A DNA stretch of 64,000 nucleotides from NCBI RefSeq assembly GCF_016793225.1, contig NZ_JAEUMN010000081.1, positions 2,001 through 66,000 on the forward strand, read 5' to 3'. The position numbers and the translations under genes were made by a program. Positions 1 to 64,000 of this stretch are shown here, one piece after another. The notes below the pieces were generated by a model, which saw nothing but the letters and a program-made list of their open reading frames with translations, had not been told where the DNA came from and made no database searches. The DNA comes from Phenylobacterium sp. (GTDB lineage: Bacteria; Pseudomonadota; Alphaproteobacteria; Caulobacterales; Caulobacteraceae). Each line of letters starts with the position of its first letter. Positions within the stretch are counted from its first letter, which is position 1.

Positions 1-740
1 AGGCGGGCGACCAGGCGCAGAGGATGCGCGACATCGCCTGCCTCCCAGGAATAGGCCGCATCGGCCTCGAGGATCCATGCGCCGGGACGCCCCCCGCGGC
101 AGCGCTCCAGCGCCACTTCGAACCGTGGGGCCCCCAGCCCGAACTCGCCCGGCGGCGGTTCCGATGGGGCGGACGCCACCCGCCAGCGACTGGCGGCCAC
201 CGAGCCGGCGCGTTCGACCTTGGCCGGCCCGCCGAACGGCCGGCGCTTGATGACGAAGCCCGTCGATCCGCGCCGCTCGCAGGCCAGCTGCAGCCGCCGG
301 CCCGCCGTCAGGTCCACGGCCTCCACCTCGCCGAACACCGCCGCGACGCCCGCGGTGGCCAGCGCGTCCTCCATCACCGCCAGCACCTCGGCCTCGTCGC
401 GGGCGCAAACCTGGATCAGGCGCTCGGGCGGAAAGCCCAGACCGTCGAGGCCCGGCGCCCAGAGGTCGTCGCGCCGGAAGACCCAGACCGCCTCGCCGCC
501 CTTGGCGAGCGGAGCCGCCGCCAGGGCCGCGAACCCCGCCGGCGCCGCGGAGGTTTCGGCTTCCAGACCCGGCCCGACGATCTCGTGCCAGCGCCCCAGC
601 GAGAGGCCGCCGCCCGGCAGGCAGCCGTCGATCTCGTTCGCTCCGAAAGGCAGCGCGCCGGCCGCCGCGCGCCCGCCCGTCTCGAGCGCCGCGACCTTCG
701 CCCGGATCGCGGCGAGCTTCTGGCCGCGAAAATCGGACAT
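1..740 (-). CDS. imuA: ImuA-like SOS mutagenesis protein (partial; 3' end leaves the window)
   Basis: Absent from the ORF track because it runs off the edge. Reverse translation from ATG (740-738) gives MSDFRGQKLAAIRAKVAALETGGRAAAGALPFGANEIDGCLPGGGLSLGRWHEIVG, the ImuA hallmark LPFG..ID..LPGGGL..G..HE. AGGAG lies about 10 nt upstream and an SOS box sits in the promoter. Confidence 0.7.
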   Translation of the reverse strand, partial: MSDFRGQKLAAIRAKVAALETGGRAAAGALPFGANEIDGCLPGGGLSLGRWHEIVGPGLEAETSAAPAGFAALAAAPLAKGGEAVWVFRRDDLWAPGLDGLGFPPERLIQVCARDEAEVLAVMEDALATAGVAAVFGEVEAVDLTAGRRLQLACERRGSTGFVIKRRPFGGPAKVERAGSVAASRWRVASAPSEPPPGEFGLGAPRFEVALERCRGGRPGAWILEADAAYSWEAGDVAHPLRLVAR

Positions 741-758
741 GGCTTCGGGACTCCTTTT

Positions 759-773
759 GTTCCACTTTCGTTC
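759..773 (-). promoter_or_regulatory. Alphaproteobacterial LexA (SOS) box GTTC-N7-GTTC upstream of imuA
   Basis: Plus strand reads GTTCcactttcGTTC (759-762 and 770-773), 19 nt upstream of the imuA ATG. It matches the direct-repeat LexA operator known for Caulobacter and other alphaproteobacteria. Confidence 0.65.
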
Positions 774-889
774 TAGGCCTGAGAACGCCGGAGTCAAGGC
801 TCGGGTTCGAGGCCGCGGTCATCGAGATTCCCGTCCGGGGGATGTCGGCCTAGGCTCGCCGCGAGCGTCCTTGAGGTGGGAGGTTCCGC

Positions 890-2008
890 ATGACCGACGC
901 CATTCGACTGCTGATCGGGACGCGAAAGGGCGCCTGGATCTACGAGAGCCGCGACCGGGCGGCCTGGTCCGTGGAAGGCCCGCTGTTCCTGGGCCAGATC
1001 ATCAACCACTTCGTCCAGGACCCGCGCGATCCCGGCGTCCTGCTGATGGCCGCCTCGACGGGCCACCTCGGGCCCACCATCCTGCGCTCGACCGACGGCG
1101 GGAAGAGCTGGACCGAGGCCAGGACGCCGCCGGCCTTCCCGAAGGGCGAACCGCACGGGCGTTCCGTGGACCACTCGTTCTGGCTGGAGCCCGGACACCC
1201 TTCCGAGCCCGGCGTCTGGTGGGCGGGCGTCTCCCCGCCGGCCCTCTTCCGCAGCGCGGACGGCGGCGACACCTGGGCGGGCGTCGACGGCCTGAACCAG
1301 CACCCCATGGTCCTGGAATGGTTCCCCCCGGAGGGCGGCACGCCGGACGGCGCGATCCTCAACCAGGTGGTGATCGACCCCCGCGACGCGCGGCACATGT
1401 ACCTGGCCACGTGCTCGGCCGGCGTGCTCGAGACCCTGGACCAGGGCCGCACCTGGCGCCCGTTGAACCAGAACGTCCGCTGCGACTTCCTGCCCGACCC
1501 CTATCCGGAGTTCGGCCAGGACAGCCACTACATCGCGCTCGCGCCCACCGACCCCGATCGGATCTGGCAGCAGAACCATTGCGGGATCTATCGCCTGGAC
1601 CGCCCCGGGGAGCGCTGGACGCGGATCGGCGAAGCCATGCCGCCGGACGTCGGCGACATCGGCTTCACCATCATCCCCCACGCCCGCGACCGCGACACCG
1701 CCTGGGTCTGGCCGATGGACGGGACCGAGGCCTGGCCGCGCACGAGCCCGGGCGGGCGACCCGCCGCCTACCGCACCCGCGACGGCGGCGCGTCCTGGGA
1801 GCGGCAGGACCGGGGCTTCCCCGCCGAGCAGGGCTGGTTCACCGTCAAGCGCCAGGCGTTCAGCGGCGACCGCGGCGACCCCATGGGGCTCTACATCGGC
1901 ACGACGGGGGGCGAGATCTGGATGAGCGGCGACGAGGGCGCGAACTGGCGGCAGATCGCAGCCCATCTTCCCGAGATCTACTCGGTGACGGTCGCCACCG
2001 GCTCATGA
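890..2008 (+). CDS. BNR/sialidase-like beta-propeller protein (glycosyl-hydrolase-like, no signal peptide seen)
   Basis: 372-aa ORF with GGGAGG RBS. Repeated S-x-D-x-G-x-T/S-W motifs: STDGGKSWTE, SADGGDTWAG, TLDQGRTWRP, TRDGGASWER, SGDEGANWRQ. Confidence 0.75.
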   Translation: MTDAIRLLIGTRKGAWIYESRDRAAWSVEGPLFLGQIINHFVQDPRDPGVLLMAASTGHLGPTILRSTDGGKSWTEARTPPAFPKGEPHGRSVDHSFWLEPGHPSEPGVWWAGVSPPALFRSADGGDTWAGVDGLNQHPMVLEWFPPEGGTPDGAILNQVVIDPRDARHMYLATCSAGVLETLDQGRTWRPLNQNVRCDFLPDPYPEFGQDSHYIALAPTDPDRIWQQNHCGIYRLDRPGERWTRIGEAMPPDVGDIGFTIIPHARDRDTAWVWPMDGTEAWPRTSPGGRPAAYRTRDGGASWERQDRGFPAEQGWFTVKRQAFSGDRGDPMGLYIGTTGGEIWMSGDEGANWRQIAAHLPEIYSVTVATGS

Positions 2009-2268
2009 TCCGCGTCTCCATCCCCTCGCAGCTCATCGCCTACACGAACGGCGCGACCCGCGTGGAGGCCGAGGGGGCGTCCGTGGCCGAGGTGCTGGAC
2101 GACCTGGACCGGCGCTTTCCCGGCCTGAAGTTCCGCGTGGTGGACGAGCAGGACCGCATCCGCCGGCACGTCCGGATCTTCGTCGGCCCGGAGGAGGCGA
2201 AGACCATGGACGTACCGGTCGGTACCGGCGCCGAAGTCCTGCTCTTCGGCGCCCTCAGCGGCGGCTAG
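2005..2268 (+). CDS. MoaD/ThiS-family ubiquitin-like small protein with C-terminal Gly-Gly
   Basis: ATG 2005 overlaps the upstream TGA (ATGA). 87 aa, MIRVSIPSQL...FGALSGG; size and terminal GG fit the beta-grasp sulfur-carrier family. Confidence 0.7.
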   Translation: MIRVSIPSQLIAYTNGATRVEAEGASVAEVLDDLDRRFPGLKFRVVDEQDRIRRHVRIFVGPEEAKTMDVPVGTGAEVLLFGALSGG

Positions 2269-3839
2269 AACTTCAGGACGCGGGCTTCCTTCACGTGCGG
2301 AAGGCCCTGGATCTTGGCCAGTAGCTTGCCGTCGGGCTCCTGGTCCACGCCCACCAGCGCGATCGCGTCGTCGCCCGCGTCGATGCGGCCCAGGTTGAAG
2401 GTGGCGATGTTCACGCCCGCCTCGCCCAGGAGGCCGCCCAGCGCGCCGATGAAGCCCGGCTTGTCCAGGTTGTTCACATAGAGCATGCGCGGCAGGAACG
2501 GGGCGTCGAGCTCCATGCCCTTCACCTCGACGATACGCGGCGCGCCGGCCATGACCGAGCCCGCGAACGAGCGCTTGCCCTTCTCGGTCTGGACGGTGAT
2601 CCGCATCAGGCTCTCGTAGATCGGCGAGTCCTCCTGGCGGCTTTCCGAGACCGTGATGCCCCGCTCCTTCGCCACCGCCGGCGCCGAGACCATGTTGATC
2701 TCGGCCAGCATGGGACGCATCACGCCGGCCAGGGCGGCGGCGCTCATGGGCTTGGTGTTGAGCTTGGAGATCTCGCCCTCGAAGGCGATGTCCACGGCCT
2801 TGATCCCGTAGTCGAGCATCTGCCCGGCCAGCGAGCCCAGCTTCTCGGCCAGCGCCACGAACGGCTTCAGGCGCGGCGCCTCCTCGGCGGTGACCGAGGG
2901 GCTGTTCAGGGCGTTGGTGACGGCGCCGGTGAGCAGGTAGTCGCTGATCTGCTCGGCGACCTGCAGGGCCACGTTCTCCTGGGCCTCGTTGGTCGAGGCG
3001 CCGAGGTGCGGGGTGGCCACGAAGTTGGGCGCGCCGAACAGCACGTTCTCCTTCGCCGGCTCCTTCACGAAGACGTCGAAGGCCGCGCCGCCCACGTGCC
3101 CGCTCTCCAGCGCCGCGCGCAGGGCCTCCTCGTCGACGAGGCCGCCGCGGGCGCAGTTGATGATCATCACGCCCTTGCGGCACTTGGCGATGTTCTCGGC
3201 CGACAGGATGTTGCGGGTCTTGTCGGTCAGGGGCGTGTGCAGGGTGATGAAGTCGGCCCGCGCCAGCAGGTCGTCCAGTTCGACCTTCTCGACGCCCATC
3301 TCCACGGCACGCTCCTCCGAGAGGAAGGGGTCGTAGGCGATGACCTTCATCTTCAGGCCCAGCGCGCGGTCGGCGACGATGCCGCCGATGTTGCCGGCGC
3401 CGATCAGGCCCAGGGTCTTGGCGTAGAGCTCGACGCCCATGAACCGGCTCTTCTCCCACTTGCCCGCCTGGGTGGAGACGTCGGCGGCGGGAAGCTGGCG
3501 GGCCAGCGCGAACATCATGGCGATGGCGTGCTCGGCGGTAGTGATCGAGTTTCCGAACGGGGTGTTCATCACCACGACGCCGGCGGCGGTGGCGGCCGGG
3601 ATGTCGATGTTGTCGACGCCGATCCCGGCGCGGCCGATCACCTTCAGGTTCTTGGCGGCGGCGATGACGTCCTTGTTGGGCTTGGTGTCCGAGCGGACGA
3701 CGAGGCCGTCGTAGTCGCCGATGACGGCGATCAGCTCCTCCTTGGAGAGGCCGGTCTTGATGTCGGTGTCGACGCCGCGCTGGCGGAAGATGTCGACGGC
3801 GGCGGGGCTGAGGCTGTCGGCGATGAGAACGCGGGGCAT
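2265..3839 (-). CDS. serA: D-3-phosphoglycerate dehydrogenase (long form with ACT domain)
   Basis: Starts MPRVLIADSLSPAAV; NAD site GLIGAGNIGG; PHLGAST motif; C-terminal ACT-like region. The 920-aa ORF in the track is an artefactual N-terminal extension. Confidence 0.95.
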   Translation of the reverse strand: MPRVLIADSLSPAAVDIFRQRGVDTDIKTGLSKEELIAVIGDYDGLVVRSDTKPNKDVIAAAKNLKVIGRAGIGVDNIDIPAATAAGVVVMNTPFGNSITTAEHAIAMMFALARQLPAADVSTQAGKWEKSRFMGVELYAKTLGLIGAGNIGGIVADRALGLKMKVIAYDPFLSEERAVEMGVEKVELDDLLARADFITLHTPLTDKTRNILSAENIAKCRKGVMIINCARGGLVDEEALRAALESGHVGGAAFDVFVKEPAKENVLFGAPNFVATPHLGASTNEAQENVALQVAEQISDYLLTGAVTNALNSPSVTAEEAPRLKPFVALAEKLGSLAGQMLDYGIKAVDIAFEGEISKLNTKPMSAAALAGVMRPMLAEINMVSAPAVAKERGITVSESRQEDSPIYESLMRITVQTEKGKRSFAGSVMAGAPRIVEVKGMELDAPFLPRMLYVNNLDKPGFIGALGGLLGEAGVNIATFNLGRIDAGDDAIALVGVDQEPDGKLLAKIQGLPHVKEARVLKF

Positions 3840-3916
3840 GAGAGTGCTCCTGTGGAAGCGCGCTCCCGGCCGGGCCGGGAGGCTCGATGTCGATGGATGG
3901 AGGCCGCGCGGGCGGC

Positions 3917-5086
3917 TCAGGCGGCGAGGAGTTCGGCGGCGACGGAGGCGAAGGCCCAGTCGAGCCACGGCGTGAGCGCGTCCACGTCGGACGTCTCGAC
4001 CGTGGCGCCGCACCAGATCCGCAGACCGGGCGGGGCGTCGCGGTAGCCGCCGATGTCGAGGGCGACGCCCTCCTTCTCGAGCAGCGAGGCCAGCTTCTTG
4101 GCGAAGTCGGCCTGGGCGTCGTCCGAGAGGCCGGCGATCCGGGGATCCACGACCTTCAGGCACACCGAGGTGTTGGACCGCGTGGCCGGATCCTCGGGCA
4201 GGAACTCCACCCAGGGGGTCTTGGCCACCCAGTCGGCCAGGATCGCCAGGTTCGCGTCGGCGCGGCGGCGCATCTCGGCCAGGCCGCCGATCGCCTCGGC
4301 CCACTTCAGGGCGTCGACGGCGTCCTCGACGCACAGCATGGACGGCGTGTTGATGGTCGAGCCCTCGAAGATCTCGAGGTTGACCTTGCCGCCCTTGGTC
4401 ATGCGGAAGAGCTTCGGCATCGGCCACGCCGGCGTGTAGCTCTCCAGCCGCTCGACCGCGCGCGGGCCCAGGATCAGGACGCCGTGCGCGCCTTCCCCGC
4501 CCAGGGCCTTCTGCCAGGAGAAGGTCACCACATCGAGCTTGGCCCAGTCGAGCGCCTGGGCGAACGCCGCCGAGGTGGCGTCGCAGATGACGATCCCCTC
4601 GCGGTCGGCCGCGATGAAGTCGGCGTTCGGCACGCGGACGCCCGAGGTGGTGCCGTTCCAGGTGAAGACCAGGTCGGCGTCCCTGCGCACCTTGGCCAGG
4701 TCGGGCAGCCGGCCGTACGGCGCGGACAGGACCTCGGCCTCGATCTTGAGCTGCTTGGTGACGTCGGTCACCCAGTCCTTGCCGAAGCTCTCGAAGGCCA
4801 GGAGCTGGACCGGCTTCGGCCCCAGCATCGACCACATGGCCATCTCGACGGCGCCGGTGTCGGAGCCGGGCACGATGCCGATCAGGAAGTCGTCCGGGAC
4901 CTGCAGCACGGCGCGCGTGCGGTCGATCGCTTCCTTCAGGCGCGCCTTGCCCAGCTTCGACCGGTGCGATCGGCCGAGGACGGCGTTGGCGAGCGTTTCG
5001 GGGTTCCATCCGGGGCGCTTGGCGCACGGGCCGGACGAAAATTCAGGGCGAGCCGGGCGCATGGCCGGCTTCGGCAGGGTGTTCAC
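3917..5086 (-). CDS. serC: Phosphoserine aminotransferase (alphaproteobacterial type)
   Basis: GTG at 5086 is preceded by AGGAGA 8 nt upstream. Sequence [26 protein letters not shown]...FSWQKALGG (PLP Lys context). Same strand and adjacent to serA. Confidence 0.9.
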
Positions 5087-5258
5087 AGCGATGTCTCCTA
5101 TCCTCGCAGATAGGCAGCGCCCCGTTGGGAGGGCGTGGCCCGCGGGCCAAAAGCCTCGGTTTGCGCCGCGGCGCAAGCGAAAGTTCGTTCACGAAACCTG
5201 AAGCGCGGCCATTTGCGCCCAGCGCCGCCCGCGGCGGGGTGGCGGCGGCTGCGACGAT

Positions 5259-6170
5259 GTGATCCAAGCCGGCATGCAATCGCGCGCGGGCTTCGACTGG
5301 GCGGTGATGGCCCTGCTCGTGGCCATCTGGGGGTCCGGCTTCGCCTTCCTGAAGGTGGCGACCGAGCACATCGATCCGCTCTGGACGTCGGCCATCCGCA
5401 CGGGCGTGGCGACGCTGACGCTCGCCGTGGCCCTGGTCGTGAAGGGCGATCGGTTGCCGCCGCTCCGGCACCCGGCCTGGCGGGCCTACCTGTTCCTGGG
5501 CGCGGTCGGCATGGCGATCCCGCTGGGCTTCTTCGCCTATGCGTCGCAGCGCACGCCCAGCGCGGTGGTGGCCATCTGCAACGGCGCCTCGCCCATCTTC
5601 ACCGGCGTGCTCGCCCACATCTTCCTGGCGGGCGATCGCCTGACGCCGAGCAAGACGCTGGGGATCGCGATCGGCTTCGCGGGCCTCGTGGCCCTGGTCG
5701 CGCCGCGCCTCGCGGCGGGCGCGTCCGTCGAGGCGCTGGCGCTGTCGGCGGCGCTGTTCGGATCGCTGCTGTACGCGATCGCCAACGTGGCCACGCGCAC
5801 GGCGCCGCATGTGTCGGCCTCGGTGGGCGCGCTGATGATGGTGGGGTGGGCGTTCGTGGTCGCCATCGGCCTGGCGGCGGCGTTCGAGGCGCCGCCGGCC
5901 TGGCCCATCCCGACGCCGTCGCTGGCCGCCGTGCTCGTCCTGGGCGCGGTGTCGACCGGCCTTTCGAACATCGGCTACGTGTTCCTCGTCCAGCGGCGAG
6001 GGCCGCTGTTCATGTCGATGTCGATCTATCTCGCCCCCTGCATCGCCACGGCCCTGGGGATGGCGATGCTGGGCGAGCGGCCCGGATGGCCGGCGTTCGT
6101 GGCGCTGGGCCTGATCCTTCTGGGCGTCGCGCTGGCGACGATGACGCCACGGTGGCCGGCGCGGTCGTGA
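5259..6170 (+). CDS. EamA/DMT-family transporter
   Basis: 303 aa, about 10 predicted hydrophobic helices with a duplicated EamA-like architecture (WGSGFAFLKVA...). Confidence 0.8.
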   Translation: MIQAGMQSRAGFDWAVMALLVAIWGSGFAFLKVATEHIDPLWTSAIRTGVATLTLAVALVVKGDRLPPLRHPAWRAYLFLGAVGMAIPLGFFAYASQRTPSAVVAICNGASPIFTGVLAHIFLAGDRLTPSKTLGIAIGFAGLVALVAPRLAAGASVEALALSAALFGSLLYAIANVATRTAPHVSASVGALMMVGWAFVVAIGLAAAFEAPPAWPIPTPSLAAVLVLGAVSTGLSNIGYVFLVQRRGPLFMSMSIYLAPCIATALGMAMLGERPGWPAFVALGLILLGVALATMTPRWPARS

Positions 6171-6216
6171 GTGCGGAGCGCGGCCCACGTCCCCGCGCCG
6201 TCCTCCGCGGGCGGCG

Positions 6217-6681
6217 TCAGGCCGCTTCCTGCTGCGCCAGCTGGGTCGAGCGTGCGCGGGCGCGCCGGACGCGCGCGCGCCAGGAGGTCGCCGTGCCGAT
6301 GATCAGGCACCACACGACCCCGTTCCAGTTGATGTTGTTGATGAGCGCGATCCAGTAGTCGACCGGCCGCTCCATCACGATCAGGTAGGAATGCAGGGCG
6401 AACTGCGCGGCGTAGAAGAGCATGGCGCCGCCCATCCAGGGCGCGCCGAAGCGGAGGGTGATCGCCAGCAGGGCCAGCGCGGCCAGGCCGTCGTTGCCCA
6501 GGCGGACGACCTCCCCGAGGTCGGCGAGGTGCCGGCCGGCGAGATAGCCGACGGCTACGTTGACGATCACGACGCCTGCGGCCAGGCGTTCGGCGGCGCC
6601 GCCCTTCCAGAAGGCGAAGATCCCGGCGAAAACCGAGAAAGCCTGAAGGGCCAGGTAGAGCAGATGCCCGGACATGATCAA
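6217..6681 (-). CDS. Hypothetical integral membrane protein
   Basis: 154 aa with 4-5 hydrophobic segments and high GC3; no family recognised. Confidence 0.55.
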   Translation of the reverse strand: MIMSGHLLYLALQAFSVFAGIFAFWKGGAAERLAAGVVIVNVAVGYLAGRHLADLGEVVRLGNDGLAALALLAITLRFGAPWMGGAMLFYAAQFALHSYLIVMERPVDYWIALINNINWNGVVWCLIIGTATSWRARVRRARARSTQLAQQEAA

Positions 6682-6760
6682 GCGCCCCTAATGCACACCA
6701 GGGGCGCCCAACCAGTTAAAGTCTTGCAACGATCGGTCGAGCGACCGGCCTAGCGGCCGA

Positions 6761-7096
6761 TCAGCCGACCTCGCGCATGGTCGTGACGGAGTGGTCGACC
6801 GCTTGCGGCGGCTTTTCCATGTTGTCCATCTTCGTGCGGATGCCGAGGCGGAGCTTGGCCTCGTTGAGCTCGGTGTGGACAGCGACCATGGCCGTGCGAG
6901 CTTCGCTCAGCGCCTTGATGGCTTCCATCATCTTGACCTGCACGTCGTCGGCGAAGACCAGCGACGCGTTCACGTCCTTGCGGGCCTTCAGCATTTCGCT
7001 GAGCAGCTCGGCGGCCTCAACCATAGCACCGTCCACCGCCGCTTCGGTGGTGAACAGCTTCTTGGCCACACGCTGGGCCACGAAGACCTTTTCCAT
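6761..7096 (-). CDS. Hypothetical small helical protein
   Basis: Start taken at MEKVFVAQRVAKKLF (ATG 7096). 111 aa, coding-like codon usage; no family recognised. Confidence 0.5.
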   Translation of the reverse strand: MEKVFVAQRVAKKLFTTEAAVDGAMVEAAELLSEMLKARKDVNASLVFADDVQVKMMEAIKALSEARTAMVAVHTELNEAKLRLGIRTKMDNMEKPPQAVDHSVTTMREVG

Positions 7097-7326
7097 TGAT
7101 TGCACCCCTAGAGTTGACCCGACACCCGTTAAGGTAAAGCAGAGGTTACCGCACACGCAACCGATTCAGTGGTTGTTAACCATAATTTTGCCCGCACAGG
7201 GTTGTGCCGTGGCCGAAATGGCACAGCTTTGCCGCCATTGGCGGGGCGGGGCGGCGCCCACGCTGGGTTGCAGTTTGGCCCACGGAAGCGAAGCGTTAGG
7301 ACTCGGCGCGCTAAGACGGGCGCGTC

Positions 7327-9240
<1,914 letters not shown>

Positions 9241-9365
9241 CAGGCTCGTCATCTAGGTGAACCTGAGCCAACCGCGCGGCTCAGAACCACTTCAGGCGGT
9301 CCGTGTTCTTTTGGCTCCATCGAAGGCCGGCTCCTCAGCCGACCACGGATCGGAGGACCCGAAAC

Positions 9366-9755
9366 ATGAAGACGATCGCTCTCACCGCCCTGGCCGCCGC
9401 CGCCGCCGTCGCCACGGTCGCCGCCCCCGCCGCCGCGCAGCCGTACGGCCGCGACCATCACCGCTACGAGGCGGACCGCTACGGCGCGGACCGCGGCGAC
9501 TACAACCTGAACAAGCGGCAGAACCACCTGCAGAACTCGATCGAGCGCGGCGTCCGCCTCGGCAGCCTGACGCGCTGGGAAGCCCGCCGCCTGCAGGCCG
9601 AGTTCAACGAGGTCGCGCGGCTGGAGGCCCGCTACCGCTACAACGGCCTCTCGAACTGGGAACGGTCGGACCTCGACCGCCGCTTCGACCGGCTGGAGCG
9701 TCAGATCCAGCTGGCGCGCAGCGACACCGACCGTCGCAACTACTCGCGCCGCTAA
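9366..9755 (+). CDS. Small secreted protein (signal peptide, Arg/Asp-rich helical)
   Basis: MKTIALTALAAAAAVATVAAPAAA-QP signal peptide. 129 aa. Followed by a strong terminator hairpin. Confidence 0.6.
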   Translation: MKTIALTALAAAAAVATVAAPAAAQPYGRDHHRYEADRYGADRGDYNLNKRQNHLQNSIERGVRLGSLTRWEARRLQAEFNEVARLEARYRYNGLSNWERSDLDRRFDRLERQIQLARSDTDRRNYSRR

Positions 9756-9784
9756 TCGCGCGGCAGCGTTGTTCTAGCCCAAGG

Positions 9785-9817
9785 AAGGCGCCCCCGGACC
9801 CCCGGGGGCGCCTTTTC
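9785..9817. terminator. Intrinsic terminator hairpin between convergent genes
   Basis: 13-bp perfect stem aaggcgcccccgg / ccgggggcgcctt (9785-9797 / 9802-9814), 4-nt loop, T-tract tttt on the plus strand. Confidence 0.75.
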
Positions 9818-9820
9818 GCA

Positions 9821-10633
9821 TCAGAGCCGCAGCCGGCTCTCGACCACCGTCACGGCGCGCCCGCGGATCAGCACGCGGTCTCCGCGATGCTCACACTGCA
9901 GGTCTCCGCCGCGACCCGGGTAGGCCTGGTGGAAGCGAACCGTCGCCCGCCCCAGGCGGGTGGAGAACAGCGGGCTCAGGATGCAGTGCAGCGACCCCGT
10001 CGCGGGGTCCTCGGGGATTCCTGAGCCAGGGGCAAAGAAGCGGTCGACGACATCGTACGGGGCGTCCTTGCCGGCGACCGCCGCCACGCCCACGTTGCCG
10101 CGTCCGCCGGTGGCCGCGCTCGAGACGGCATTCAGCGCCGCCAGGTCGGGTCTGAGGCCCCGCACCGTCGCTTCCTCGTCGAACACCGCGACGAGATACG
10201 GACCCGCCCAGACCTCCGCTGGCGTGGCGCCCAGCGCCTCGGACAGGCCGTCCGGGACGTCGGTCCGCACCGGCGGCTGGGCCGGAAAGTCCATCTCGTA
10301 GCCGTCGCCCCGGCGGGCGACCGTCAGCGGCCCCGAAGCCGTGTCGAAGACGAGGCGGTCCGCCGTCAGGCCCAGTTCGGCCAGCAGCACATGCCCGGAC
10401 GCCAGCGTCGCGTGCCCGCAGAGCGGCACCTCCAGAAGCGGCGTGAACCAGCGCAGACCGAAGCGCGCCGGATCCGGCGTCCGCAGCAGGAACGCCGTTT
10501 CGGCCTGGTTGTTCTCGGCCGCGAGCGCCTGCATCCAGGCCGGGTCGGGCCAGGCCTCGAAGGGCTCGACCACGCAGGCGGGGTTGCCGCGAAACGGGGC
10601 GGACGCAAAGGCGTCGGCGGTCCACTGGCGCAC
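9821..10633 (-). CDS. PhzF-family isomerase
   Basis: GTG 10633 is preceded by [27 protein letters not shown]... and C-terminal EDPATGS motif typical of the PhzF/YddE family. Confidence 0.85.
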
Positions 10634-10764
10634 GGGGGCCTCCTTCGGTTGGCGCCTCGCACTTGCGGCGGCGGCCGCGCCTCGGCAAGGGCCAGTTCCG
10701 CGCCGCCGGACCGGGCCGCAGCCGCCCGGCCCGTCGCGCACCCTCAGGGGCTCGAGGCCGTTAC

Positions 10765-11028
10765 ATGCCCATGGACACGATCGAAGACCTGGAACGGCGC
10801 GCCGCCGAGGCCGAGGCGGCCGGCGACGTGGAGACGGCCGAGCTGCTGCGCGAGGCGATCGGACGGCTCCGCAGCGGCGATTCCGCCCTGCGCGAGCAGG
10901 CGCCGGGGAAGATGGGACTCGGATCCAGCCAGGAACGCTATGCCGCCGCCGACCGGCGACAGGGCCTGCCGAAGCGGCCCGACCCGCTGACGCGCGGCCA
11001 CAGGCCCGGCGGGCGCCGCCGCAGCTGA
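10765..11028 (+). CDS. Hypothetical small protein
   Basis: 87 aa starting [21 protein letters not shown]; very high GC3; no family recognised. Confidence 0.4.
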
Positions 11029-11034
11029 TTCCGG

Positions 11035-13392
11035 CTACGGCGCCGCCGAGACCAGGATTTCGCGCTTGCCGGCGTGGTTCGCGGGGCCGACGACGCCTTC
11101 CTGCTCCATGCGCTCGATGAGCGAGGCGGCGCGGTTGTAGCCGATCTGCAGGCGGCGCTGGATGTAGCTGGTCGAGGCCTTGCCGTCGCGGGTGACCACG
11201 GCGACCGCCCGGTCGTAGAGGTCGTTGCCGTCCCCGTCGCCGCCGCCGTAACCGCCCCCGTCGCCGTCGCCGTCCTCGTCGTCGCCGCCGGCGGTGACCT
11301 CGTCGAGGTAAGCGGGCTGGCCCTGGTCGCGCAGGAACCTGGCCACGGCCTCGACCTCGCCGTCCGACACGAACGGGCCGTGCAGGCGCGTGATGCGGCC
11401 GCCGCCGGCCATGTAGAGCATGTCGCCCTGGCCCAGCAGTTGCTCGGCGCCCTGCTCGCCCAGGATGGTCCGGCTGTCGATCTTCGAGGTGACCTGGAAG
11501 CTGATCCGCGTCGGGAAGTTGGCCTTGATGGTGCCGGTGATCACGTCCACGGAGGGGCGCTGGGTGGCCATGATCAGGTGGATGCCGGCCGCGCGCGCCA
11601 TCTGCGCCAGGCGCTGGACGGCGCCTTCGATGTCCTTGCCGGCCACCATCATCAGGTCGGCCACCTCGTCGATGATGACCACGAGGTACGGCATCGGCTC
11701 GGGCCGGATCTTCTCGCTCTCGAAGATGGGCCGGCCGGCGTCGTCGAACCCGGTCTGCACCGTGCGCTCGAAATGCTCGCCCTTGGCGATGGCCTCGCGG
11801 GCCCGCTCGTTGAACGAGGCGATGTTGCGCACGCCGATCTTCGACATGCGGCGGTAGCGGTCCTCCATCTCGCGCACGGTCCACTTCAGCGCGACGATGG
11901 CCTTCTTGGGATCGGTGACGACGGGCGCCAGCAGGTGCGGGATGCCGTCGTAGACCGACAGCTCCAGCATCTTGGGATCGATCATGATCAGCCGGCACTG
12001 CTCGGGCGGCAGCCGGTAGAGGATCGACAGGATCATGGCGTTGACGCCCACCGACTTGCCCGAGCCGGTGGTCCCCGCGATCAGCAGGTGGGGCATCTTG
12101 GCGAGGTCGGCGATGTAGGGCTCGCCGCCGATCGTCTCGCCCAGCACCACCGGCACCACCTGGCCGCCGCGCTCGTACTCGGGCGCGGCCAGGAGCTCGC
12201 GCAGGTAGACCGTCTCGCGCCGCTGGTTCGGCAGCTCGATCCCGATGGCGTTGCGCCCGGAGACCACCGAGACGCGGCAGGCGGCGACGCTCATGGAGCG
12301 CGCGATGTCGTCGGCGAGCGCCACGACGCGGGCCGACTTCACGCCGGCGGCAGGAACCAGCTCGTAGAGCGTGACCACGGGGCCGGGCCGGATCTGGTCC
12401 ACCTGGCCGCGGACGCCGAACTCGGCCAGCACGCTCTCGAGCAGCTGGGCGTTCTGGCGCAGGGCGCCCTCGTCGTACTGCGCGGCGCGGGCGGGCGCCT
12501 TGGTGAGCATGGACAACTCGGGCAGCTGGAAGCCGCCCTCCTGGGCGAAGGCGAAGGTGGCCTGCGCCTCCTTGACCTCGCGGGCGCTCTCCTTGGGCGG
12601 GGCCTTCGGGGCCTTGACGGTGAGGGTGGGCGCATCCGCGGCGGCCTCGGGCTCGTCGTCGGCCGCCGCTTCGGGAACGACCGGCGGAGCCGCGGCGCGG
12701 TCGCGGCGGGCCACCTTGGCGGCCGCCGACGGCTCGGGACGGGCCGCCTTCAGCTTCGGCTTGGGGGTGAGCGCGTGCGAGAGCCAGTCGGCGACCCCGC
12801 GCGCGTCCAGTCGGGAAAGGCCCAGGCTGTAGCCGTAGGCCACGGCCCCGGCGAGGCTCAGGACCAGTCCCGCGATGAGGCCGCCCTGGGGAATCCGGGC
12901 GTAGCCGATCAGGCCCGACAGGCCGGCCAGGAGCGAGTCGCCCCAGAACCCGCCCAGCCCCTTGGCCAGCGGCCAGGCGGCCGGGACCGGCGCCCAGGCC
13001 AGCGCGCCGGCCAGCATCAGCACGCCGAGGGTCCCGATGGCGGCGCGCAGGCGCAAGCGGGCGCGCGAGGCGTCGGGGTCCGGATCGGCGACGCGGGACA
13101 GGCCGACCGTCACGATCAGGAGCGCCAGCAGGCCGGCGGCCACGCCCAGCGACTGCACTCCGATGTCGGCCAGCACCGCGCCGCCGCCGCCGAGGGCGTT
13201 CGTCGGCTGAAGGGGGCTTGCGGCGTTCAGGCTCGGATCCGCCGCGTTGTAGGTGGCGAAGGCCGCGGCCAGGGCCACGCCGAACGCCGCGGTCACGCCG
13301 CCGCGAAGGCGCGCGGTCGCGGGATGCCGCCAGGTGAGACTGCCGATGTGGAGCGCCAGCTCCCAGCCGGTCTTTCGCGCCACCCGCGCCAT
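11035..13392 (-). CDS. ftsK: DNA translocase FtsK
   Basis: N-terminal TM segments, Pro/Ala linker, Walker [23 protein letters not shown], and a C-terminal gamma domain ([18 protein letters not shown]). Start could also be 13422. Confidence 0.95.
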
Positions 13393-13491
13393 CGAATCCC
13401 CACGCTCCGAACTGCCGAACACCCCTTTCTGCCGCCGCGACCGTTAATCGCGCGTTTACCGTGATCGCGCCGCGGCCGGACGGGCTTCCGC

Positions 13492-13941
13492 ATGGCGGGC
13501 CGGCGCATTAGGGTCCGCGCCATGTCCTGGTCGATGCCCCGTCCCGTCCTGCAGCTCGTGGCGACCGCCCTCGTCGTGGCGTGCCTCGGCGCCTTCGCGC
13601 TGGGCGTGTTCACCGCGCCGGCCCGCGGCCGCCTGCCCGGCGACGGTCCCGTGGGCAAGAGCGCGGCCGTGCTGCAGGCCCAGGAGGCCACGCCGCTCAT
13701 CGACGAGAGGATCGGCGGCGCGCCGACGCCCGAGGAGCTCACGCCCGAGGAGCAGGCCGCGCTCGAGGCCGAGGAGAAGGCCAAGGCCGAAGCCGCCGCC
13801 CTGGCCAAGGCCGAGGCCGAGAAGGGCGCTCCGGCCGGCCCGGAAGCCGCGGCGGCCGTGACGCCCGCGCCGCCGCCCGCGGTGGTCGAGGCGGCGCCCG
13901 CGCCGACGCCGCCGCCGAAGGTGGAAGAGCCGGTGTTCTAG
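13492..13941 (+). CDS. Hypothetical membrane-anchored Ala/Pro/Glu-rich protein
   Basis: One N-terminal hydrophobic helix followed by a low-complexity AEAK/PAP region; start uncertain (13492 or 13522). Confidence 0.45.
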
Positions 13942-13972
13942 GCGGCGCAGCGCCGCTCCGCCGCCCGCGCGC

Positions 13973-14845
13973 CTACACGCCGTTCTTCTTGAAGAAGGCC
14001 AGCATCTTGCCCCAGGCGTCCTCGGCCGCCTCCTTGTTGTACGAGGGCCGGTAGTCGGCGTGGAATCCGTGCTGGGCCCCGGGGTAGACGATGATGTCGC
14101 TGCCGGTCTTGCCCGCGGCCGCGAGCGCCGCCTTCATCTTCTCGACGTCCGTGAGCGGGATGCCGTTGTCCTTCTCGCCGTAGAGGCCGAGCACCGGCGC
14201 CTTCAGTTCGGGCGCGAGGTCGAGCGGATTGCGGTTGGAGGCGTCCCCCGGCGACATCCCGGACGTGAGCCGGCCGTACCACGCGACGCCGCACCTGAAC
14301 TCGGCGAAGCGGGCGCAGGCCTCCCAGGTCACCGCGCCGCCCCAGCAGTAGCCGGTGACGGCCACCCGCTTCGCGTCCGCGAAGGACTGCGCCTTGAGCC
14401 AGTCGAGCGCGGCCTTGATGTCGCCGGTCACCTGGGCGTCCGTGGCGGTGGCCACGATCTTCATGATCGCGGGGAAGTCGGTGAGCTTCGACGGATCGCC
14501 CGCGCGGACGAAGAAGTCGGGCGCGATCACCACATAGCCGGCCTTGGCGAGGCGCCGGCAGGTGTCGCGGATGTACTCGTGCAGCCCGAACACCTCCGAG
14601 ATCAGCACCACGCAGGGGAACCGTCCGTTGCGGGCGGGACGGGCGACGAAGGCGGGGATCTCGCGATCGGCCGCCTTGATCGTCAGCTCGCTCTGCACGA
14701 GGTTCGTCCCGTCGGTCCTGATCGGCTCCGCCTGGGCGGACCAGGCGGCGACGGCGTAGCCGCCGGTCAGCGCCAGGGTCAGGCCGCGGCGCGACAGGTG
14801 CAGGTCCTCGGGGCGCGTGCCGTCCGGGCGGGTTAGGGTGACCAT
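13973..14845 (-). CDS. Dienelactone hydrolase family protein with Tat-like signal
   Basis: SRRGLTLALTGGYAVAAWSAQA signal; GYCWGG nucleophile motif; C-terminal YPGAQHGF. Confidence 0.85.
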   Translation of the reverse strand: MVTLTRPDGTRPEDLHLSRRGLTLALTGGYAVAAWSAQAEPIRTDGTNLVQSELTIKAADREIPAFVARPARNGRFPCVVLISEVFGLHEYIRDTCRRLAKAGYVVIAPDFFVRAGDPSKLTDFPAIMKIVATATDAQVTGDIKAALDWLKAQSFADAKRVAVTGYCWGGAVTWEACARFAEFRCGVAWYGRLTSGMSPGDASNRNPLDLAPELKAPVLGLYGEKDNGIPLTDVEKMKAALAAAGKTGSDIIVYPGAQHGFHADYRPSYNKEAAEDAWGKMLAFFKKNGV

Positions 14846-14965
14846 GGCGTTTCCTCCAGCATTGGGGCCGTCGCCGGCGCCGGTCGGCGGCCCGGACCAC
14901 GCAGGGCCATCAGGGGCCCGCCGGGAGTTGATGGGTTTCGACGTCGAACATCAAGGCCGACCGCC

Positions 14966-15439
14966 ATGAGCCTGCGCATGAAACCCCTGGCCGTCCGCCG
15001 CCTCACCGCCGGCGAGCGGGCGCTCGGCGCGGAGGTGTTCGGCGAGGCGCTGGATACGGACCGCGTGAGGATCCTCGCGCTGCCCGCCTGGAACCGCGCG
15101 TTCGTGACGGGGACGCGGCTGGTGGTGTGGCCGGCCGCCACGGCGCCCCTCGACTTCACCGACGAGCCGCTCCGCCGGCAGGCCGTGTTCGTCCACGAGC
15201 TCACGCACGTCTGGCAGGCGCAGCGGGGCGTGGTGCTGCTCTTGGCGAAGATCAAGGCGGGCGACGGCGCGGCGGCCTACGCCTACGACCTGGAGCGCGG
15301 GCCGGCGTTCGCGCGGCTGAACATCGAGCAACAGGCCATGGTCGTGGAGCACGCCTTCATCGCCTCGCGGGGCGGCGAGACGCCGCACCCGGCCGAGCTC
15401 TACGCCGCAGCCGCCGCGAACTGGCGGGGCGTCGCATGA
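14966..15439 (+). CDS. HExxH-motif protein (putative zinc metallopeptidase-like)
   Basis: 157 aa containing FVHELTHVWQ; no further family assignment possible. Confidence 0.55.
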   Translation: MSLRMKPLAVRRLTAGERALGAEVFGEALDTDRVRILALPAWNRAFVTGTRLVVWPAATAPLDFTDEPLRRQAVFVHELTHVWQAQRGVVLLLAKIKAGDGAAAYAYDLERGPAFARLNIEQQAMVVEHAFIASRGGETPHPAELYAAAAANWRGVA

Positions 15440-15468
15440 CAAGCCCCTGTCGAGATTGGGGCTTTGCC

Positions 15469-15496
15469 CTTGCAGGGCCCCCGAGTTTCCCCATAT
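15469..15496 (+). promoter_or_regulatory. Sigma-32 (RpoH)-type heat-shock promoter of dnaK
   Basis: cCCTTGCAG (-35) then 13 nt then CCCCATAT (-10), about 134 nt upstream of the dnaK ATG. Matches the CTTGAA-N13-15-CCCCATNT consensus. Confidence 0.6.
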
Positions 15497-15629
15497 CCGC
15501 TCTCGACACCGGCCTTCGCCCGAAGCAGGGCCGGACGGGACGTAGTCGAACCGGGGGCGTCGCTATTCTCGGGCGCTTCATCAGAAGGCCCACCCGCGGC
15601 GTCCGCCAACAGGAGCGAGCAGACGACTG

Positions 15630-17546
<1,917 letters not shown>

Positions 17547-17728
17547 CAACGCGCCCCATGGCGTCCGGACCTGCCTCACGGCATGAAGGCGTCATTGGGG
17601 TCGTCGCCGCCGCCTTCGCGGTTGCTGAAGCAACAGGTTCCCCCGCCCGCTCGGTCTTGCTAAGCCTTGCAGCCGGGCGGGGGGCCACCCACTTCAATTC
17701 ACACCAGTTTTCGAGCGCCTGACGACTC

Positions 17729-18883
17729 ATGCGGGACTATTACGAGATCCTGGGCGTGGAGCGCGGCTGCGACGAGGCCGCGCTGAAGTCCGCCTTCCGC
17801 AAGCAGGCGATGGAGCACCATCCCGACCGCAATGGCGGATGCGAGGATGCGGCCAGCCGGTTCAAGGAGATCAACGAGGCCTACTCGGTCCTCTCCGATC
17901 CCCAGAAGCGCGCCGCCTACGACCGCTTCGGCCACGCCGGCGTCAACGGCCAGGGGGGCATGGGCGGCGGCCAGTTCCACGACGTGGGCGACATCTTCAA
18001 CGAGGTGTTCGGCGACGTCTTCGGCGACATGTTCGGCGGGCGGGGCCGGCAGGCGCGCGGTGGTCCGGCGCGAGGCAACGACCTGCGCTACGACCTGGAG
18101 ATCACCCTCGAGCAGGCCTATGCCGGCTCCGAGGTCGAGATCACCGTCCCCGTGACCATGACCTGCGAGCCCTGCGAGGGCTCGGGCGCCAAGCCCGGCA
18201 CCAGCCCGACCACCTGCACCACCTGCCACGGGGCCGGCCGCGTGCGGGCCAGCCAGGGCTTCTTCTCCATCGAACGCACGTGCCCCCGCTGCGGCGGCTC
18301 GGGCCGCATGGTGATGGATCCGTGCGTCGAGTGCCGCGGCGCCGGACAGATCCGCAAGACCCGGACCCTGGCGGTGCGGATCCCCGCGGGCGTTGACGAC
18401 GGCGCGCGCATCCGCCTGGCCGGCGAGGGCGATGCGGGCCTGCGCGGCGGGCCGCGCGGCGACCTCTACATCTTCGTCTCGGTGAAGCCGCACGAGCTAT
18501 TCGAGCGCGATGGCCTCGACCTGTTGTGCACCGTGCCCGTGCCGATGTGCACCGCGGCGCTGGGCGGCGAGATCGAGGCGCCGTGCCTGATGGGCGGCGC
18601 GGACTGCGACGGCGCCTGCAAGATCGAGGTCAAGGTCCCCGAGGGCGCCCAGACCGGCCGCACGGTTCGCGTGAAGGGCCGCGGCATGCCGTCGCTGCGC
18701 GGGCCGCAGCGGGGCGACCTGGTGGTCGAGCTGTTCGTCGAGACGCCCACCCACCTGACCGCGCGCCAGAAGGAACTGATGCGCGAGCTCGCCGGCCTCT
18801 GCGGCGAGCAGCAGCACCCGAAGGCGGCCGGCTTCACCGGCAAGGCCCGGAAGTTCTGGGACAGCGTCCTGGGCCAGGCCTAG
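17729..18883 (+). CDS. dnaJ: Co-chaperone DnaJ
   Basis: J domain with HPD, G/F region, four CxxCxGxG zinc-finger repeats. Confidence 0.97.
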   Translation: MRDYYEILGVERGCDEAALKSAFRKQAMEHHPDRNGGCEDAASRFKEINEAYSVLSDPQKRAAYDRFGHAGVNGQGGMGGGQFHDVGDIFNEVFGDVFGDMFGGRGRQARGGPARGNDLRYDLEITLEQAYAGSEVEITVPVTMTCEPCEGSGAKPGTSPTTCTTCHGAGRVRASQGFFSIERTCPRCGGSGRMVMDPCVECRGAGQIRKTRTLAVRIPAGVDDGARIRLAGEGDAGLRGGPRGDLYIFVSVKPHELFERDGLDLLCTVPVPMCTAALGGEIEAPCLMGGADCDGACKIEVKVPEGAQTGRTVRVKGRGMPSLRGPQRGDLVVELFVETPTHLTARQKELMRELAGLCGEQQHPKAAGFTGKARKFWDSVLGQA

Positions 18884-18907
18884 GGTCCGCATCCAATACC
18901 CGCCCAT

Positions 18908-19017
18908 CCCGGCGAAGGCCGGGATCCAGATGGAATGGCTCAGACGCGGGTTCCGCAGGCTCGGAGCCCCTCCAACCACGACCTCGCACCAGGATCTGGG
19001 TCCCGGCATTCGCCGGG
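18908..19017. repeat. Inverted pair of REP-like palindromic units (the element that translates as ..PAFAGM..)
   Basis: cccggcgaaggccgggatccagat (18908-18931) versus atctgggtcccggcattcgccggg (18994-19017), 22/24 reverse-complementary. Each unit contains its own 6-bp stem cccggc/gccggg. Confidence 0.6.
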
Positions 19018-19090
19018 ACGGTCGGAAGCCGTTGAGATCGCGAGCTGCGCGACGACCCCTCCCGCGCCGCGGGAGAGGACGCGAAGCCCC

Positions 19091-21004
19091 CTACTTTTTC
19101 GGCCGGTACGCCACCAGCACATTGCCCGCCGTCTGGCCGAAGCTCGCGTAGCCCGAGGGCACGAACAGCATGCCGTCGCCGGCGAACGGCCCGGCCGCGT
19201 CGATCGAGCCGCCCTTGCCGTCGATCCCGTTCACGGTCTTGAACGGAACGGCCGTGTCGTGCGTGGCGAGCAGCTTGCCGGTCGCCGCCTCGAACACGTG
19301 GAACCGGCCGTCGAGGCTGCCGGCGATCACCGCCCCGTCCACCACCAGCGGCGGCGCCGAGAGTCCGTGCCGGATCGCGCAGCCCGCCACGCGGGTCATG
19401 CGCTCGCCGGAGCAGTCGGGCGTCGACTTCCACGACCAGGCGAGCTTGCCGCTGGCGATGTCGATGGCGTAGAGGCCCGCCGCGTTCAGCGGGGCCGGAA
19501 CGCCCGGATCCGAGATCGGCGCGAAGACGCGCACGCCGTCGGTGGCGATGCCCCAGTGGACGCCGCCCAGGGCCGAGCCCTTGCCGAACTGGTGGCGCCA
19601 CACCTTCCTGCCGGTGGCCGCGTCGACCGCCCAGACCTCGCCCGACTTCTGGCCGCCCAGTACGAGGCTCTTGCCCCTGCCCTTCCACAGGAGCGGCCCG
19701 CCGCCGAAATCGTGGTCGAGGAGCACGCTGCCCTCGCCGGCGAAGAAGCAGTTGGGGTTGATCTTCTGGCCGGGCTTCGGCGCGCCGATGGGGCAGGCCA
19801 TGTGCCAGATGTCGTTGGCGAGCGCCTGGAACACCCACTTCGTCTTGCCGGTCTTCAGGTCGATGGCGACGAGGGAGTCGGTGGTGCCCGGGTCGGGCGG
19901 CGAGGTGCCCTCCCCCGTCGAGGTGTAGGCCACGCCCGCCTTCAGGTCGACCGAGGGGCTGGACCAGATCGGGGCGCCCGAGGGCCCGAACATCTCGACG
20001 CCGGCCGAGTTCTTGCGGCCCAGCGGCTTGGCGTCGGGCATGGTGTGCCAGGTCCAAAGCAGCTTGCCGTCCGTGGCGCTGACGGCCGCCACCGCCCCAT
20101 GCGTCTTGCAGCATTCGTAGCCCTGCCGCATCGCCAGGCCGACGTCGGCGGCCGAGATCGGGACCAGGATGCGATCGCCCGCGAAGAGCGGCGTGCCCGA
20201 CAGCGGGACCTGCTTGTCGTGCCGCGGATCGACCCGCCACAGCACCTTGCCGTCGCGGGCGTCGAAGGCGGTGAGGTGACCGCTGTTGTCGCCGCCCACC
20301 AGCGCCCAGGGCCCGTTCGGACCCAGCCGGCCGTAGGCGAGGCTGGCGCGCAGGTTCGACGGCGTCTGGACGGCCCACTTCACGCAGCCGGTCCGGGTGT
20401 CGAGCGCCAGCAGGTGCCCGGCCTGGCCGGCCGGGTAGAACAGCGTGGACCCGACCACGACGCCCTGCCCCCGGAGGCCCGAGGTGCGCGGCAGGGCCAG
20501 CGCCCAGGCGACTTCGAGGTTGGCCGCGTCGCGGGTGTTGAACCCCGCCTGCGCGGCCGTCATCCGCCGGGAGTTGTCGGTGTCGACGCCGAAGCCCACC
20601 TGGGCGGCCCTGGCCGAGAGGTCGACGGCGCGCTTGTCCTCGGCGCACCGATTGCCGTCGAGCCAGGCCGTGCCGACCGGCCCCTCGGGCGCGGCGAGAT
20701 AGGCGACCACGTCGCGGATCTGGCGGCGATCCATGCCGTCGCCGATCGGCTTCATCACGCCGGTGGTGAGCGCCGCGGCGATCTGCTGGGCGCTCATCTT
20801 GCGCAGGGCGCTGAACGCGGGCGTGCGGCTGCCGGCCTCGGGCGCGTTGTGGCAGGCGGCGCAGAGCTGGTCGTAGACCGCCTTGCCCGGCGGCTCGAAC
20901 CCGTCGGTGGCCTGCGCCTGCGCCAGGCCCGCGAGGCCCATGCCCGCCAGCACCGCCGCCACGGCGGCCACCCCCGCCCCAGCCAGAGGTTTCCAGACGC
21001 CCAT
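19091..21004 (-). CDS. PQQ-dependent quinohaemoprotein dehydrogenase with N-terminal cytochrome c domain (polyvinyl-alcohol-dehydrogenase-like)
   Basis: Signal peptide MGVWKPLAGAGVAAVAAVLAG..AQA; heme site CAACHN; repeated beta-propeller W-motifs (KWAVQ, LWRVD, LLWTWH, KWVFQ, KLAWSW). Confidence 0.8.
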   Translation of the reverse strand: MGVWKPLAGAGVAAVAAVLAGMGLAGLAQAQATDGFEPPGKAVYDQLCAACHNAPEAGSRTPAFSALRKMSAQQIAAALTTGVMKPIGDGMDRRQIRDVVAYLAAPEGPVGTAWLDGNRCAEDKRAVDLSARAAQVGFGVDTDNSRRMTAAQAGFNTRDAANLEVAWALALPRTSGLRGQGVVVGSTLFYPAGQAGHLLALDTRTGCVKWAVQTPSNLRASLAYGRLGPNGPWALVGGDNSGHLTAFDARDGKVLWRVDPRHDKQVPLSGTPLFAGDRILVPISAADVGLAMRQGYECCKTHGAVAAVSATDGKLLWTWHTMPDAKPLGRKNSAGVEMFGPSGAPIWSSPSVDLKAGVAYTSTGEGTSPPDPGTTDSLVAIDLKTGKTKWVFQALANDIWHMACPIGAPKPGQKINPNCFFAGEGSVLLDHDFGGGPLLWKGRGKSLVLGGQKSGEVWAVDAATGRKVWRHQFGKGSALGGVHWGIATDGVRVFAPISDPGVPAPLNAAGLYAIDIASGKLAWSWKSTPDCSGERMTRVAGCAIRHGLSAPPLVVDGAVIAGSLDGRFHVFEAATGKLLATHDTAVPFKTVNGIDGKGGSIDAAGPFAGDGMLFVPSGYASFGQTAGNVLVAYRPKK

Positions 21005-21135
21005 TGCCGTTTCCCCAACTCTTCTTGGCGCGGAAGCTAGCGTCCCGGACATGCGTCAGGATTGCCCGCCTGAAATCACCGTACCGGTTTGCGGCCGCGC
21101 GCCCTTTCGGCTAGAGACACGCCTCCGCTGAAGAC

Positions 21136-21212
21136 GCACCCGTAGCTCAGCTGGATAGAGCGTTGCCCTCCGAAGGCAAAGGTCACACGTTCGAATCGTG
21201 TCGGGTGCGCCA
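21136..21212 (+). tRNA. tRNA-Arg (anticodon CCG), CCA encoded
   Basis: Hand-folded cloverleaf: acceptor gcacccg/cgggtgc, D arm gctc/gagc, anticodon arm ttgcc-ctCCGaa-ggcaa, T arm acacg-ttcgaat-cgtgt. 77 nt. Confidence 0.9.
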
Positions 21213-21429
21213 GCGAAAACAGCGAGTTAGCGTATCCGGACGCGCAACGCCCGTGGCCTTGGTCACCACCTAGTCACCACCACGAGCCTGAACGAGCCAC
21301 GCTGTTCACATCTGTGCGAGCCTGGAAGCCTTCACGGAAGGTCGCGTTCTCGGCCCCGAGTTGAAGCCAGTTTGCGACCTACGCAGACATCCCCACAGCG
21401 ATCGGACGCGCCCACAGTGGACGTTCGCT

Positions 21430-22461
21430 TCAGCGCAGACGAGCAAGGAAGAACTTGGTGATCACGGCGTAGGCCTCGCGCGCTTCCGGCACACGCGAGT
21501 CGTAGAAGAAGGCGTGGCGGCCCCCCTCCCAGACGTGCAGGCGCGCGTCGACGCCGGAGGCGACCAGACGGCTGTGAAGGTTGACCGCGCTGCTCATGGC
21601 GAAGTCGCGCGTGCCTACGATCACCAGTGTTGGCGGAAAGCGCTTTAGGGTGGCCGGATCGGAGGCGGGATAGGCGACCACATCGCCTGCCCGGGCCGTC
21701 CGCATGTAGCCCAGGCGCGGACCGCCTGCACCGGGGGAACTGGCCGGAGCCTCGCCGTCACCCAGAAGCATGCCGAGGATGCGCGAGTCGCCGCTCATGG
21801 AGGCGTCGCCTCCGGCGCAGAAGACCCCGGCGGCAGCGGGAGTGGGCAGGCCGCGCTTCTGGAACCAAGCCAGCGACTGGGCCGTCAGGAGGCCTCCGGC
21901 CGAGCAGCCATACAAGCCGATCCTGCGGGCTGGGGTGGTCTTCAGAATTTCGCGATAGACCGCCTCGACGTCCTGGCTAGCCTCGGGGAACTGGGCCTTG
22001 GGCGCGAGCCGGTAGTCGATGCTGATCACCCGCAGGCCGCTAAGCGCCGCCACCGGAATCGACTCCAACCCGCCGCACTCGGTGAAGCAGCCGACGAAGC
22101 CACCCCCGTGGACGTTGATCAGCACCGGCGCCCTCGGGGCTCCGCCGAGCGGCTCATAGATCCGCACGGGCACGCCGCCCATGGTGGCGTCTCGGATAGT
22201 CACCGGATACGCGGTCTTGGTCCGCTCCAGGCGCGGACCGAAAAGAGCGGCGTTGAACCCATCGACTTGACGACCCGCCAAGCCGCGCTCGGTCAGGATG
22301 TGCTCAACACGCGACTCGTTGCCCTCACGGCTCATCAGCGGCGAGCTGGGGATCTCCAATGCCGGCAGATGGGTCGTTCCATCTGGCGTTACAGCGACGG
22401 GCGCGGCCTGCGCCGTCGTGACGAACAAGGCGGCGATCAGGCTGGAGACGACGCGGTTCAC
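21430..22461 (-). CDS. Secreted alpha/beta hydrolase (esterase/lipase, HGGG-type)
   Basis: GTG 22461 overlaps the symporter stop (GTGA). Signal peptide VNRVVSSLIAALFVTTAQA; oxyanion HGGGF; nucleophile GCSAGG. Confidence 0.8.
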   Translation of the reverse strand: MNRVVSSLIAALFVTTAQAAPVAVTPDGTTHLPALEIPSSPLMSREGNESRVEHILTERGLAGRQVDGFNAALFGPRLERTKTAYPVTIRDATMGGVPVRIYEPLGGAPRAPVLINVHGGGFVGCFTECGGLESIPVAALSGLRVISIDYRLAPKAQFPEASQDVEAVYREILKTTPARRIGLYGCSAGGLLTAQSLAWFQKRGLPTPAAAGVFCAGGDASMSGDSRILGMLLGDGEAPASSPGAGGPRLGYMRTARAGDVVAYPASDPATLKRFPPTLVIVGTRDFAMSSAVNLHSRLVASGVDARLHVWEGGRHAFFYDSRVPEAREAYAVITKFFLARLR

Positions 22462-23873
22462 GGCTCGACCTTCTGCGTGCCAGGCGCGTTGCCGCGCGCG
22501 CCGGGGATCAACCGATCGGCGGCCAGGACCAGGGCCGGCACCACGGCGGCGACATACATGTTGTCGATGCCGTAGGGGTTGCCCAAGAGGTACCAGGCGG
22601 TGGTCGCCACGCCGCTTGCGACCAGCGACGCCACAGCTGTTCGCGGGGAGCCCAGCCAGGGCAGGTAGACGCCCAGGCACGCCACAATCGCGATCGAAAG
22701 GCGCAGCGCCCGCGTGAAGAACGACAGCTCCAGGATATGCGGCGTGAAAAACACGCAGAGCAAAGGCAGCATGCCCACCGCCAGCGCGACCAAGCGCGTC
22801 GCGCGCAACTCGCCCTCGGGACTCGGCTTTCGCCAGGGCACGTAGAAGTCTTTCATCACGAGTGCTGTCGTCGCGAGCGCGACCGTGCTCACACTCACGA
22901 GGACCGAGGCGACCAGCGAGACGGTGACCACCGACGCCAGCGCCGGGGACATCTTCTCGATGAACACCGGCAGAGCGTAGAGGCTGTCCTGCGTCGGGTA
23001 GAGGTAGCGGGCCGCCACGCCAATGAAGCCCAGGGCAAACCCCAGCGGAAGGCAGAGCAGAGCGGCAAAGAGGACCGACCCCCGGGCCGCGAGCTCGTTC
23101 CTGTTCGAAGCGATGGCCTGGATGATGTACTGGGTCGAGAAGATCGCGCCCACGGTGCCCACGATCCAGGCGAAGATCTTGTTCGGGCCGACCATCCCCT
23201 CTACCGTGAAATACTCAGGCGGCAAGGTGTTGCGGATCGGTTCCAGGCCACCGCTCAGGGCGGCTGCGACCGCCACCAGGATGGCGATCCCGGCCAGCTT
23301 CACGAGGCTGTGGAGGATCGTCACGTAGGCGATGCTCTTGAGCCCTCCGAAGACGTAGTAGACCGCGCTGAAAGCCGCGATGATGAAGGTCGACACCGTC
23401 AGGTTGGTGTGGATTGCCGAGCTGAGCGCCGCCGCGCCGCTGACGTAGTTCCCGACGTTCACGAGCAGGAGCGCGTAGATCATGATGATCGAGACGACGA
23501 TGCGCGCACCGTTGCCGTACCGCTGCTCGACGATGCCCGAGATGGTGTGCTGTTCCGTGCGATAGACCTTCCGGGCGAACAAGAGGCCCAGCAAGAGGAA
23601 GCCGATAGCGGCGGCGTGAACGGACCACCCGGCCGCCATGCCCTTCTCGAACGCCTCCTGAGCGGTCCCGACCGTCGACTTCGCGCCGATGAACTCCGAC
23701 ATGAGCAGGATGCCGATGACGACGGCCGGCAAGGCCTTCGAGCCCACCATGAACTGCGCGCTCGTGCGGCTCCGCAGCGCATAGGCGAGGACGCTCGTCA
23801 GCAGGATGTAGACGATCACCGACCCGGCAATGATCAGCTCGCGGCTTGTCAGGGCGCCCATGTTTTCTCCCAT
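22458..23873 (-). CDS. Sodium:solute symporter family transporter
   Basis: 471 aa, about 13 TM helices, SSS-like N-terminal pattern. Confidence 0.85.
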   Translation of the reverse strand: MGENMGALTSRELIIAGSVIVYILLTSVLAYALRSRTSAQFMVGSKALPAVVIGILLMSEFIGAKSTVGTAQEAFEKGMAAGWSVHAAAIGFLLLGLLFARKVYRTEQHTISGIVEQRYGNGARIVVSIIMIYALLLVNVGNYVSGAAALSSAIHTNLTVSTFIIAAFSAVYYVFGGLKSIAYVTILHSLVKLAGIAILVAVAAALSGGLEPIRNTLPPEYFTVEGMVGPNKIFAWIVGTVGAIFSTQYIIQAIASNRNELAARGSVLFAALLCLPLGFALGFIGVAARYLYPTQDSLYALPVFIEKMSPALASVVTVSLVASVLVSVSTVALATTALVMKDFYVPWRKPSPEGELRATRLVALAVGMLPLLCVFFTPHILELSFFTRALRLSIAIVACLGVYLPWLGSPRTAVASLVASGVATTAWYLLGNPYGIDNMYVAAVVPALVLAADRLIPGARGNAPGTQKVEP

Positions 23874-23898
23874 GTCCCTGTGAGGGGTTCGGTGCTCG

Positions 23899-25098
23899 CT
23901 ACTCGGCGAGTTCGCGCATGACCTTGATGAGGTCGGACTTGCCCTCGAACCCGATGCCGGGGAGGTCGGGCATGACGATGTGCCCGGCTTCGACCTTTAC
24001 CCCGTCCGGGAAGCCGCCGTAGGGCTGGAAGAGGTCCGGGTAGCTTTCGTTGCCGCCTAGGCCGAGGCCGGCGGCGATGTTCAGCGACATCTGGTGTCCG
24101 CCATGCGGAATGCAGCGCGAGGCGGACCAGCCGGCGGCATCAAGAACCTCCAGCGTGCGCATGTATTCCACGAGGCCGTAGGACAGAGCGCAGTCGAACT
24201 GCAGCCAGTCGCGGTCGGGGCGCATGCCGCCGTAGCGGATGAGGTTCCGGGCGTCCTGGTGGCTGAACAGGTTCTCGCCGGTCGCCATCGGCCCTGGGTA
24301 GAACTCGGCAAGCGCGGCCTGCAGCTGGTAATCCAGCGGATCCCCCGCCTCTTCGTACCAGAACAGCGGATAGTCGCGGAGCGCCTTCGCGTACTCGATG
24401 GCGGTCAGCGTGTCGAAGCGACCGTTGGCGTCGACGGCGAGTTGCGCGTCCGAGCCGATCTCGGCCAGCACCGACTCGATCCGACGGCGGTCGGTCGCCA
24501 GGGACTCGCCGCCGATCTTCATCTTCACGACGTTGTAGCCGCGATCGATGTAGCTGCGCATTTCGGCGCGAAGCTGGGCGTCGTCCTTGCCTGGGTAGTA
24601 GTAGCCGCCGGCCGCGTAGACGAAGACCCGCGGGTTTGCCGCACGTCCGCTACGCTCAGCCAGCATCCGGAAGAGCGGCATGTCGGCGATCTTGGCTACC
24701 GCGTCCCAGACAGCCATGTCGATCGTGCCGACGGCCACCGAACGCTCGCCGTGCCCGCCGGGCTTCTCGTTGGTCATCAGGGCCCGCCAGATCCGATGCG
24801 GGTCGAGGTTCTCCCCGGTGTCGTCCAGCAGCGTCGCCGGATCGGCCTCGCGGAGGCGATCGGCGAAGCGCTCGCGGATCAAGCCGCCCTGCCCGTACCG
24901 GCCATTGGAGTTGAAGCCATAGCCCACGACACGACGGCCATCGCGCACCACGTTGGTGACGACAGCCACAAGGCTGGCCGTCATCTTCGAGAAGTCGATG
25001 TAGGCGTTGCGGATGGGGGAACTGATCGGCTTCGTCACCTCGACGATGTCGATGATGCGCGGGGCGTCGACCGATACGCCCGTCTTCAGCAAGGTCAC
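23899..25098 (-). CDS. Enolase-superfamily (mandelate racemase subgroup) acid-sugar dehydratase, D-tartrate-dehydratase-like
   Basis: GTG 25098 overlaps the SDR stop (GTGA). VVKMKIGG, LAVDANGRF, WYEEAGDP and IPHGGH motifs in the expected order. Confidence 0.8.
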   Translation of the reverse strand: MTLLKTGVSVDAPRIIDIVEVTKPISSPIRNAYIDFSKMTASLVAVVTNVVRDGRRVVGYGFNSNGRYGQGGLIRERFADRLREADPATLLDDTGENLDPHRIWRALMTNEKPGGHGERSVAVGTIDMAVWDAVAKIADMPLFRMLAERSGRAANPRVFVYAAGGYYYPGKDDAQLRAEMRSYIDRGYNVVKMKIGGESLATDRRRIESVLAEIGSDAQLAVDANGRFDTLTAIEYAKALRDYPLFWYEEAGDPLDYQLQAALAEFYPGPMATGENLFSHQDARNLIRYGGMRPDRDWLQFDCALSYGLVEYMRTLEVLDAAGWSASRCIPHGGHQMSLNIAAGLGLGGNESYPDLFQPYGGFPDGVKVEAGHIVMPDLPGIGFEGKSDLIKVMRELAE

Positions 25099-25781
25099 AG
25101 GGAAGCTCCTCCACAGACGAGAAGCTCCTGGCCCGTGATCGCCGCGGCGTCGGCCGAGAGCAGGAAGGCGACGTAGGCCGCGATCTCGTCGGGTTCGATG
25201 AATCGCCCGATGGGCGGGGTGACGGGCGCGACGGTGCGGTAGCCCTGGGTAAGCATGGGCGTCGCGGTCGCCGCGGGCGCCACGACGTTGCAGGTGATCC
25301 CCCGCGGCGCGACCTCTATCGCCCAGGACCGGACGAGCGCGACCACAGCGGCTTTGCAGGCGGCGTACTGGCTCTTGCCCGCAGCCCCGGCGCTGGTCCG
25401 GCTGCCGATGGCCACCAATCGGCCGCCGGGCGACATGGCGGGCAGCAAGGCCTGACCCAGCCGGGTCAGCGCCTGGACGTGCACCGCCCACATCGCCTCG
25501 CCGTCGGCGGGATCCAGCTCGTGCAGAGCGCCGGTCCGCATGAAGCCGGCCGCATGCACCAGCGCCTGAACCGGCGGAAGGTCCGACACCAGCGCGTCCA
25601 CGCTGACGGCGTCGGTCAGGTCGAGGGTCTTCTGCGCCGTGAAATGCGTGGCCTGCTCGTCCAGCCCCAGGTCGACACCGATGACCGACCACCCGGCGCA
25701 CGCGGCGCGGCGGGCGATGGCCGCACCGATTCCCGAGCGACTGCCGGTGACCAGCACCGTGGGAGCGGACGCCGTCGACAT
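25095..25781 (-). CDS. Short-chain dehydrogenase/reductase
   Basis: VLVTGSRSGIGAAIA Rossmann motif and YAACK catalytic motif. Confidence 0.8.
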   Translation of the reverse strand: MSTASAPTVLVTGSRSGIGAAIARRAACAGWSVIGVDLGLDEQATHFTAQKTLDLTDAVSVDALVSDLPPVQALVHAAGFMRTGALHELDPADGEAMWAVHVQALTRLGQALLPAMSPGGRLVAIGSRTSAGAAGKSQYAACKAAVVALVRSWAIEVAPRGITCNVVAPAATATPMLTQGYRTVAPVTPPIGRFIEPDEIAAYVAFLLSADAAAITGQELLVCGGASL

Positions 25782-25782
25782 A

Positions 25783-26727
25783 TCAGGCGGCGGTGCGTTG
25801 GGAGAGACCGGCGCCTTCGACCGCGGCCTTGATCCGGGCGAGTTCCTCCGGGGACGGGGCGACCGTGGGCGGACGAACTGTTCCGCGGTCGAAGATGCCT
25901 GCGGCGGCCATGGCAGCCTTCATGCAGGCGTGGGCCTCGCCGGTGGGTTCGCCATCGCCATACACGGACTGCTTCAGCGGATCGATGACACCCTGGATCT
26001 CCATGGCGCGCTTGAGATCACCGGCGCCGACGGCCTCCAGCAGGTCCTGGATGAGGCCTGGTATCAGCGAGGCGAAACCGACCAGCGCGCCATCCACGCC
26101 CTGAACCATGGAGGCCAACAGGTACTCGTCGTGGCAGGTCAACAGCGCCTTGTCGGGCGCAGCGGCGCGGATCGCCTTCAGATCGCGGGCATACTTGTTC
26201 ATCTCGCGCGTGCCGATCTTGAAGGCGTGCACATGGTCGAGACGCGCAAGCTCGCCGAGCAGTTCGGAGGAGAACGAAGCCTTGGTCCAAGCAGGGTAGA
26301 CGTGGACCACCAGGGGCAAGCCGCAGGCGTCGCCGATCGCGTTGAAATACTCGATCACATGCGACGGGCGAAAGCCGAACCTGAGCCAGTGATGCGGCGG
26401 CATGATGTCGAGCGCAGAGGCGCCGGCGGCTCGAGCGGCCTTCGCCTGCTCAACCGCGTCCAGAATGCCCTCGCAGACGATGGAGGAAATGATCGGCACG
26501 CGGCCGTCGACCGCCTGCGCCGTGATTCGCGTGACCTCAGTGCGCTCGGCGGGCGTCAGCGAGAACACCTCGCCGGTGTGCCCGTTGGTCATCAGGGCCT
26601 TGATCCCGCGCTGCCCTGCCAGCCAGCGGGCAAAGCGTGTGAGCCCGGCCGCATCGATGCTGAAGTCTTCGTGGAAGGGGATTGCGATCGCGGGGATCAA
26701 TCCCTTGAGGTCAAGCGAATGCGGCAC
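25783..26727 (-). CDS. DapA/N-acetylneuraminate-lyase family (class I aldolase/dehydratase)
   Basis: 314 aa; TNGHTGE and AFKIG (Schiff-base Lys context) motifs. Confidence 0.8.
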   Translation of the reverse strand: MPHSLDLKGLIPAIAIPFHEDFSIDAAGLTRFARWLAGQRGIKALMTNGHTGEVFSLTPAERTEVTRITAQAVDGRVPIISSIVCEGILDAVEQAKAARAAGASALDIMPPHHWLRFGFRPSHVIEYFNAIGDACGLPLVVHVYPAWTKASFSSELLGELARLDHVHAFKIGTREMNKYARDLKAIRAAAPDKALLTCHDEYLLASMVQGVDGALVGFASLIPGLIQDLLEAVGAGDLKRAMEIQGVIDPLKQSVYGDGEPTGEAHACMKAAMAAAGIFDRGTVRPPTVAPSPEELARIKAAVEGAGLSQRTAA

Positions 26728-26745
26728 GGGGTCGGGACTCCAAGG

Positions 26746-27549
26746 TCAGGGTGAGTGGCGGTGGGCCGCCATTCCGCCAGCCGCGCGCACGGCTTGTGAA
26801 AGGCGGCTCGCTGCGCCGACGGTCACGTCGCGCGCATCTTCGAGGAACTCCTGCTCGCTGCGCCCGAAAGCTGGGGCTGCAGCGCTGATCGCAGCGACGG
26901 GGACGCCGTCCACGTCGGTTATGGGCGCGGCGATCACCCGCAGACCGGTGACCGTCTCCTGGTCGGAAAAGGCGTAGCCTAGCCGGCCAGCCTCGGCGAT
27001 CTGCGCCAGAATGCTCTCGGGGTCGATGAGCGTGCGGTCCGTCAGCCTGCGCGGCGGACTGATCTCGAGGACCTGACGCTGCGCCTCGATGGGCAGTCGC
27101 GAAAGGATGGCCCTGCCGATGGCTGAAGAGTAGGCCGGCACCCGGTTGCCGACGCGAATGTCGACAGCCAGGCGCTCAAGCCCAGCCTGGATGCGCTCAA
27201 TGTAGACGACCTCATGCCCGTCCAGCACGCCGATGGAGGCGGCCTCGATCCGCTCACCGACGATGGCGCGAAGCATCGGGCGGGCCAGGCTCCGGATGTC
27301 CGACCTGGCGATGGCGTTGAAGCCGAGCTCCAGGCACTTGAACGTTAGTCGGAAACGGCGCGTGTCGGGAACGCGCTCGACATACCCCAGCATGACGAGC
27401 GTGTTGAGGAGGCGGAAGGCGCCCGCGTTGTCGAGCCCCGCGGCGCGCGCGACGTCCGCGAGGACCATCTCGGTCGCGTCGGGACCGAAGGCCTGCAGGA
27501 CGGCGAACGCCTTCGCCACCGACTTCACGATATTCTTCTCGTCGCTCAT
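26746..27549 (-). CDS. IclR-family transcriptional regulator
   Basis: N-terminal wHTH (SVAKAFAVLQAF...LADVARAAGLDNAGAFRLLNTL) plus an IclR effector domain. Start could be 27567. Confidence 0.85.
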   Translation of the reverse strand: MSDEKNIVKSVAKAFAVLQAFGPDATEMVLADVARAAGLDNAGAFRLLNTLVMLGYVERVPDTRRFRLTFKCLELGFNAIARSDIRSLARPMLRAIVGERIEAASIGVLDGHEVVYIERIQAGLERLAVDIRVGNRVPAYSSAIGRAILSRLPIEAQRQVLEISPPRRLTDRTLIDPESILAQIAEAGRLGYAFSDQETVTGLRVIAAPITDVDGVPVAAISAAAPAFGRSEQEFLEDARDVTVGAASRLSQAVRAAGGMAAHRHSP

Positions 27550-27575
27550 GAGCCCCTCGCCGTCCATGTCCGGGG

Positions 27576-29141
27576 CTATTTGGCGTGCTTTTGGAAGAAG
27601 TTGAAAATCTCCGGCAACTCGGTCTCGAACGCGCTCGCGTGCGTGCCGCCGGGAACCTCGACATACTCGGGCGCGACCCCGCCAGCCTTAAGCGTGGCGA
27701 TCGTCTCGCGAACGCGGTCCAGCATGAGGTCGTCGCGCTCGCCCACGACCACCCGGATCGGCAGCTTCGCGAGCGCCGGGACATCTTCAGCGAGGACGCC
27801 CCCGTAGGCGCCGGGCGCGATGGCCGCCCACATCTGGTTGTGCCGGCCGCCGATCCACCAGGTCCCGCCACCGCCCATCGAGTTGCCGGTGAGATAGCGG
27901 CGGCCAGGGTCGATGTTGAACTCCTCCTCGACCAGGGCGATGACCTGCAGGACATCCTGCTCGCTGCGCTTCACGCGCGTCATGTCGCGTCCCGCGAGAC
28001 CGGCGAGGCCACGTTCCGAGCCGTAGGCGCTGTTCAGGCGGTAACCCAAGGGCGTCACGACGACAAAGCCGTGCTGCTCGGCGAGCTTCTGCATACGGCC
28101 GCCGTCGCGACCCAGCATGTTGGTCTCGTCCAGGTTCGCGCCATGCAACGCGACGACCAGCGGCCAGCGCTTCGCCGGGGTCCAGCCGGTCGGAACGTAG
28201 ACCTGGTAGGGGATGAGCTCGCCCGTCTCGGCGAACCGGTAGGCGCGGTTCTGGAGGCCCGTAGCCTGGCGCACCGGGTCGCGGCCACCCTTGAGCGCGG
28301 CGACGATTTCGGAGGAGCGCCTGATCGCCGCCGGAAAGTCGTACGAGACGACCTCGCGGCGGCCCGCCCGCATGGCCTGCGCCAGCGCGAAGGGATACTC
28401 GGCCAGCGCCTTGGCCTCCTCGTGTCCCGTGATGCCCGACAGGTTGCGCCTGAGCTCTGCGTAGCGCGCGTCCAGATCTCGTACGAGGTAGACGGGCTGG
28501 ACGATGTCGGCGCTGGCAGACCCGGCCGACAGCTTGGCCAGCAGCAGGTAGGCGCCGTCCGGCAGGTCCGCGAGCCGGGCGGCGATGCCGGCCGGATAGC
28601 TCTCGAGCTGACCCCGGGCCAGAGGACGGATCAGCGCGCCCTTTTTCGGTGTCGCCGATGTCGTCGGCTGGCTCGCATAGAGGTCGAGCGCATAGGTCAC
28701 CGGCCCGCTCGCGGGATAGAGCAACTCGGCCGTCAGCACGTCCCCCTGGCCCGTCCAGATCTGGCTGGGTGTACGGAGCGCCAGGGCGCCCAGTCTCTCC
28801 TGCTCCGGCGTCCAGGCGCGGCCCCCCATCAGGCTGACCGCGCGCCAGAGCGTCCGACGGGCCTCGGGCTCGGGCTGCCTCGCCGCCTCGGCGACCATCG
28901 CGTCGACCTGAGCCTGCAACACCGCCGGAGCTCCCACACGCAGCTGGCCGACCGTCTGGGTCAGCACCTGCATCCCAGGCCGGAAGGCGAGACGCCAGGC
29001 GGCGTCCTCTTGGACGGGCGTCGCCCGGGCGGCCGGTTCATAGTCGACGAGCTGGGCGCGCGCCTCGACGCCGGCGACCGCACTGATCGCCGCGCCGAGA
29101 ACCATCGCAGCCCGCGCAGGGAACGCGCTTGCGCGGGTCAT
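27576..29141 (-). CDS. Secreted two-domain esterase (C-terminal alpha/beta hydrolase, GxSxG = GNSMGG)
   Basis: ATG 29141 lies 3 nt after the TonB-receptor stop. Signal peptide MTRASAFPARAAMVLGAAISAVAG; LVVALHGANLDE...GNSMGGGG. Confidence 0.75.
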   Translation of the reverse strand: MTRASAFPARAAMVLGAAISAVAGVEARAQLVDYEPAARATPVQEDAAWRLAFRPGMQVLTQTVGQLRVGAPAVLQAQVDAMVAEAARQPEPEARRTLWRAVSLMGGRAWTPEQERLGALALRTPSQIWTGQGDVLTAELLYPASGPVTYALDLYASQPTTSATPKKGALIRPLARGQLESYPAGIAARLADLPDGAYLLLAKLSAGSASADIVQPVYLVRDLDARYAELRRNLSGITGHEEAKALAEYPFALAQAMRAGRREVVSYDFPAAIRRSSEIVAALKGGRDPVRQATGLQNRAYRFAETGELIPYQVYVPTGWTPAKRWPLVVALHGANLDETNMLGRDGGRMQKLAEQHGFVVVTPLGYRLNSAYGSERGLAGLAGRDMTRVKRSEQDVLQVIALVEEEFNIDPGRRYLTGNSMGGGGTWWIGGRHNQMWAAIAPGAYGGVLAEDVPALAKLPIRVVVGERDDLMLDRVRETIATLKAGGVAPEYVEVPGGTHASAFETELPEIFNFFQKHAK

Positions 29142-29143
29142 GG

Positions 29144-32029
29144 TCAAAAGCCGAACCGCAGGCCGACCTTGAACGTGCGGCCGACGTAGTCGTACGGGTT
29201 GCCGCCCAGGTTGATGGCCGCGATGGCGAAGGCGGGCGGGTCCTTGTCCAGCACGTTGTTCACGTTGGCGAACAGCTGGAACTTCTTCCCGAGCTGTTCG
29301 AAGTCGTAGGCGCCGTTCAGGTTGAAGTAGACGTGGGCCGGGAAGACGTTCTTGTTGATGCTGGTGGACAGCGTCGGATCGTAGCCGTCCTGGCCGGGAC
29401 CGAAGAACAGCGCCGAGTAGCGGATAGGCGAGAAGGCGCGGGCCTGGAGACCGACCGTGAACGGCTCCAGCCGGTAGTTGATGTAGGCGACGCCCACCCA
29501 CTTCGACTGACCGGCCTGGACGCCGGCGTTGTCGACCGTGATCCCGAGTGGCCCGGGGCGGTCCGTCGTCTTCAGGTGCGCCAGATGCGTGACGTAGACG
29601 TTCACGTCCAGAGACCCGGGAAGGCTCAGCGCATCGAGGTCTGTCCGGTAGCCCACCTCGAAGTCGATGCCTTCAGCTTCGAGGATCGATTGGTTGAACG
29701 GCTGGGTGAACACCTTCGCGATGCCGAAGGTCGAATTGTCGAAGGTGATCGCCGAGCAATACAGTGTCACGTTCTGGAAGCAGCGCTGCAGGATGTCCGT
29801 CGCGCCGACCGAGGCGATCACGTCCTTAATCTTGATGTTGTAGTAGTCGGCGGACACCCGCAGACCGCTGAGGGGACCACCGCGCGCCTGGAACGTGCCG
29901 CCGAACGAGAAAGTGTCGGCGACTTCCGGCACCAGGTCCGGATTGCCCGTGGTCTGAACTGGCAGGCGAGCCGACTGGCCGTTGAAGGGATTGACGAACG
30001 AGCCGGTGGCCGAAATCCCGCCCAGCGAGAAGAGCTCAGACAAGGATGGCGCACGGATGTCGCGGGACCGTGTGATGCGGAGCAGGACGCCGTCGATGGG
30101 CTCCCACGTGCCGCCCACTTTCCACGTCGTGACCGCTCCGCTGGTCTTGTAGTCGGTGCGCCGGACGGCGCCGTTCACGCCCAGGGCCTGGAAGCCGGCC
30201 ATGTCCTTCAGCAGCGGGACCTCGACCTCGAGATACCCTTCCTTGACGTTGTTCTTGCCGGAGTAGGACTTGTTGTTGCCAGACGAATAGAGGCCGAGGA
30301 TCTGCAGCGGATCGGCCGTCTGGACCAGGCTGTCGCGACGATACTCGAGGCCGGCGGCGAAGGCCACGGGACCGGCGGGGAGTTCGAAGATCTGACCGCC
30401 GACGTTGAAGGCGACGTCATGGCGCTTGATGTCGTTCTTCGTGAGTTCGAGGCCGGCCACGTATTCGCGCGCCAGCTGGGACGAGTTGCCGGCGCCGAAG
30501 GGGTTCAGGGGGACGCAGCCCGGCTGCACCAGTTCCGGTCGAATGGTGTTGGTCAGGCGGTTCGCAGCGAAGTTGGGATTGGTCGCGAGCGGCCCGCAGA
30601 CGATGTTGCCGGCGGCGTCGAGCACGGCGTACTCGGCGGCCGCCAGGTTGGCCTCGCGGGTCCCGTAGATCTTCGAGTCGATGACCGACTTGCCGTAGTT
30701 GTAGGAGACGTCCCAGTTGAACTTCTCAAACATCTTTCCCTTCAGGCCGGCCGAAGCCTGGAAGGTCCAGTAGGTGTTGTCGCCCGAGGTGCCCAGCCAC
30801 TCGGTGTCGACCCGGCCCATGTCGAACGAGGCGATGTTGTTGGCCGCCATGAGCGAGCGCACCTGATTGGGCAGGTACGGGTTGCTCTGCAAGATCGTGA
30901 CCGTCGGGGTCTGGTGGTACTGCGAGAGCGTAAAGACGTTGGCCCAGGCGTAACCCGCCTGCGCCCACGCCGTCGTCGTCTCGTTCACGTCGTAGACCGC
31001 CTTGGCCATCGTCGAGAGTTGTTCCAGCGGCTGCTTCAGATTCCACTGGGCGATCGGCGTGGCGATCGGATTGCTCGACGAATTGATCATCAGGTTGCCG
31101 AAGACCGGCCCGCGGATCAGGCGGTAGAGACTTCCGTCGGGTGCGAAGGCCTGCTGGTTGAGCAGCGTGCTGGTCGCTCCCGTCGCGGTCCGGGCCGTGT
31201 TGATCACACCCCCGGGCGTCTGGGTGGCGTATTCGACGCCATTTGCCCAGCCGAATGCCGGCGTGCCCGCCGGCCGCGAGGCCCCAAAGGAGAGCGGATT
31301 GCCGGAGTTGCCCGGCTCGACCTCGCTCCAGCCACGGCTGTAGATGTTTCCGACGCCGTCGTTGTCGTTGTAGTCGCCGCCCGCGATGATCCGCAGCCGG
31401 TCGTCCATCAACGAAAGACCTGTGGCCAGGCTGAAACCGATTTCGTTGTTGTCGCCGCGCATCGATCGGCCGGCGTAGACTGAACCCTGAAGCCCCTCGA
31501 TCCTGTCCTTCAGGATGAAGTTCACCACGCCGGCGACGGCGTCCGAGCCGTAGGCTGCCGACGCGCCGCCGGTCACGACCTCCAGCCGGCGGACCAGCTC
31601 CACAGGGATGATGCTGGTGCTGGTCGTGCCCTGGGCGTTGGTCGGCACCGGGCGCTGCCCATCCACCAGCATCAGTGTGCGCTGACCGCCCAGGCCACGC
31701 AGGTTGGTGATGCTCTGCGCCGTTGAAATCGACCCGGCGTTCCGCTGGACCTGATTGGGCCCCGAGTTCATCCGCATGGCGGGCAGCTGGGCGATGATGT
31801 CGTCCACCGAGGACGGGGCGGTCTGCTTGAACTGCTCGGCGTTCAGCACCGTCAGCGGTGTGGGCGACGTCATACCGGAGTTCTGGATCCGGCTGCCGGT
31901 GACGACGACTTCGCCGACCTCAGCGTCTCCGCCTGCAGCGGTCTGCGCGAGCGCGCACGGGGCGGCGGCCAGGATCGCCACCAGGCTCACGCCACCCGCC
32001 AGCACCTTCGAAAGCTCGGAACTCGCCAT
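29144..32029 (-). CDS. TonB-dependent receptor
   Basis: Signal peptide, plug (VVVTGSRI..., NLRGLGGQRTLMLVDG), C-terminal beta-barrel ending ...GLRFGF. Confidence 0.9.
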   Translation of the reverse strand: MASSELSKVLAGGVSLVAILAAAPCALAQTAAGGDAEVGEVVVTGSRIQNSGMTSPTPLTVLNAEQFKQTAPSSVDDIIAQLPAMRMNSGPNQVQRNAGSISTAQSITNLRGLGGQRTLMLVDGQRPVPTNAQGTTSTSIIPVELVRRLEVVTGGASAAYGSDAVAGVVNFILKDRIEGLQGSVYAGRSMRGDNNEIGFSLATGLSLMDDRLRIIAGGDYNDNDGVGNIYSRGWSEVEPGNSGNPLSFGASRPAGTPAFGWANGVEYATQTPGGVINTARTATGATSTLLNQQAFAPDGSLYRLIRGPVFGNLMINSSSNPIATPIAQWNLKQPLEQLSTMAKAVYDVNETTTAWAQAGYAWANVFTLSQYHQTPTVTILQSNPYLPNQVRSLMAANNIASFDMGRVDTEWLGTSGDNTYWTFQASAGLKGKMFEKFNWDVSYNYGKSVIDSKIYGTREANLAAAEYAVLDAAGNIVCGPLATNPNFAANRLTNTIRPELVQPGCVPLNPFGAGNSSQLAREYVAGLELTKNDIKRHDVAFNVGGQIFELPAGPVAFAAGLEYRRDSLVQTADPLQILGLYSSGNNKSYSGKNNVKEGYLEVEVPLLKDMAGFQALGVNGAVRRTDYKTSGAVTTWKVGGTWEPIDGVLLRITRSRDIRAPSLSELFSLGGISATGSFVNPFNGQSARLPVQTTGNPDLVPEVADTFSFGGTFQARGGPLSGLRVSADYYNIKIKDVIASVGATDILQRCFQNVTLYCSAITFDNSTFGIAKVFTQPFNQSILEAEGIDFEVGYRTDLDALSLPGSLDVNVYVTHLAHLKTTDRPGPLGITVDNAGVQAGQSKWVGVAYINYRLEPFTVGLQARAFSPIRYSALFFGPGQDGYDPTLSTSINKNVFPAHVYFNLNGAYDFEQLGKKFQLFANVNNVLDKDPPAFAIAAINLGGNPYDYVGRTFKVGLRFGF

Positions 32030-32780
32030 CCTGTTTCCCTTCCCCTTGTTCGCATTATTCGGATTACGAACTTTAATTCGCTATTTGAATACACTTGTGG
32101 ACTTGGGTAGGCAAGTGCGGTGTCGCTTGTGAGCTTCGTTGGCGGACGGGAGGGGCGTCGGTGCGAGCTAACCGTCCGCTCAATCGAGCCGATCCGCTGA
32201 TCACGGAGATGCTGGAGATATGCGAGAACGCCAGCGCGCTCACAGCTTCCGCCTACAGGCGGACTCGGCAAGCTTCGGCTTCCGGTCACTCACCGCCCAA
32301 GGCCATTCCGCCCGACCACCGCAGGCCACCCCTTCCTCACGTTCGCGGCGTCCAGGAGCATCAACCGGCTCGATGCGATCTTGGGCGATCTCGGGCTTGA
32401 TGGTTCGGGCCGAGTCAGTGAGCGTAAGTGCCCGGCTCAAGGGATTGATGCGTCGCGACTCCGATGAGTGAGGGCGAAGGCGAGCATGGCGCCAGGGCCG
32501 GTGAAGACCGGGCCACGGAAGACGGACGAAGGGCCTTTTTCGCGGGCCAATATCGCGAGGCCTTCTCCCACTTTCACTCCGCGCTGCTCAACCGCGCGAT
32601 CCGGTGGTTCAGAGAGGAAGGCGTCCGGTTCCAGCGACCGTCGGGAGAGTTTACGCCGCCAGTTCACCTTTTCACGACCGCAGGCTGCCCGTGGTGCGGC
32701 GCCCACGGGCTGTTTGATGACCGGCTCGTGTGCGTGCCGGTGGGCCTCGCCCGGCGCGGGGTGCGCCGGGCGAGGCGTCG

Positions 32781-33494
32781 TCAGCCGATGTCGCCGGCGC
32801 TGATGTCAGCCAGCGTTCGCCCGACGAGGATCACGGCGGACTCGACGTGGTGCTCGCCGAGTTCGGTCGCGAAGACGATGACGTCCGCCCCGACCTGGAC
32901 GGCGACATAGTCGGCGCCGGCCGCCATCCGGGCGTTCGCCGCCGCGAGGGCGGCGTCGTAGTCGGCCGCCGCGCCTGTGGCGAAGTTGGCCGCCGTGGCG
33001 GTGAGACCGTCGTCGTCGAAGACCAGCTTGTCCTCGCCGTGGGTGAAGTCGACGATGCGGTCCAGGCCCGCCAGCGCGCGCCCCCCGTCTCCGACCTTGA
33101 ACACGTCGGCGCCCGGGCCGCCGATCAGGCGGTCGGCCCCGTCGTCGCCGTCGAGCGTGTCGGCGCCGGCGCCGCCGTCGAGGGTGTCGTCGCCGTCATC
33201 GCCACGCAGCCGGTCGTCCGCGGCGGAGCCCGACAGGCTGTCGCTCCCGTCGCCGCCACGGAGGCGGGCCGCGTCGCCACCGCGGTCGTCGCCGGGGGGA
33301 TCGTCCGCGCCACGGCCGCCGCGGTCGTCTCCCGGCGGATCGTCGGCGCCCCGCCCGCGGCGATCGTCGCCCGCCGGATCGTCCGCGCCGCGCCGGCCGG
33401 TGTCGGCCGCCGTCGTCGTACGGTCGTCGGGCTGGGTGTCGTCCCGGCCACGGCCGCGACCGGAATCGTCGCCGGCTCTGTCTTTCTTAGCCAT
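32781..33494 (-). CDS. RTX-like calcium-binding protein with Asp/Arg/Gly-rich tandem repeats and T1SS-type C-terminal domain
   Basis: Start at MAKKDRAG (GAGGAA RBS). The upstream ATG at 33533 falls inside the promoter motif. GGxGxD nonapeptide run GGDGSDSLSGSAADDRLRGDDGDDTLDGGAGADTLDGDDGADRLIGGPGADVF. No N-terminal signal peptide. Confidence 0.75.
   Translation of the reverse strand: MAKKDRAGDDSGRGRGRDDTQPDDRTTTAADTGRRGADDPAGDDRRGRGADDPPGDDRGGRGADDPPGDDRGGDAARLRGGDGSDSLSGSAADDRLRGDDGDDTLDGGAGADTLDGDDGADRLIGGPGADVFKVGDGGRALAGLDRIVDFTHGEDKLVFDDDGLTATAANFATGAAADYDAALAAANARMAAGADYVAVQVGADVIVFATELGEHHVESAVILVGRTLADISAGDIG
33276..33392. repeat. Three imperfect 39-bp tandem repeats (encode RGADDP(A/P)GDDR(R/G)G x3)
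   Basis: Read directly from the DNA and the translation of the RTX-like gene. Confidence 0.7.
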
Positions 33495-33528
33495 CAGGCA
33501 TTCCTCACTGTGGAAGCCCCCACATGAG

Positions 33529-33557
33529 GACAACGGCGCCGCCGGCCGGTTTATTCC
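33529..33557 (-). promoter_or_regulatory. ECF-type promoter motif upstream of the RTX-like gene
   Basis: Minus strand GGAATAAaccggccggcggcgcCGTTGTC (spacer 15), ending 34 nt upstream of ATG 33494. One of four near-identical sites. Confidence 0.6.
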
Positions 33558-33560
33558 CGC

Positions 33561-34343
33561 CTAGAAGAACAGCGTCGCGGCGACCGCGACGGCGCCGTGG
33601 CCCTGGGCGGCGCCCAGGAGGTCGTCGTCGGGGCCGAAGTAGGTCGCCTGGCCCTGCAGTTCGACATTGCCGAAGCGTCGGGCAAGGCCTGCGCCCACGT
33701 CGTACTGCGTGCGCCGGATCTCGCTGCCGCGGCGACGGTCCACCGGAACCAGGAGGCCGGCGCGGCCGAAGGCCTTCCAGCCGGGCGCGGGCGTCACGGT
33801 CGCGGTCGTTGTGGCGTAGAGCGTGGCGGCCCGCTCGCCCAGGTAGTTGGGCGAGTAGTAGACGTGGGCGCTGAACCGGCGCGTCGAGACGCCCGCGTAG
33901 AGCTCGTTGTAGGCCACCGGGTACCGCGGCCGGTAGTATTCGGTCACGTCGGTGCGCGAGACGCCGACCTCCCAGCTGGAGTCGGCGTCGAAGCGGCGCG
34001 CATAGCCGGCATAGACCTGATAGCCCGAGACCTTCGGGCCGTCGTGGCGCGTCGCCGCCGCGATCACCGAGCCGGAGGCGTAGAGCCCGCTCTCATGATC
34101 CAGGCTGCCGGTGGCGACGAGGGCCGGTCGCTCGGCGCTGAGAGAGTACCCGCGATAGAGGTGATCGCTGACCGCCGACAGGCTGAACGTCGGCTGGGCG
34201 TGCGCGGGCGTCGCCGCCGCGCCCAGGACCGCGGCCGCAAGGGCGAGGAAAGCCCGGATTTCAGCGGCCGTTGTCGGGCGAGGCGCAGGCGCAGTTCGCC
34301 CGGGAGGCCACCCGCAGCAGGGAAGCGCAGGCGTCGATCTCAC
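33561..34343 (-). CDS. TorF-like small beta-barrel outer-membrane protein (start codon uncertain)
   Basis: Signal-like RAFLALAAAVLGAAATPAHA-QP, alternating beta-strand pattern, C-terminal ...VAATLFF. The only canonical in-frame start is GTG 34343, 27 codons upstream of the signal peptide. Confidence 0.6.
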   Translation of the reverse strand: MRSTPALPCCGWPPGRTAPAPRPTTAAEIRAFLALAAAVLGAAATPAHAQPTFSLSAVSDHLYRGYSLSAERPALVATGSLDHESGLYASGSVIAAATRHDGPKVSGYQVYAGYARRFDADSSWEVGVSRTDVTEYYRPRYPVAYNELYAGVSTRRFSAHVYYSPNYLGERAATLYATTTATVTPAPGWKAFGRAGLLVPVDRRRGSEIRRTQYDVGAGLARRFGNVELQGQATYFGPDDDLLGAAQGHGAVAVAATLFF

Positions 34344-35493
34344 CGCGCGCCCGCGACAGAAGGCGCGCGCGCGGCTGCGGACGGCGCTCGTCGACCAGGG
34401 CCAGGAGTCCGCTCACGTGGGCCGCGGCGTACGAACTTCCGTCGACCAGAAACCACCGTCCCCCCGGCTGAGTCGTGGGCACGTCGCGCCCGGGCGCACT
34501 GTAGACACCGGGGCGCGGGCTCGCCAATGCCTCGTCGGCCACGGCGACGACGCCCGTGTGGTTGGCCGGGAAACCGCCGTCGGGCAGGCCGCGGTCATAG
34601 GCGGCGACCACCTTGATGCCGCGCGAGATGGCCACATCGATCAGGCGGGCCAGCAGCGGATCGGGCGGCCCGCTGAGGCTGAGGTTGATGACCCGGGCCT
34701 TGGCGTCGATGGCGAAGTGCAGGGCCTGGGCGAGGCTGAGGCTGTCGCACACGGTGTCGCCGGCGCCCTTGCGGGGGGCGCCCTGCCAGCAGGCGCGGAG
34801 CCCCAGGATTCGGGCGCCCGGCGCCACGCCCACGATGCCGATCCCGTTGTCGCCCCGGGCCGCGATCACGCCGGCCACGCCGGTGCCGTGCGTCTCGGGC
34901 GCGGCCGGACGACCGGCGACGAAGTTCCGGGTGAGCTCGACCTGTCCGGCCAGGTCCGGGTGGGTGGGATCGACCATGCTGTCGACCACGGCGACCCGCA
35001 CCCCACGGCCGACGGCCAGTTCGTGCAGGGCGGCGAGACGCCACTCGCCCGCAGCCGGCTGGGCGGCGCGAAGCGGGTCGGCCGAGCGCGGCGCGCCCTG
35101 GGCATGGAACATCTGGCTCGGCTGGGCGTCCTGGACGGCGCTCTCGCGGGCGAGGAGCCGCGCGACCTCGACCGTGGAACGCCCGTCGGGAACGTTCATG
35201 ATGTAGCAGTCGACGCCGAGCAGCGGCATGGGCCAGCCGTCCACCAGCTCGAGGCCATGGGCGGCGGCCAGCTTCTGGGCGAGGCGGCGGCGCACGGCCT
35301 GGCCGGCCTCATCCCCGTAGCCGCCGCCGGCGGAGACGCCGGGGCGGGCATGGCCGGGCGGCATCCGCATCAGCACCAGCACCTGATGCGGGTCGGCCGC
35401 CGAAGCCGCCGGCGCGTCCATGGCGAACGCCAGCTCCGCCGGCGCGGCGAGCACGGCGAGCGCAAGCAACAGGGCTCGGAACTTGCGGATCAT
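34261..35493 (-). CDS. Secreted S8 (subtilisin-family) serine peptidase with N-terminal propeptide-like region
   Basis: Signal MIRKFRALLLALAVLAAPAELAFA. Catalytic D (VAVVDSMVD), H (HGTGVAGVIA), S (GSSYAAAHVSG). ATG overlaps the anti-sigma stop (ATGA). Confidence 0.9.
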   Translation of the reverse strand: MIRKFRALLLALAVLAAPAELAFAMDAPAASAADPHQVLVLMRMPPGHARPGVSAGGGYGDEAGQAVRRRLAQKLAAAHGLELVDGWPMPLLGVDCYIMNVPDGRSTVEVARLLARESAVQDAQPSQMFHAQGAPRSADPLRAAQPAAGEWRLAALHELAVGRGVRVAVVDSMVDPTHPDLAGQVELTRNFVAGRPAAPETHGTGVAGVIAARGDNGIGIVGVAPGARILGLRACWQGAPRKGAGDTVCDSLSLAQALHFAIDAKARVINLSLSGPPDPLLARLIDVAISRGIKVVAAYDRGLPDGGFPANHTGVVAVADEALASPRPGVYSAPGRDVPTTQPGGRWFLVDGSSYAAAHVSGLLALVDERRPQPRARLLSRARGEIDACASLLRVASRANCACASPDNGR

Positions 35494-36110
35494 GGGGCGT
35501 CCACCGGCTCGGCAAGGCTGACTTCGGGCCGCTGGCGAAGCTGCGGCAGGATGCGATCCCGGCTTGCGGCCGGCACCCGGACGAGCCAGGCGCCCGCGGC
35601 GTTCGGGCCGCCGACCACGCGCCCCTCGACCCCGGCGAGCGTGTCGCGCAGCTGGGCCTCGGTGGCGTTGGGCGCGAACATGATCATCACGTTGGGCGCG
35701 TCGGATCGGGCCGCGGACGACAGAGCCTTGTACTCGGCGTCCGACGCGCCGGTTTCGCGCGCGGGCGAAAGAACCACGACGGCGCCGGCGAGCAGGGCGG
35801 CCTGGGCGGCGAGGGCCGCGGCGACCCAGGCGCGGCGCGGGCGGACAGCCTGCCGGGCGCCGAGCGAGACGACATTGTCGCCGGCCGCGATCGCGCGGAT
35901 CCGCGCGGCCATCGCGTCGGGCGCGGGGCGATCGAGGAGCGCGTCGAAGGCGCCGCGCACGGCCCGGTCGCGCGCGGCCATCGCGTCGAGACGGACGCGG
36001 AGCGCGGCGTTCGACGCCAGCTCGGCCTCGATCTGGCGGGCGCGATCCGGGTCGGCTTCACCGTCCAGGTAGGCCATCAGGGCGTCGTCGGTGATCATCT
36101 CGGGTCCCAT
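35490..36110 (-). CDS. Putative anti-sigma factor (single TM, periplasmic C-terminal domain)
   Basis: N-terminus ITDDALMAYLDGEADPDRARQIEAELASN is the usual anti-sigma helix pattern (no Zn motif). TM WVAAALAAQAALLAGAVVVL. Divergent from the ECF sigma gene. Confidence 0.7.
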   Translation of the reverse strand: MGPEMITDDALMAYLDGEADPDRARQIEAELASNAALRVRLDAMAARDRAVRGAFDALLDRPAPDAMAARIRAIAAGDNVVSLGARQAVRPRRAWVAAALAAQAALLAGAVVVLSPARETGASDAEYKALSSAARSDAPNVMIMFAPNATEAQLRDTLAGVEGRVVGGPNAAGAWLVRVPAASRDRILPQLRQRPEVSLAEPVDAP

Positions 36111-36138
36111 GGGGGAACACTGGCTATTGTCTCACACC

Positions 36139-36166
36139 GACAACGACGCCACCGCAGATTTATTCC
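36139..36166 (-). promoter_or_regulatory. ECF-type promoter motif upstream of the anti-sigma/S8/porin operon
   Basis: Minus strand GGAATAAatctgcggtggcgtCGTTGTC (spacer 14), ending 28 nt upstream of ATG 36110. Confidence 0.6.
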
Positions 36167-36184
36167 AGGGTCCCCAAACTGGGT

Positions 36185-36802
36185 TTGGATCCTGGCTCGC
36201 GCGTTGATGCGGCGCAAGGCGAGCGCTATCCAGCCTGGGCAGACAGGTGGGCGAGGGACTGCGGATCGCCCGCCTTTTTCGAGAGCGCCTTGGCCGGACG
36301 GGCTGATATCGCCGAGCGGATCGTGGAGCTTCTGCCGCGCCTGCGGCGCTTCGCGCTGACGCTGACGCGCCGGGAGCATGACGCCGACGACCTGGTTCAG
36401 GGGACGGTGGAGCGCGCCCTGGGCCGGCTCGACAGCTGGAAGCCCGACACGCGCCTGGACAGCTGGCTCTTCAAGATCATGCAGAACCACTGGATCGACC
36501 AGGTGCGCGCGCAGCGGCTGCGCGGCGCGTCGGAGGGGTTGGACGCCGCCGACGAGGTCGCGGGCTCTGACGGGCGGCATGTGACCGGCGTGCGGCGTGA
36601 ACTGCAGGCCACGCTCGAGGCCGTGCTGCGCCTGCCGGAAGAGCAGCGCGCCGTGGTGGGTCTGGTGCTGGTGGAAGGGCTGGCCTACCGCGAGGCGGCC
36701 GAGATCCTCGCGGTGCCGATCGGCACGGTCATGAGTCGGCTGTCGCGCGCCCGCGCGGCGCTGGAGCTGGCGCTCGAGGGCGCGCCCGAGCCCAGGTCCT
36801 GA
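36185..36802 (+). CDS. ECF (group IV) RNA polymerase sigma factor
   Basis: Region 2 DADDLVQGTVERAL...WLFKIMQNHWIDQVR and region 4 LPEEQRAVVGLVLVEGLAYREAAEILAVPIGTVMSRLSRAR. The true start is probably the in-frame TTG at 36290 (170 aa). Confidence 0.9.
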   Translation: MDPGSRVDAAQGERYPAWADRWARDCGSPAFFESALAGRADIAERIVELLPRLRRFALTLTRREHDADDLVQGTVERALGRLDSWKPDTRLDSWLFKIMQNHWIDQVRAQRLRGASEGLDAADEVAGSDGRHVTGVRRELQATLEAVLRLPEEQRAVVGLVLVEGLAYREAAEILAVPIGTVMSRLSRARAALELALEGAPEPRS

Positions 36803-36831
36803 GTCCGAACCGCGGGTCCGGACCCGGGCGC

Positions 36832-38991
36832 CTATGGATGTGCGACGACGACCAGGGTGTTGGTCCGGCGCGACGCCGTCGCCAGGCAGGTCCTGAGCGT
36901 TTCGGGGTCGAGCGCGGCGAAGCTCTCGTCCAGGATCGTGAGGTCGGCGCCCTGGAGCAGCGCGCGGGCCAGGAAGACGCGGCTGCGCTCGCCGTGCGAC
37001 AGCTGCCAGCCGGTCTCGCCCACGGGCTGGTGCAGCCCCGCCGGCATGCGATCGATGAGCGCCCCAAGGTCCAGCTCGCGGCAGAGCGCTTCCGCCTCCG
37101 CAAGGTCTTCGGCCGTGGCCGGCCACCGACGGCCCATCAGCAGGTTGAAGGCCAGCGAGCCCGACAGCAGGTGATTGTCGTTGAACTGCGGGGCGGCCGT
37201 GGCGCCTCGGCGCCAGGCGGCGCCCAGCGTGTGGTGGTCGAGCCCGTTCAGGCTGAGCGCGCCACGGGTCGGCTTGCGCAGACCCGACAGCAGCGCCGTC
37301 AGGGTCGACTTGCCGCCGCCCGAGCCGCCCTCGAGGAGGACGCGATCGCCGGCGTGAAGCGTGAGGTCCACTCCGGCGAGCACCGGCGCGTCCTTCGCGT
37401 AGGCGTAGGCGAGCCCACGGGCTCTGAGAACGGCTCCGCCGGAACGGCGATCCGTCGGCGAAAGGTCCAGGGGCTCGGGTTCAGGGCAGGCGTCGCCGCG
37501 CGCGAGGTCGGCAACCTGGGTCCAGGCGATCCCGGCCCGCGACAGCCCCGCCAGACCGGTCACGAGGCCGAAGAGCCCGCGTTGCGCCAACAGGACGCCG
37601 CCAAGGCTGATCGCGAGCGCGGCCGGCGTCGGCGGGTGCGGGCCCGCGAAGGCGGGGGCAAGCCCCGCGACGCCCGCCACGAGCCAGGCGGTGGGCAGGA
37701 CAGCAAGAAGCGACATCGCCGCCCGGTCGAAGAGCCCGGACTCGGCGAGGTAGGCCCGCAGGTCAGCGTCCTCCGCGGCGTCCCGGCGCGTCGGCCGCTC
37801 CTGGGCCAGGCGGGTCCGGTGGCCGACCATGGCCTCGATCATGCGCTGGCTCAGCGCCAGCCGGCGAAGCGTCCACGACCGCATCCGCCGATGGAACCGA
37901 TGACCCAGCACGGCCAGCGCGGCCGCGAACCCCGCGAGCAGCGCCAGGTGCCAGCCGGCCGCCGCCCCCGCGGCGAGGGCCAGGGCGGCGAAGGCCAGTT
38001 CGAGTACGGCGATCAGGGCCGCGAGGCCGCCGTTGAGCGCCAGGCTTTCCAGCGCCTGGCTTTCCATCACGCGGCCGATCACCTGGCCGAAGCCCTGGCG
38101 ACCGACGGCGTCGGGGTCGGCCTTAAGCGCGCCTGCAAGCAGTCGCGCCTTCAGCCGGCGACCGAGATCGACGGCGATCCGCGCCTCCAGGGCGCCCCCG
38201 GCGAACCGCAGCGGAACCAGGGTGGCGAGGAGCAGCAGCCAGGCCGTGAACCAGCCGAAGTCGAGGCGACCGTCCAGGACCGAGCGCCCGATGAGCGACC
38301 AGCCGAGCATCTCGGCGGCGTAGAGCAGTCCGAAGATCCCGAGGGCGGCGGCGGCGATCCAGGGCAGCTTCATCTGCAGGGCCTGCCGCCCCATGGAGGC
38401 GCCGGCCGGTTCGCGCAGCAGCCAAACGCCGCCCACGCGTTCCGACGCGAGCCGGTCGGCCATGAGCGCGCGGCCTACGTCGCGGCGCCGGCGGCCCGTG
38501 AGCCCGGCGTCGTCGAGGATCGGCGCGATGCGGGGAGCCAGACCGCCCTCGATCGACCAGCAGAGGCAGGCGCGCAGCGCCTCGACGGGGCAGCCCGAGA
38601 CCGCGAGGTCCGGTCCGAGCACCCGAAGCGTCCGGCCGCTGGCGCCGAGGAGCAGGACGAACCCCATCTCGCGGCCCTGGCGAACCAGCGCGATCGCGGG
38701 GGCCGCCTGCCGCAGCATGTCGGCGACGGCGCCCGCGGGGACGTCGACGGGCTCGGCCTCGAGCCCCAGGGCGCCCGCGGCGACCGGCAGGAGAGCCTCG
38801 GGATCCTCGCCGCAAGCCTGCGACGCCATGAACTGGGAGTCGGTGCGCGCGACGCCCGAGCGACGCGCCAGCTCGGCCAGGCCCTCCCCCAGACGGTCGA
38901 TCGGCCACCAGACCGCGCCGACGGCGGCTGCGGCCTCCGCGTCCAGCGGCGCGGCGGCGAGATACCGGCCCTTGGGCGCGCCCTGGGTCAT
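36832..38991 (-). CDS. ABC exporter (TMD+NBD) with degenerate N-terminal C39-like domain
   Basis: ATG 38991 overlaps the upstream stop (ATGA). Walker A GGSGGGKST, signature LSHGERSRV, Walker B LTILDESF. In the N-terminal roughly 200 aa the peptidase His position reads GFVLLLG where the partner has HFVVVW (by-eye alignment). Confidence 0.85.
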   Translation of the reverse strand: MTQGAPKGRYLAAAPLDAEAAAAVGAVWWPIDRLGEGLAELARRSGVARTDSQFMASQACGEDPEALLPVAAGALGLEAEPVDVPAGAVADMLRQAAPAIALVRQGREMGFVLLLGASGRTLRVLGPDLAVSGCPVEALRACLCWSIEGGLAPRIAPILDDAGLTGRRRRDVGRALMADRLASERVGGVWLLREPAGASMGRQALQMKLPWIAAAALGIFGLLYAAEMLGWSLIGRSVLDGRLDFGWFTAWLLLLATLVPLRFAGGALEARIAVDLGRRLKARLLAGALKADPDAVGRQGFGQVIGRVMESQALESLALNGGLAALIAVLELAFAALALAAGAAAGWHLALLAGFAAALAVLGHRFHRRMRSWTLRRLALSQRMIEAMVGHRTRLAQERPTRRDAAEDADLRAYLAESGLFDRAAMSLLAVLPTAWLVAGVAGLAPAFAGPHPPTPAALAISLGGVLLAQRGLFGLVTGLAGLSRAGIAWTQVADLARGDACPEPEPLDLSPTDRRSGGAVLRARGLAYAYAKDAPVLAGVDLTLHAGDRVLLEGGSGGGKSTLTALLSGLRKPTRGALSLNGLDHHTLGAAWRRGATAAPQFNDNHLLSGSLAFNLLMGRRWPATAEDLAEAEALCRELDLGALIDRMPAGLHQPVGETGWQLSHGERSRVFLARALLQGADLTILDESFAALDPETLRTCLATASRRTNTLVVVAHP

Positions 38992-41636
38992 GCGGCCTCC
39001 GTGAGCGCGCCGCGCTCCAGCCTCAACCGCCGCCAGTTCGAGCCGCCCCAGACCCCCGCGCGCACCTCCCGCTCGGCGGTCAGAAGGCGCGCGTAGCGAC
39101 TGTTGGCTTCGACGAGCCGGGCCGGCGCGCCGTCCTCGACGATGCGGCCGTTCTCGACGACGAGAACCCGGGGGAAGTCGAGGGTCTCCTCGATGTCGTG
39201 GGTGACGCAGAGCAGCGTGGTTCCCGCCCACCAGGCGCGGGCCTCGCCGAGCAGCGCCTGGCGTTGACCGCGGTCGAGGCCGCGGAATGGCTCGTCCAGC
39301 AGCACCAGCCGCGGCGCATCGACCAGGAGCGCGCGCGCCAGTCGCACGCGCTGACCCTCGCCGCCCGAGAGGCGGCCGCCGCCTTCGCCGATGACGGTCC
39401 GCAGGCCCTCGGGCAGGCGCTCGGCGATATCGCGCAGCCGCGCGGCGTCGATCGCCCCAGCGAGCCGTTCCGGCGTCTCGCGCTCGTTGGCGTAGGCGAG
39501 GTTCGCCGCCAGCGAGGTGTTCCAGAGCTGCACGGATGGATCCACCCAGGCGGTCCGGCGGCGCAGCGCCTGCAGTCCGCCGGGCGGCGCCGGGAACCCG
39601 TCGATCCGCAGCTCGCCGTCGGACAGCCGGTTCCAGCCCATCAGAACACCCACCAGACTGGACTTGCCGGCGCCGGACGGCCCCACCACGGCGAGATGCT
39701 CGCCGGGCGCGATGTCGAGCTCGACGTCCTCGAGGATGCGGTGGCCGCCGGCCATCACCGCGCCGCCGCGGATCGTCAGGGACGCCGCGGCCTCTGGAAC
39801 AGGCTCCTCGCTCGCTTCGGGTTCATCGGGCGCGGCGAGGGGCTCCATCAGGCGCGCAAGGGTGTTGCGCTGGGCCGGGATCTGCCGGCCGAGAGCATTC
39901 AGCTGAGCGCCCAGCGCGGGAACCTTCAGCGCCCAGTAGACCAGCAGCAGGTCGCCGCCCTGGACGCCGCCCGCGCGCTGGAAGTGCAGGCCGAGGAACA
40001 GGCCCACGGCGGCGATGCATGCCATCGCCTGGACCGCCTGGGCCGCAAGGCCGAAACGCAGCAGGCCGCCGTAGGTCCGGGCCCACTCCACGAGCAGGTG
40101 CTCGTGCTGTCGCTGCACGCTGGTTTCGGCGGCGTGAGCGCGGATCGGCGCGAGTCCCAGCAGCGCGTCGAGGTAGAAGACGCCCAGAGCCGCCCCGTGG
40201 GTGCGCATGCGCAGATCGCGCTCGGCGAGCTGGGTCTGGATCAGCGCCGGCGTTCCGGCCGCCACCAGGGCCAGCAGCAGACCCGCCCACCACGCCTGAG
40301 GCGCCAGGGCCGCCAGCGCGGCCGTTGTGAACAGCAGTTCCAGGCCGTTCTGGAAGAGTTGCAGCGCGATGCCGGGGGCGCCGCGCGTCAGATGCAGGGC
40401 GTGGGCGCGGTCGGCCATGTCGCTGACGGATCGGCTCCGGAAGTAGCGGTCGCCGAGCCGGGGCAGCTTCGCGGCCAGCCGCATCCGCAGCGCCATCTCG
40501 AGCCGCCGCCCCAGGCGCAGGGCCTCGGCGCCCATGGGGATGTGCAGCGTCAGCAGCGCCGCCAGGAAGACGATCAGAAGGCCCGCCGCCGCCCACCGCT
40601 GCGCGGGCAGCGCCAATCGTTCACCGATGTCGAACAGGCCGCGGAACAGCAGCGTCTCGAGGATCACCGCGGCGACGGCCGCCACCGCCGCGAGGCCGAG
40701 CGCCAGGAGACCCAGGCGGCCCTCGGCCCTGAGCAGGTCGAACGCCGTGCGCAGAGGGCGGGGCCGCGGCTCGGCCAGGGCCGCGGCCACGTCGACGGGC
40801 GCCTCGACCGCGTCGGTCATGGGGGCGCTTCGCCCGCGGACGCTCAGCAGCACGGCGCCCGAGAGCCGCACCGACTGGGGCCGGCCCGGCGTGTTGGCGG
40901 GGTCGGGCGTGACGCTCCAGTACGCCTCGGGAATGCGGGCATAGATGTCGTCGGCCGAGGCGAGCGTGGCGTCCACGAGAGCGTTCAGGAGCCGCGCCGC
41001 TTCCGCGCCGGGTCGCAGGCCCTTGGCTTCGACGAGGGCCGTCGCGAGGCGGACAGCGGCGTCCAGGACCGCGAAGGTCCACCAGCGGGGATCCGCCTCG
41101 GCGCGGCTCAGGAGGTTGCGCGCGACGGACCGGCCGACGCTAAGGGCTTCGAGGCGCACGCCGAGCGGCGCCAGGAAGGCGTCCGTGCCCGCCCAGGCGC
41201 GCCAATCGGCGGCGGCGACTGTCGTGCTGTGCCTGTAGACTTCGTCGCGGAAGCGGGCGGCCCGGACCCAGCGGCGGCCGACGGCCGGGTCCATGACCTG
41301 CAGCCATGGCCCCACGCGCGACCACACCACGACGAAATGGCGCGCGGTCTCGGCATGGCGGACCACCACGATGGCCGGCAGAGCTCGGCTCTGCGGCAGG
41401 TCGAGGTGATCGATCGGAATCAGAACCTGCTCGGCGTCCAGGCCCAGTTGCACGGCGACGGTCTCGAGCGCGTCGATGGACGCGCCGTCCACGTCGATCT
41501 GGCAGGCCTCGCGGAGACGTCCGTAGCTGACCTGCAGCCCGTGCCCCCCGGCCAGGCACGCCAGGGCGGCCGGGCCGCAGTCCATGGCCGAGGTCTGGAC
41601 GACCTCCGGGGCGAACCGGCGCGCGGACCGCGTCAT
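38988..41636 (-). CDS. Peptidase-C39-domain ABC exporter (bacteriocin/double-glycine-leader type)
   Basis: ATG 41636 overlaps the HlyD stop (ATGA). C39 motifs VVQTSAMDCGPAALACL (Gln/Cys), ARHFVVVW (His), VMDPAVG (Asp). Walker A GPSGAGKSS, LSGGEGQRV, LVLLDEPF. The 1386-aa track ORF is an artefactual extension. Confidence 0.9.
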   Translation of the reverse strand: MTRSARRFAPEVVQTSAMDCGPAALACLAGGHGLQVSYGRLREACQIDVDGASIDALETVAVQLGLDAEQVLIPIDHLDLPQSRALPAIVVVRHAETARHFVVVWSRVGPWLQVMDPAVGRRWVRAARFRDEVYRHSTTVAAADWRAWAGTDAFLAPLGVRLEALSVGRSVARNLLSRAEADPRWWTFAVLDAAVRLATALVEAKGLRPGAEAARLLNALVDATLASADDIYARIPEAYWSVTPDPANTPGRPQSVRLSGAVLLSVRGRSAPMTDAVEAPVDVAAALAEPRPRPLRTAFDLLRAEGRLGLLALGLAAVAAVAAVILETLLFRGLFDIGERLALPAQRWAAAGLLIVFLAALLTLHIPMGAEALRLGRRLEMALRMRLAAKLPRLGDRYFRSRSVSDMADRAHALHLTRGAPGIALQLFQNGLELLFTTAALAALAPQAWWAGLLLALVAAGTPALIQTQLAERDLRMRTHGAALGVFYLDALLGLAPIRAHAAETSVQRQHEHLLVEWARTYGGLLRFGLAAQAVQAMACIAAVGLFLGLHFQRAGGVQGGDLLLVYWALKVPALGAQLNALGRQIPAQRNTLARLMEPLAAPDEPEASEEPVPEAAASLTIRGGAVMAGGHRILEDVELDIAPGEHLAVVGPSGAGKSSLVGVLMGWNRLSDGELRIDGFPAPPGGLQALRRRTAWVDPSVQLWNTSLAANLAYANERETPERLAGAIDAARLRDIAERLPEGLRTVIGEGGGRLSGGEGQRVRLARALLVDAPRLVLLDEPFRGLDRGQRQALLGEARAWWAGTTLLCVTHDIEETLDFPRVLVVENGRIVEDGAPARLVEANSRYARLLTAEREVRAGVWGGSNWRRLRLERGALTEAA

Positions 41637-42796
41637 GCCGCGCCGCCGGCGCCCAGGGCCTGGCCCGCGGCGCGGAGGACCAGCACGGCCGGGCTCACGC
41701 GTTCGACGGCGACCTCGGCGGCCCCCGCCATGCCGTGGCGCAGGGGAAGTCCGCCGCCCGTGGCGGGCGAGACCGACAGATCGGCCCGAAGCAACCCTCC
41801 GCGCGGTTCGCTGGCCACCCGCAGCACGCGGGCCGTGACGACGCCGTACTGGGCCCAGGGATAGCCGTCGAGGCGCAGGCGCGCGGTCTGCCCCGGGCGC
41901 ACGCGCCCCAGGGCCCCGCCCGACGGGAACTCGGCCACCAGCGTCAGGCGGCCGTCGGGGACGATGGTCGCCAGCTTCTGACCGGCCTCCACATAGGCCC
42001 CGGCGGCCAGGGTCGGGGCCTCGCCGATCACGCCATCGGCGGGAGCGCGCACCTGGCGCGCGTCGATGGCGGCGCGGAGGCGCTCGGCCGTGGCCCGGCT
42101 GGCCAGCAGGTCGCCCTGCATTCCCGCGATGGCCTGCCGCAGCGCCTGCAGGCGGGCCAGGCCGTCGCTCTGGCTGAGGCGTGCATCGTAGGCCGCCTTC
42201 TGGGCTTCGGCGGCGATGGCGTCGCGTGCGGAGCGGGCGCGCCGGGCGTCGGTCGCGTAGCGGTAGGCCTCGACATCCGAGAGGATGCCCCTGTCCAGCA
42301 GACCCCGCATTCTGCGGTCCTTCTCCTCGGCATAGTCGACCCCGGCGGCGGCCTCGCGCTCGCGGGCGCGGGCCGAGCGAAGGGCGGCGTCCGCCGCACC
42401 CCGATCGGCCGCCAGCGAGGCCTGCAGCGCCTGGGCCTCGGCCTCGGCCGCCGCGATCCGGGCCGGCAGCGCCTGCAGCCGCGCCTCGGCCTCGGCCAGG
42501 TCCAGCCGCGCCTGGGTGGCGTCGAGTTCGACCAGGACCTCGCCGGCGGTCACCCGGCGGCCGATCTGCAGCCGCGACGACACGAGACGTCCGGCCTCGA
42601 CGGGCGAGACATCCCGGGCGGCTACGACGGCTTCCAGGCGCGCGCGCCGCGAGACTTCGTAGAGGGTGACCCGCCCGAACACGAACCACGCCGTCCATGC
42701 GGCGAGCAGCACGCCGGCGCAGGCCAGCGCGAGGCGCGACGCCCGTCCCGTCTCGAGCGCCAGGGCGCGGGTGGTTCGGGAGAAAGGCGAGGCCAT
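41633..42796 (-). CDS. HlyD-family membrane fusion (secretion adaptor) protein
   Basis: Start moved to MASPFSR (ATG 42796, GGAG 10 nt upstream) because ATG 42832 lies inside the promoter -10 motif. One N-terminal TM, long coiled coil (ARLDLAEAEARLQAL...), C-terminal barrel. Confidence 0.85.
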   Translation of the reverse strand: MASPFSRTTRALALETGRASRLALACAGVLLAAWTAWFVFGRVTLYEVSRRARLEAVVAARDVSPVEAGRLVSSRLQIGRRVTAGEVLVELDATQARLDLAEAEARLQALPARIAAAEAEAQALQASLAADRGAADAALRSARAREREAAAGVDYAEEKDRRMRGLLDRGILSDVEAYRYATDARRARSARDAIAAEAQKAAYDARLSQSDGLARLQALRQAIAGMQGDLLASRATAERLRAAIDARQVRAPADGVIGEAPTLAAGAYVEAGQKLATIVPDGRLTLVAEFPSGGALGRVRPGQTARLRLDGYPWAQYGVVTARVLRVASEPRGGLLRADLSVSPATGGGLPLRHGMAGAAEVAVERVSPAVLVLRAAGQALGAGGAA

Positions 42797-42827
42797 TTCG
42801 GCGCGGCTCCGGTCCGGGATTCCCAGC

Positions 42828-42856
42828 GACAACGGCCGCGCGTTGACGATTATTCC
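42828..42856 (-). promoter_or_regulatory. ECF-type promoter motif upstream of the HlyD/ABC/ABC operon
   Basis: Minus strand GGAATAAtcgtcaacgcgcggcCGTTGTC (spacer 15), ending 31 nt upstream of ATG 42796. Confidence 0.6.
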
Positions 42857-42924
42857 GCGCGATTTTCGCTCGAGAGTCTCCGCGCGCGAGGGGCCCCGGC
42901 GCCCGGATTTCTCGTCGGCCGGAC

Positions 42925-42953
42925 GGAATAAGCGGCGGCGGCGCGACGTTGTC
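42925..42953 (+). promoter_or_regulatory. ECF-type promoter motif upstream of the 635-aa gene / peptide operon
   Basis: Plus strand GGAATAAgcggcggcggcgcgaCGTTGTC (spacer 15). ATG 42961 begins 7 nt after the motif, which implies a leaderless or near-leaderless mRNA. Confidence 0.6.
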
Positions 42954-42960
42954 CGACCGA

Positions 42961-44868
42961 ATGCCCGGAAGCGGCGCCATGGCGGCGGCGCTGGGCGGTT
43001 GGGGGACGATCCGCTTGCGCGACCTGGTCGACGCCGCCGCCTGTCCGCTGTCGCGGACCGAGGCCGACGGGCTGGATTTGCGTGCGGCGCTGGTGCTGCC
43101 GATGCGCCGCAGCATGGTCGTCCAGCGCGGCCTGAGCCCCGACGGCAAGCCGGAACTGACCCTGTTCCATGACGGCCGCGAGATCAGCTTCGACGAGCCG
43201 GAACTGTTCGGTTTCGCCGAGGCGCTGGCCCGGCAGGACAGGTTCCTGGCCGGCGAGGCGACGGGGTGGGGCGACGGTTACGCCTGGTCGCGCGTGGCGC
43301 CGCTGCTGACGGAGCTTGTGTCCGCCGGCGTCCTGATGCGCGCGGAGGCCGCCCCGGCCGCTTCCGTGGTTCCGGGCGTGCGCCCGTCGCCGCTGCCGCC
43401 CGCCCGCTCGGCCCGCGCCCGCTGGTGGGACGAGGGCGAGACCCTGATGGCCGAGCTGACCGGGCGGCCGCTCGAGACCGGCTGGCTCGAGATGGTGATC
43501 CCCGTCTTCCGCATCGCCCACGCGGCGCTCGACGCCGATGGCCGCCAGGTCGGCGAGGCGAACGTCTTTCCCCCGGCGCTGCGGATCGAGACGCCGACGC
43601 GGTGGCGCACCTGCCCGTACGAGGGTTCGCGCCATCAGCCCGACCGGCCGATGAACGTCGAGGCGCTTCGGGGCATGCAGGCGCACTGGAAGCAGATGAT
43701 GGCCGCGCTCGGCCGCATCCGCGCCGCCTGGCTGGCGCGGACGCCTGACGCTCAGGGCCGCGCGCTCACGATCGGCGAGATCGAACGCCTCGCGGTCTGC
43801 GTGCTGGGCGTGCCGACCTACGCCCTGGTCCGCGCCAGGGATCCGGTGGCCAGCGGTTCGCTGCATCCGACGCTTTCGTCGCTGTTCCGGGTCACCGACG
43901 GGCTGCGGATGGTCATGCACCAGATGCTGTTCGTGCCGCTGGGCGAGCCGACGCGGGATCCCGACGAGACCGTGAGCGCGGCCGACATCCACGCCTATGC
44001 CGAGCGGAGCTACGCGTTCCACTCCGAGCATGGCGTCTGCGCCGGGCCGCCGCACATGGTGGCGGAGTTCCTTCGTGTGATCGTCGAGGGCGAAGCGCCC
44101 GACCCCGATGCGGCCGCGCCGCTGGCCCCGGCCGTCGAGGCGGCCCTGGCCGACCTGCCGGCGGCGATGGACTACGCCATGCTGGGCCTGCAGGCGCACG
44201 CCGCGACCTTCTCGGTCTGGCCGGCCGCCGCGCGAGCCTATGCCGCGCTGGCCGACATACTGTCCGATAACGCCGACGCCGGTCTTGCCGCCCGCTTCAG
44301 GACCCACCTAGGCGCGCTTCGGACCGCCAGCTACCTCGGAGACGAGGCGCTGCGGGCCCGGCGCGAGGCGGTCTACGAAGAGATGCTCGACGCTTGCGGG
44401 CGGTGGCTGGGGCAAGCCCGGGACGCCTCGCGGATCGCCCGCGCCCGGCGTGACGCCCGGGCCAGGATGGCGGCGCAAGGCGACGCGGTGCGCGCCGTCC
44501 TGGCGGCGCGCCTAGGCCCGGCGGCGGCGGACGCGGCGGCCGAGGCCGTCCTCGACGCCTGCGCGGCCGCGATGGCGGCGATCTCGGTCGGTTCAGAGGC
44601 GCAGCGCGAGATCAACGCGCGCCTGGGGCGGCCGGCGCCGATCCGAAGCTTCGACGCCGCCGACCTCGACCTGCACAACCGGCTGAACGACCTGCAGCCC
44701 CGCCGGCTGCCCTACCTCTTCGACGAGCTCGCCGACGCGTTCGGGCTCGCGCTCACCCTTTCCGCCGACGGCCTCCGCCTGGCCGCGGCGAACCCCCATT
44801 CGGCGGCCACGCCGTCCGGATCGCGCGCAAACCCGCGCGCGTCACTCAACTCAGGAATGGCAAAATGA
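42961..44868 (+). CDS. Orphan 635-aa cytoplasmic protein, no family recognised (candidate peptide-modifying/recognition enzyme)
   Basis: Long ORF with high GC3 throughout. The TTG 42949 in the track lies inside the promoter motif, so ATG 42961 (or 42979) is preferred. No TM or signal. The N-terminal roughly 110 aa has a PqqD/RRE-like strand-strand-helix pattern (inference). Confidence 0.7.
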   Translation: MPGSGAMAAALGGWGTIRLRDLVDAAACPLSRTEADGLDLRAALVLPMRRSMVVQRGLSPDGKPELTLFHDGREISFDEPELFGFAEALARQDRFLAGEATGWGDGYAWSRVAPLLTELVSAGVLMRAEAAPAASVVPGVRPSPLPPARSARARWWDEGETLMAELTGRPLETGWLEMVIPVFRIAHAALDADGRQVGEANVFPPALRIETPTRWRTCPYEGSRHQPDRPMNVEALRGMQAHWKQMMAALGRIRAAWLARTPDAQGRALTIGEIERLAVCVLGVPTYALVRARDPVASGSLHPTLSSLFRVTDGLRMVMHQMLFVPLGEPTRDPDETVSAADIHAYAERSYAFHSEHGVCAGPPHMVAEFLRVIVEGEAPDPDAAAPLAPAVEAALADLPAAMDYAMLGLQAHAATFSVWPAAARAYAALADILSDNADAGLAARFRTHLGALRTASYLGDEALRARREAVYEEMLDACGRWLGQARDASRIARARRDARARMAAQGDAVRAVLAARLGPAAADAAAEAVLDACAAAMAAISVGSEAQREINARLGRPAPIRSFDAADLDLHNRLNDLQPRRLPYLFDELADAFGLALTLSADGLRLAAANPHSAATPSGSRANPRASLNSGMAK

Positions 44869-44978
44869 AGATCAAGACGAACATCCGCGCCGGCGCCGGC
44901 AAGCAGAAGCGCAAGAGCGGCGGTGAGTCCGAGGCCCCGGCCTACGTCCCGCCGGTGAGCCGCTGCGTCGGCATCTGA
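44865..44978 (+). CDS. 37-aa peptide MKIKTNIRAGAGKQKRKSGGESEAPAYVPPVSRCVGI (candidate Gly-Gly-leader precursor)
   Basis: Below the ORF-track size cutoff. ATG overlaps the TGA of the 635-aa gene (ATGA). AGGAA 7 nt upstream. 35 of 37 codons end in G/C. Followed by a hairpin. Internal GG (positions 19-20) matches C39 exporter specificity. Confidence 0.55.
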   Translation: MKIKTNIRAGAGKQKRKSGGESEAPAYVPPVSRCVGI

Positions 44979-44996
44979 GCCGCACGGCCAGACAGA

Positions 44997-45030
44997 GAGG
45001 GGGCCGGCCGCACGCCGGCCTCCTTCTTCG
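44997..45030 (+). terminator. Hairpin after the peptide gene (possible intrinsic terminator)
   Basis: 12-bp stem 44997-45008 / 45014-45025 (2 G-U pairs), loop cgcac, then a weak U-rich ccttcttc tail. Confidence 0.4.
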
Positions 45031-45328
45031 GAACGTGCGATCAATCCGATCGACGGCAGGCGCTCGGGCGAACCAGAAGAATCCTGCCGGTCGCGTCACG
45101 TCGCGGCGTGGCGTGGGTCGAGGGCGGACACTGAGGTCGCGCCCTCCGTTAACCTTCTGACAAGGAATTGTGGCGGTGCGGCCACGCTCGGTGAGAAAGC
45201 GGCGGCCTGCTCGCGATACGTGTAACGGTGTTGCGCGCATCGCCTAGCGGGGGAGGGGGGCGGCGCGTAGCTGTCCGGCCAATCAGACGGCCCGAGAGCC
45301 GTCGCAAGAAGGTCGGAGAGAGAACGAG

Positions 45329-47689
<2,361 letters not shown>

Positions 47690-47752
47690 TCAGGCGGCGC
47701 CGTCACGGCGCGGACAGACCGGCGAGGGCGGGACCCTGGTCCCGCCCTTTGC

Positions 47753-48508
47753 GTGTCAGGCGCCTCGCCTGCCGGGGCGAAGACCGCTATGGCTGGCGGC
47801 ATGGGGAAGGGCCAGTCGCGAGCCGCCGCCGTCCTGCTCGGCCTCTCGGCGCTGGCCTGGGCCGGCGCGGCGATGGCGCACAACATCGGCGGGACCGACG
47901 CCGCCTTCGTGGCCGCCACGCGGGGCCCCGACCCGATCCCGTTCGCCTACCTCGGCGCCAAGCACATGGTGACGGGCTACGACCACCTGCTGTTCCTGGT
48001 GGGCGTCATCTTCTTCCTGTTCCGGCTGAAGGAGATCGCGCTCTATGTGAGCCTCTTCTCGCTGGGCCACTCGATCACGCTGCTGGCGGGCGTGCTGCTG
48101 AGGCTGGAGGTGGAGCCGCACCTCGTGGACGCGGTGATCGGGCTGTCCGTGGCCTACAAGGCCTTCGACAACCTCGGCGGCTTCCGGACGGTGTTCGGCC
48201 GCCAGCCGGACACGCGGATCGCCGTGCTGGGCTTCGGACTGATCCACGGCTTCGGCCTGGCCACCAAGCTGCAGGCGCTGAACCTCAACCCCGACGGTCT
48301 GGTCGTGAACCTGGTCGCGTTCAACATCGGCGTCGAGCTGGGCCAGATCGCGGCGCTGTCCCTCATCCTTGTGGCGATGACCTACTGGCGGCGCTCGAAG
48401 GCCTTCCGGCCGATGGCGGCCGGCGCCAACGTCCTCCTGATGCTGGCCGGGTTCGTGCTCGCCGGCGACCAGATCGCCGGCTTCATCCTCGACGGAGCGG
48501 TCTCATGA
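47753..48508 (+). CDS. HupE/UreJ-family (type 2) metal transporter
   Basis: Signal peptide ending in AMAH; GAKHMVTGYDHLLFLVGVIFF motif; 6 TM. Start uncertain (47753-47801). Confidence 0.7.
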   Translation: MSGASPAGAKTAMAGGMGKGQSRAAAVLLGLSALAWAGAAMAHNIGGTDAAFVAATRGPDPIPFAYLGAKHMVTGYDHLLFLVGVIFFLFRLKEIALYVSLFSLGHSITLLAGVLLRLEVEPHLVDAVIGLSVAYKAFDNLGGFRTVFGRQPDTRIAVLGFGLIHGFGLATKLQALNLNPDGLVVNLVAFNIGVELGQIAALSLILVAMTYWRRSKAFRPMAAGANVLLMLAGFVLAGDQIAGFILDGAVS

Positions 48509-49176
48509 GCGAGTCACCGACCCTCTCGCGCGGCCGCCTGCTGGCCGTCACCGCGGCCACGCTCGCGGCGGCGGTCCTGATCGTGCTGGGCGTGATCCTG
48601 CCGGCCGAGTTCAACCGGGATCCGCTGGGCGTCGGCAAGCTCTCGGGCCTGTCGCGCCTCTGGGCGCCCGACGAGGTGGAGGTCGACGCCCGGAGCGGCG
48701 GCGCGGCGCGGGCGCGGGAATACGCGGCGCCGTTCCGCACCGACGTCGTCGAGATCCCGCTGGGCGGCTTCCTGGACGGGGTCGAGAAATCCGAGCTCGA
48801 GTACAAGGTGAAGATGGCCAAGGACGCCACCCTCATCTACGCCTGGGAGGTGGTCGGCTCGGCCGATGCGCGCGACTTCCACTACGACCAGCATGGCCAT
48901 ACGACGCCCGCTGCCGGACAGCCGATGACGGTGGCCACCTACCGGCAGGCGTTCGGGCTCAGGCAGCACGGCGCGCTCACCGCGCCCTTCGACGGCATAC
49001 AGGGCTGGCAGTTCTCGAACTCCAGCGAGAAGCCGGTGGTTGTGCGCCTGCGGCTGGCGGGCTTCTACGAGCTCGTGCCGGCGGGCCAGCCGGGCAACGA
49101 GGCCGGGATCGTCGCCAACGTCCCCGCGGCCCAGGCCCGGCCGGATCGGGCCGGGGCTGCAACACCTTCGCCATAA
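48505..49176 (+). CDS. Hypothetical membrane-anchored protein co-transcribed with HupE
   Basis: ATG overlaps the HupE stop (ATGA). One N-terminal TM then a beta-rich domain; no family recognised. Confidence 0.6.
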   Translation: MSESPTLSRGRLLAVTAATLAAAVLIVLGVILPAEFNRDPLGVGKLSGLSRLWAPDEVEVDARSGGAARAREYAAPFRTDVVEIPLGGFLDGVEKSELEYKVKMAKDATLIYAWEVVGSADARDFHYDQHGHTTPAAGQPMTVATYRQAFGLRQHGALTAPFDGIQGWQFSNSSEKPVVVRLRLAGFYELVPAGQPGNEAGIVANVPAAQARPDRAGAATPSP

Positions 49177-49210
49177 TCCGGGCGTTCCGTGGCGGGACAG
49201 GAGTTCCCGC

Positions 49211-49687
49211 ATGCGCGTCGCCGCCATCCTCGCCCTCGCCCTCGCCGCGTCGCCAGCAGCCGCGGCGGAGCCTCCGCAGGCCACGGCTGCGGCCGCCGGC
49301 GGCAGCGTCGGCGACCAGATCGCCGAGTTCCTGCGGACCTCGCCCGCCGCGCCGATCGAGGAGGGCGTCGCCGGCGTGACGCCCCGCGACGACGGCGCCG
49401 ACGACCGGAGGGTCCACGGCGAGGTCGCGGTCGCTGTCGGCACGGGCGGCTACCGGAGCGTCTACATGCGCAGCGAGATGCCGCTGGGCCGGACCGGCCG
49501 GCTCAGCCTGGCCTTCGGCGACGAGCGCTCCCGGCGCGGGGGCGTGCGCGGCCTGGACGCCGGGCCGCCCCATGGCGCCTTCGGCGTCGACCGGCAGCGC
49601 TGCGACCTGGAAGGCCTGACGCCGCCGCGCGCCCTGGACGTGATGGGCGGTCCGCACGGCCGCTGCGTGCGGCCGCCGGGCTGGTAG
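49211..49687 (+). CDS. Hypothetical secreted protein
   Basis: MRVAAILALALAASPAAAAEP signal peptide; 158 aa. Confidence 0.5.
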   Translation: MRVAAILALALAASPAAAAEPPQATAAAAGGSVGDQIAEFLRTSPAAPIEEGVAGVTPRDDGADDRRVHGEVAVAVGTGGYRSVYMRSEMPLGRTGRLSLAFGDERSRRGGVRGLDAGPPHGAFGVDRQRCDLEGLTPPRALDVMGGPHGRCVRPPGW

Positions 49688-49696
49688 GCCGGCGCC

Positions 49697-50224
49697 CTAC
49701 TTCTTCTCCGGGGCGGCGGGCAGGGGATCGCCCTCCGCCGGCCCCTGCGCCTTCATCTGGGGCTCGATGACGAACTGCTCGTGGCAGGCGACGCAGACCT
49801 CGTAGATGCGCCCGCCCTCGTCGAACACCGCCTTCTCGTCGTGCTTTTCGGCCGCGGCCCGGGCCAGCATCGCTCTCTCGCTGAGCATGCGGGAATACTT
49901 GTTCCAGTCGGCCTCGGGCGCTCGCGTCCGGCCCGGCATCTGCAGGACGTTGCCGGCCTCCACCAGCATGGTCGCGCCCGTCACCAGGACGTCCCAGCCC
50001 TCGTCGGTGGTGGGGTAGAGCGAATGCTCGCCCTTCTCGTCGACCATCGTCCCCGAGTTCTTCCAGATCATGAAGGCGGCGGGATCCACGAAGTGGCCCA
50101 TGAACTCGTTCATGGGGATCTCGGTGTTGAACTTGGCGCCGGGCGCGCCGCCCTTGCCCGGCGAGCAGGCGGCCAGGCCGGCGACAGCGGCGAACAGGAT
50201 CAGGCGTCTCAAGGCGTACTCCAT
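49697..50224 (-). CDS. Class II-type c cytochrome lipoprotein (heme site near the C-terminus)
   Basis: Lipobox LAACS and CVACHEQF about 30 residues from the C-terminus, as in the cytochrome c'/c556 family. Confidence 0.65.
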   Translation of the reverse strand: MEYALRRLILFAAVAGLAACSPGKGGAPGAKFNTEIPMNEFMGHFVDPAAFMIWKNSGTMVDEKGEHSLYPTTDEGWDVLVTGATMLVEAGNVLQMPGRTRAPEADWNKYSRMLSERAMLARAAAEKHDEKAVFDEGGRIYEVCVACHEQFVIEPQMKAQGPAEGDPLPAAPEKK

Positions 50225-50416
50225 CTCGTCACGTCGCAGACTAGCCGCCTTGCGCGCGCCGCGCACCGTACTGAACCGTAGCGCCGGGGTTACATGAGCG
50301 CCCACTCCCGCGAGAGGCGAACGTCGTTTCCCGAGCGTCCCTCTGCGCGTAGGGTGTCTGCGACACGACCATCGCCCGCCGACACGGGGCCGGCGAACCC
50401 TGACGGGGGAGCTACG

Positions 50417-51148
50417 ATGCGACGTCTCCTGGCTGGCGCCATGGCCGCTTTGGCCGTGGGCGGGGCCGCTCATGCAGCAGACTATGTTGTCGTCAACGTC
50501 TCGGGCACGGCCATGCCGTGGCTGTGGGAAGATGGCGGCCTCAACACCGACTACCAGTTCGGGATCCAGGACGGGACCGGACCTGCGATCTTCGACTTCG
50601 CCGACCTGGGCATCGGCGAAGGGGACAGCTTCGGCGTCCTCTTCGTGCCGGGCGGCCTGATCGATGTGTTCGGCGGCCCGCCCAGCGTCGACAACCGCGG
50701 CGACACGGCGACTGGCATCAAGAACGACACCCTGGGCTTCTCGGGGACCGCGTTCCCCAGCCTGTACATGTCGGGCGAGTACCAGACCGAGGCCCACGCC
50801 GGGGTGCACCTGGGCGCCCTCGTCGGGACCTACGCTGACGACGCCGGCAGCGTCCTGGGCCCCTTCTCGCTGGGCACCGTCTTTGACGACGGGTCCTGGC
50901 TGGTCGGGTTCTCGACGTCGCGGGGCGCCGGGATCACCCGCCTGCAGTTCGGCATCAACGACGACATCTTCGCCGACAACACCGGATCGTTCCAGGTGTG
51001 CATCGACCGGGCGGACGACGCCTGCTTCAACGCCTTCTACGGCAACGGCGGCGGGGCGGTTCCCGAACCGGGGACGTGGGCCTTGATGATCGCCGGCTTC
51101 GGCCTGGCGGGCGCGACTCTGCGCCGGCGGCGAGCGCTCGCAGCCTGA
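50417..51148 (+). CDS. PEPxxWA-CTERM (PEP-CTERM-like) sorting-domain protein
   Basis: Signal MRRLLAGAMAALAVGGAAHA; C-terminus VPEPGTWALMIAGFGLAGATLRRRR. Confidence 0.75.
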   Translation: MRRLLAGAMAALAVGGAAHAADYVVVNVSGTAMPWLWEDGGLNTDYQFGIQDGTGPAIFDFADLGIGEGDSFGVLFVPGGLIDVFGGPPSVDNRGDTATGIKNDTLGFSGTAFPSLYMSGEYQTEAHAGVHLGALVGTYADDAGSVLGPFSLGTVFDDGSWLVGFSTSRGAGITRLQFGINDDIFADNTGSFQVCIDRADDACFNAFYGNGGGAVPEPGTWALMIAGFGLAGATLRRRRALAA

Positions 51149-51340
51149 GCGCGCGGGGGAGGCCGGCGCGGTCAGCACGGCCGGCCTCCCGACGCGCACT
51201 CATGCCCTCGCAAGCTGCGCATGAGGGCAGAATGATGCGCCTTGCGCTGACGCGACGGCTGATGTCTACCTCCGCGGGCTGAAACCTCGGCAAACGGCCG
51301 CCGTTTGCCGTAGAGTGCGTCGTCCCCCCGCGAGGCTCCC

Positions 51341-52723
51341 TTGACCACCCAACCGACGCCGCCCCCCGCGGCCACCGCCCTGGAGCTCATCGGCCGCACG
51401 CCGATGGTCGAGCTGCAGGACTTCGACACCGGCCCCTGCCGCCTGTTCGTCAAGCTGGAGAGCGCCAACCCCGGCGGCTCCATCAAGGACCGCATCGCCC
51501 GCTCGATGATCGAGGCGGCCGAGGCGGACGGGTCGCTGAAGCCGGGCGGCGTGATCGTCGAGGCCACCGCCGGCAACACCGGCCTGGGCCTCGCCCAGGT
51601 CGGGATCCTCAAGGGCTACAAGCTGCTCCTCGTGGTCCCCGACAAGATGGCGCGGGAGAAGATCCAGCACCTGCGGGCCATGGGCGTCGACGTGCGGATC
51701 ACCCGCTCGGACGTGGGCAAGGGCCACCCGGAATACTACCAGGACATGGCCGCGGCGATCGCGGCCAAGCTGAACAACGCCGTCTACATCAACCAGTTCT
51801 CCAACCCGGCGAACCCGCTGGCGCACGAAACCTCCACCGGCCCCGAGATCCTGGAGCAGATGGGCGGCGACGTGGACGCGGTCGTGGTGGGCGTGGGCTC
51901 GGGCGGCACGCTGACGGGCCTGGGCCGCTTCTTCCGCAAGGCCTCGCCGAAGACGAAGATGGTCCTGGCCGATCCCGTGGGCTCGATCCTCGCGCCCCTG
52001 GTCGAGCGCGGCGAGAAGGTCGAGCCCGGCTCTTGGGTGGTGGAGGGCATCGGCGAGGACTTCATCCCCGACAACTGCGACCTCGACCTGGTGGCCAAGG
52101 CCTACGAGATCCCCGACGCCGAGAGCATCGCCACCGCCCGCCTGCTCCTGACCAAGGCCGGCATCCTCGGCGGATCCTCGTCTGGGACGCTGCTCGCGGG
52201 CGCCCTGCGCTACTGCCGCGAGCAGACGGAGCCCAAGCGGGTGGTCACGCTCGTGTGCGACACCGGCAGCCGCTACCTCTCCAAGGTCTACAACGACAGC
52301 TGGGTCGCCGAGCAGGGCCTGGTCGACCGCGAGCTGCACGGCGACCTGCGCGACCTGATCGCCCGCAGCACGGGCGACGCGGTCACCGTCGGCCCGGACG
52401 ACACCCTGCTCACCGCCTACAACCGCATGCGCGCCGCCGACGTGAGCCAGCTCCCCGTGCTGGACGACGGGCGCCTGATCGGCCTGATCGACGAGAGCGA
52501 CCTGCTGGAGGCCGTCGAGGATCGCCGCCAGGACCAGCGCTTCCGCCAGCCCGTCGCCACCGCCATGACGGCCAAGCTGCACACCCTGCAGGCCGGCGAG
52601 CCTCTCGACGCCTTGCTTCCGATCTTCGAGCGTGACGAGGTGGCGATCGTGATGGAGGGCCGCGAGTTCCTGGGCCTCATCACGCGCATCGACCTGATCA
52701 ACTACCTGAGGCGCGCGGCGTGA
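51341..52723 (+). CDS. Cystathionine beta-synthase (PLP domain + CBS pair)
   Basis: TTG start; KLESANPGGSIKDR PLP-Lys motif; C-terminal tandem CBS domains. Confidence 0.85.
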   Translation: MTTQPTPPPAATALELIGRTPMVELQDFDTGPCRLFVKLESANPGGSIKDRIARSMIEAAEADGSLKPGGVIVEATAGNTGLGLAQVGILKGYKLLLVVPDKMAREKIQHLRAMGVDVRITRSDVGKGHPEYYQDMAAAIAAKLNNAVYINQFSNPANPLAHETSTGPEILEQMGGDVDAVVVGVGSGGTLTGLGRFFRKASPKTKMVLADPVGSILAPLVERGEKVEPGSWVVEGIGEDFIPDNCDLDLVAKAYEIPDAESIATARLLLTKAGILGGSSSGTLLAGALRYCREQTEPKRVVTLVCDTGSRYLSKVYNDSWVAEQGLVDRELHGDLRDLIARSTGDAVTVGPDDTLLTAYNRMRAADVSQLPVLDDGRLIGLIDESDLLEAVEDRRQDQRFRQPVATAMTAKLHTLQAGEPLDALLPIFERDEVAIVMEGREFLGLITRIDLINYLRRAA

Positions 52724-53895
52724 CCGACGAGACTTCCAGGGGCCGCAACCGGCTGGACTTCGCCACGCGGGCCATCCACGGCGGCCAGGCGCACGATCCG
52801 ACGACCGGCGCCGTCACGGTGCCGATCTACGCCACCTCGACCTACGCCCAGTCCAGCCCGGGCGTGCACCAGGGCTTCGAGTATTCGCGCAGCCACAATC
52901 CCACACGCTTCGCCCTCGAGCGCGGCGTCGCCGACCTCGAGAGCGGGACGCGCGGCTACGCCTTCGCCTCGGGGCTGGCGGCCATGGCGACGCTGCTGGA
53001 CGTGCTGGACGCCGGCGACCACGTGGTCGCGAGCGAGGACCTCTACGGCGGCTCGTTCCGGCTGTTCGACAAGGTGCGCGCCCGCTCGGCCGGTCTCGCG
53101 TTCAGCTACGTCGACCTGGCCGACGTGGCGGCGATCGAGGCGGCGATCACGCCGCGCACCCGCATGGTGTGGGTGGAGACGCCCACGAACCCGCTGCTGC
53201 GCCTGGCCGACCTGGAGGCGATCGCGGACCTCTGCCGCCGCCGCGGCCTGATCGCGGCCGCCGACAACACCTTCGCCAGCCCCTATGTGCAGCGCCCGCT
53301 GGAGCTGGGGTTCGACGTGGTGATGCACTCCACCACCAAGTACATCGGCGGCCACTCGGACGTGGTCGGCGGCGCCCTGGCGGTGGGCGACAACGCCGAG
53401 CTCCGCGACCGGCTCACCTTCCTGCAGAACGCGGTGGGGGCGGTGGCCTCGCCGTTCGACAGCTTCCTCACCCTGCGGGGGATGAAGACCCTGGCCCTGC
53501 GCATGCAGCGTCACTGCGAGAACGCCCAGGCCATCGCCGAGTGGCTGGAGGCGCGCCCCGGCGTGGGCCGCGTGATCTACCCCGGCCTGCCCAGCCACCC
53601 CCAGCACGACCTGGCGCGGCGGCAGATGCAGGGCTTCGGCGGCATGATCACCGTGGTGCTCGACCGCGACCTCGAGGGGACGCGGCGGTTCCTGGAGCGC
53701 ACCCGCCTGTTCACCCTCGCCGAGAGCCTGGGCGGCGTGGAGAGCCTGATCGAGCATCCGGCCATCATGACCCACGCCTCGATCCCCGCGGAGACGCGCG
53801 AGCGGATCGGCATCTCGGACGGCCTGGTGCGCCTGTCGGTCGGCGTCGAGGACGTGGGCGACCTCATCGCCGACCTGGAGCAGGCGCTGGCCTGA
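52720..53895 (+). CDS. Cystathionine gamma-lyase / Cys-Met PLP-dependent enzyme
   Basis: GTG overlaps the upstream TGA; HSTTKYIGGHSD PLP-Lys motif. Confidence 0.85.
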   Translation: MTDETSRGRNRLDFATRAIHGGQAHDPTTGAVTVPIYATSTYAQSSPGVHQGFEYSRSHNPTRFALERGVADLESGTRGYAFASGLAAMATLLDVLDAGDHVVASEDLYGGSFRLFDKVRARSAGLAFSYVDLADVAAIEAAITPRTRMVWVETPTNPLLRLADLEAIADLCRRRGLIAAADNTFASPYVQRPLELGFDVVMHSTTKYIGGHSDVVGGALAVGDNAELRDRLTFLQNAVGAVASPFDSFLTLRGMKTLALRMQRHCENAQAIAEWLEARPGVGRVIYPGLPSHPQHDLARRQMQGFGGMITVVLDRDLEGTRRFLERTRLFTLAESLGGVESLIEHPAIMTHASIPAETRERIGISDGLVRLSVGVEDVGDLIADLEQALA

Positions 53896-53899
53896 GTCC

Positions 53900-54553
53900 T
53901 CAGGCGGCGGCCGTGCGGCGCCGTGTGCGGATGGCGGTCCCCACCGCGCCGAAGCCGAGGATCATCATCGCCCACGTGGCGGGCTCGGGAATGCCCCCCG
54001 TGGGAATCGCCGTCACCTCGAAGGCGATGTTGTCGATGCCCACGTCGTAGGCGTCCGGGCCCCACTGGATCCGGATGCCGTCGGAGCGGGTGAGGTTCGA
54101 CGCGAACGACTGATGCGTGGCGCCGATGATCAGGTTGGGGAAGGCGCCAAGCACGTCCCCGTTCCCCCCGAGGAGGGTGACCTGCGAGCTTCGGTTGTCC
54201 CCGCCGTAGGACCCCAGGTCGAAGCCGAGAAGGGTGACCTGGAAACCCGCCAGGGGGCGGAGAAAGACTTCGCTGACCCCGCCCGGATCCCCCCAGGCCA
54301 CGCCGTTGAGGTCGCTGTAGACGTTCCACCACGACAACGACCCGCCGTTGGGCTGGGACCGCTTGTACTCGACGTCCAGCTGGCCGGCGATGTCGCCATA
54401 GCTCTGCAGGATGCTCGCGTAGTTGCTGCATCCGCCCGAGCAGGCGCCCCCGTCGAAGGTGAGCACGTCCGCCGTGGCGATGGTCGGCGCGGCCGCCAGC
54501 ACCGTTGCGATCGCCGCCCCGATGGCGGTCGCGGTCTTGATTTCGAACGACAT
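53900..54553 (-). CDS. PEPxxWA-CTERM sorting-domain protein (second copy of the class)
   Basis: MSFEIKTATAIGAAIATVLAAAPTIATA signal; C-terminus IPEPATWAMMILGFGAVGTAIRTRRR. Confidence 0.75.
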   Translation of the reverse strand: MSFEIKTATAIGAAIATVLAAAPTIATADVLTFDGGACSGGCSNYASILQSYGDIAGQLDVEYKRSQPNGGSLSWWNVYSDLNGVAWGDPGGVSEVFLRPLAGFQVTLLGFDLGSYGGDNRSSQVTLLGGNGDVLGAFPNLIIGATHQSFASNLTRSDGIRIQWGPDAYDVGIDNIAFEVTAIPTGGIPEPATWAMMILGFGAVGTAIRTRRRTAAA

Positions 54554-54945
54554 GAAAACCCCTGCCTGCTGTTCAACGTCAGGCGATGCTGGCCCGCGGC
54601 GGCCTGGCCGCGCATCCTGCAAACGGATGATCCCCAGGAGGCGAGTGCCTGCCTGCACCGCGGCGGGGCGCGCCGCTCGCGCCCCGGCGCCGTGATCGTG
54701 ACCGGGCGCTGCGCGCCAACCGCGATCGCACGAAATCACCCCGAAACCGGGCGTTGAGCCGAGCGATCGTTCGCCCCGGCCAGCATCTGGGGGCGCGCGC
54801 TTCCCGCGCCTCCCGCAGCCCCCCGAACGACTAGGCCTGTTTCGACGCCGAAACACGGGCGCGGCGCGATTGACGACCCTGCGGGCCTGCGGTTGGCTGA
54901 CGGGATCGGGCGCCCGCCAGAGGCGCCATCCGGAGGAATGTCGAG

Positions 54946-56451
54946 ATGACCACGGCCCTCGCCGCGGCCGATCGCCTGCCGCTTCGCACCAAGCTCGCGT
55001 TCGGCGTGGGAAGCGCCGCGGAGGCGATCGCGCTCTATGCGGTGCTCACCTACGTCATGCTGTTCTACAACCAGGTGCAGGGCGTCCCCGCGCACTGGGT
55101 CGGCATCGCCATCTTCTGGAGCCTGATCCTCGACGGGCTGACCGAGCCGATCGTCGGCTCCTGGTCCGACCGCACGAAGTCGAAGATGGGCCGGCGGCAC
55201 CCGTGGATGTACGCCGCCCCGTTCCCGATCGCGCTCAGCTTCTACTTCATCTTCGTGCCGCCGGCCGGCCTCAGCGAGCTGCAGCTCGCCATCTGGTGCG
55301 GGGTGTGGGTGGCGGTCCTGCGGCAGGTGATGACCTTCTTCCACACGCCGCACCTGGCGCTGGGGGCCGAGCTGTCGCCGCACTACACCGAGCGCTCCAA
55401 GGTGATGGCCTACGTCAGCTTCTTCAGCTGGGCGGGCGCATCGTCCATGGCCTGGATCGCGCTGACCTACTTCTTCCCGAGCACGCCCGAGTACCGCAAC
55501 GGCCTGCTGAACCCGGAGCCGTGGAGCACCTTCGCCCTGGTGTTCGCCATCGCCATCGTGGTGGTGCTGTTCGGGTCGGCGTGGTTCACCCGCGACCGGA
55601 TCCCGTACCTGCCGCAGCCCGCGGCCGACACGCCGAAGTTCAGCGCCGCGGAGTTCATCAGCGACATCTGGAAGGCGCTGCGGAACGTCAACTACGTCTG
55701 GCTGCTGGTGGGCTACTTCTTCCTGTCGATGATGATCGGCCTGCGCGAGAGCCTGCGGATGCACGCCGCGCTCTTCTACTGGCAGTTCACCACCGAGGAG
55801 CTGCGCTACTTCATCATCGGCAGCTTCGCCGGCTACGTGACCGCCTTCATCTTCGCCGCGAAGATGCACGGCCGCTACGACAAGCGGCGGACGGCGATCA
55901 TCTCGTGCCTGATCTACTCGGTGGTGCCGGCGATCCCGCTGGCCCTCGGCATGGCCGGCGTCCTCACGCCGCAGACGCCGAACCTGCTCGCCATCCTGAT
56001 CGCCATGGGCGCCGTCGGCTATGGCGCCGCCGCGGTCATGAGCATCAGCGTGATGTCGATGCTGGCGGACATCGCCGACGAGAACGAGCTGCGCTTCGGG
56101 GTGCGCCAGGAGGGCATCCTGTACTCCACGCGGGCGCTGTCGGCGAAGATCGACCAGGCGATCGGCTCGCTGCTGGCCGGCTGGGTGCTGGTGGCCATCG
56201 CCTTCCCCGAGAAGGCGAAGCCGGGCGAGGTCGATCCGGGCGTGCTCTACAGCCTGGCGGCCTGGGACGGCGTGCTGGCGGCGATCCCGGGGGTGATCGC
56301 GGCGCTCTGCTACGGCCGCTACCGGATCAACAAGGAGACCTACGAGGCCACCCGCGCCGCGCTGGCGGCGCGCCGGGTGACCCCGCCGGCCTCGGCTCCG
56401 CCGACCGTCGCGGGCGGGCCCGCGGCGGCGGTCGTCACGCCGGCGGAGTAG
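54946..56451 (+). CDS. MFS transporter, glycoside-pentoside-hexuronide (GPH) type
   Basis: 501 aa, 12 TM; GPH-like motif DGLTEPIVGSWSDRT after TM2. Confidence 0.8.
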   Translation: MTTALAAADRLPLRTKLAFGVGSAAEAIALYAVLTYVMLFYNQVQGVPAHWVGIAIFWSLILDGLTEPIVGSWSDRTKSKMGRRHPWMYAAPFPIALSFYFIFVPPAGLSELQLAIWCGVWVAVLRQVMTFFHTPHLALGAELSPHYTERSKVMAYVSFFSWAGASSMAWIALTYFFPSTPEYRNGLLNPEPWSTFALVFAIAIVVVLFGSAWFTRDRIPYLPQPAADTPKFSAAEFISDIWKALRNVNYVWLLVGYFFLSMMIGLRESLRMHAALFYWQFTTEELRYFIIGSFAGYVTAFIFAAKMHGRYDKRRTAIISCLIYSVVPAIPLALGMAGVLTPQTPNLLAILIAMGAVGYGAAAVMSISVMSMLADIADENELRFGVRQEGILYSTRALSAKIDQAIGSLLAGWVLVAIAFPEKAKPGEVDPGVLYSLAAWDGVLAAIPGVIAALCYGRYRINKETYEATRAALAARRVTPPASAPPTVAGGPAAAVVTPAE

Positions 56452-56452
56452 C

Positions 56453-57223
56453 TCAGCCGGGCCGCATCGCTTCCAGCAGGCTGCCGGTGTAGGCGGCGTG
56501 GCCCACATGGGTGAGCCGCGCCGAGACGTCCGCCCAGATCTCGCCGCCCAGGTCGCGCCAGCGGCGGCAGAAGGCGTAGTCCTCCGACAGGTACTGGCCG
56601 GTCTCGGGCTCGATCATGGTGTCGAACACCATGACGGCTTCGGGCGCCTGGGCGTCGGCCATGTCGCGCATCTTGGCGCGCAGCTGCGGATAGGCGTCGA
56701 ACAGGCGCTGCATCGCGGCGCGCCGGATCATCAGGAAGCCGGTTCCGCCATAGGCCACCTGAGCGTAGCCGTCGTTCACCTCGATGCTGTTGTCCGGCGT
56801 GGGCAGGAAGCGGACCACGTAGCCGATGGCCGCCGTCTGCAGGTCCTTCACCCCGGCCAGGGCCGCGCGGCGCACCTTCTCCCAGTCGATCTGCTTCAGC
56901 GGGCAGACGGCGGCGATGACGTCCTTCTCGGCCTCCAGCAGGCGGAAGACGTTCTCGGGCCGGAAGCCGATGTCGGCGTCGATGTAGAGGATGTGGGTGG
57001 CCTGCGGATGCGCCAGGAACTGGGCCGCCAGCCGCGAGCGGCCGCGCGTGATCAGGGCCTCGCCGCCCATCATCTCCACGTGCAGGCCGATCCCCTTCAC
57101 CCGGCAGGCCTCCTGCAGGTCGAGCAGGGACTTCACGAAATAGAGGTTCAGCTGGCCGCCGTAGCAGGGGACGGCGAGGTAGATGTAGGGGGACGGGCTC
57201 TGGGACGGCATGGCGGCGACCAT
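56453..57223 (-). CDS. Conserved hypothetical, glycosyltransferase-A-like fold suspected
   Basis: YLAVPCYGG... and YIDADIGF (DxD-like) motifs. Start 57223 or 57211. Confidence 0.55.
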   Translation of the reverse strand: MVAAMPSQSPSPYIYLAVPCYGGQLNLYFVKSLLDLQEACRVKGIGLHVEMMGGEALITRGRSRLAAQFLAHPQATHILYIDADIGFRPENVFRLLEAEKDVIAAVCPLKQIDWEKVRRAALAGVKDLQTAAIGYVVRFLPTPDNSIEVNDGYAQVAYGGTGFLMIRRAAMQRLFDAYPQLRAKMRDMADAQAPEAVMVFDTMIEPETGQYLSEDYAFCRRWRDLGGEIWADVSARLTHVGHAAYTGSLLEAMRPG

Positions 57224-57233
57224 AGTGGCGCCC

Positions 57234-57611
57234 TCAGGCCCGCGCCATACGCCGCACCGCCAGGAAGCCCGCGACGGCCAGCCCCACGCCCAGGGCGTCG
57301 GCGGCGAGATCCATGGGATCGGCGTGCCGGCCCGTCGGGGCGAGGCCCTGCAGGACTTCGATGGCCAGGCCGTAGGCGAGGGCGAACGCCGGAATGGCGA
57401 GCACCCGCCGCGGGGCCAGCGCATAGCCGGTCGCGGTCAGGACGAACCAGGCGGCCGTGTGCTCGAAGCGATCGCCCGTGCCGGGGTCCGGCAGATCCTG
57501 CGAGGGCAGGAGGCACAACACGAGCAGGATCGCCGCGGCCAGGGCGTAGAGGGCGAGCCTGAGGGGTCGCGCGAAACGGTAGGGGAGCATCAGCCTCACT
57601 TGCACCGGCAA
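57234..57611 (-). CDS. VanZ-like membrane protein
   Basis: 125 aa, 4 TM; EHTAAWFVL and EVLQGL...R motifs resemble the VanZ family. Confidence 0.55.
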
Positions 57612-57646
57612 TCATGGCCCCCTAGCGTCCGCGCCGCGAAGAATTG

Positions 57647-58306
57647 ATGCAGGAGCTGTGCGTGGCGGTCGAGGCGGTGATCTGGGATTTCGGCGGGGTC
57701 TTCACCTCCTCGCCCTTCGAGGCCTTCAATCGCCTGGAGGAGGAGCTGGGCGCGCCGAAGGACCACATCCGGCGGGTGAACGCCACCAACGGCGACCACA
57801 ACGCCTGGGCCCTGTTCGAGCGCAACGAGATCGACACGGCGCGCTTCGACCAGCTGTTCCTGGAAGAATCCACCGCCCTGGGCTTCCCGATCCGCGGAGC
57901 CGACGTCCTGCCGCGGCTGTCCGGACAGCTTCGCCCGCGCATGGTCGAGGCGCTGAGGGCCTGCAAGGCGCAGTTCAAGGTGGGCTGCATCACCAACAAC
58001 GTGGTGTCCGAGCACTCGCCGGGCCAGTCCGAGGGCCAGCGGATGGCCGGCGCCATGGCGACCGTCATGCCCCTGTTCGACGCCATCATCGAGAGCAGCA
58101 AGGCGGGCGTGCGCAAGCCGGACCCGCGCATCTACCTGATGATGTGCGACCTGCTGGCGGTGCAGCCGGAGAACTGCGTCTACCTCGACGACCTGGGCAT
58201 CAACTGCAAGCCGGCCGCCGGGCTCGGCATGAAGGCCATCAAGGTGGTGGACGTCGACCAGACGCTGGCCGAGCTCTCCGCGGCGACGGGGCTCGAGTTC
58301 CCGTGA
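57647..58306 (+). CDS. HAD-superfamily hydrolase (epoxide-hydrolase N-terminal phosphatase-like)
   Basis: VIWDFGGV (motif I DxG), CITNN, KPDPRIY, YLDDLG. Confidence 0.8.
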
Positions 58307-58596
58307 CCCGGCCGGCGAAGATCGGCGCCGAGGCGGCCCTGGCTGGCCTTCCGGGCTGGCGCAGGGTCGAGGGCGACCGCGACGCCATCTGCAGGAGCTT
58401 CCGGTTCAAGGACTTCAACGAGGCCTTCGGCTTCATGACGCGCGTGGCGATCCGGGCCGATCAGCTCGACCATCACCCCGAGTGGTTCAACGTGTACAAC
58501 CGCGTCGACGTGACCCTGGCCACTCACGACGCTGACGGCGTGACCCAGCTGGACGTGACGCTGGCGACGTTCATGAACGAGGCGGCCGGCGGGTAG
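58303..58596 (+). CDS. Pterin-4a-carbinolamine dehydratase
   Basis: GTG overlaps the upstream TGA; [15 protein letters not shown]...DHHPEW motif. 97 aa. Confidence 0.85.
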
Positions 58597-58613
58597 CCGC
58601 GCGGACGACGGCC

Positions 58614-59009
58614 TCAGTTCACGACGATGGCGCCCAGCAGCACGCGCGCGCCGGGACGGCCGAGGATCGCGTCGGTGTGCCGCTGCAGCTGCTGGGCGAG
58701 GTAGTCGGCGTTGGGCAGGGCGCCCGGCGCGAGCCCCGCGGCATAGGCCTGGACCGACTGCACGTAGGCGGCGCGCAGGCGGGGGGCCGACTGCTCGGCC
58801 CGCAGGCGCAGCGCCGGGTCGGGCACGTCCAGCCCGCAGTCGACCGCCAGCACGCCGCGGCGTCCGCTCGAGCGGATGGTGGTGCCAAGCAGGGTCTGGA
58901 GAGGCAGGTACGAACCGCCGCCGGACTTCTTCTTGTCCTCGGCGGCGAGGGCGAGCGCCGGGATCAGGGTCGAGGCGGCCGCAAGGCTCAGGAGTCGGCG
59001 GCGTTCCAT
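58614..59009 (-). CDS. Hypothetical exported protein (Tat-like signal)
   Basis: MERRRLLSLAAASTLIPALALAA; 131 aa. Confidence 0.5.
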   Translation of the reverse strand: MERRRLLSLAAASTLIPALALAAEDKKKSGGGSYLPLQTLLGTTIRSSGRRGVLAVDCGLDVPDPALRLRAEQSAPRLRAAYVQSVQAYAAGLAPGALPNADYLAQQLQRHTDAILGRPGARVLLGAIVVN

Positions 59010-59074
59010 GGCCTGAAGCCTCGCCGATCATGGTTAGCGGTCTCTTTACGTGCGCCTGCAACAACCGCGGCTAA

Positions 59075-60151
<1,077 letters not shown>

Positions 60152-60152
60152 C

Positions 60153-61316
60153 GTGGCCGACAGCGTCCTTCCGTACGGCCGCCAGACCATCGATGACGAC
60201 GACATCGCCGCAGTGGCCGACGCGCTCCGCGGCGACTTCCTGACGACCGGCCCGACGGTGGAGGCCTTCGAGCGGGCCTTCGCCGAGACGGTGGGCGCGC
60301 GACACGCCGTCGCCTGCGCCAACGGCACGGCGGCGCTGCACCTGGCCATGCTGGCGCTGAAGGTGCAGCCGGGCGAGGTGGTGATCGCGCCGTCGATCAC
60401 CTTCCTGGCCACCGCCAACTGCGCGCGCTACGTGGGCGCCGACGTGATCTTCGCCGACGTGGATCCGGCCAGCGGGCTGATGACGCCCGAGACCCTGGCC
60501 GCGGCCCTCGAGAGGCTCGCCGGCCGGCGGCTGCGCGCCGTCCTGCCGGTGCACCTGCGCGGCGACGCCTGCGAGCTTCCGGCGCTGGAGGCGCTGGCAG
60601 GCCGGCATGGCGCCGTCCTCGTGGAGGACGCGCCGCACGCGCTCGGAACCACCGCGACCTTCGGGAACGCCGCCGAGACCATCGGCGACGTGCGCCATTC
60701 GGCCATGGCGACCTTCTCGTTCCATCCGGTGAAGACCATCGCCACCGGCGAAGGCGGAATGGTCACCACCAACGACGCCGCTCTGGCCGAGCGCCTGCGG
60801 ACCCTGCGCTCGCACGGCATGACGCGGCCGCCGGGCGCGGACCCCTGGTGGTACGAGATGTCCGAGCCGGGCTTCAACTACCGCCTGCCCGACATCCTCT
60901 GTGCGCTGGGCCTGTCGCAGCTGCGGAAGCTGCCTGCGTTCGCGGCGCGCCGCCGTGCGCTCGCCGCCGCCTACATCGAGGCGCTGGCGCCGCTGGCCCC
61001 CTTGGTGACGCCCGCCGCCACCCCGCCGTGGAGCGACCCCGTGCTCCACCTGATGACCGTTCTGATCGATTTCGACCGCGCCGGGCTCAGCCGCCGCGCC
61101 GTGGTCGAGGGCCTGAGGGCCCGCGGGGTCGGCAGCCAGGTCCACTACATTCCGGTGCACAGCCAGCCGTACTACCGCGGGCTTTACGGCGAGCCGTCGC
61201 TGCCGGGCGCCGAGGCCTGGTACGCGCGCTGCCTGTCGCTGCCCCTCTATCCGGGGATGGCGGACGGCGACGTCGGCCGCGTGGTGGACGCGCTGCGCGA
61301 GACGCTGCGGCTTTAG
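60153..61316 (+). CDS. pseC: DegT/DnrJ/EryC1 aminotransferase, PseC/FlmB-like
   Basis: LPYGRQTIDDDD, TGPTVEAFE, FSFHPVKTIATGEGG (PLP Lys). Confidence 0.85.
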   Translation: MADSVLPYGRQTIDDDDIAAVADALRGDFLTTGPTVEAFERAFAETVGARHAVACANGTAALHLAMLALKVQPGEVVIAPSITFLATANCARYVGADVIFADVDPASGLMTPETLAAALERLAGRRLRAVLPVHLRGDACELPALEALAGRHGAVLVEDAPHALGTTATFGNAAETIGDVRHSAMATFSFHPVKTIATGEGGMVTTNDAALAERLRTLRSHGMTRPPGADPWWYEMSEPGFNYRLPDILCALGLSQLRKLPAFAARRRALAAAYIEALAPLAPLVTPAATPPWSDPVLHLMTVLIDFDRAGLSRRAVVEGLRARGVGSQVHYIPVHSQPYYRGLYGEPSLPGAEAWYARCLSLPLYPGMADGDVGRVVDALRETLRL

Positions 61317-61317
61317 T

Positions 61318-64000: not shown

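Follow-up and report, generated by a model that had tools for sequence, protein, structure and literature searches.

The question raised by this locus is whether four copies of one bipartite motif, GGAATAA-N14/15-CGTTGTC, are promoters that place protease, porin, RTX, exporter and peptide genes of a Phenylobacterium sp. under the control of a single sigma factor. A pattern search for GGAATAA-N13..16-CGTTGTC over the whole stretch of DNA analysed (64 kb, referred to as the window) gave four matches and no more, at 36139-36166(-) (promoter a), 33529-33557(-) (b), 42828-42856(-) (c) and 42925-42953(+) (d), the very positions named in the original prediction. The spacer was N14 at promoter (a) and N15 at promoters (b), (c) and (d). 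None of 100 dinucleotide-preserving shuffles contained a match. GGAATAA was present four times in the window on both strands together, each time within a motif site, while its mean in the shuffles was 0.58 and four copies were never reached, in line with the claim that the motif is not due to chance. CGTTGTC by itself was unremarkable (13 observed versus 7.3 expected in the window); therefore the signal lay in the -35 box and in the pairing of the two boxes. No additional plausible site was found in the window when two mismatches were tolerated.

All four sites were intergenic and oriented into the downstream gene or operon, and the same gene-facing position at short distance from a start codon was seen in orthologous loci. 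It had been claimed that the sites lie 7–34 nt upstream of the genes; the intergenic position held, but the distance of 7 nt was obtained only from ATG 42961, and the distances from the likely start codons were 25–34 nt across the four sites.

Inspection of the window revealed one ECF-like sigma gene only, in agreement with the original prediction. Its ORF opens at TTG 36185, the start assumed there, but alignment with RpoE6 of S. meliloti indicated TTG 36290 as the most likely start, giving a gene at 36290-36802(+). The product contained Sigma70_r2 and r4_2 domains only, the two-domain architecture of ECF factors, and was 49.7% identical to RpoE6 over 153 aa (E 2e-46); its best NCBIfam model was PRK12511, with a score below the cutoff. 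RpoE6 has been assigned to ECF26 by ECFfinder (PMC6180224), and the ECF26 label of the present protein is based on its 49.7% identity to this one classified member. RpoE6-dependent promoters were mapped by 5'-RACE in S. meliloti, and read GGAATAA-N14-CGTT for ecfR6, GGAATAG-N15-CGTT for the serine protease gene SMa0142 and GGAATAG..CCGTT for SMa0148, with a cross-species ECF26 consensus of GGAATA at -35 and GT at -10 (PMC6180224). The sites in the window showed the same boxes, GGAATA at -35 and a GT-containing -10 box (CGTT for RpoE6), about 14–15 nt apart. Thus the ECF-type -35/-10 geometry proposed for the motif was retained, whereas the proposed likeness to EcfG was not, the nearest class being ECF26 (GGAATA/GT) and not EcfG (GGAAC).

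The region upstream of the sigma gene had been described as motif-free, and indeed it contained neither a site with up to three mismatches nor a recognisable promoter of any kind. The usual signature of ECF autoregulation, a copy of the target promoter before the sigma gene itself, is therefore missing here. Since rpoE6 also has no motif upstream in S. meliloti (PMC6180224), this feature does not define the RpoE6 subtype. In the Sphingomonadales orthologues the motif precedes the sigma-antisigma-S8 operon, i.e. the autoregulation signature is present. A co-encoded single-pass anti-sigma factor and a neighbouring serine protease, as in the RpoE6 subtype, were both found at the present locus; a serine protease beside the sigma gene is a conserved ECF26 context (PMC6180224).

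Alignment of orthologous loci had been proposed as a check on the motif, and 77 related loci, 42 of them with full flanks, were compared. In the 77 loci, 36 matches to GGAATA-N15/16-CGTT were found versus 1.3 in shuffles, most of them in the ~100 nt preceding hlyD, the 635-aa gene, the sigma operon, an RTX homologue or a methyltransferase gene; in one locus (L051), two sites precede individual precursor genes. Among the 42 full-flank loci, the motif preceded hlyD or the 635-aa gene in 7/7 with a sigma homologue versus 1/35 without (Fisher p = 3e-7), an association that is inflated by shared ancestry because the sigma-carrying loci are mostly Sphingomonadales. The motif thus recurred at orthologous promoters, almost only with the sigma gene nearby. 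When the divergent hlyD/635-aa intergenic regions were aligned without using the motif as a guide, the invariant columns were almost all AACG, TTATTC, GAATAA and the TT of CGTT. Bases left free in the search pattern were conserved as well, with A as the 7th base in 90%, C before CGTT in 74% and G or T after it in 95%, and the spacer sequence was free. It was also observed that in Betaproteobacteria the same cluster is run by a different ECF sigma factor and a different motif.

Promoter (a) precedes the anti-sigma/S8/porin operon, at a distance of 28 nt if ATG 36110 is taken as the start and of 40 nt if ATG 36098 is. The anti-sigma factor (35490-36110(-); Pfam zf-HC2, E 3.5e-5) combines an anti-sigma domain at the N terminus with a single transmembrane segment and a domain in the periplasm. 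Its C-terminal 89 aa matched PF22148 (Fervidolysin N-prodomain) with an E of 0.002, which is under the Pfam cutoff; five of seven anti-sigma homologues matched the same profile, the best with an E of 8.7e-6, and a single-sequence AF2 model of low confidence gave a beta-alpha-beta-beta-alpha order. These profile matches suggest that the periplasmic domain resembles a subtilase prodomain. The gene of the S8 subtilisin-like serine protease (34261-35493(-); Pfam Peptidase_S8, E 6e-24) overlaps the anti-sigma stop codon by 4 nt. The protease shared 29% identity with the RpoE6 target SMa0142 of S. meliloti, and its homologues in related loci were found only where the beta-type motif or an ECF sigma gene was found too. 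The last gene of unit (a) (33561-34343(-)), previously called a porin, could be specified as a Gcw_chp/TorF-family putative outer-membrane porin (Pfam PF09694, E 7.7e-12; TIGR02001). GTG 34343 is its sole in-frame start within the first 60 codons and results in an 83-nt overlap with the S8 gene. No porin homologue was found among the 77 related loci.

At the porin 3' end, directly before promoter (b), a terminator-like hairpin (33573-33591(-)) was detected, supporting that units (a) and (b) are separate transcription units. Promoter (b) begins 3 nt past the stop codon of the porin gene, and 34 nt separate it from ATG 33494, a start codon preceded by GAGGAA. The gene (32781-33494(-)) encodes an RTX-repeat calcium-binding protein of 237 aa (Pfam HemolysinCabind, E 3e-19) with an Asp/Arg/Gly-rich N-terminal half. 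A homologue in another Phenylobacterium MAG (L014) was 66% identical and had GGAATAA-N14-CGTTGTC upstream; no further homologue was found among the 77 related loci.

Promoters (c) and (d) stand back-to-back. Promoter (c) is located 31 nt before ATG 42796 of the exporter operon hlyD-ABC1-ABC2, and the motif before hlyD was kept in at least 12 alphaproteobacterial loci. The operon encodes a HlyD-family membrane-fusion protein (41633-42796(-); Pfam HlyD_3), whose gene neighbours that of the 635-aa protein in most of the 77 loci; an ABC exporter with an N-terminal C39 peptidase domain (ABC1, 38988-41636(-); Pfam Peptidase_C39, E 2.4e-20, and ABC_tran), with the NHLP-type model TIGR03796 as best NCBIfam match, below its cutoff; and a second ABC exporter subunit (ABC2, 36832-38991(-); Pfam ABC_tran), which has no peptidase domain and ~300 N-terminal aa free of domain assignment, and whose gene keeps its third place in this operon in related loci.

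Promoter (d), also kept before orthologues, precedes the gene of a 635-aa protein of an uncharacterised family (42961-44868(+)) and a peptide gene. A database record of 629 aa (P0001) fits ATG 42979, which is 25 nt past the promoter and is preceded by GGAAG. The family has more than 565 homologues with 45–64% identity, and the protein gave no match in Pfam or NCBIfam. An AF2 model predicted a confident fold (pLDDT 80.8, pTM 0.79), for which a search of the PDB returned no fold match; the single local match, weak and over ~95 columns, was to one of the chains in the McbBCD microcin synthetase complex, and the corresponding region of the model is possibly a peptide-recognition domain. From synteny, translational coupling and this one weak local structural match, we infer that the 635-aa protein is a candidate peptide-modifying enzyme. 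The 635-aa gene and the precursor peptide gene (44865-44978(+); 37 aa, MKIKTNIRAGAGKQKRKSGGESEAPAYVPPVSRCVGI) overlap stop-to-start in the sequence ATGA, and a terminator-like hairpin (45006-45020(+)) after the latter closes unit (d). The precursor family, with the conserved pattern MKIKTNIRAG...RCxGx, was present in 72/77 loci with 95 ORFs, 59 of which end in RCxGx. A methyltransferase gene is usual in related clusters and is absent from this window. Units (c) and (d), usually with the methyltransferase, form a widespread cluster that looks like one for a ribosomal peptide undergoing modification before export; a conserved precursor family and a C39-domain exporter are present, and the modifying role would fall to the 635-aa protein. 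The cluster was found in Alpha-, Beta- and Gammaproteobacteria and in Vicinamibacterales.

Judged from these sequence features, the four sites very probably serve as -35/-10 promoters for the RpoE6-like (ECF26-type) sigma factor of 36290-36802, which would drive all four units. Sigma dependence in this Phenylobacterium, like the positions of the start sites, the nature of the activating signal and the way in which the anti-sigma factor is inactivated, is our inference. Presumably, the divergently encoded single-pass anti-sigma factor keeps the sigma factor inactive at the inner membrane; once released, the sigma factor would direct RNA polymerase to units (a), (b), (c) and (d). From the RpoE6 promoters that have been mapped, a start of transcription ~9 nt after CGTT would be expected, so that the 5' leaders would be roughly 20–30 nt long. 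The output of unit (a) would provide negative feedback and a renewed sensing module, the peptide gene in unit (d) would be translationally coupled to the 635-aa gene, and the sigma/anti-sigma/S8 module would serve as a lineage-specific switch of the peptide cluster. For the release step, we favour cleavage or capture of the prodomain-like anti-sigma domain by the co-transcribed S8 protease, with the exported peptide as a possible trigger; this S8–anti-sigma link is drawn from a profile match that is weak and, for the protein in the window, does not reach the Pfam cutoff.

The sites could be ECF promoters that are read mainly or additionally by a sigma factor encoded outside the window, either EcfG or another ECF26 paralogue. 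The box spacing equals that of EcfG, the local sigma factor is not autoregulated via the motif, and 27/40 RpoE6 targets also belong to the RpoE2 (ECF15) regulon, the motifs being called similar by the authors (PMC6180224); given this geometry and target overlap, another genomic ECF sigma factor could also read the sites. We nevertheless consider this improbable, because nearly all sites, here and in orthologous loci, carry T and not C as the fifth base and AA after it, and the few one-mismatch variants alter the first G instead. Moreover, the motif tracks the local sigma gene and in Sphingomonadales precedes the operon of that sigma factor, and the locus has no PhyR/NepR-type partner. Still less credible is that the motif is no promoter but a short dispersed repeat or the site of a DNA-binding regulator. 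In other genomes some -35 boxes do form a palindrome, GGAATATTCC, but conservation was limited to two short boxes with a free spacer, no dyad symmetry was seen across the site, and all sites faced their downstream gene, at a short and constant distance; the same boxes are also the experimentally mapped promoters of a 50%-identical sigma factor.

It was originally predicted that the four units form one functional system. That claim was well supported for anti-sigma/S8, the exporter, and the 635-aa gene with its peptide, and only weakly for the RTX gene (motif-bearing in L014) and the porin gene (here only). It is conceivable, though we think it rather unlikely, that the regulon is real but that only the peptide cluster and sigma/anti-sigma/S8 belong together, with RTX and porin being lineage-specific genes of unrelated roles. 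In favour of this reading, RpoE6 of S. meliloti also drives unrelated neighbours, such as a glyoxalase-family gene and a DUF6065 gene (PMC6180224), a porin homologue was lacking in all 77 related loci, and the RTX homologue occurred in L014 only. On the other hand, a perfect promoter of its own has been kept before the RTX gene in both genomes of Phenylobacterium. RTX-repeat proteins are classical substrates of ABC/HlyD exporters, which makes a link of the RTX protein to unit (c) plausible.

A more far-reaching version of control by the local sigma factor, which we regard as speculative and on balance doubtful, is a self-inducing peptide circuit consisting of a new-fold enzyme, export, and an S8 protease redirected onto a prodomain-like sensor. 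The 635-aa enzyme and, in most other genomes, the methyltransferase would modify the C-terminal RCxGx of the precursor, and the C39-ABC/ABC/HlyD machinery would export the product. The periplasmic product, or its processing, would then redirect the S8 subtilase, so that the sigma factor is freed and the four promoters are amplified. If true, this would represent a new proteobacterial ribosomal peptide class and a new route of ECF activation, a prodomain decoy, and Betaproteobacteria would independently have arrived at an equivalent scheme, using an unrelated sigma factor, a TPR-CHAT protein and an S8 protease.

The motif is useful as a handle: by marking four units as co-regulated, it delimits an uncharacterised gene cluster that contains a conserved 600-aa family of no known relative, an RCxGx precursor and a dedicated exporter. 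Activation is the usual hurdle in identifying the products of silent clusters. Because one sigma/anti-sigma pair with known boxes is involved, the cluster could be activated by sigma overexpression or anti-sigma deletion in cultured carriers, such as Novosphingobium piscinae KCTC 42194, Sphingobium subterraneum DSM 102255 and Novosphingobium sp. ERN07. The locus also offers a testable idea on the function of the S. meliloti RpoE6-type sigma factors, which was left unassigned by the published study (PMC6180224), and suggests a role for their conserved protease neighbour.

Among known systems, EcfG (ECF15, GGAAC-N16/17-CGTT) is likewise alphaproteobacterial and shares the CGTT -10 box and the spacing, but the -35 box here is GGAATAA and not GGAAC, and the regulon is that of a local cluster and not a genome-wide stress response. 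Membership of the EcfG regulon was rejected: all sites read GGAATAA, no PhyR/NepR genes lie in the locus, and the sigma neighbours are a membrane anti-sigma factor and an S8 protease. The NHLP/Nif11 systems (TIGR03794/03796/03797, the best NCBIfam matches of the three exporter proteins) similarly combine a HlyD adaptor, a C39-peptidase ABC protein, a second ABC protein and an adjacent small precursor gene. Assignment as an NHLP-type export system was also rejected, since all three scores were far below the cutoffs (ABC1: 187 versus 853 bits); the precursor peptide gave no NCBIfam match and showed no NHLP or Nif11 leader. Protease-gated ECF activation is known from RseA/DegS and RsiW/PrsW. As in those pairs, the anti-sigma factor here is a membrane protein whose extracytoplasmic domain is the likely entry point of a site-1 protease, but the candidate protease is a co-transcribed S8 subtilase and the sensor domain is prodomain-like, a combination for which a full-text literature search found no paper. 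In the microbisporicin cluster of Microbispora, the pathway-specific ECF sigma/anti-sigma pair MibX/MibW similarly fires several promoters within a ribosomal-peptide cluster, and the exported product induces its own synthesis (PMC4973701); for the present locus such feed-forward induction is only a hypothesis. The two systems differ in phylum, sigma group and enzymes, which are unrelated, with no LanB/C/M-type domains here, and the LuxR-type master regulator of the former (PMC4973701) was not seen at this locus.

The closest relative is the RpoE6/EcfR6/SMa0142 system, with which the locus shares the boxes GGAATA[AG]-N14/15-CGTT, the related sigma factor and a motif-free sigma gene. In S. meliloti the anti-sigma factor and the S8-type serine protease are direct targets, and the same genes follow promoter (a). 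The sigma and anti-sigma genes are, however, co-oriented in S. meliloti and divergent here, and the periplasmic domain of EcfR6 is a different, Cys-containing one, the prodomain-like domain being found here and in Sphingomonadales. Strong RpoE6 targets in S. meliloti are other small genes, and in 20 kb of pSymA no 635-aa gene, precursor peptide or exporter was found beside rpoE6. As the motif equals the published ECF26/RpoE6 consensus, the motif itself adds little; the sites are a further case of a known promoter and regulator type, and the novelty is the cargo cluster.

Since raw ORF lists were useless at the composition of the window (G+C of 70.7%), ORFs were filtered by third-position G+C and then submitted to domain scans. 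The minus strand carried the genes of an RTX-repeat protein (32781-33494), a putative porin of the Gcw_chp/TorF family (33561-34343), an S8 subtilase (34261-35493) and an anti-sigma factor with an N-terminal zf-HC2-type anti-sigma domain (35490-36110). These were followed by an ECF sigma gene on the plus strand, whose ORF opens at 36185, has its likely start at TTG 36290 and ends at 36802, and by an exporter trio on the minus strand, composed of an ABC transporter (36832-38991), a C39-peptidase ABC transporter (38988-41636) and an HlyD adaptor (41633-42796). The plus strand then encoded a 635-aa protein without Pfam or NCBIfam match (42961-44868) and a 37-aa ORF, MKIKTNIRAGAGKQKRKSGGESEAPAYVPPVSRCVGI (44865-44978), the ATG of which overlaps the stop codon of the 635-aa gene. 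Within its first 60 codons, the porin ORF had GTG 34343 as the sole in-frame start codon, which implied an 83-nt overlap with the end of the S8 gene; the alternative would be a non-standard start. The third-position G+C was 0.83-0.91 in the genes of ~25000-45000 versus 0.93-0.98 in the flanking genes, and this lower value suggested horizontal acquisition of the whole block.

The original prediction was that four copies of one ECF-type promoter motif join these genes into a single regulon under the local sigma factor. A search for GGAATAA-N13..16-CGTTGTC recovered exactly these four copies in the window, at 36139-36166(-) (site a), 33529-33557(-) (site b), 42828-42856(-) (site c) and 42925-42953(+) (site d), with a spacer of 14 nt in site (a) and 15 nt in the other three. 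No match was obtained in 100 dinucleotide-preserving shuffles of the window. The heptamer GGAATAA occurred only four times, both strands of the 64-kb window counted together, and always within the motif (shuffle mean of 0.58), and CGTTGTC by itself was ordinary (13 observed vs 7.3 expected). On the match counts relative to the shuffles, a chance origin was rejected. Neither further plausible sites nor weaker ones were found when the whole window was scanned with two mismatches or with a weight matrix built on sites from other genomes. Every copy (4/4) was intergenic and directed into the next gene, and one terminator-like hairpin was observed where the porin gene ends, immediately ahead of promoter (b), with another after the peptide gene. 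Start codons lay 28 nt (a), 34 nt (b) and 31 nt (c) past the end of CGTTGTC; in (d) the gap was 7 nt for ATG 42961 or 25 nt for ATG 42979, a start that is preceded by GGAAG and agrees with the 629-aa database record P0001. The predicted placement in intergenic gaps, 7-34 nt before a start codon, thus held.

At least 565 homologues of the 635-aa protein were found at E <= 0.001, typically with 45-64% identity, in Alpha-, Beta- and Gammaproteobacteria and Vicinamibacterales, and all were labelled hypothetical. Using a 16-sequence alignment of this family, 77 genomic loci (L numbers below) were retrieved. The exporter trio adjoined the 635-aa gene in most of them, divergent or downstream, and homologues of the window sigma, anti-sigma and S8 genes were adjacent in only a subset, namely another Phenylobacterium MAG (L014), ~10 Sphingomonadales loci and Paracraurococcus; two gammaproteobacterial MAGs showed weaker matches. 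The pattern GGAATA-N15/16-CGTT was present 36 times in the 1.28 Mb of the 77 loci, compared with 1.3 in shuffles. Most matches closely preceded one of five units: hlyD, the 635-aa gene, the sigma-antisigma-S8 operon, the RTX homologue of L014 or an SAM methyltransferase gene adjoining the sigma gene. Two tandem precursor genes in L051 (3418-4000) each had their own GGAATATT-N14-CGTTGTC promoter; they also had near-identical ~78-nt leaders and a hairpin behind each. At the same positions, further loci showed one-mismatch variants such as CGAATAA, AGAATAA or, in the -10 box, CGTC. The motif stood before hlyD or the 635-aa gene in 7/7 loci with a sigma homologue vs 1/35 without (Fisher p = 3e-7), as counted over the 42 loci with full flanks, an association inflated by the shared ancestry of the Sphingomonadales loci.

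When the divergent intergenic region of nine genomes was aligned without reference to the motif, the invariant columns were almost all AACG/TTATTC and GAATAA/TT, and the positions left free by the search pattern were likewise conserved. Together with the window counts, this alignment led to the rejection of a dispersed repeat as the identity of the motif; in counts, positions and alignment, conservation at orthologous loci was confirmed. It was also observed that the back-to-back -35 boxes are kept 24-26 bp apart by A/T-rich sequence in Sphingomonadales (L054 9914-9937 and others), and lie 68 bp apart in G+C-rich sequence in the window (42857-42924).

As had been predicted, the local ECF gene was the only ECF-like sigma gene in the window. 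The RpoE6-dependent promoters of Sinorhizobium meliloti have been mapped by 5'-RACE or RNA-seq and tabulated (PMC6180224): that of the anti-sigma gene ecfR6 is GGAATAA-N14-CGTT, that of the serine protease gene SMa0142 is GGAATAG-N15-CGTT and that of SMa0148 is GGAATAG..CCGTT. RpoE6 was placed in group ECF26, with a cross-species consensus of -35 GGAATA and -10 GT, and no function could be assigned to it in that study (PMC6180224). The pSymA rpoE6 region was used for protein comparison, and the published promoters were located in its sequence. The window sigma factor was 49.7% identical to RpoE6 over 153 residues (E 2e-46), the window S8 protease was 29% identical to the pSymA S8 protease, and the two anti-sigma proteins shared 31% identity in the N-terminal domain. 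EcfG had been named as an example in the original prediction. EcfG promoters do share the geometry, but both the -35 box and the sigma protein pointed to ECF26/RpoE6, and the EcfG class was rejected because of this box and the gene context. Judged by sequence, the promoter and the sigma factor are RpoE6-like and probably belong to a known type, ECF26.

In the published RpoE6 promoter sequences the start site lies ~9 nt past CGTT. Transcription starts in the window are predicted near 36133, 33523, 42822 and 42959, and the leaders would measure about 20-30 nt; a near-leaderless transcript would be the alternative for unit (d) if ATG 42961 were the true start.

No motif site, even a degenerate one, was found upstream of the window sigma gene by the weight-matrix and mismatch scans, which bore out its predicted absence there. 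A sigma-70 consensus scan of 32.5-45.4 kb gave no promoter anywhere, the sigma gene included. The Sphingomonadales loci have the motif ahead of a single operon of sigma, anti-sigma and S8 genes. The sigma gene of the window is inverted relative to the anti-sigma gene, so that the motif would drive only the anti-sigma, S8 and porin genes. The arrangement resembles that of S. meliloti RpoE6, where the anti-sigma gene is under sigma control and the sigma gene is transcribed from another promoter; the rpoE6 promoter is RpoD/RpoH-like (PMC6180224). Negative feedback without positive autoregulation would be predicted for the window.

The periplasmic C-terminal 89 residues of the anti-sigma protein (window 35490-35760) matched Pfam PF22148, the N-terminal prodomain of fervidolysin (S8), at an E of 0.002, just below the cutoff. 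Matches to PF22148 were found in 5/7 homologous anti-sigma domains, with a best E of 8.7e-6. A single-sequence AF2 model exhibited a beta-alpha-beta-beta-alpha order at low confidence (pLDDT 59); a PDB profile search with the C-terminal domain and a full-text literature search for an anti-sigma factor with a subtilisin prodomain returned nothing. Because of the prodomain match, and because the S8 subtilase gene is next in the operon, it might be proposed that inactivation of the anti-sigma factor begins with the S8 protease docking on, or cleaving, the prodomain-like domain. The proposal was weakened by the different periplasmic domain of the L014 anti-sigma factor and S. meliloti EcfR6. Alternatively, the S8 protease may trim the exported peptide, as lantibiotic leader proteases do. 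The two roles are mutually compatible. Every S8 homologue detected among the 77 loci occurred together with an ECF sigma gene or with the betaproteobacterial motif described below.

Small ORFs starting with M[KNQ][IV][KQ][TSA]x[IVLM][RQ][AG]G were detected in 72/77 loci (95 ORFs), and 59 of the 95 ended in RCxGx, for example VPPVSRCVGI and YTRCAGY, with a variable, low-complexity middle. The small ORFs look like a conserved precursor family; the layout was an MK[IV]KTN[IVL]RAG N-terminus, a variable Ser/Thr/Gly-rich middle and the RCxGx C-terminus. This ending resembles a CaaX box, with Cys fourth from the end. The first ABC protein had a genuine C39 peptidase domain by domain scan, and the exporter was similar to NHLP-type three-gene systems, yet failed their family cutoffs. 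Searches with the 635-aa protein in Pfam and NCBIfam, singly and across 16 homologues, and by PDB sequence profile gave nothing. Its confident AlphaFold model (pLDDT 80.8, pTM 0.79) matched no PDB structure globally, and the sole notable match was local, with ~95 columns aligned to one chain of the McbBCD microcin synthetase complex (probability 0.85, E 0.75). Approximately at residues 53-121, where the model has three strands and then helices, a peptide-recognition domain is conceivable. Many invariant His, Cys, Asp and Glu positions were observed in the family, for example in FHSEHGVCAGP. A 385-aa SAM methyltransferase accompanied the cluster in most lineages (>20 loci, e.g. L054 2750-3907), and in Sphingomonadales its gene had a motif copy of its own. 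No homologue was found in the window, where the corresponding gap between the sigma and ABC genes is only 30 bp. A prenyltransferase/terpene-synthase-like role for the 635-aa protein, an idea raised by the CaaX-like ending of the peptide together with the methyltransferase and the protease, was dropped as there was no fold match. A full-text literature search for the peptide motifs found no paper. The best reading of these genes would be an uncharacterised system for modification and export of a ribosomal peptide.

In six betaproteobacterial loci (L030 4441-9912; L004, L007, L011, L022 and L073), the 635-aa gene was preceded by the genes of a different ECF sigma factor (25% identical to that of the window), a 950-1070-aa TPR-CHAT protein and an S8 protease; a seventh, truncated locus (L040) kept the S8 gene. 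Automated dyad-enrichment of the 635-aa upstream regions in motif-less loci yielded GC-rich noise only. By reading the upstream regions, the motif TGTAT[CT]-N17-GCTCTGT was afterwards found and then quantified (26 vs 1.8 in shuffles, constant spacing). It sits ahead of the CHAT gene, S8, the 635-aa gene and hlyD, and had no match in the window. To judge from these loci, two lineages wire the same operon set to a dedicated ECF sigma factor via non-orthologous sigma/promoter pairs. This parallel independently supports the view that protease, enzyme/peptide and exporter are co-regulated as a single system. In a Vicinamibacterales locus (L012 ~9700-10000), the 635-aa gene follows what looks, by eye, like the C-terminal ATPase motifs of a histidine kinase and not like a sigma factor. 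The regulator of the cluster appears to have been swapped between lineages.

Taken together, the comparisons supported the interpretation as one regulon, and the four units are presumably dependent on the local sigma factor. The RTX and porin genes were lineage-specific members that may be functionally tied to the rest. As a regulon this is a solid but familiar type of finding; what makes it interesting is the uncharacterised peptide system that it delimits and for which it offers an activating switch, along with a possible prodomain-decoy mechanism. In microbisporicin biosynthesis, the pathway-specific ECF sigma/anti-sigma pair MibX/MibW fires several promoters of a ribosomal-peptide cluster, and the product induces its own synthesis (PMC4973701). 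The overall logic would be the same here, and self-induction by the product might be hypothesized for the present system as well.

Follow-up and report, generated by a model that had tools for sequence, protein, structure and literature searches.

The locus at positions 42925 to 45030 of the 64,000-nucleotide stretch of Phenylobacterium DNA analyzed here (the window) raises the question of what is produced by a large gene that runs directly into a very short one and lies divergent to a peptidase-containing exporter. The large gene (42961 to 44868, plus strand) encodes 635 amino acids from ATG 42961; its product, an uncharacterized protein upstream of the peptide gene, is referred to as BIG and is proposed to be a precursor-binding maturase. 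The favored answer, to which a probability of roughly 60% was assigned, is a compact cassette of the RiPP type, in which BIG would modify a ribosomal peptide that is then secreted.

The short gene (44865 to 44978, plus strand) was read as a precursor peptide gene of 37 codons with the product MKIKTNIRAGAGKQKRKSGGESEAPAYVPPVSRCVGI. Its ATG (44865 to 44867) shares bases with the TGA of the BIG gene (44866 to 44868) in an ATGA overlap, an AGGAA ribosome-binding site lies 7 nt before the ATG (44853 to 44857, plus strand), and the BIG-peptide operon ends in a GC hairpin with a T-rich run resembling an intrinsic terminator (45006 to 45030, plus strand). These signals had been listed as evidence of coding in a preliminary description of the locus and were all found in place. 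The codon bias cited there was also strong, with the number of codons ending in G or C corrected from 35 to 36 of 37. Of the 85 loci fetched, which came from Alpha-, Beta-, and Gammaproteobacteria, from Vicinamibacterales, and from a single Planctomycetota MAG, 78 encode a conserved homologous peptide adjacent to BIG in the same orientation. This is far above chance expectation and establishes the short ORF as a genuine gene. The exact window peptide is missing from the NCBI annotation of the MAG and has one known source, a Logan assembly, in agreement with the earlier remark that the gene track had missed it.

BIG had been regarded as an orphan, a status that was lost once 565 word-index matches and 1011 representative matches were obtained. 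The homologues come from Alpha-, Beta-, and Gammaproteobacteria and from Acidobacteria, and every one is annotated as hypothetical, including a 100% identical protein of the Phenylobacterium MAG. In NCBI, the start is placed at ATG 42979, giving 629 amino acids (P0001). Because GGAAG precedes this annotated start by 7 nt, the leaderless transcript previously suggested for the gene is unnecessary. With BIG as the query, nothing meaningful was returned by NCBIfam, by PADLOC, by PDB sequences (single sequence and profile), or by Pfam (run strictly and, for 26 members, at E ≤ 5); the best match overall was a dGTPase-like chain with E = 0.57. The earlier statement that no RiPP-enzyme motif could be assigned was borne out, as LanB/C/M, YcaO, rSAM-SPASM, lasso B/C, and DUF692 domains were absent from BIG and its conserved neighbors in Pfam and NCBIfam searches, and Foldseek gave no structural match of BIG to class-defining RiPP enzymes. 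No cofactor or nucleotide-binding motif was recognized in BIG. A YcaO fragment was seen at a single distant locus.

On the minus strand, the divergent operon encodes a HlyD-family periplasmic adaptor (41633 to 42796; 387 amino acids from ATG 42796; Pfam HlyD_3, 1.6e-15), a C39-peptidase ABC exporter of 882 amino acids whose start overlaps the HlyD stop (38988 to 41636; Peptidase_C39, 4.8e-20, and ABC_tran), and a second ABC permease/ATPase without a peptidase domain (36832 to 38991; 719 amino acids from ATG 38991; ABC_tran), confirming the C39 exporter recognized earlier. The motifs MDCGPAAL and HFVVVW, which carry the catalytic Cys and His, are present, and the active site of its N-terminal C39 domain is intact, as would suit a cognate peptidase-ABC export system. 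Within 10 kb of BIG, HlyD was present in 64 of 80 loci, C39-ABC likewise in 64, and the second ABC protein in 61. Both the short ORF and the C39 exporter accompany BIG across phyla. In Vicinamibacterales the HlyD, C39-ABC, and second ABC genes are collinear in a single operon, and in two lineages (P0267 and P0355) BIG and the peptide read as a single ORF. No other candidate modifying enzyme conserved with the peptide emerged from the neighborhood analysis, and a literature search on the peptide motifs or such a cluster yielded nothing relevant. BIG, the peptide, and the C39 exporter constitute a widespread, undescribed cassette whose product is most likely a secreted peptide modified by an enzyme without known relatives.

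Both operons share one promoter motif, as had been proposed. Exact matches to GGAATAAN{13,16}CGTT, representing GGAATAA-N14/15-CGTT, were found at four sites in the window versus 0.00 expected in shuffles, and all four mark the 5' ends of cluster operons, with the two flanks of the divergent intergenic region among them. The copy serving the BIG-peptide operon has a 15-nt spacer and is an ECF-sigma-type promoter (42925 to 42950, plus strand); a second drives the export operon (42831 to 42856, minus strand), and a third lies at 36142 to 36166 (minus strand). The likely regulator of the four promoters in the Phenylobacterium genome is the ECF sigma factor at 36185 to 36802 (plus strand; Pfam Sigma70_r2, r4_2, ECF); with homologues in 11 of 80 loci, its gene counts as accessory. 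A zf-HC2 anti-sigma gene (35490 to 36110, minus strand) and an S8 subtilase gene (34261 to 35493, minus strand) lie nearby. The subtilase has homologues in 14 of 80 loci and, judging from LanP and CylA, might act as a protease in a second processing step. At other loci, a sigma-54 promoter stood directly 5' of the peptide gene in only 4 of 114 cases and an ECF promoter in only 6 of 114. A comparison with Rfam was negative for the window region and equally for the upstream element of related loci. A TolC-like outer membrane factor gene was observed in many other genomes. Two further genes lie directly downstream of the cassette in the window, one encoding a TonB-dependent receptor and the other a HupE/UreJ metal transporter. 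A metallophore function was considered and rejected; since these genes recurred in 3 and 1 of 80 loci, respectively, and an all-against-all neighborhood analysis contained no TonB cluster, they were excluded from the module.

The same promoter motif also precedes a gene for an RTX-repeat protein (32781 to 33533). HlyD/ABC systems classically export RTX proteins, and BIG and the peptide might accordingly work separately, with BIG serving in immunity, regulation, or an unrelated cytoplasmic role and the exporter carrying another substrate such as this RTX-repeat protein. The RTX gene, however, occurs in 1 of 80 loci versus the near-universal association of peptide, BIG, and exporter. HlyB-type RTX exporters have a C39-like domain without peptidase activity, whereas the exporter found here is predicted to have a peptidase of the active type. 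Separate functions are thus highly improbable.

A profile of the peptide matched 804 clusters of the protein collection searched, and composition was determined for 111 peptides collected with a regular expression that demanded R-[AS]-G in the leader and left the core unconstrained. Alignment and composition revealed the same anatomy, a conserved leader, a hypervariable spacer, and a conserved core motif. The leader of the window peptide, MKIKTNIRAG (44865 to 44894, plus strand), is 10 residues long and follows the family pattern MK[IV]K[TS]N[IVL]RAG, which also agrees with an unbiased ORF listing and alignment. Ala-Gly occupied positions −2 and −1 in 110 to 111 of the 111 peptides, for which the search itself had demanded R-[AS]-G, while position −4 was Ile, Val, or Leu and position −7 was Lys. 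Cleavage had first been placed after Gly19-Gly20, a pair that is not conserved among the homologous peptides. The conserved motif of Gly-Gly type is Arg8-Ala9-Gly10, so that the leader would span 10 residues only and end in a proposed C39 site at Ala9-Gly10. Double-glycine leaders are about 15 to 30 residues long, end in GG, GA, or GS, and have hydrophobic residues at −4, −7, and −12; the Ala-Gly leader is far shorter than the known ones. Homology to NHLP or Nif11 leaders was not detected, the peptide having no NCBIfam match at E ≤ 1.

The conserved core motif, Arg33-Cys34-Val35-Gly36 in the window peptide (44961 to 44972, plus strand), is the proposed modification site. Cys was found in all 111 cores, with Arg directly before 173 of the 180 core Cys residues and Gly at +1 or +2 in 176 of 180. 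The Arg-Cys-x-Gly motif is present in one to five copies per precursor, including precursors of Allosphingosinicella with three to five tandem (S/T)RCGG units, and the peptide genes themselves are often in tandem, with two to six copies per locus. Two chemical suggestions of the preliminary description did not withstand this comparison. The residue before Arg can be S, T, G, N, A, or D, which makes the Ser of the proposed Ser-Cys pair dispensable and led to rejection of a lanthionine-like linkage. As for the CaaX-like CVGI end, the Cys lies three residues from the C terminus in only 65 of 111 peptides and has other spacings or lies in internal repeats elsewhere; moreover, BIG has neither a prenyltransferase-like fold by Foldseek nor a DDxxD motif that would indicate CaaX-type processing. 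The repeated units do resemble multicore precursors, and the Arg before nearly every core Cys would be P1-like. BIG might then be a Cys/His peptidase or transpeptidase acting at the Arg-Cys bond, either freeing the C-terminal follower or repeat units or forming a macrocycle, a reading considered further below.

A model of BIG was obtained with AlphaFold at high confidence (pLDDT 89.2, pTM 0.89). The predicted protein comprises an RRE-like winged-helix domain with the order β-β-β-α-α-α (residues ∼40 to 125; 43078 to 43335, plus strand) and an all-helical domain of ∼470 residues, proposed to be catalytic, that carries the invariant polar residues (residues ∼140 to 612; 43378 to 44796, plus strand). 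The latter agrees with the earlier impression that the remainder of the protein is helical. Two AlphaFold models were compared by Foldseek with the PDB and the first also with BFVD. Local matches of the winged-helix domain, all with weak E-values (0.8 to 1.6 overall), were to TigE (8vpo, probability 0.91), McbB (6gri, 0.72 and 0.84 in two independent models), and the MINA53 winged helix (0.92 and 0.94 in two independent models). The RRE of TigE comprises residues 3 to 85 and is a β3α3 wHTH (PMC10878394). As modeled, the winged-helix domain of BIG resembles the RREs of the RiPP enzymes TigE and McbB. The PqqD-like element proposed by eye is partly supported, by its predicted topology and these local structural matches, but not in sequence, as similarity to PqqD was found neither by Pfam on 10 fragments, nor by a profile against the PDB, nor by hhalign against a PqqD sequence. 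In an AlphaFold model of the natural BIG-peptide fusion of Sphingobium subterraneum (P0267), the peptide was undocked and disordered (pLDDT 25 to 42), with residues 627 to 629 (H-M-K), at the start of the leader, as its sole strand. Direct contact is thus not predicted in this model, which would suit separate functions for BIG and the peptide; the RRE-like domain and the natural fusions of BIG to the peptide and to tailoring enzymes argue the opposite.

No match to the helical domain with E < 0.1 was found by Foldseek in the PDB or BFVD, and matches of BIG to isoprenyl-diphosphate synthases and transporters were weak (TM < 0.2) and were discarded. Since the proposed catalytic domain matches nothing, it is the conservation pattern that points to BIG being an enzyme. 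Among 119 sequences that are ∼48% identical, 53 columns were invariant and included His, Cys, Asp, Glu, Asn, and about 10 Arg. In the main clade these include E177, H187, D191, R195, E199, N201, C218, R224, N232, R310, D313, R316, H320, E329, R349, and C360, of which E177, D191, R195, C218, R224, and N232, together with Q196, are invariant superfamily-wide, and C360 nearly so. The pattern appears enzyme-like. The two invariant Cys together with His and Asp would also be compatible with the peptidase or transpeptidase reading, and a fused RRE-protease architecture is known from the B proteins of lasso peptides. However, the predicted all-helical BIG matches no papain, transglutaminase, or other peptidase fold, distant clades retain the Cys residues but have lost His187, His302, and His320, and proteolysis is already covered by a C39 peptidase dedicated to the system, joined in some loci by the S8 protease. 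Cleavage or cyclization by BIG is therefore considered quite unlikely.

The distant clades, ∼30% identical, keep the leader type and the exporter and have different cores, and in them BIG is fused or coupled to tailoring enzymes, namely, an NPPY methyltransferase, a GNAT, and a JmjC/cupin protein. This is the pattern expected of a leader-binding RiPP enzyme. Most BIG invariants are retained in distant clades with Cys-less cores, and hence the chemistry may not be Cys specific, or BIG may be mainly a scaffold. The latter idea leads to a further reading, in which BIG is a noncatalytic leader-binding chaperone or export adaptor that passes the nascent peptide to the C39 exporter. The secreted peptide would then be unmodified, resembling a class II bacteriocin or a pheromone, and its single Cys may just form disulfide dimers. 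Such a role would be in keeping with the lack of a known catalytic fold or cofactor motif, with the constant company of the same exporter trio and leader whichever the core, and with translational coupling, which would fit a 1:1 chaperone; in the distant clades, it is seemingly the fused or adjacent tailoring enzymes that provide the chemistry. Nevertheless, a 470-residue domain with ∼50 invariants, including numerous polar ones (His, Cys, Asp, Glu, Asn, and Arg), would be overconstrained for a scaffold, and the strict Arg-Cys-x-Gly motif demands a reader of the core as well as of the leader. Furthermore, known peptidase-containing ABC transporters recognize their leaders without a BIG-like partner. 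A purely chaperoning BIG is accordingly regarded as unlikely.

On the best reading, the cassette would represent a novel class of RiPP type with its own new family of maturases, whose chemistry probably takes place at Arg-Cys-x-Gly. In the Phenylobacterium genome, the ECF sigma factor would drive the two divergent operons, the first of which would yield BIG and the 37-residue precursor through translational coupling. The N-terminal winged-helix domain of BIG would bind the 10-residue leader, and the all-helical domain would modify the core at or beside Arg-Cys-x-Gly, most likely at the Cys thiol. The C39 domain of the exporter would cleave after Ala9-Gly10, export would proceed through the two ABC proteins, the HlyD adaptor, and an outer membrane factor of TolC type, and the coregulated S8 subtilase may trim the Lys/Ser-rich spacer extracellularly. 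A fuller version is put forward tentatively, at somewhat less than even odds: BIG would found an enzyme superfamily with an unsolved fold, the Arg-Cys-x-Gly modification would be an undescribed one, the RiPP class, with its unusually short leader recognized by an RRE-like domain as well as by the C39 exporter, would be new, and sister clades would have reused the BIG scaffold with methyltransferase, acetyltransferase, and JmjC partners. Under that version, the class would be widespread among Proteobacteria and Acidobacteria of soil and fresh water.

Should BIG prove to be a maturase, the cassette would represent a new RiPP class, a new enzyme fold, and probably a new peptide chemistry, with the strict Arg-Cys-x-Gly motif hinting at a defined reaction. 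It went unnoticed in more than a thousand genomes, as both genes are unannotated and the peptide gene is often uncalled; co-occurrence with peptidase-bearing ABC exporters can evidently still reveal entire unannotated families. Its product might act as a bacteriocin, as a signal, or as a metal binder derived from the thiol, a signal being considered because many loci carry a histidine kinase and a response regulator. The very short conserved leader would serve peptide engineering, and a system of one enzyme, one peptide, and one exporter with cultured carriers, among them Rhodoferax lacus IMCC26218, Ramlibacter monticola KACC 19175, Sphingobium subterraneum DSM 102255, and Novosphingobium piscinae KCTC 42194, is directly testable by coexpression and mass spectrometry.

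The cassette has the general makeup of a RiPP cluster, with a short precursor, a conserved leader, a variable core, and adjoining processing genes. Trifolitoxin, a small proteobacterial RiPP with the core DIGGSRQGCVA, belongs in the discussion of the tiarins, which are defined by the FMN-dependent dehydrogenase pair TfxB/TfxC and a conserved core Gln (bioRxiv 10.64898/2025.12.02.691738). Arg, Gly, and Cys near the core C terminus are shared features, and RRE-bearing enzymes define the tiarin class. A relationship was rejected, as the window cluster has no nitroreductase-type genes, its core motif is Arg-Cys-x-Gly, and leader and exporter differ. The RRE domains of TigE and McbB share with BIG the predicted β3α3 topology at the N terminus of a larger protein (probability 0.72 to 0.91, weak E-values), whereas in sequence BIG resembles neither PqqD nor any Pfam model. 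Methanobactin (MbnA, MbnBC) and other MNIO Cys peptides likewise have short precursors with a basic N-terminal leader, a core in which the key residue is Cys with small residues after it, and a partner domain that binds the leader, putatively so in the present case; the TonB-dependent receptor and HupE/UreJ genes near the cassette add a likeness confined to few loci (3 and 1 of 80). In contrast, DUF692/MNIO and MbnC genes are absent here, BIG is predicted to be all-helical rather than a TIM barrel, and export is by C39-ABC rather than a MATE pump.

In the NHLP/Nif11 systems, the NHLM export set (TIGR03794 HlyD, TIGR03796 C39-ABC, and TIGR03797 ABC) has the same architecture of adaptor, peptidase-ABC, and second ABC, and precursors are often in tandem with a conserved leader and variable core. 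The C39-ABC exporter had NHLM_micro_ABC1 as its best NCBIfam match, with NHLM models lower among the HlyD and second-ABC matches, but the scores were far under the family cutoffs (187 versus 853 bits; 39 versus 156). For the adaptor, the best relatives included the NHLP secretion protein, far under cutoff, and for the second ABC protein CydC scored best (131 bits), with NHLM_micro_ABC2 (89 bits, cutoff 709) also among the matches, all far under cutoff. The first ABC protein has ∼160 extra residues between the C39 and membrane domains, the leader is of 10 rather than about 70 to 80 residues and has no NHLP or Nif11 homology, and the partner enzyme is BIG instead of LanM, a cyclodehydratase, or a radical SAM enzyme. 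Class II lanthipeptides offer a parallel in two-step leader removal, by the C39-ABC protein CylB and then the subtilase CylA, as well as by LanP. The window likewise contains a C39 exporter and an S8 subtilase in one regulon, and a long dispensable spacer separates the proposed C39 site from the conserved core; unlike in those systems, a lanthipeptide synthetase is absent and the S8 gene is restricted to 14 of 80 loci. RaxX of Xanthomonas is a proteobacterial RiPP with a single dedicated modifying enzyme, RaxST, and precursor cleavage and export fall to a C39-peptidase ABC transporter with a HlyD-type adaptor and a TolC-type channel (RaxX/RaxST/RaxABC). RaxST is a sulfotransferase of known fold that acts on Tyr, whereas BIG is of no known fold and would act on the motif Arg-Cys-x-Gly.

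The gene for the 37-aa peptide (44865-44978, forward strand; product MKIKTNIRAGAGKQKRKSGGESEAPAYVPPVSRCVGI) directly follows that for BIG, a 635-aa uncharacterized protein encoded at 42961-44868 on the same strand. Its ATG shares the sequence ATGA with the TGA of the BIG ORF and is preceded, 7 nt away, by AGGAA. Of the 37 codons of the gene, 36 have G or C in the third position (the window is ~71% G+C), and 3' of it, at 45006-45030, is a GC-rich hairpin with a T-rich tail. BIG was 100% identical to a "hypothetical protein" of a Phenylobacterium MAG; the exact peptide was missing from the NCBI annotation of that MAG and was otherwise found only in a Logan assembly. NCBI starts BIG at ATG 42979, giving 629 aa. 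This codon is preceded at 7 nt by GGAAG and is preferable to 42961 as the start, which removes the need for the leaderless mRNA proposed earlier.

The preliminary description regarded BIG as an orphan. A word-indexed search instead returned 565 homologues, and an exhaustive profile search 1,011 representatives, 209 of them below 1e-30; all were unnamed, and none carried a Pfam domain. The genomic context was retrieved for 80 loci, from Alpha-, Beta-, and Gammaproteobacteria, Vicinamibacterales, and one Planctomycetota MAG; cultured carriers include Ramlibacter alkalitolerans, R. monticola, Rhodoferax lacus, Steroidobacter gossypii, Sphingobium subterraneum, Novosphingobium piscinae, and Paracraurococcus ruber. 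When short ORFs 3' of BIG were listed without bias and a pattern scan was then run, a homologous peptide was located in 78/85 loci, always on the BIG strand, upholding the short ORF as a genuine gene; the other loci were truncated or had slight peptide variants. Most of the peptide genes lie immediately 3' of BIG; the ATGA overlap recurs often, as do arrays of 2 to 6 tandem copies. A profile built from 30 peptides retrieved 804 clusters, all unnamed, from the protein collection. In two lineages, BIG and peptide form a single ORF, in frame and with no stop between them: P0267 of S. subterraneum (L062, 10001-12043; 681 aa), so annotated in RefSeq, and P0355 (669 aa). Given the recurrence of the pair and its two fusions, it is highly improbable that BIG and the peptide are mere neighbors.

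The 111 distinct peptides span 23 to 66 residues and begin with M-K-[IV]-K-[TS]-N-[IVL]-R-A-G. Because R-[AS]-G was demanded by the scan pattern, these three positions are invariant in part by design; no alternative to R-A-G was seen in the unbiased ORF listing or in the peptide alignment. A hypervariable spacer rich in Gly, Ser, Thr, Asn, and Lys leads to a conserved core, which the pattern left free. At least one Cys was present in 111/111 peptides; of the 180 Cys, 173 have Arg directly before them and 176 have Gly at +1 or +2. The most frequent core was (V)YVPPVSRC[VAT]G[ILYV], and sphingomonads had ...VVYTRCAGY. The Steroidobacter peptide is minimal (MKVKTQVRAG-ILPPGSGGGRCGA), Allosphingosinicella has 3 to 5 (S/T)RCGG units in tandem, and in a few gammaproteobacterial and Acetobacteraceae peptides Arg-x3-Cys-(x)-Gly replaces Arg-Cys-x-Gly. 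Several expectations drawn from the window peptide alone were thus revised: Gly19-Gly20, proposed as the cleavage motif, is not conserved, the conserved motif of that type being Ala9-Gly10; the Ser of the proposed Ser/Cys pair ("SRC") varies, the conserved core element being Arg-Cys-x-Gly; and the position of Cys, 3 residues from the C terminus in only 65/111 peptides, speaks against a CaaX-type signal. In Rubrivivax, Roseateles, and Rhizobacter (L020, L021, L023, L029, L033, L058, and L061), a second Arg-Cys motif, RAG-xGGRC[AST]G, directly follows the leader and precedes runs of 10 to 35 Gly; early stops in several poly-Gly precursor ORFs are probably assembly errors in the poly-G tract.

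Upstream of BIG and divergent from it, three genes translationally coupled to each other encode an HlyD adaptor, a C39-peptidase ABC exporter (38988-41636, reverse strand) with intact catalytic Cys and His motifs in its C39 domain, and a second ABC protein. The C39-ABC homologues measure 882 to 971 aa against about 710. Compared with NHLM_micro_ABC1, ~160 to 180 additional residues lie between the peptidase and membrane domains of the window protein (residues ~135 to 315), a segment without a Pfam match. When the window proteins were compared with the 80 loci by tblastn, homologues of HlyD and C39-ABC were each found in at least 64 and of the second ABC protein in at least 61, these being lower bounds because contig ends cut many loci. 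The S8 subtilase and the ECF sigma factor had homologues in 14 and 11 loci, respectively. All-against-all clustering of neighborhood ORFs added a TolC-like outer-membrane factor (38 loci), a class I methyltransferase (~27 loci), and a dihaem peroxidase-like protein (8 loci). Lautropia shares the layout of the window and has a TolC-like gene 3' of the peptide gene; in Vicinamibacterales, the genes are collinear in the order BIG, peptide, methyltransferase, HlyD, C39-ABC, ABC. Directly past the peptide terminator in the window, at 45329-48508 (forward strand), are genes for a TonB-dependent receptor and a HupE/UreJ_2 metal transporter, which suggest metal uptake. The receptor had been considered as part of the system; with homologues in 3/80 loci for the receptor and 1/80 for the transporter, both are therefore neighbors outside the module.

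The AlphaFold model of BIG, built on a 119-sequence alignment, reached a pLDDT of 89.2 and a pTM of 0.89. Residues ~40 to 125 were predicted as three strands and then three helices, and residues ~140 to 612 as nearly all helical with a terminal β-hairpin. Foldseek against the PDB and BFVD gave no global match (best E 0.1, TM < 0.2), as was also the case for a second independent model, of a Sphingobium homologue. The sole high-probability matches were local, over ~95 columns: TigE (8vpo; probability 0.91), the microcin B17 synthetase component McbB (6gri; 0.72 and 0.84), an enzyme bearing a RiPP recognition element (RRE), and MINA53 (0.92 and 0.94), through its winged-helix domain only. Residues 3 to 85 of TigE form a canonical β3α3 RRE (PMC10878394). 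The PqqD-like RRE suspected from the sequence is therefore supported at the fold level, through TigE and McbB, and not at the sequence level, where no PqqD similarity was detected by sequence methods. Across the 119 sequences, 53 columns were invariant, in the motifs LE..P.FR.AH...D..GRQVGE.N.FP, W..C...G.R.....PMN, LHP.LS.LFRV.DG.R...HQ.LF.P.GE, and YAERN..F.S..GVCAGP. A role as a noncatalytic chaperone or export adaptor appears unlikely for BIG, as judged from the alignment of its helical domain, whose conservation looks like that of enzymes. When P0267 was modeled as a natural tethered complex, the peptide was disordered (pLDDT 25 to 42), its one ordered element being a strand of three residues where the leader begins. 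A disordered tail carrying a recurring motif, [HN]-S-x-G-x-V-P-x-(E/V)-x-R-A, is present at the C terminus of many BIG homologues, for example DPHSAGTVPAVSRA and, in the window, NPHSAATPSGSRA (44797-44865; BIG residues ~613 to 635). The motif is loosely similar to the precursor core YVPPVSRC, Ala standing in for Cys, and the tail may be a pseudosubstrate or an RRE-bound tail as in TigE.

The promoter motif reported for the window was confirmed: the 64 kb contain four copies of GGAATAA-N14/15-CGTT, against an expectation of 0.00 (33532-33557, 36142-36166, and 42831-42856 on the reverse strand and 42925-42950 on the forward strand). The sites precede BIG, the HlyD operon, the anti-sigma/S8-subtilase operon, and an RTX-repeat gene, and an ECF sigma factor gene (36185-36802, forward strand) is situated among them. 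From its shape, we take the motif to be an ECF promoter. Beyond BIG and the exporter operons, this regulon covers a zf-HC2 anti-sigma factor, the S8 subtilase, a Gcw_chp protein, and the RTX-repeat protein. Regulatory genes also flank the module: a histidine kinase with a sigma-54-dependent response regulator in 15 to 19 loci (19 and 15, respectively, in the clustering; among them L001, L005, L009, L017, L022, L026 to L028, L039, L041, L050, and L077), and a LuxR-type regulator in 8. By analogy with bacteriocin and pheromone systems, such regulators would fit peptide-responsive autoregulation. In gammaproteobacterial loci (L019, L025, L032, L038, L046, L053, L057, and L060; diverged in L036 and L040), each precursor gene is preceded, about 30 to 75 nt 5' of every peptide ATG, by a conserved ~45-nt two-hairpin element, GGCCAAC-ATGGG-GTTGGCC .. 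CGTGC-GATGG-GCACG. It shows compensatory changes in four pairs, has no match in Rfam, and is not present in the window; an RNA element of the 5'UTR and a palindromic operator are both conceivable.

Members ~30% identical to BIG retain the exporter trio and the same leader type, with varying cores and partners. In L085 (P0208), MKVKSKVRAG is joined to the core GQPRG, in two copies, and the BIG-like protein is C-terminally fused to a DUF7059 and NPPY methyltransferase; L086 (P0213) has the same fusion with MKVKTKTKAG and FGSQFRQ. In L089 (P0214; MQVKTRVKAG, core AGKTRDPDG), a GNAT is fused N-terminally to the BIG-like protein, and L091 (P0236; ...LKVRSTVKAG, core GLKTCNHSRAVLS) has a methyltransferase and a JmjC/cupin (oxygenase) gene ending 3 nt 5' of the BIG-like gene. 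A YcaO fragment adjoins the BIG fusion in L088. Invariant in this wider set were E177, D191, G194-R195-Q196, G198, C218, G222, R224, N232, R291, G314, and R557, with C360-x-G-P nearly so; the three His were confined to the main clade. We conclude that the leader-BIG-exporter triad is the ancient unit that defines the system, which is what leader reading by BIG would predict. Core chemistry is either clade dependent or not strictly Cys directed, and naming Cys as the target is therefore less firm. The Arg that so regularly precedes Cys would also suit a peptidase or transpeptidase acting between the two residues, a function that is marginally less likely for BIG than that of a chaperone or adaptor.

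We consider the locus to be a RiPP-type maturase-precursor-exporter cassette with a probability of roughly 0.6; that Cys is the modified atom is about half as probable. From the linkage, motifs, and folds, we infer binding, catalysis, cleavage site, and product as follows. Transcription dependent on the ECF sigma factor in this genome, and on two-component systems in other lineages, would yield BIG and its coupled precursor. The winged-helix domain of BIG would capture the 10-residue leader, and BIG would modify the core at Arg-Cys-x-Gly. The C39 domain would then cut after Ala9-Gly10. Export of the product would be through the ABC pair together with HlyD and a TolC-type channel. Where present, the S8 subtilase may strip the spacer, in the manner of CylA and LanP on lanthipeptides.

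None of the LanB/C/M, YcaO, radical-SAM, lasso, MNIO, or TfxB/C enzymes was detected in BIG or its conserved neighbors, and the peptide had no NCBIfam match, the NHLP and Nif11 leader models included. Pfam, NCBIfam, PDB, and Rfam (current to 2025-2026) had no model for BIG or the peptide gene, and full-text literature searches turned up nothing on the peptide motifs or such clusters. The cassette is outside every named RiPP class and is therefore rated a new class of RiPP type whose enzyme family is also new. It is widespread and minimal, occurs in cultured strains, and can be tested at once. The window-type leader is shorter than every classical double-glycine leader. The NCBIfam matches of the window exporters include NHLM (NHLP bacteriocin export) models, as the top match only for ABC1, with scores far below the cutoff; the exporters are therefore related to the NHLM set and not members of it. 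In its proposed operation, the cassette resembles RiPP systems exported by peptidase-containing ABC transporters, the nearest parallels being NHLP/Nif11 and RaxX-RaxST-RaxABC.
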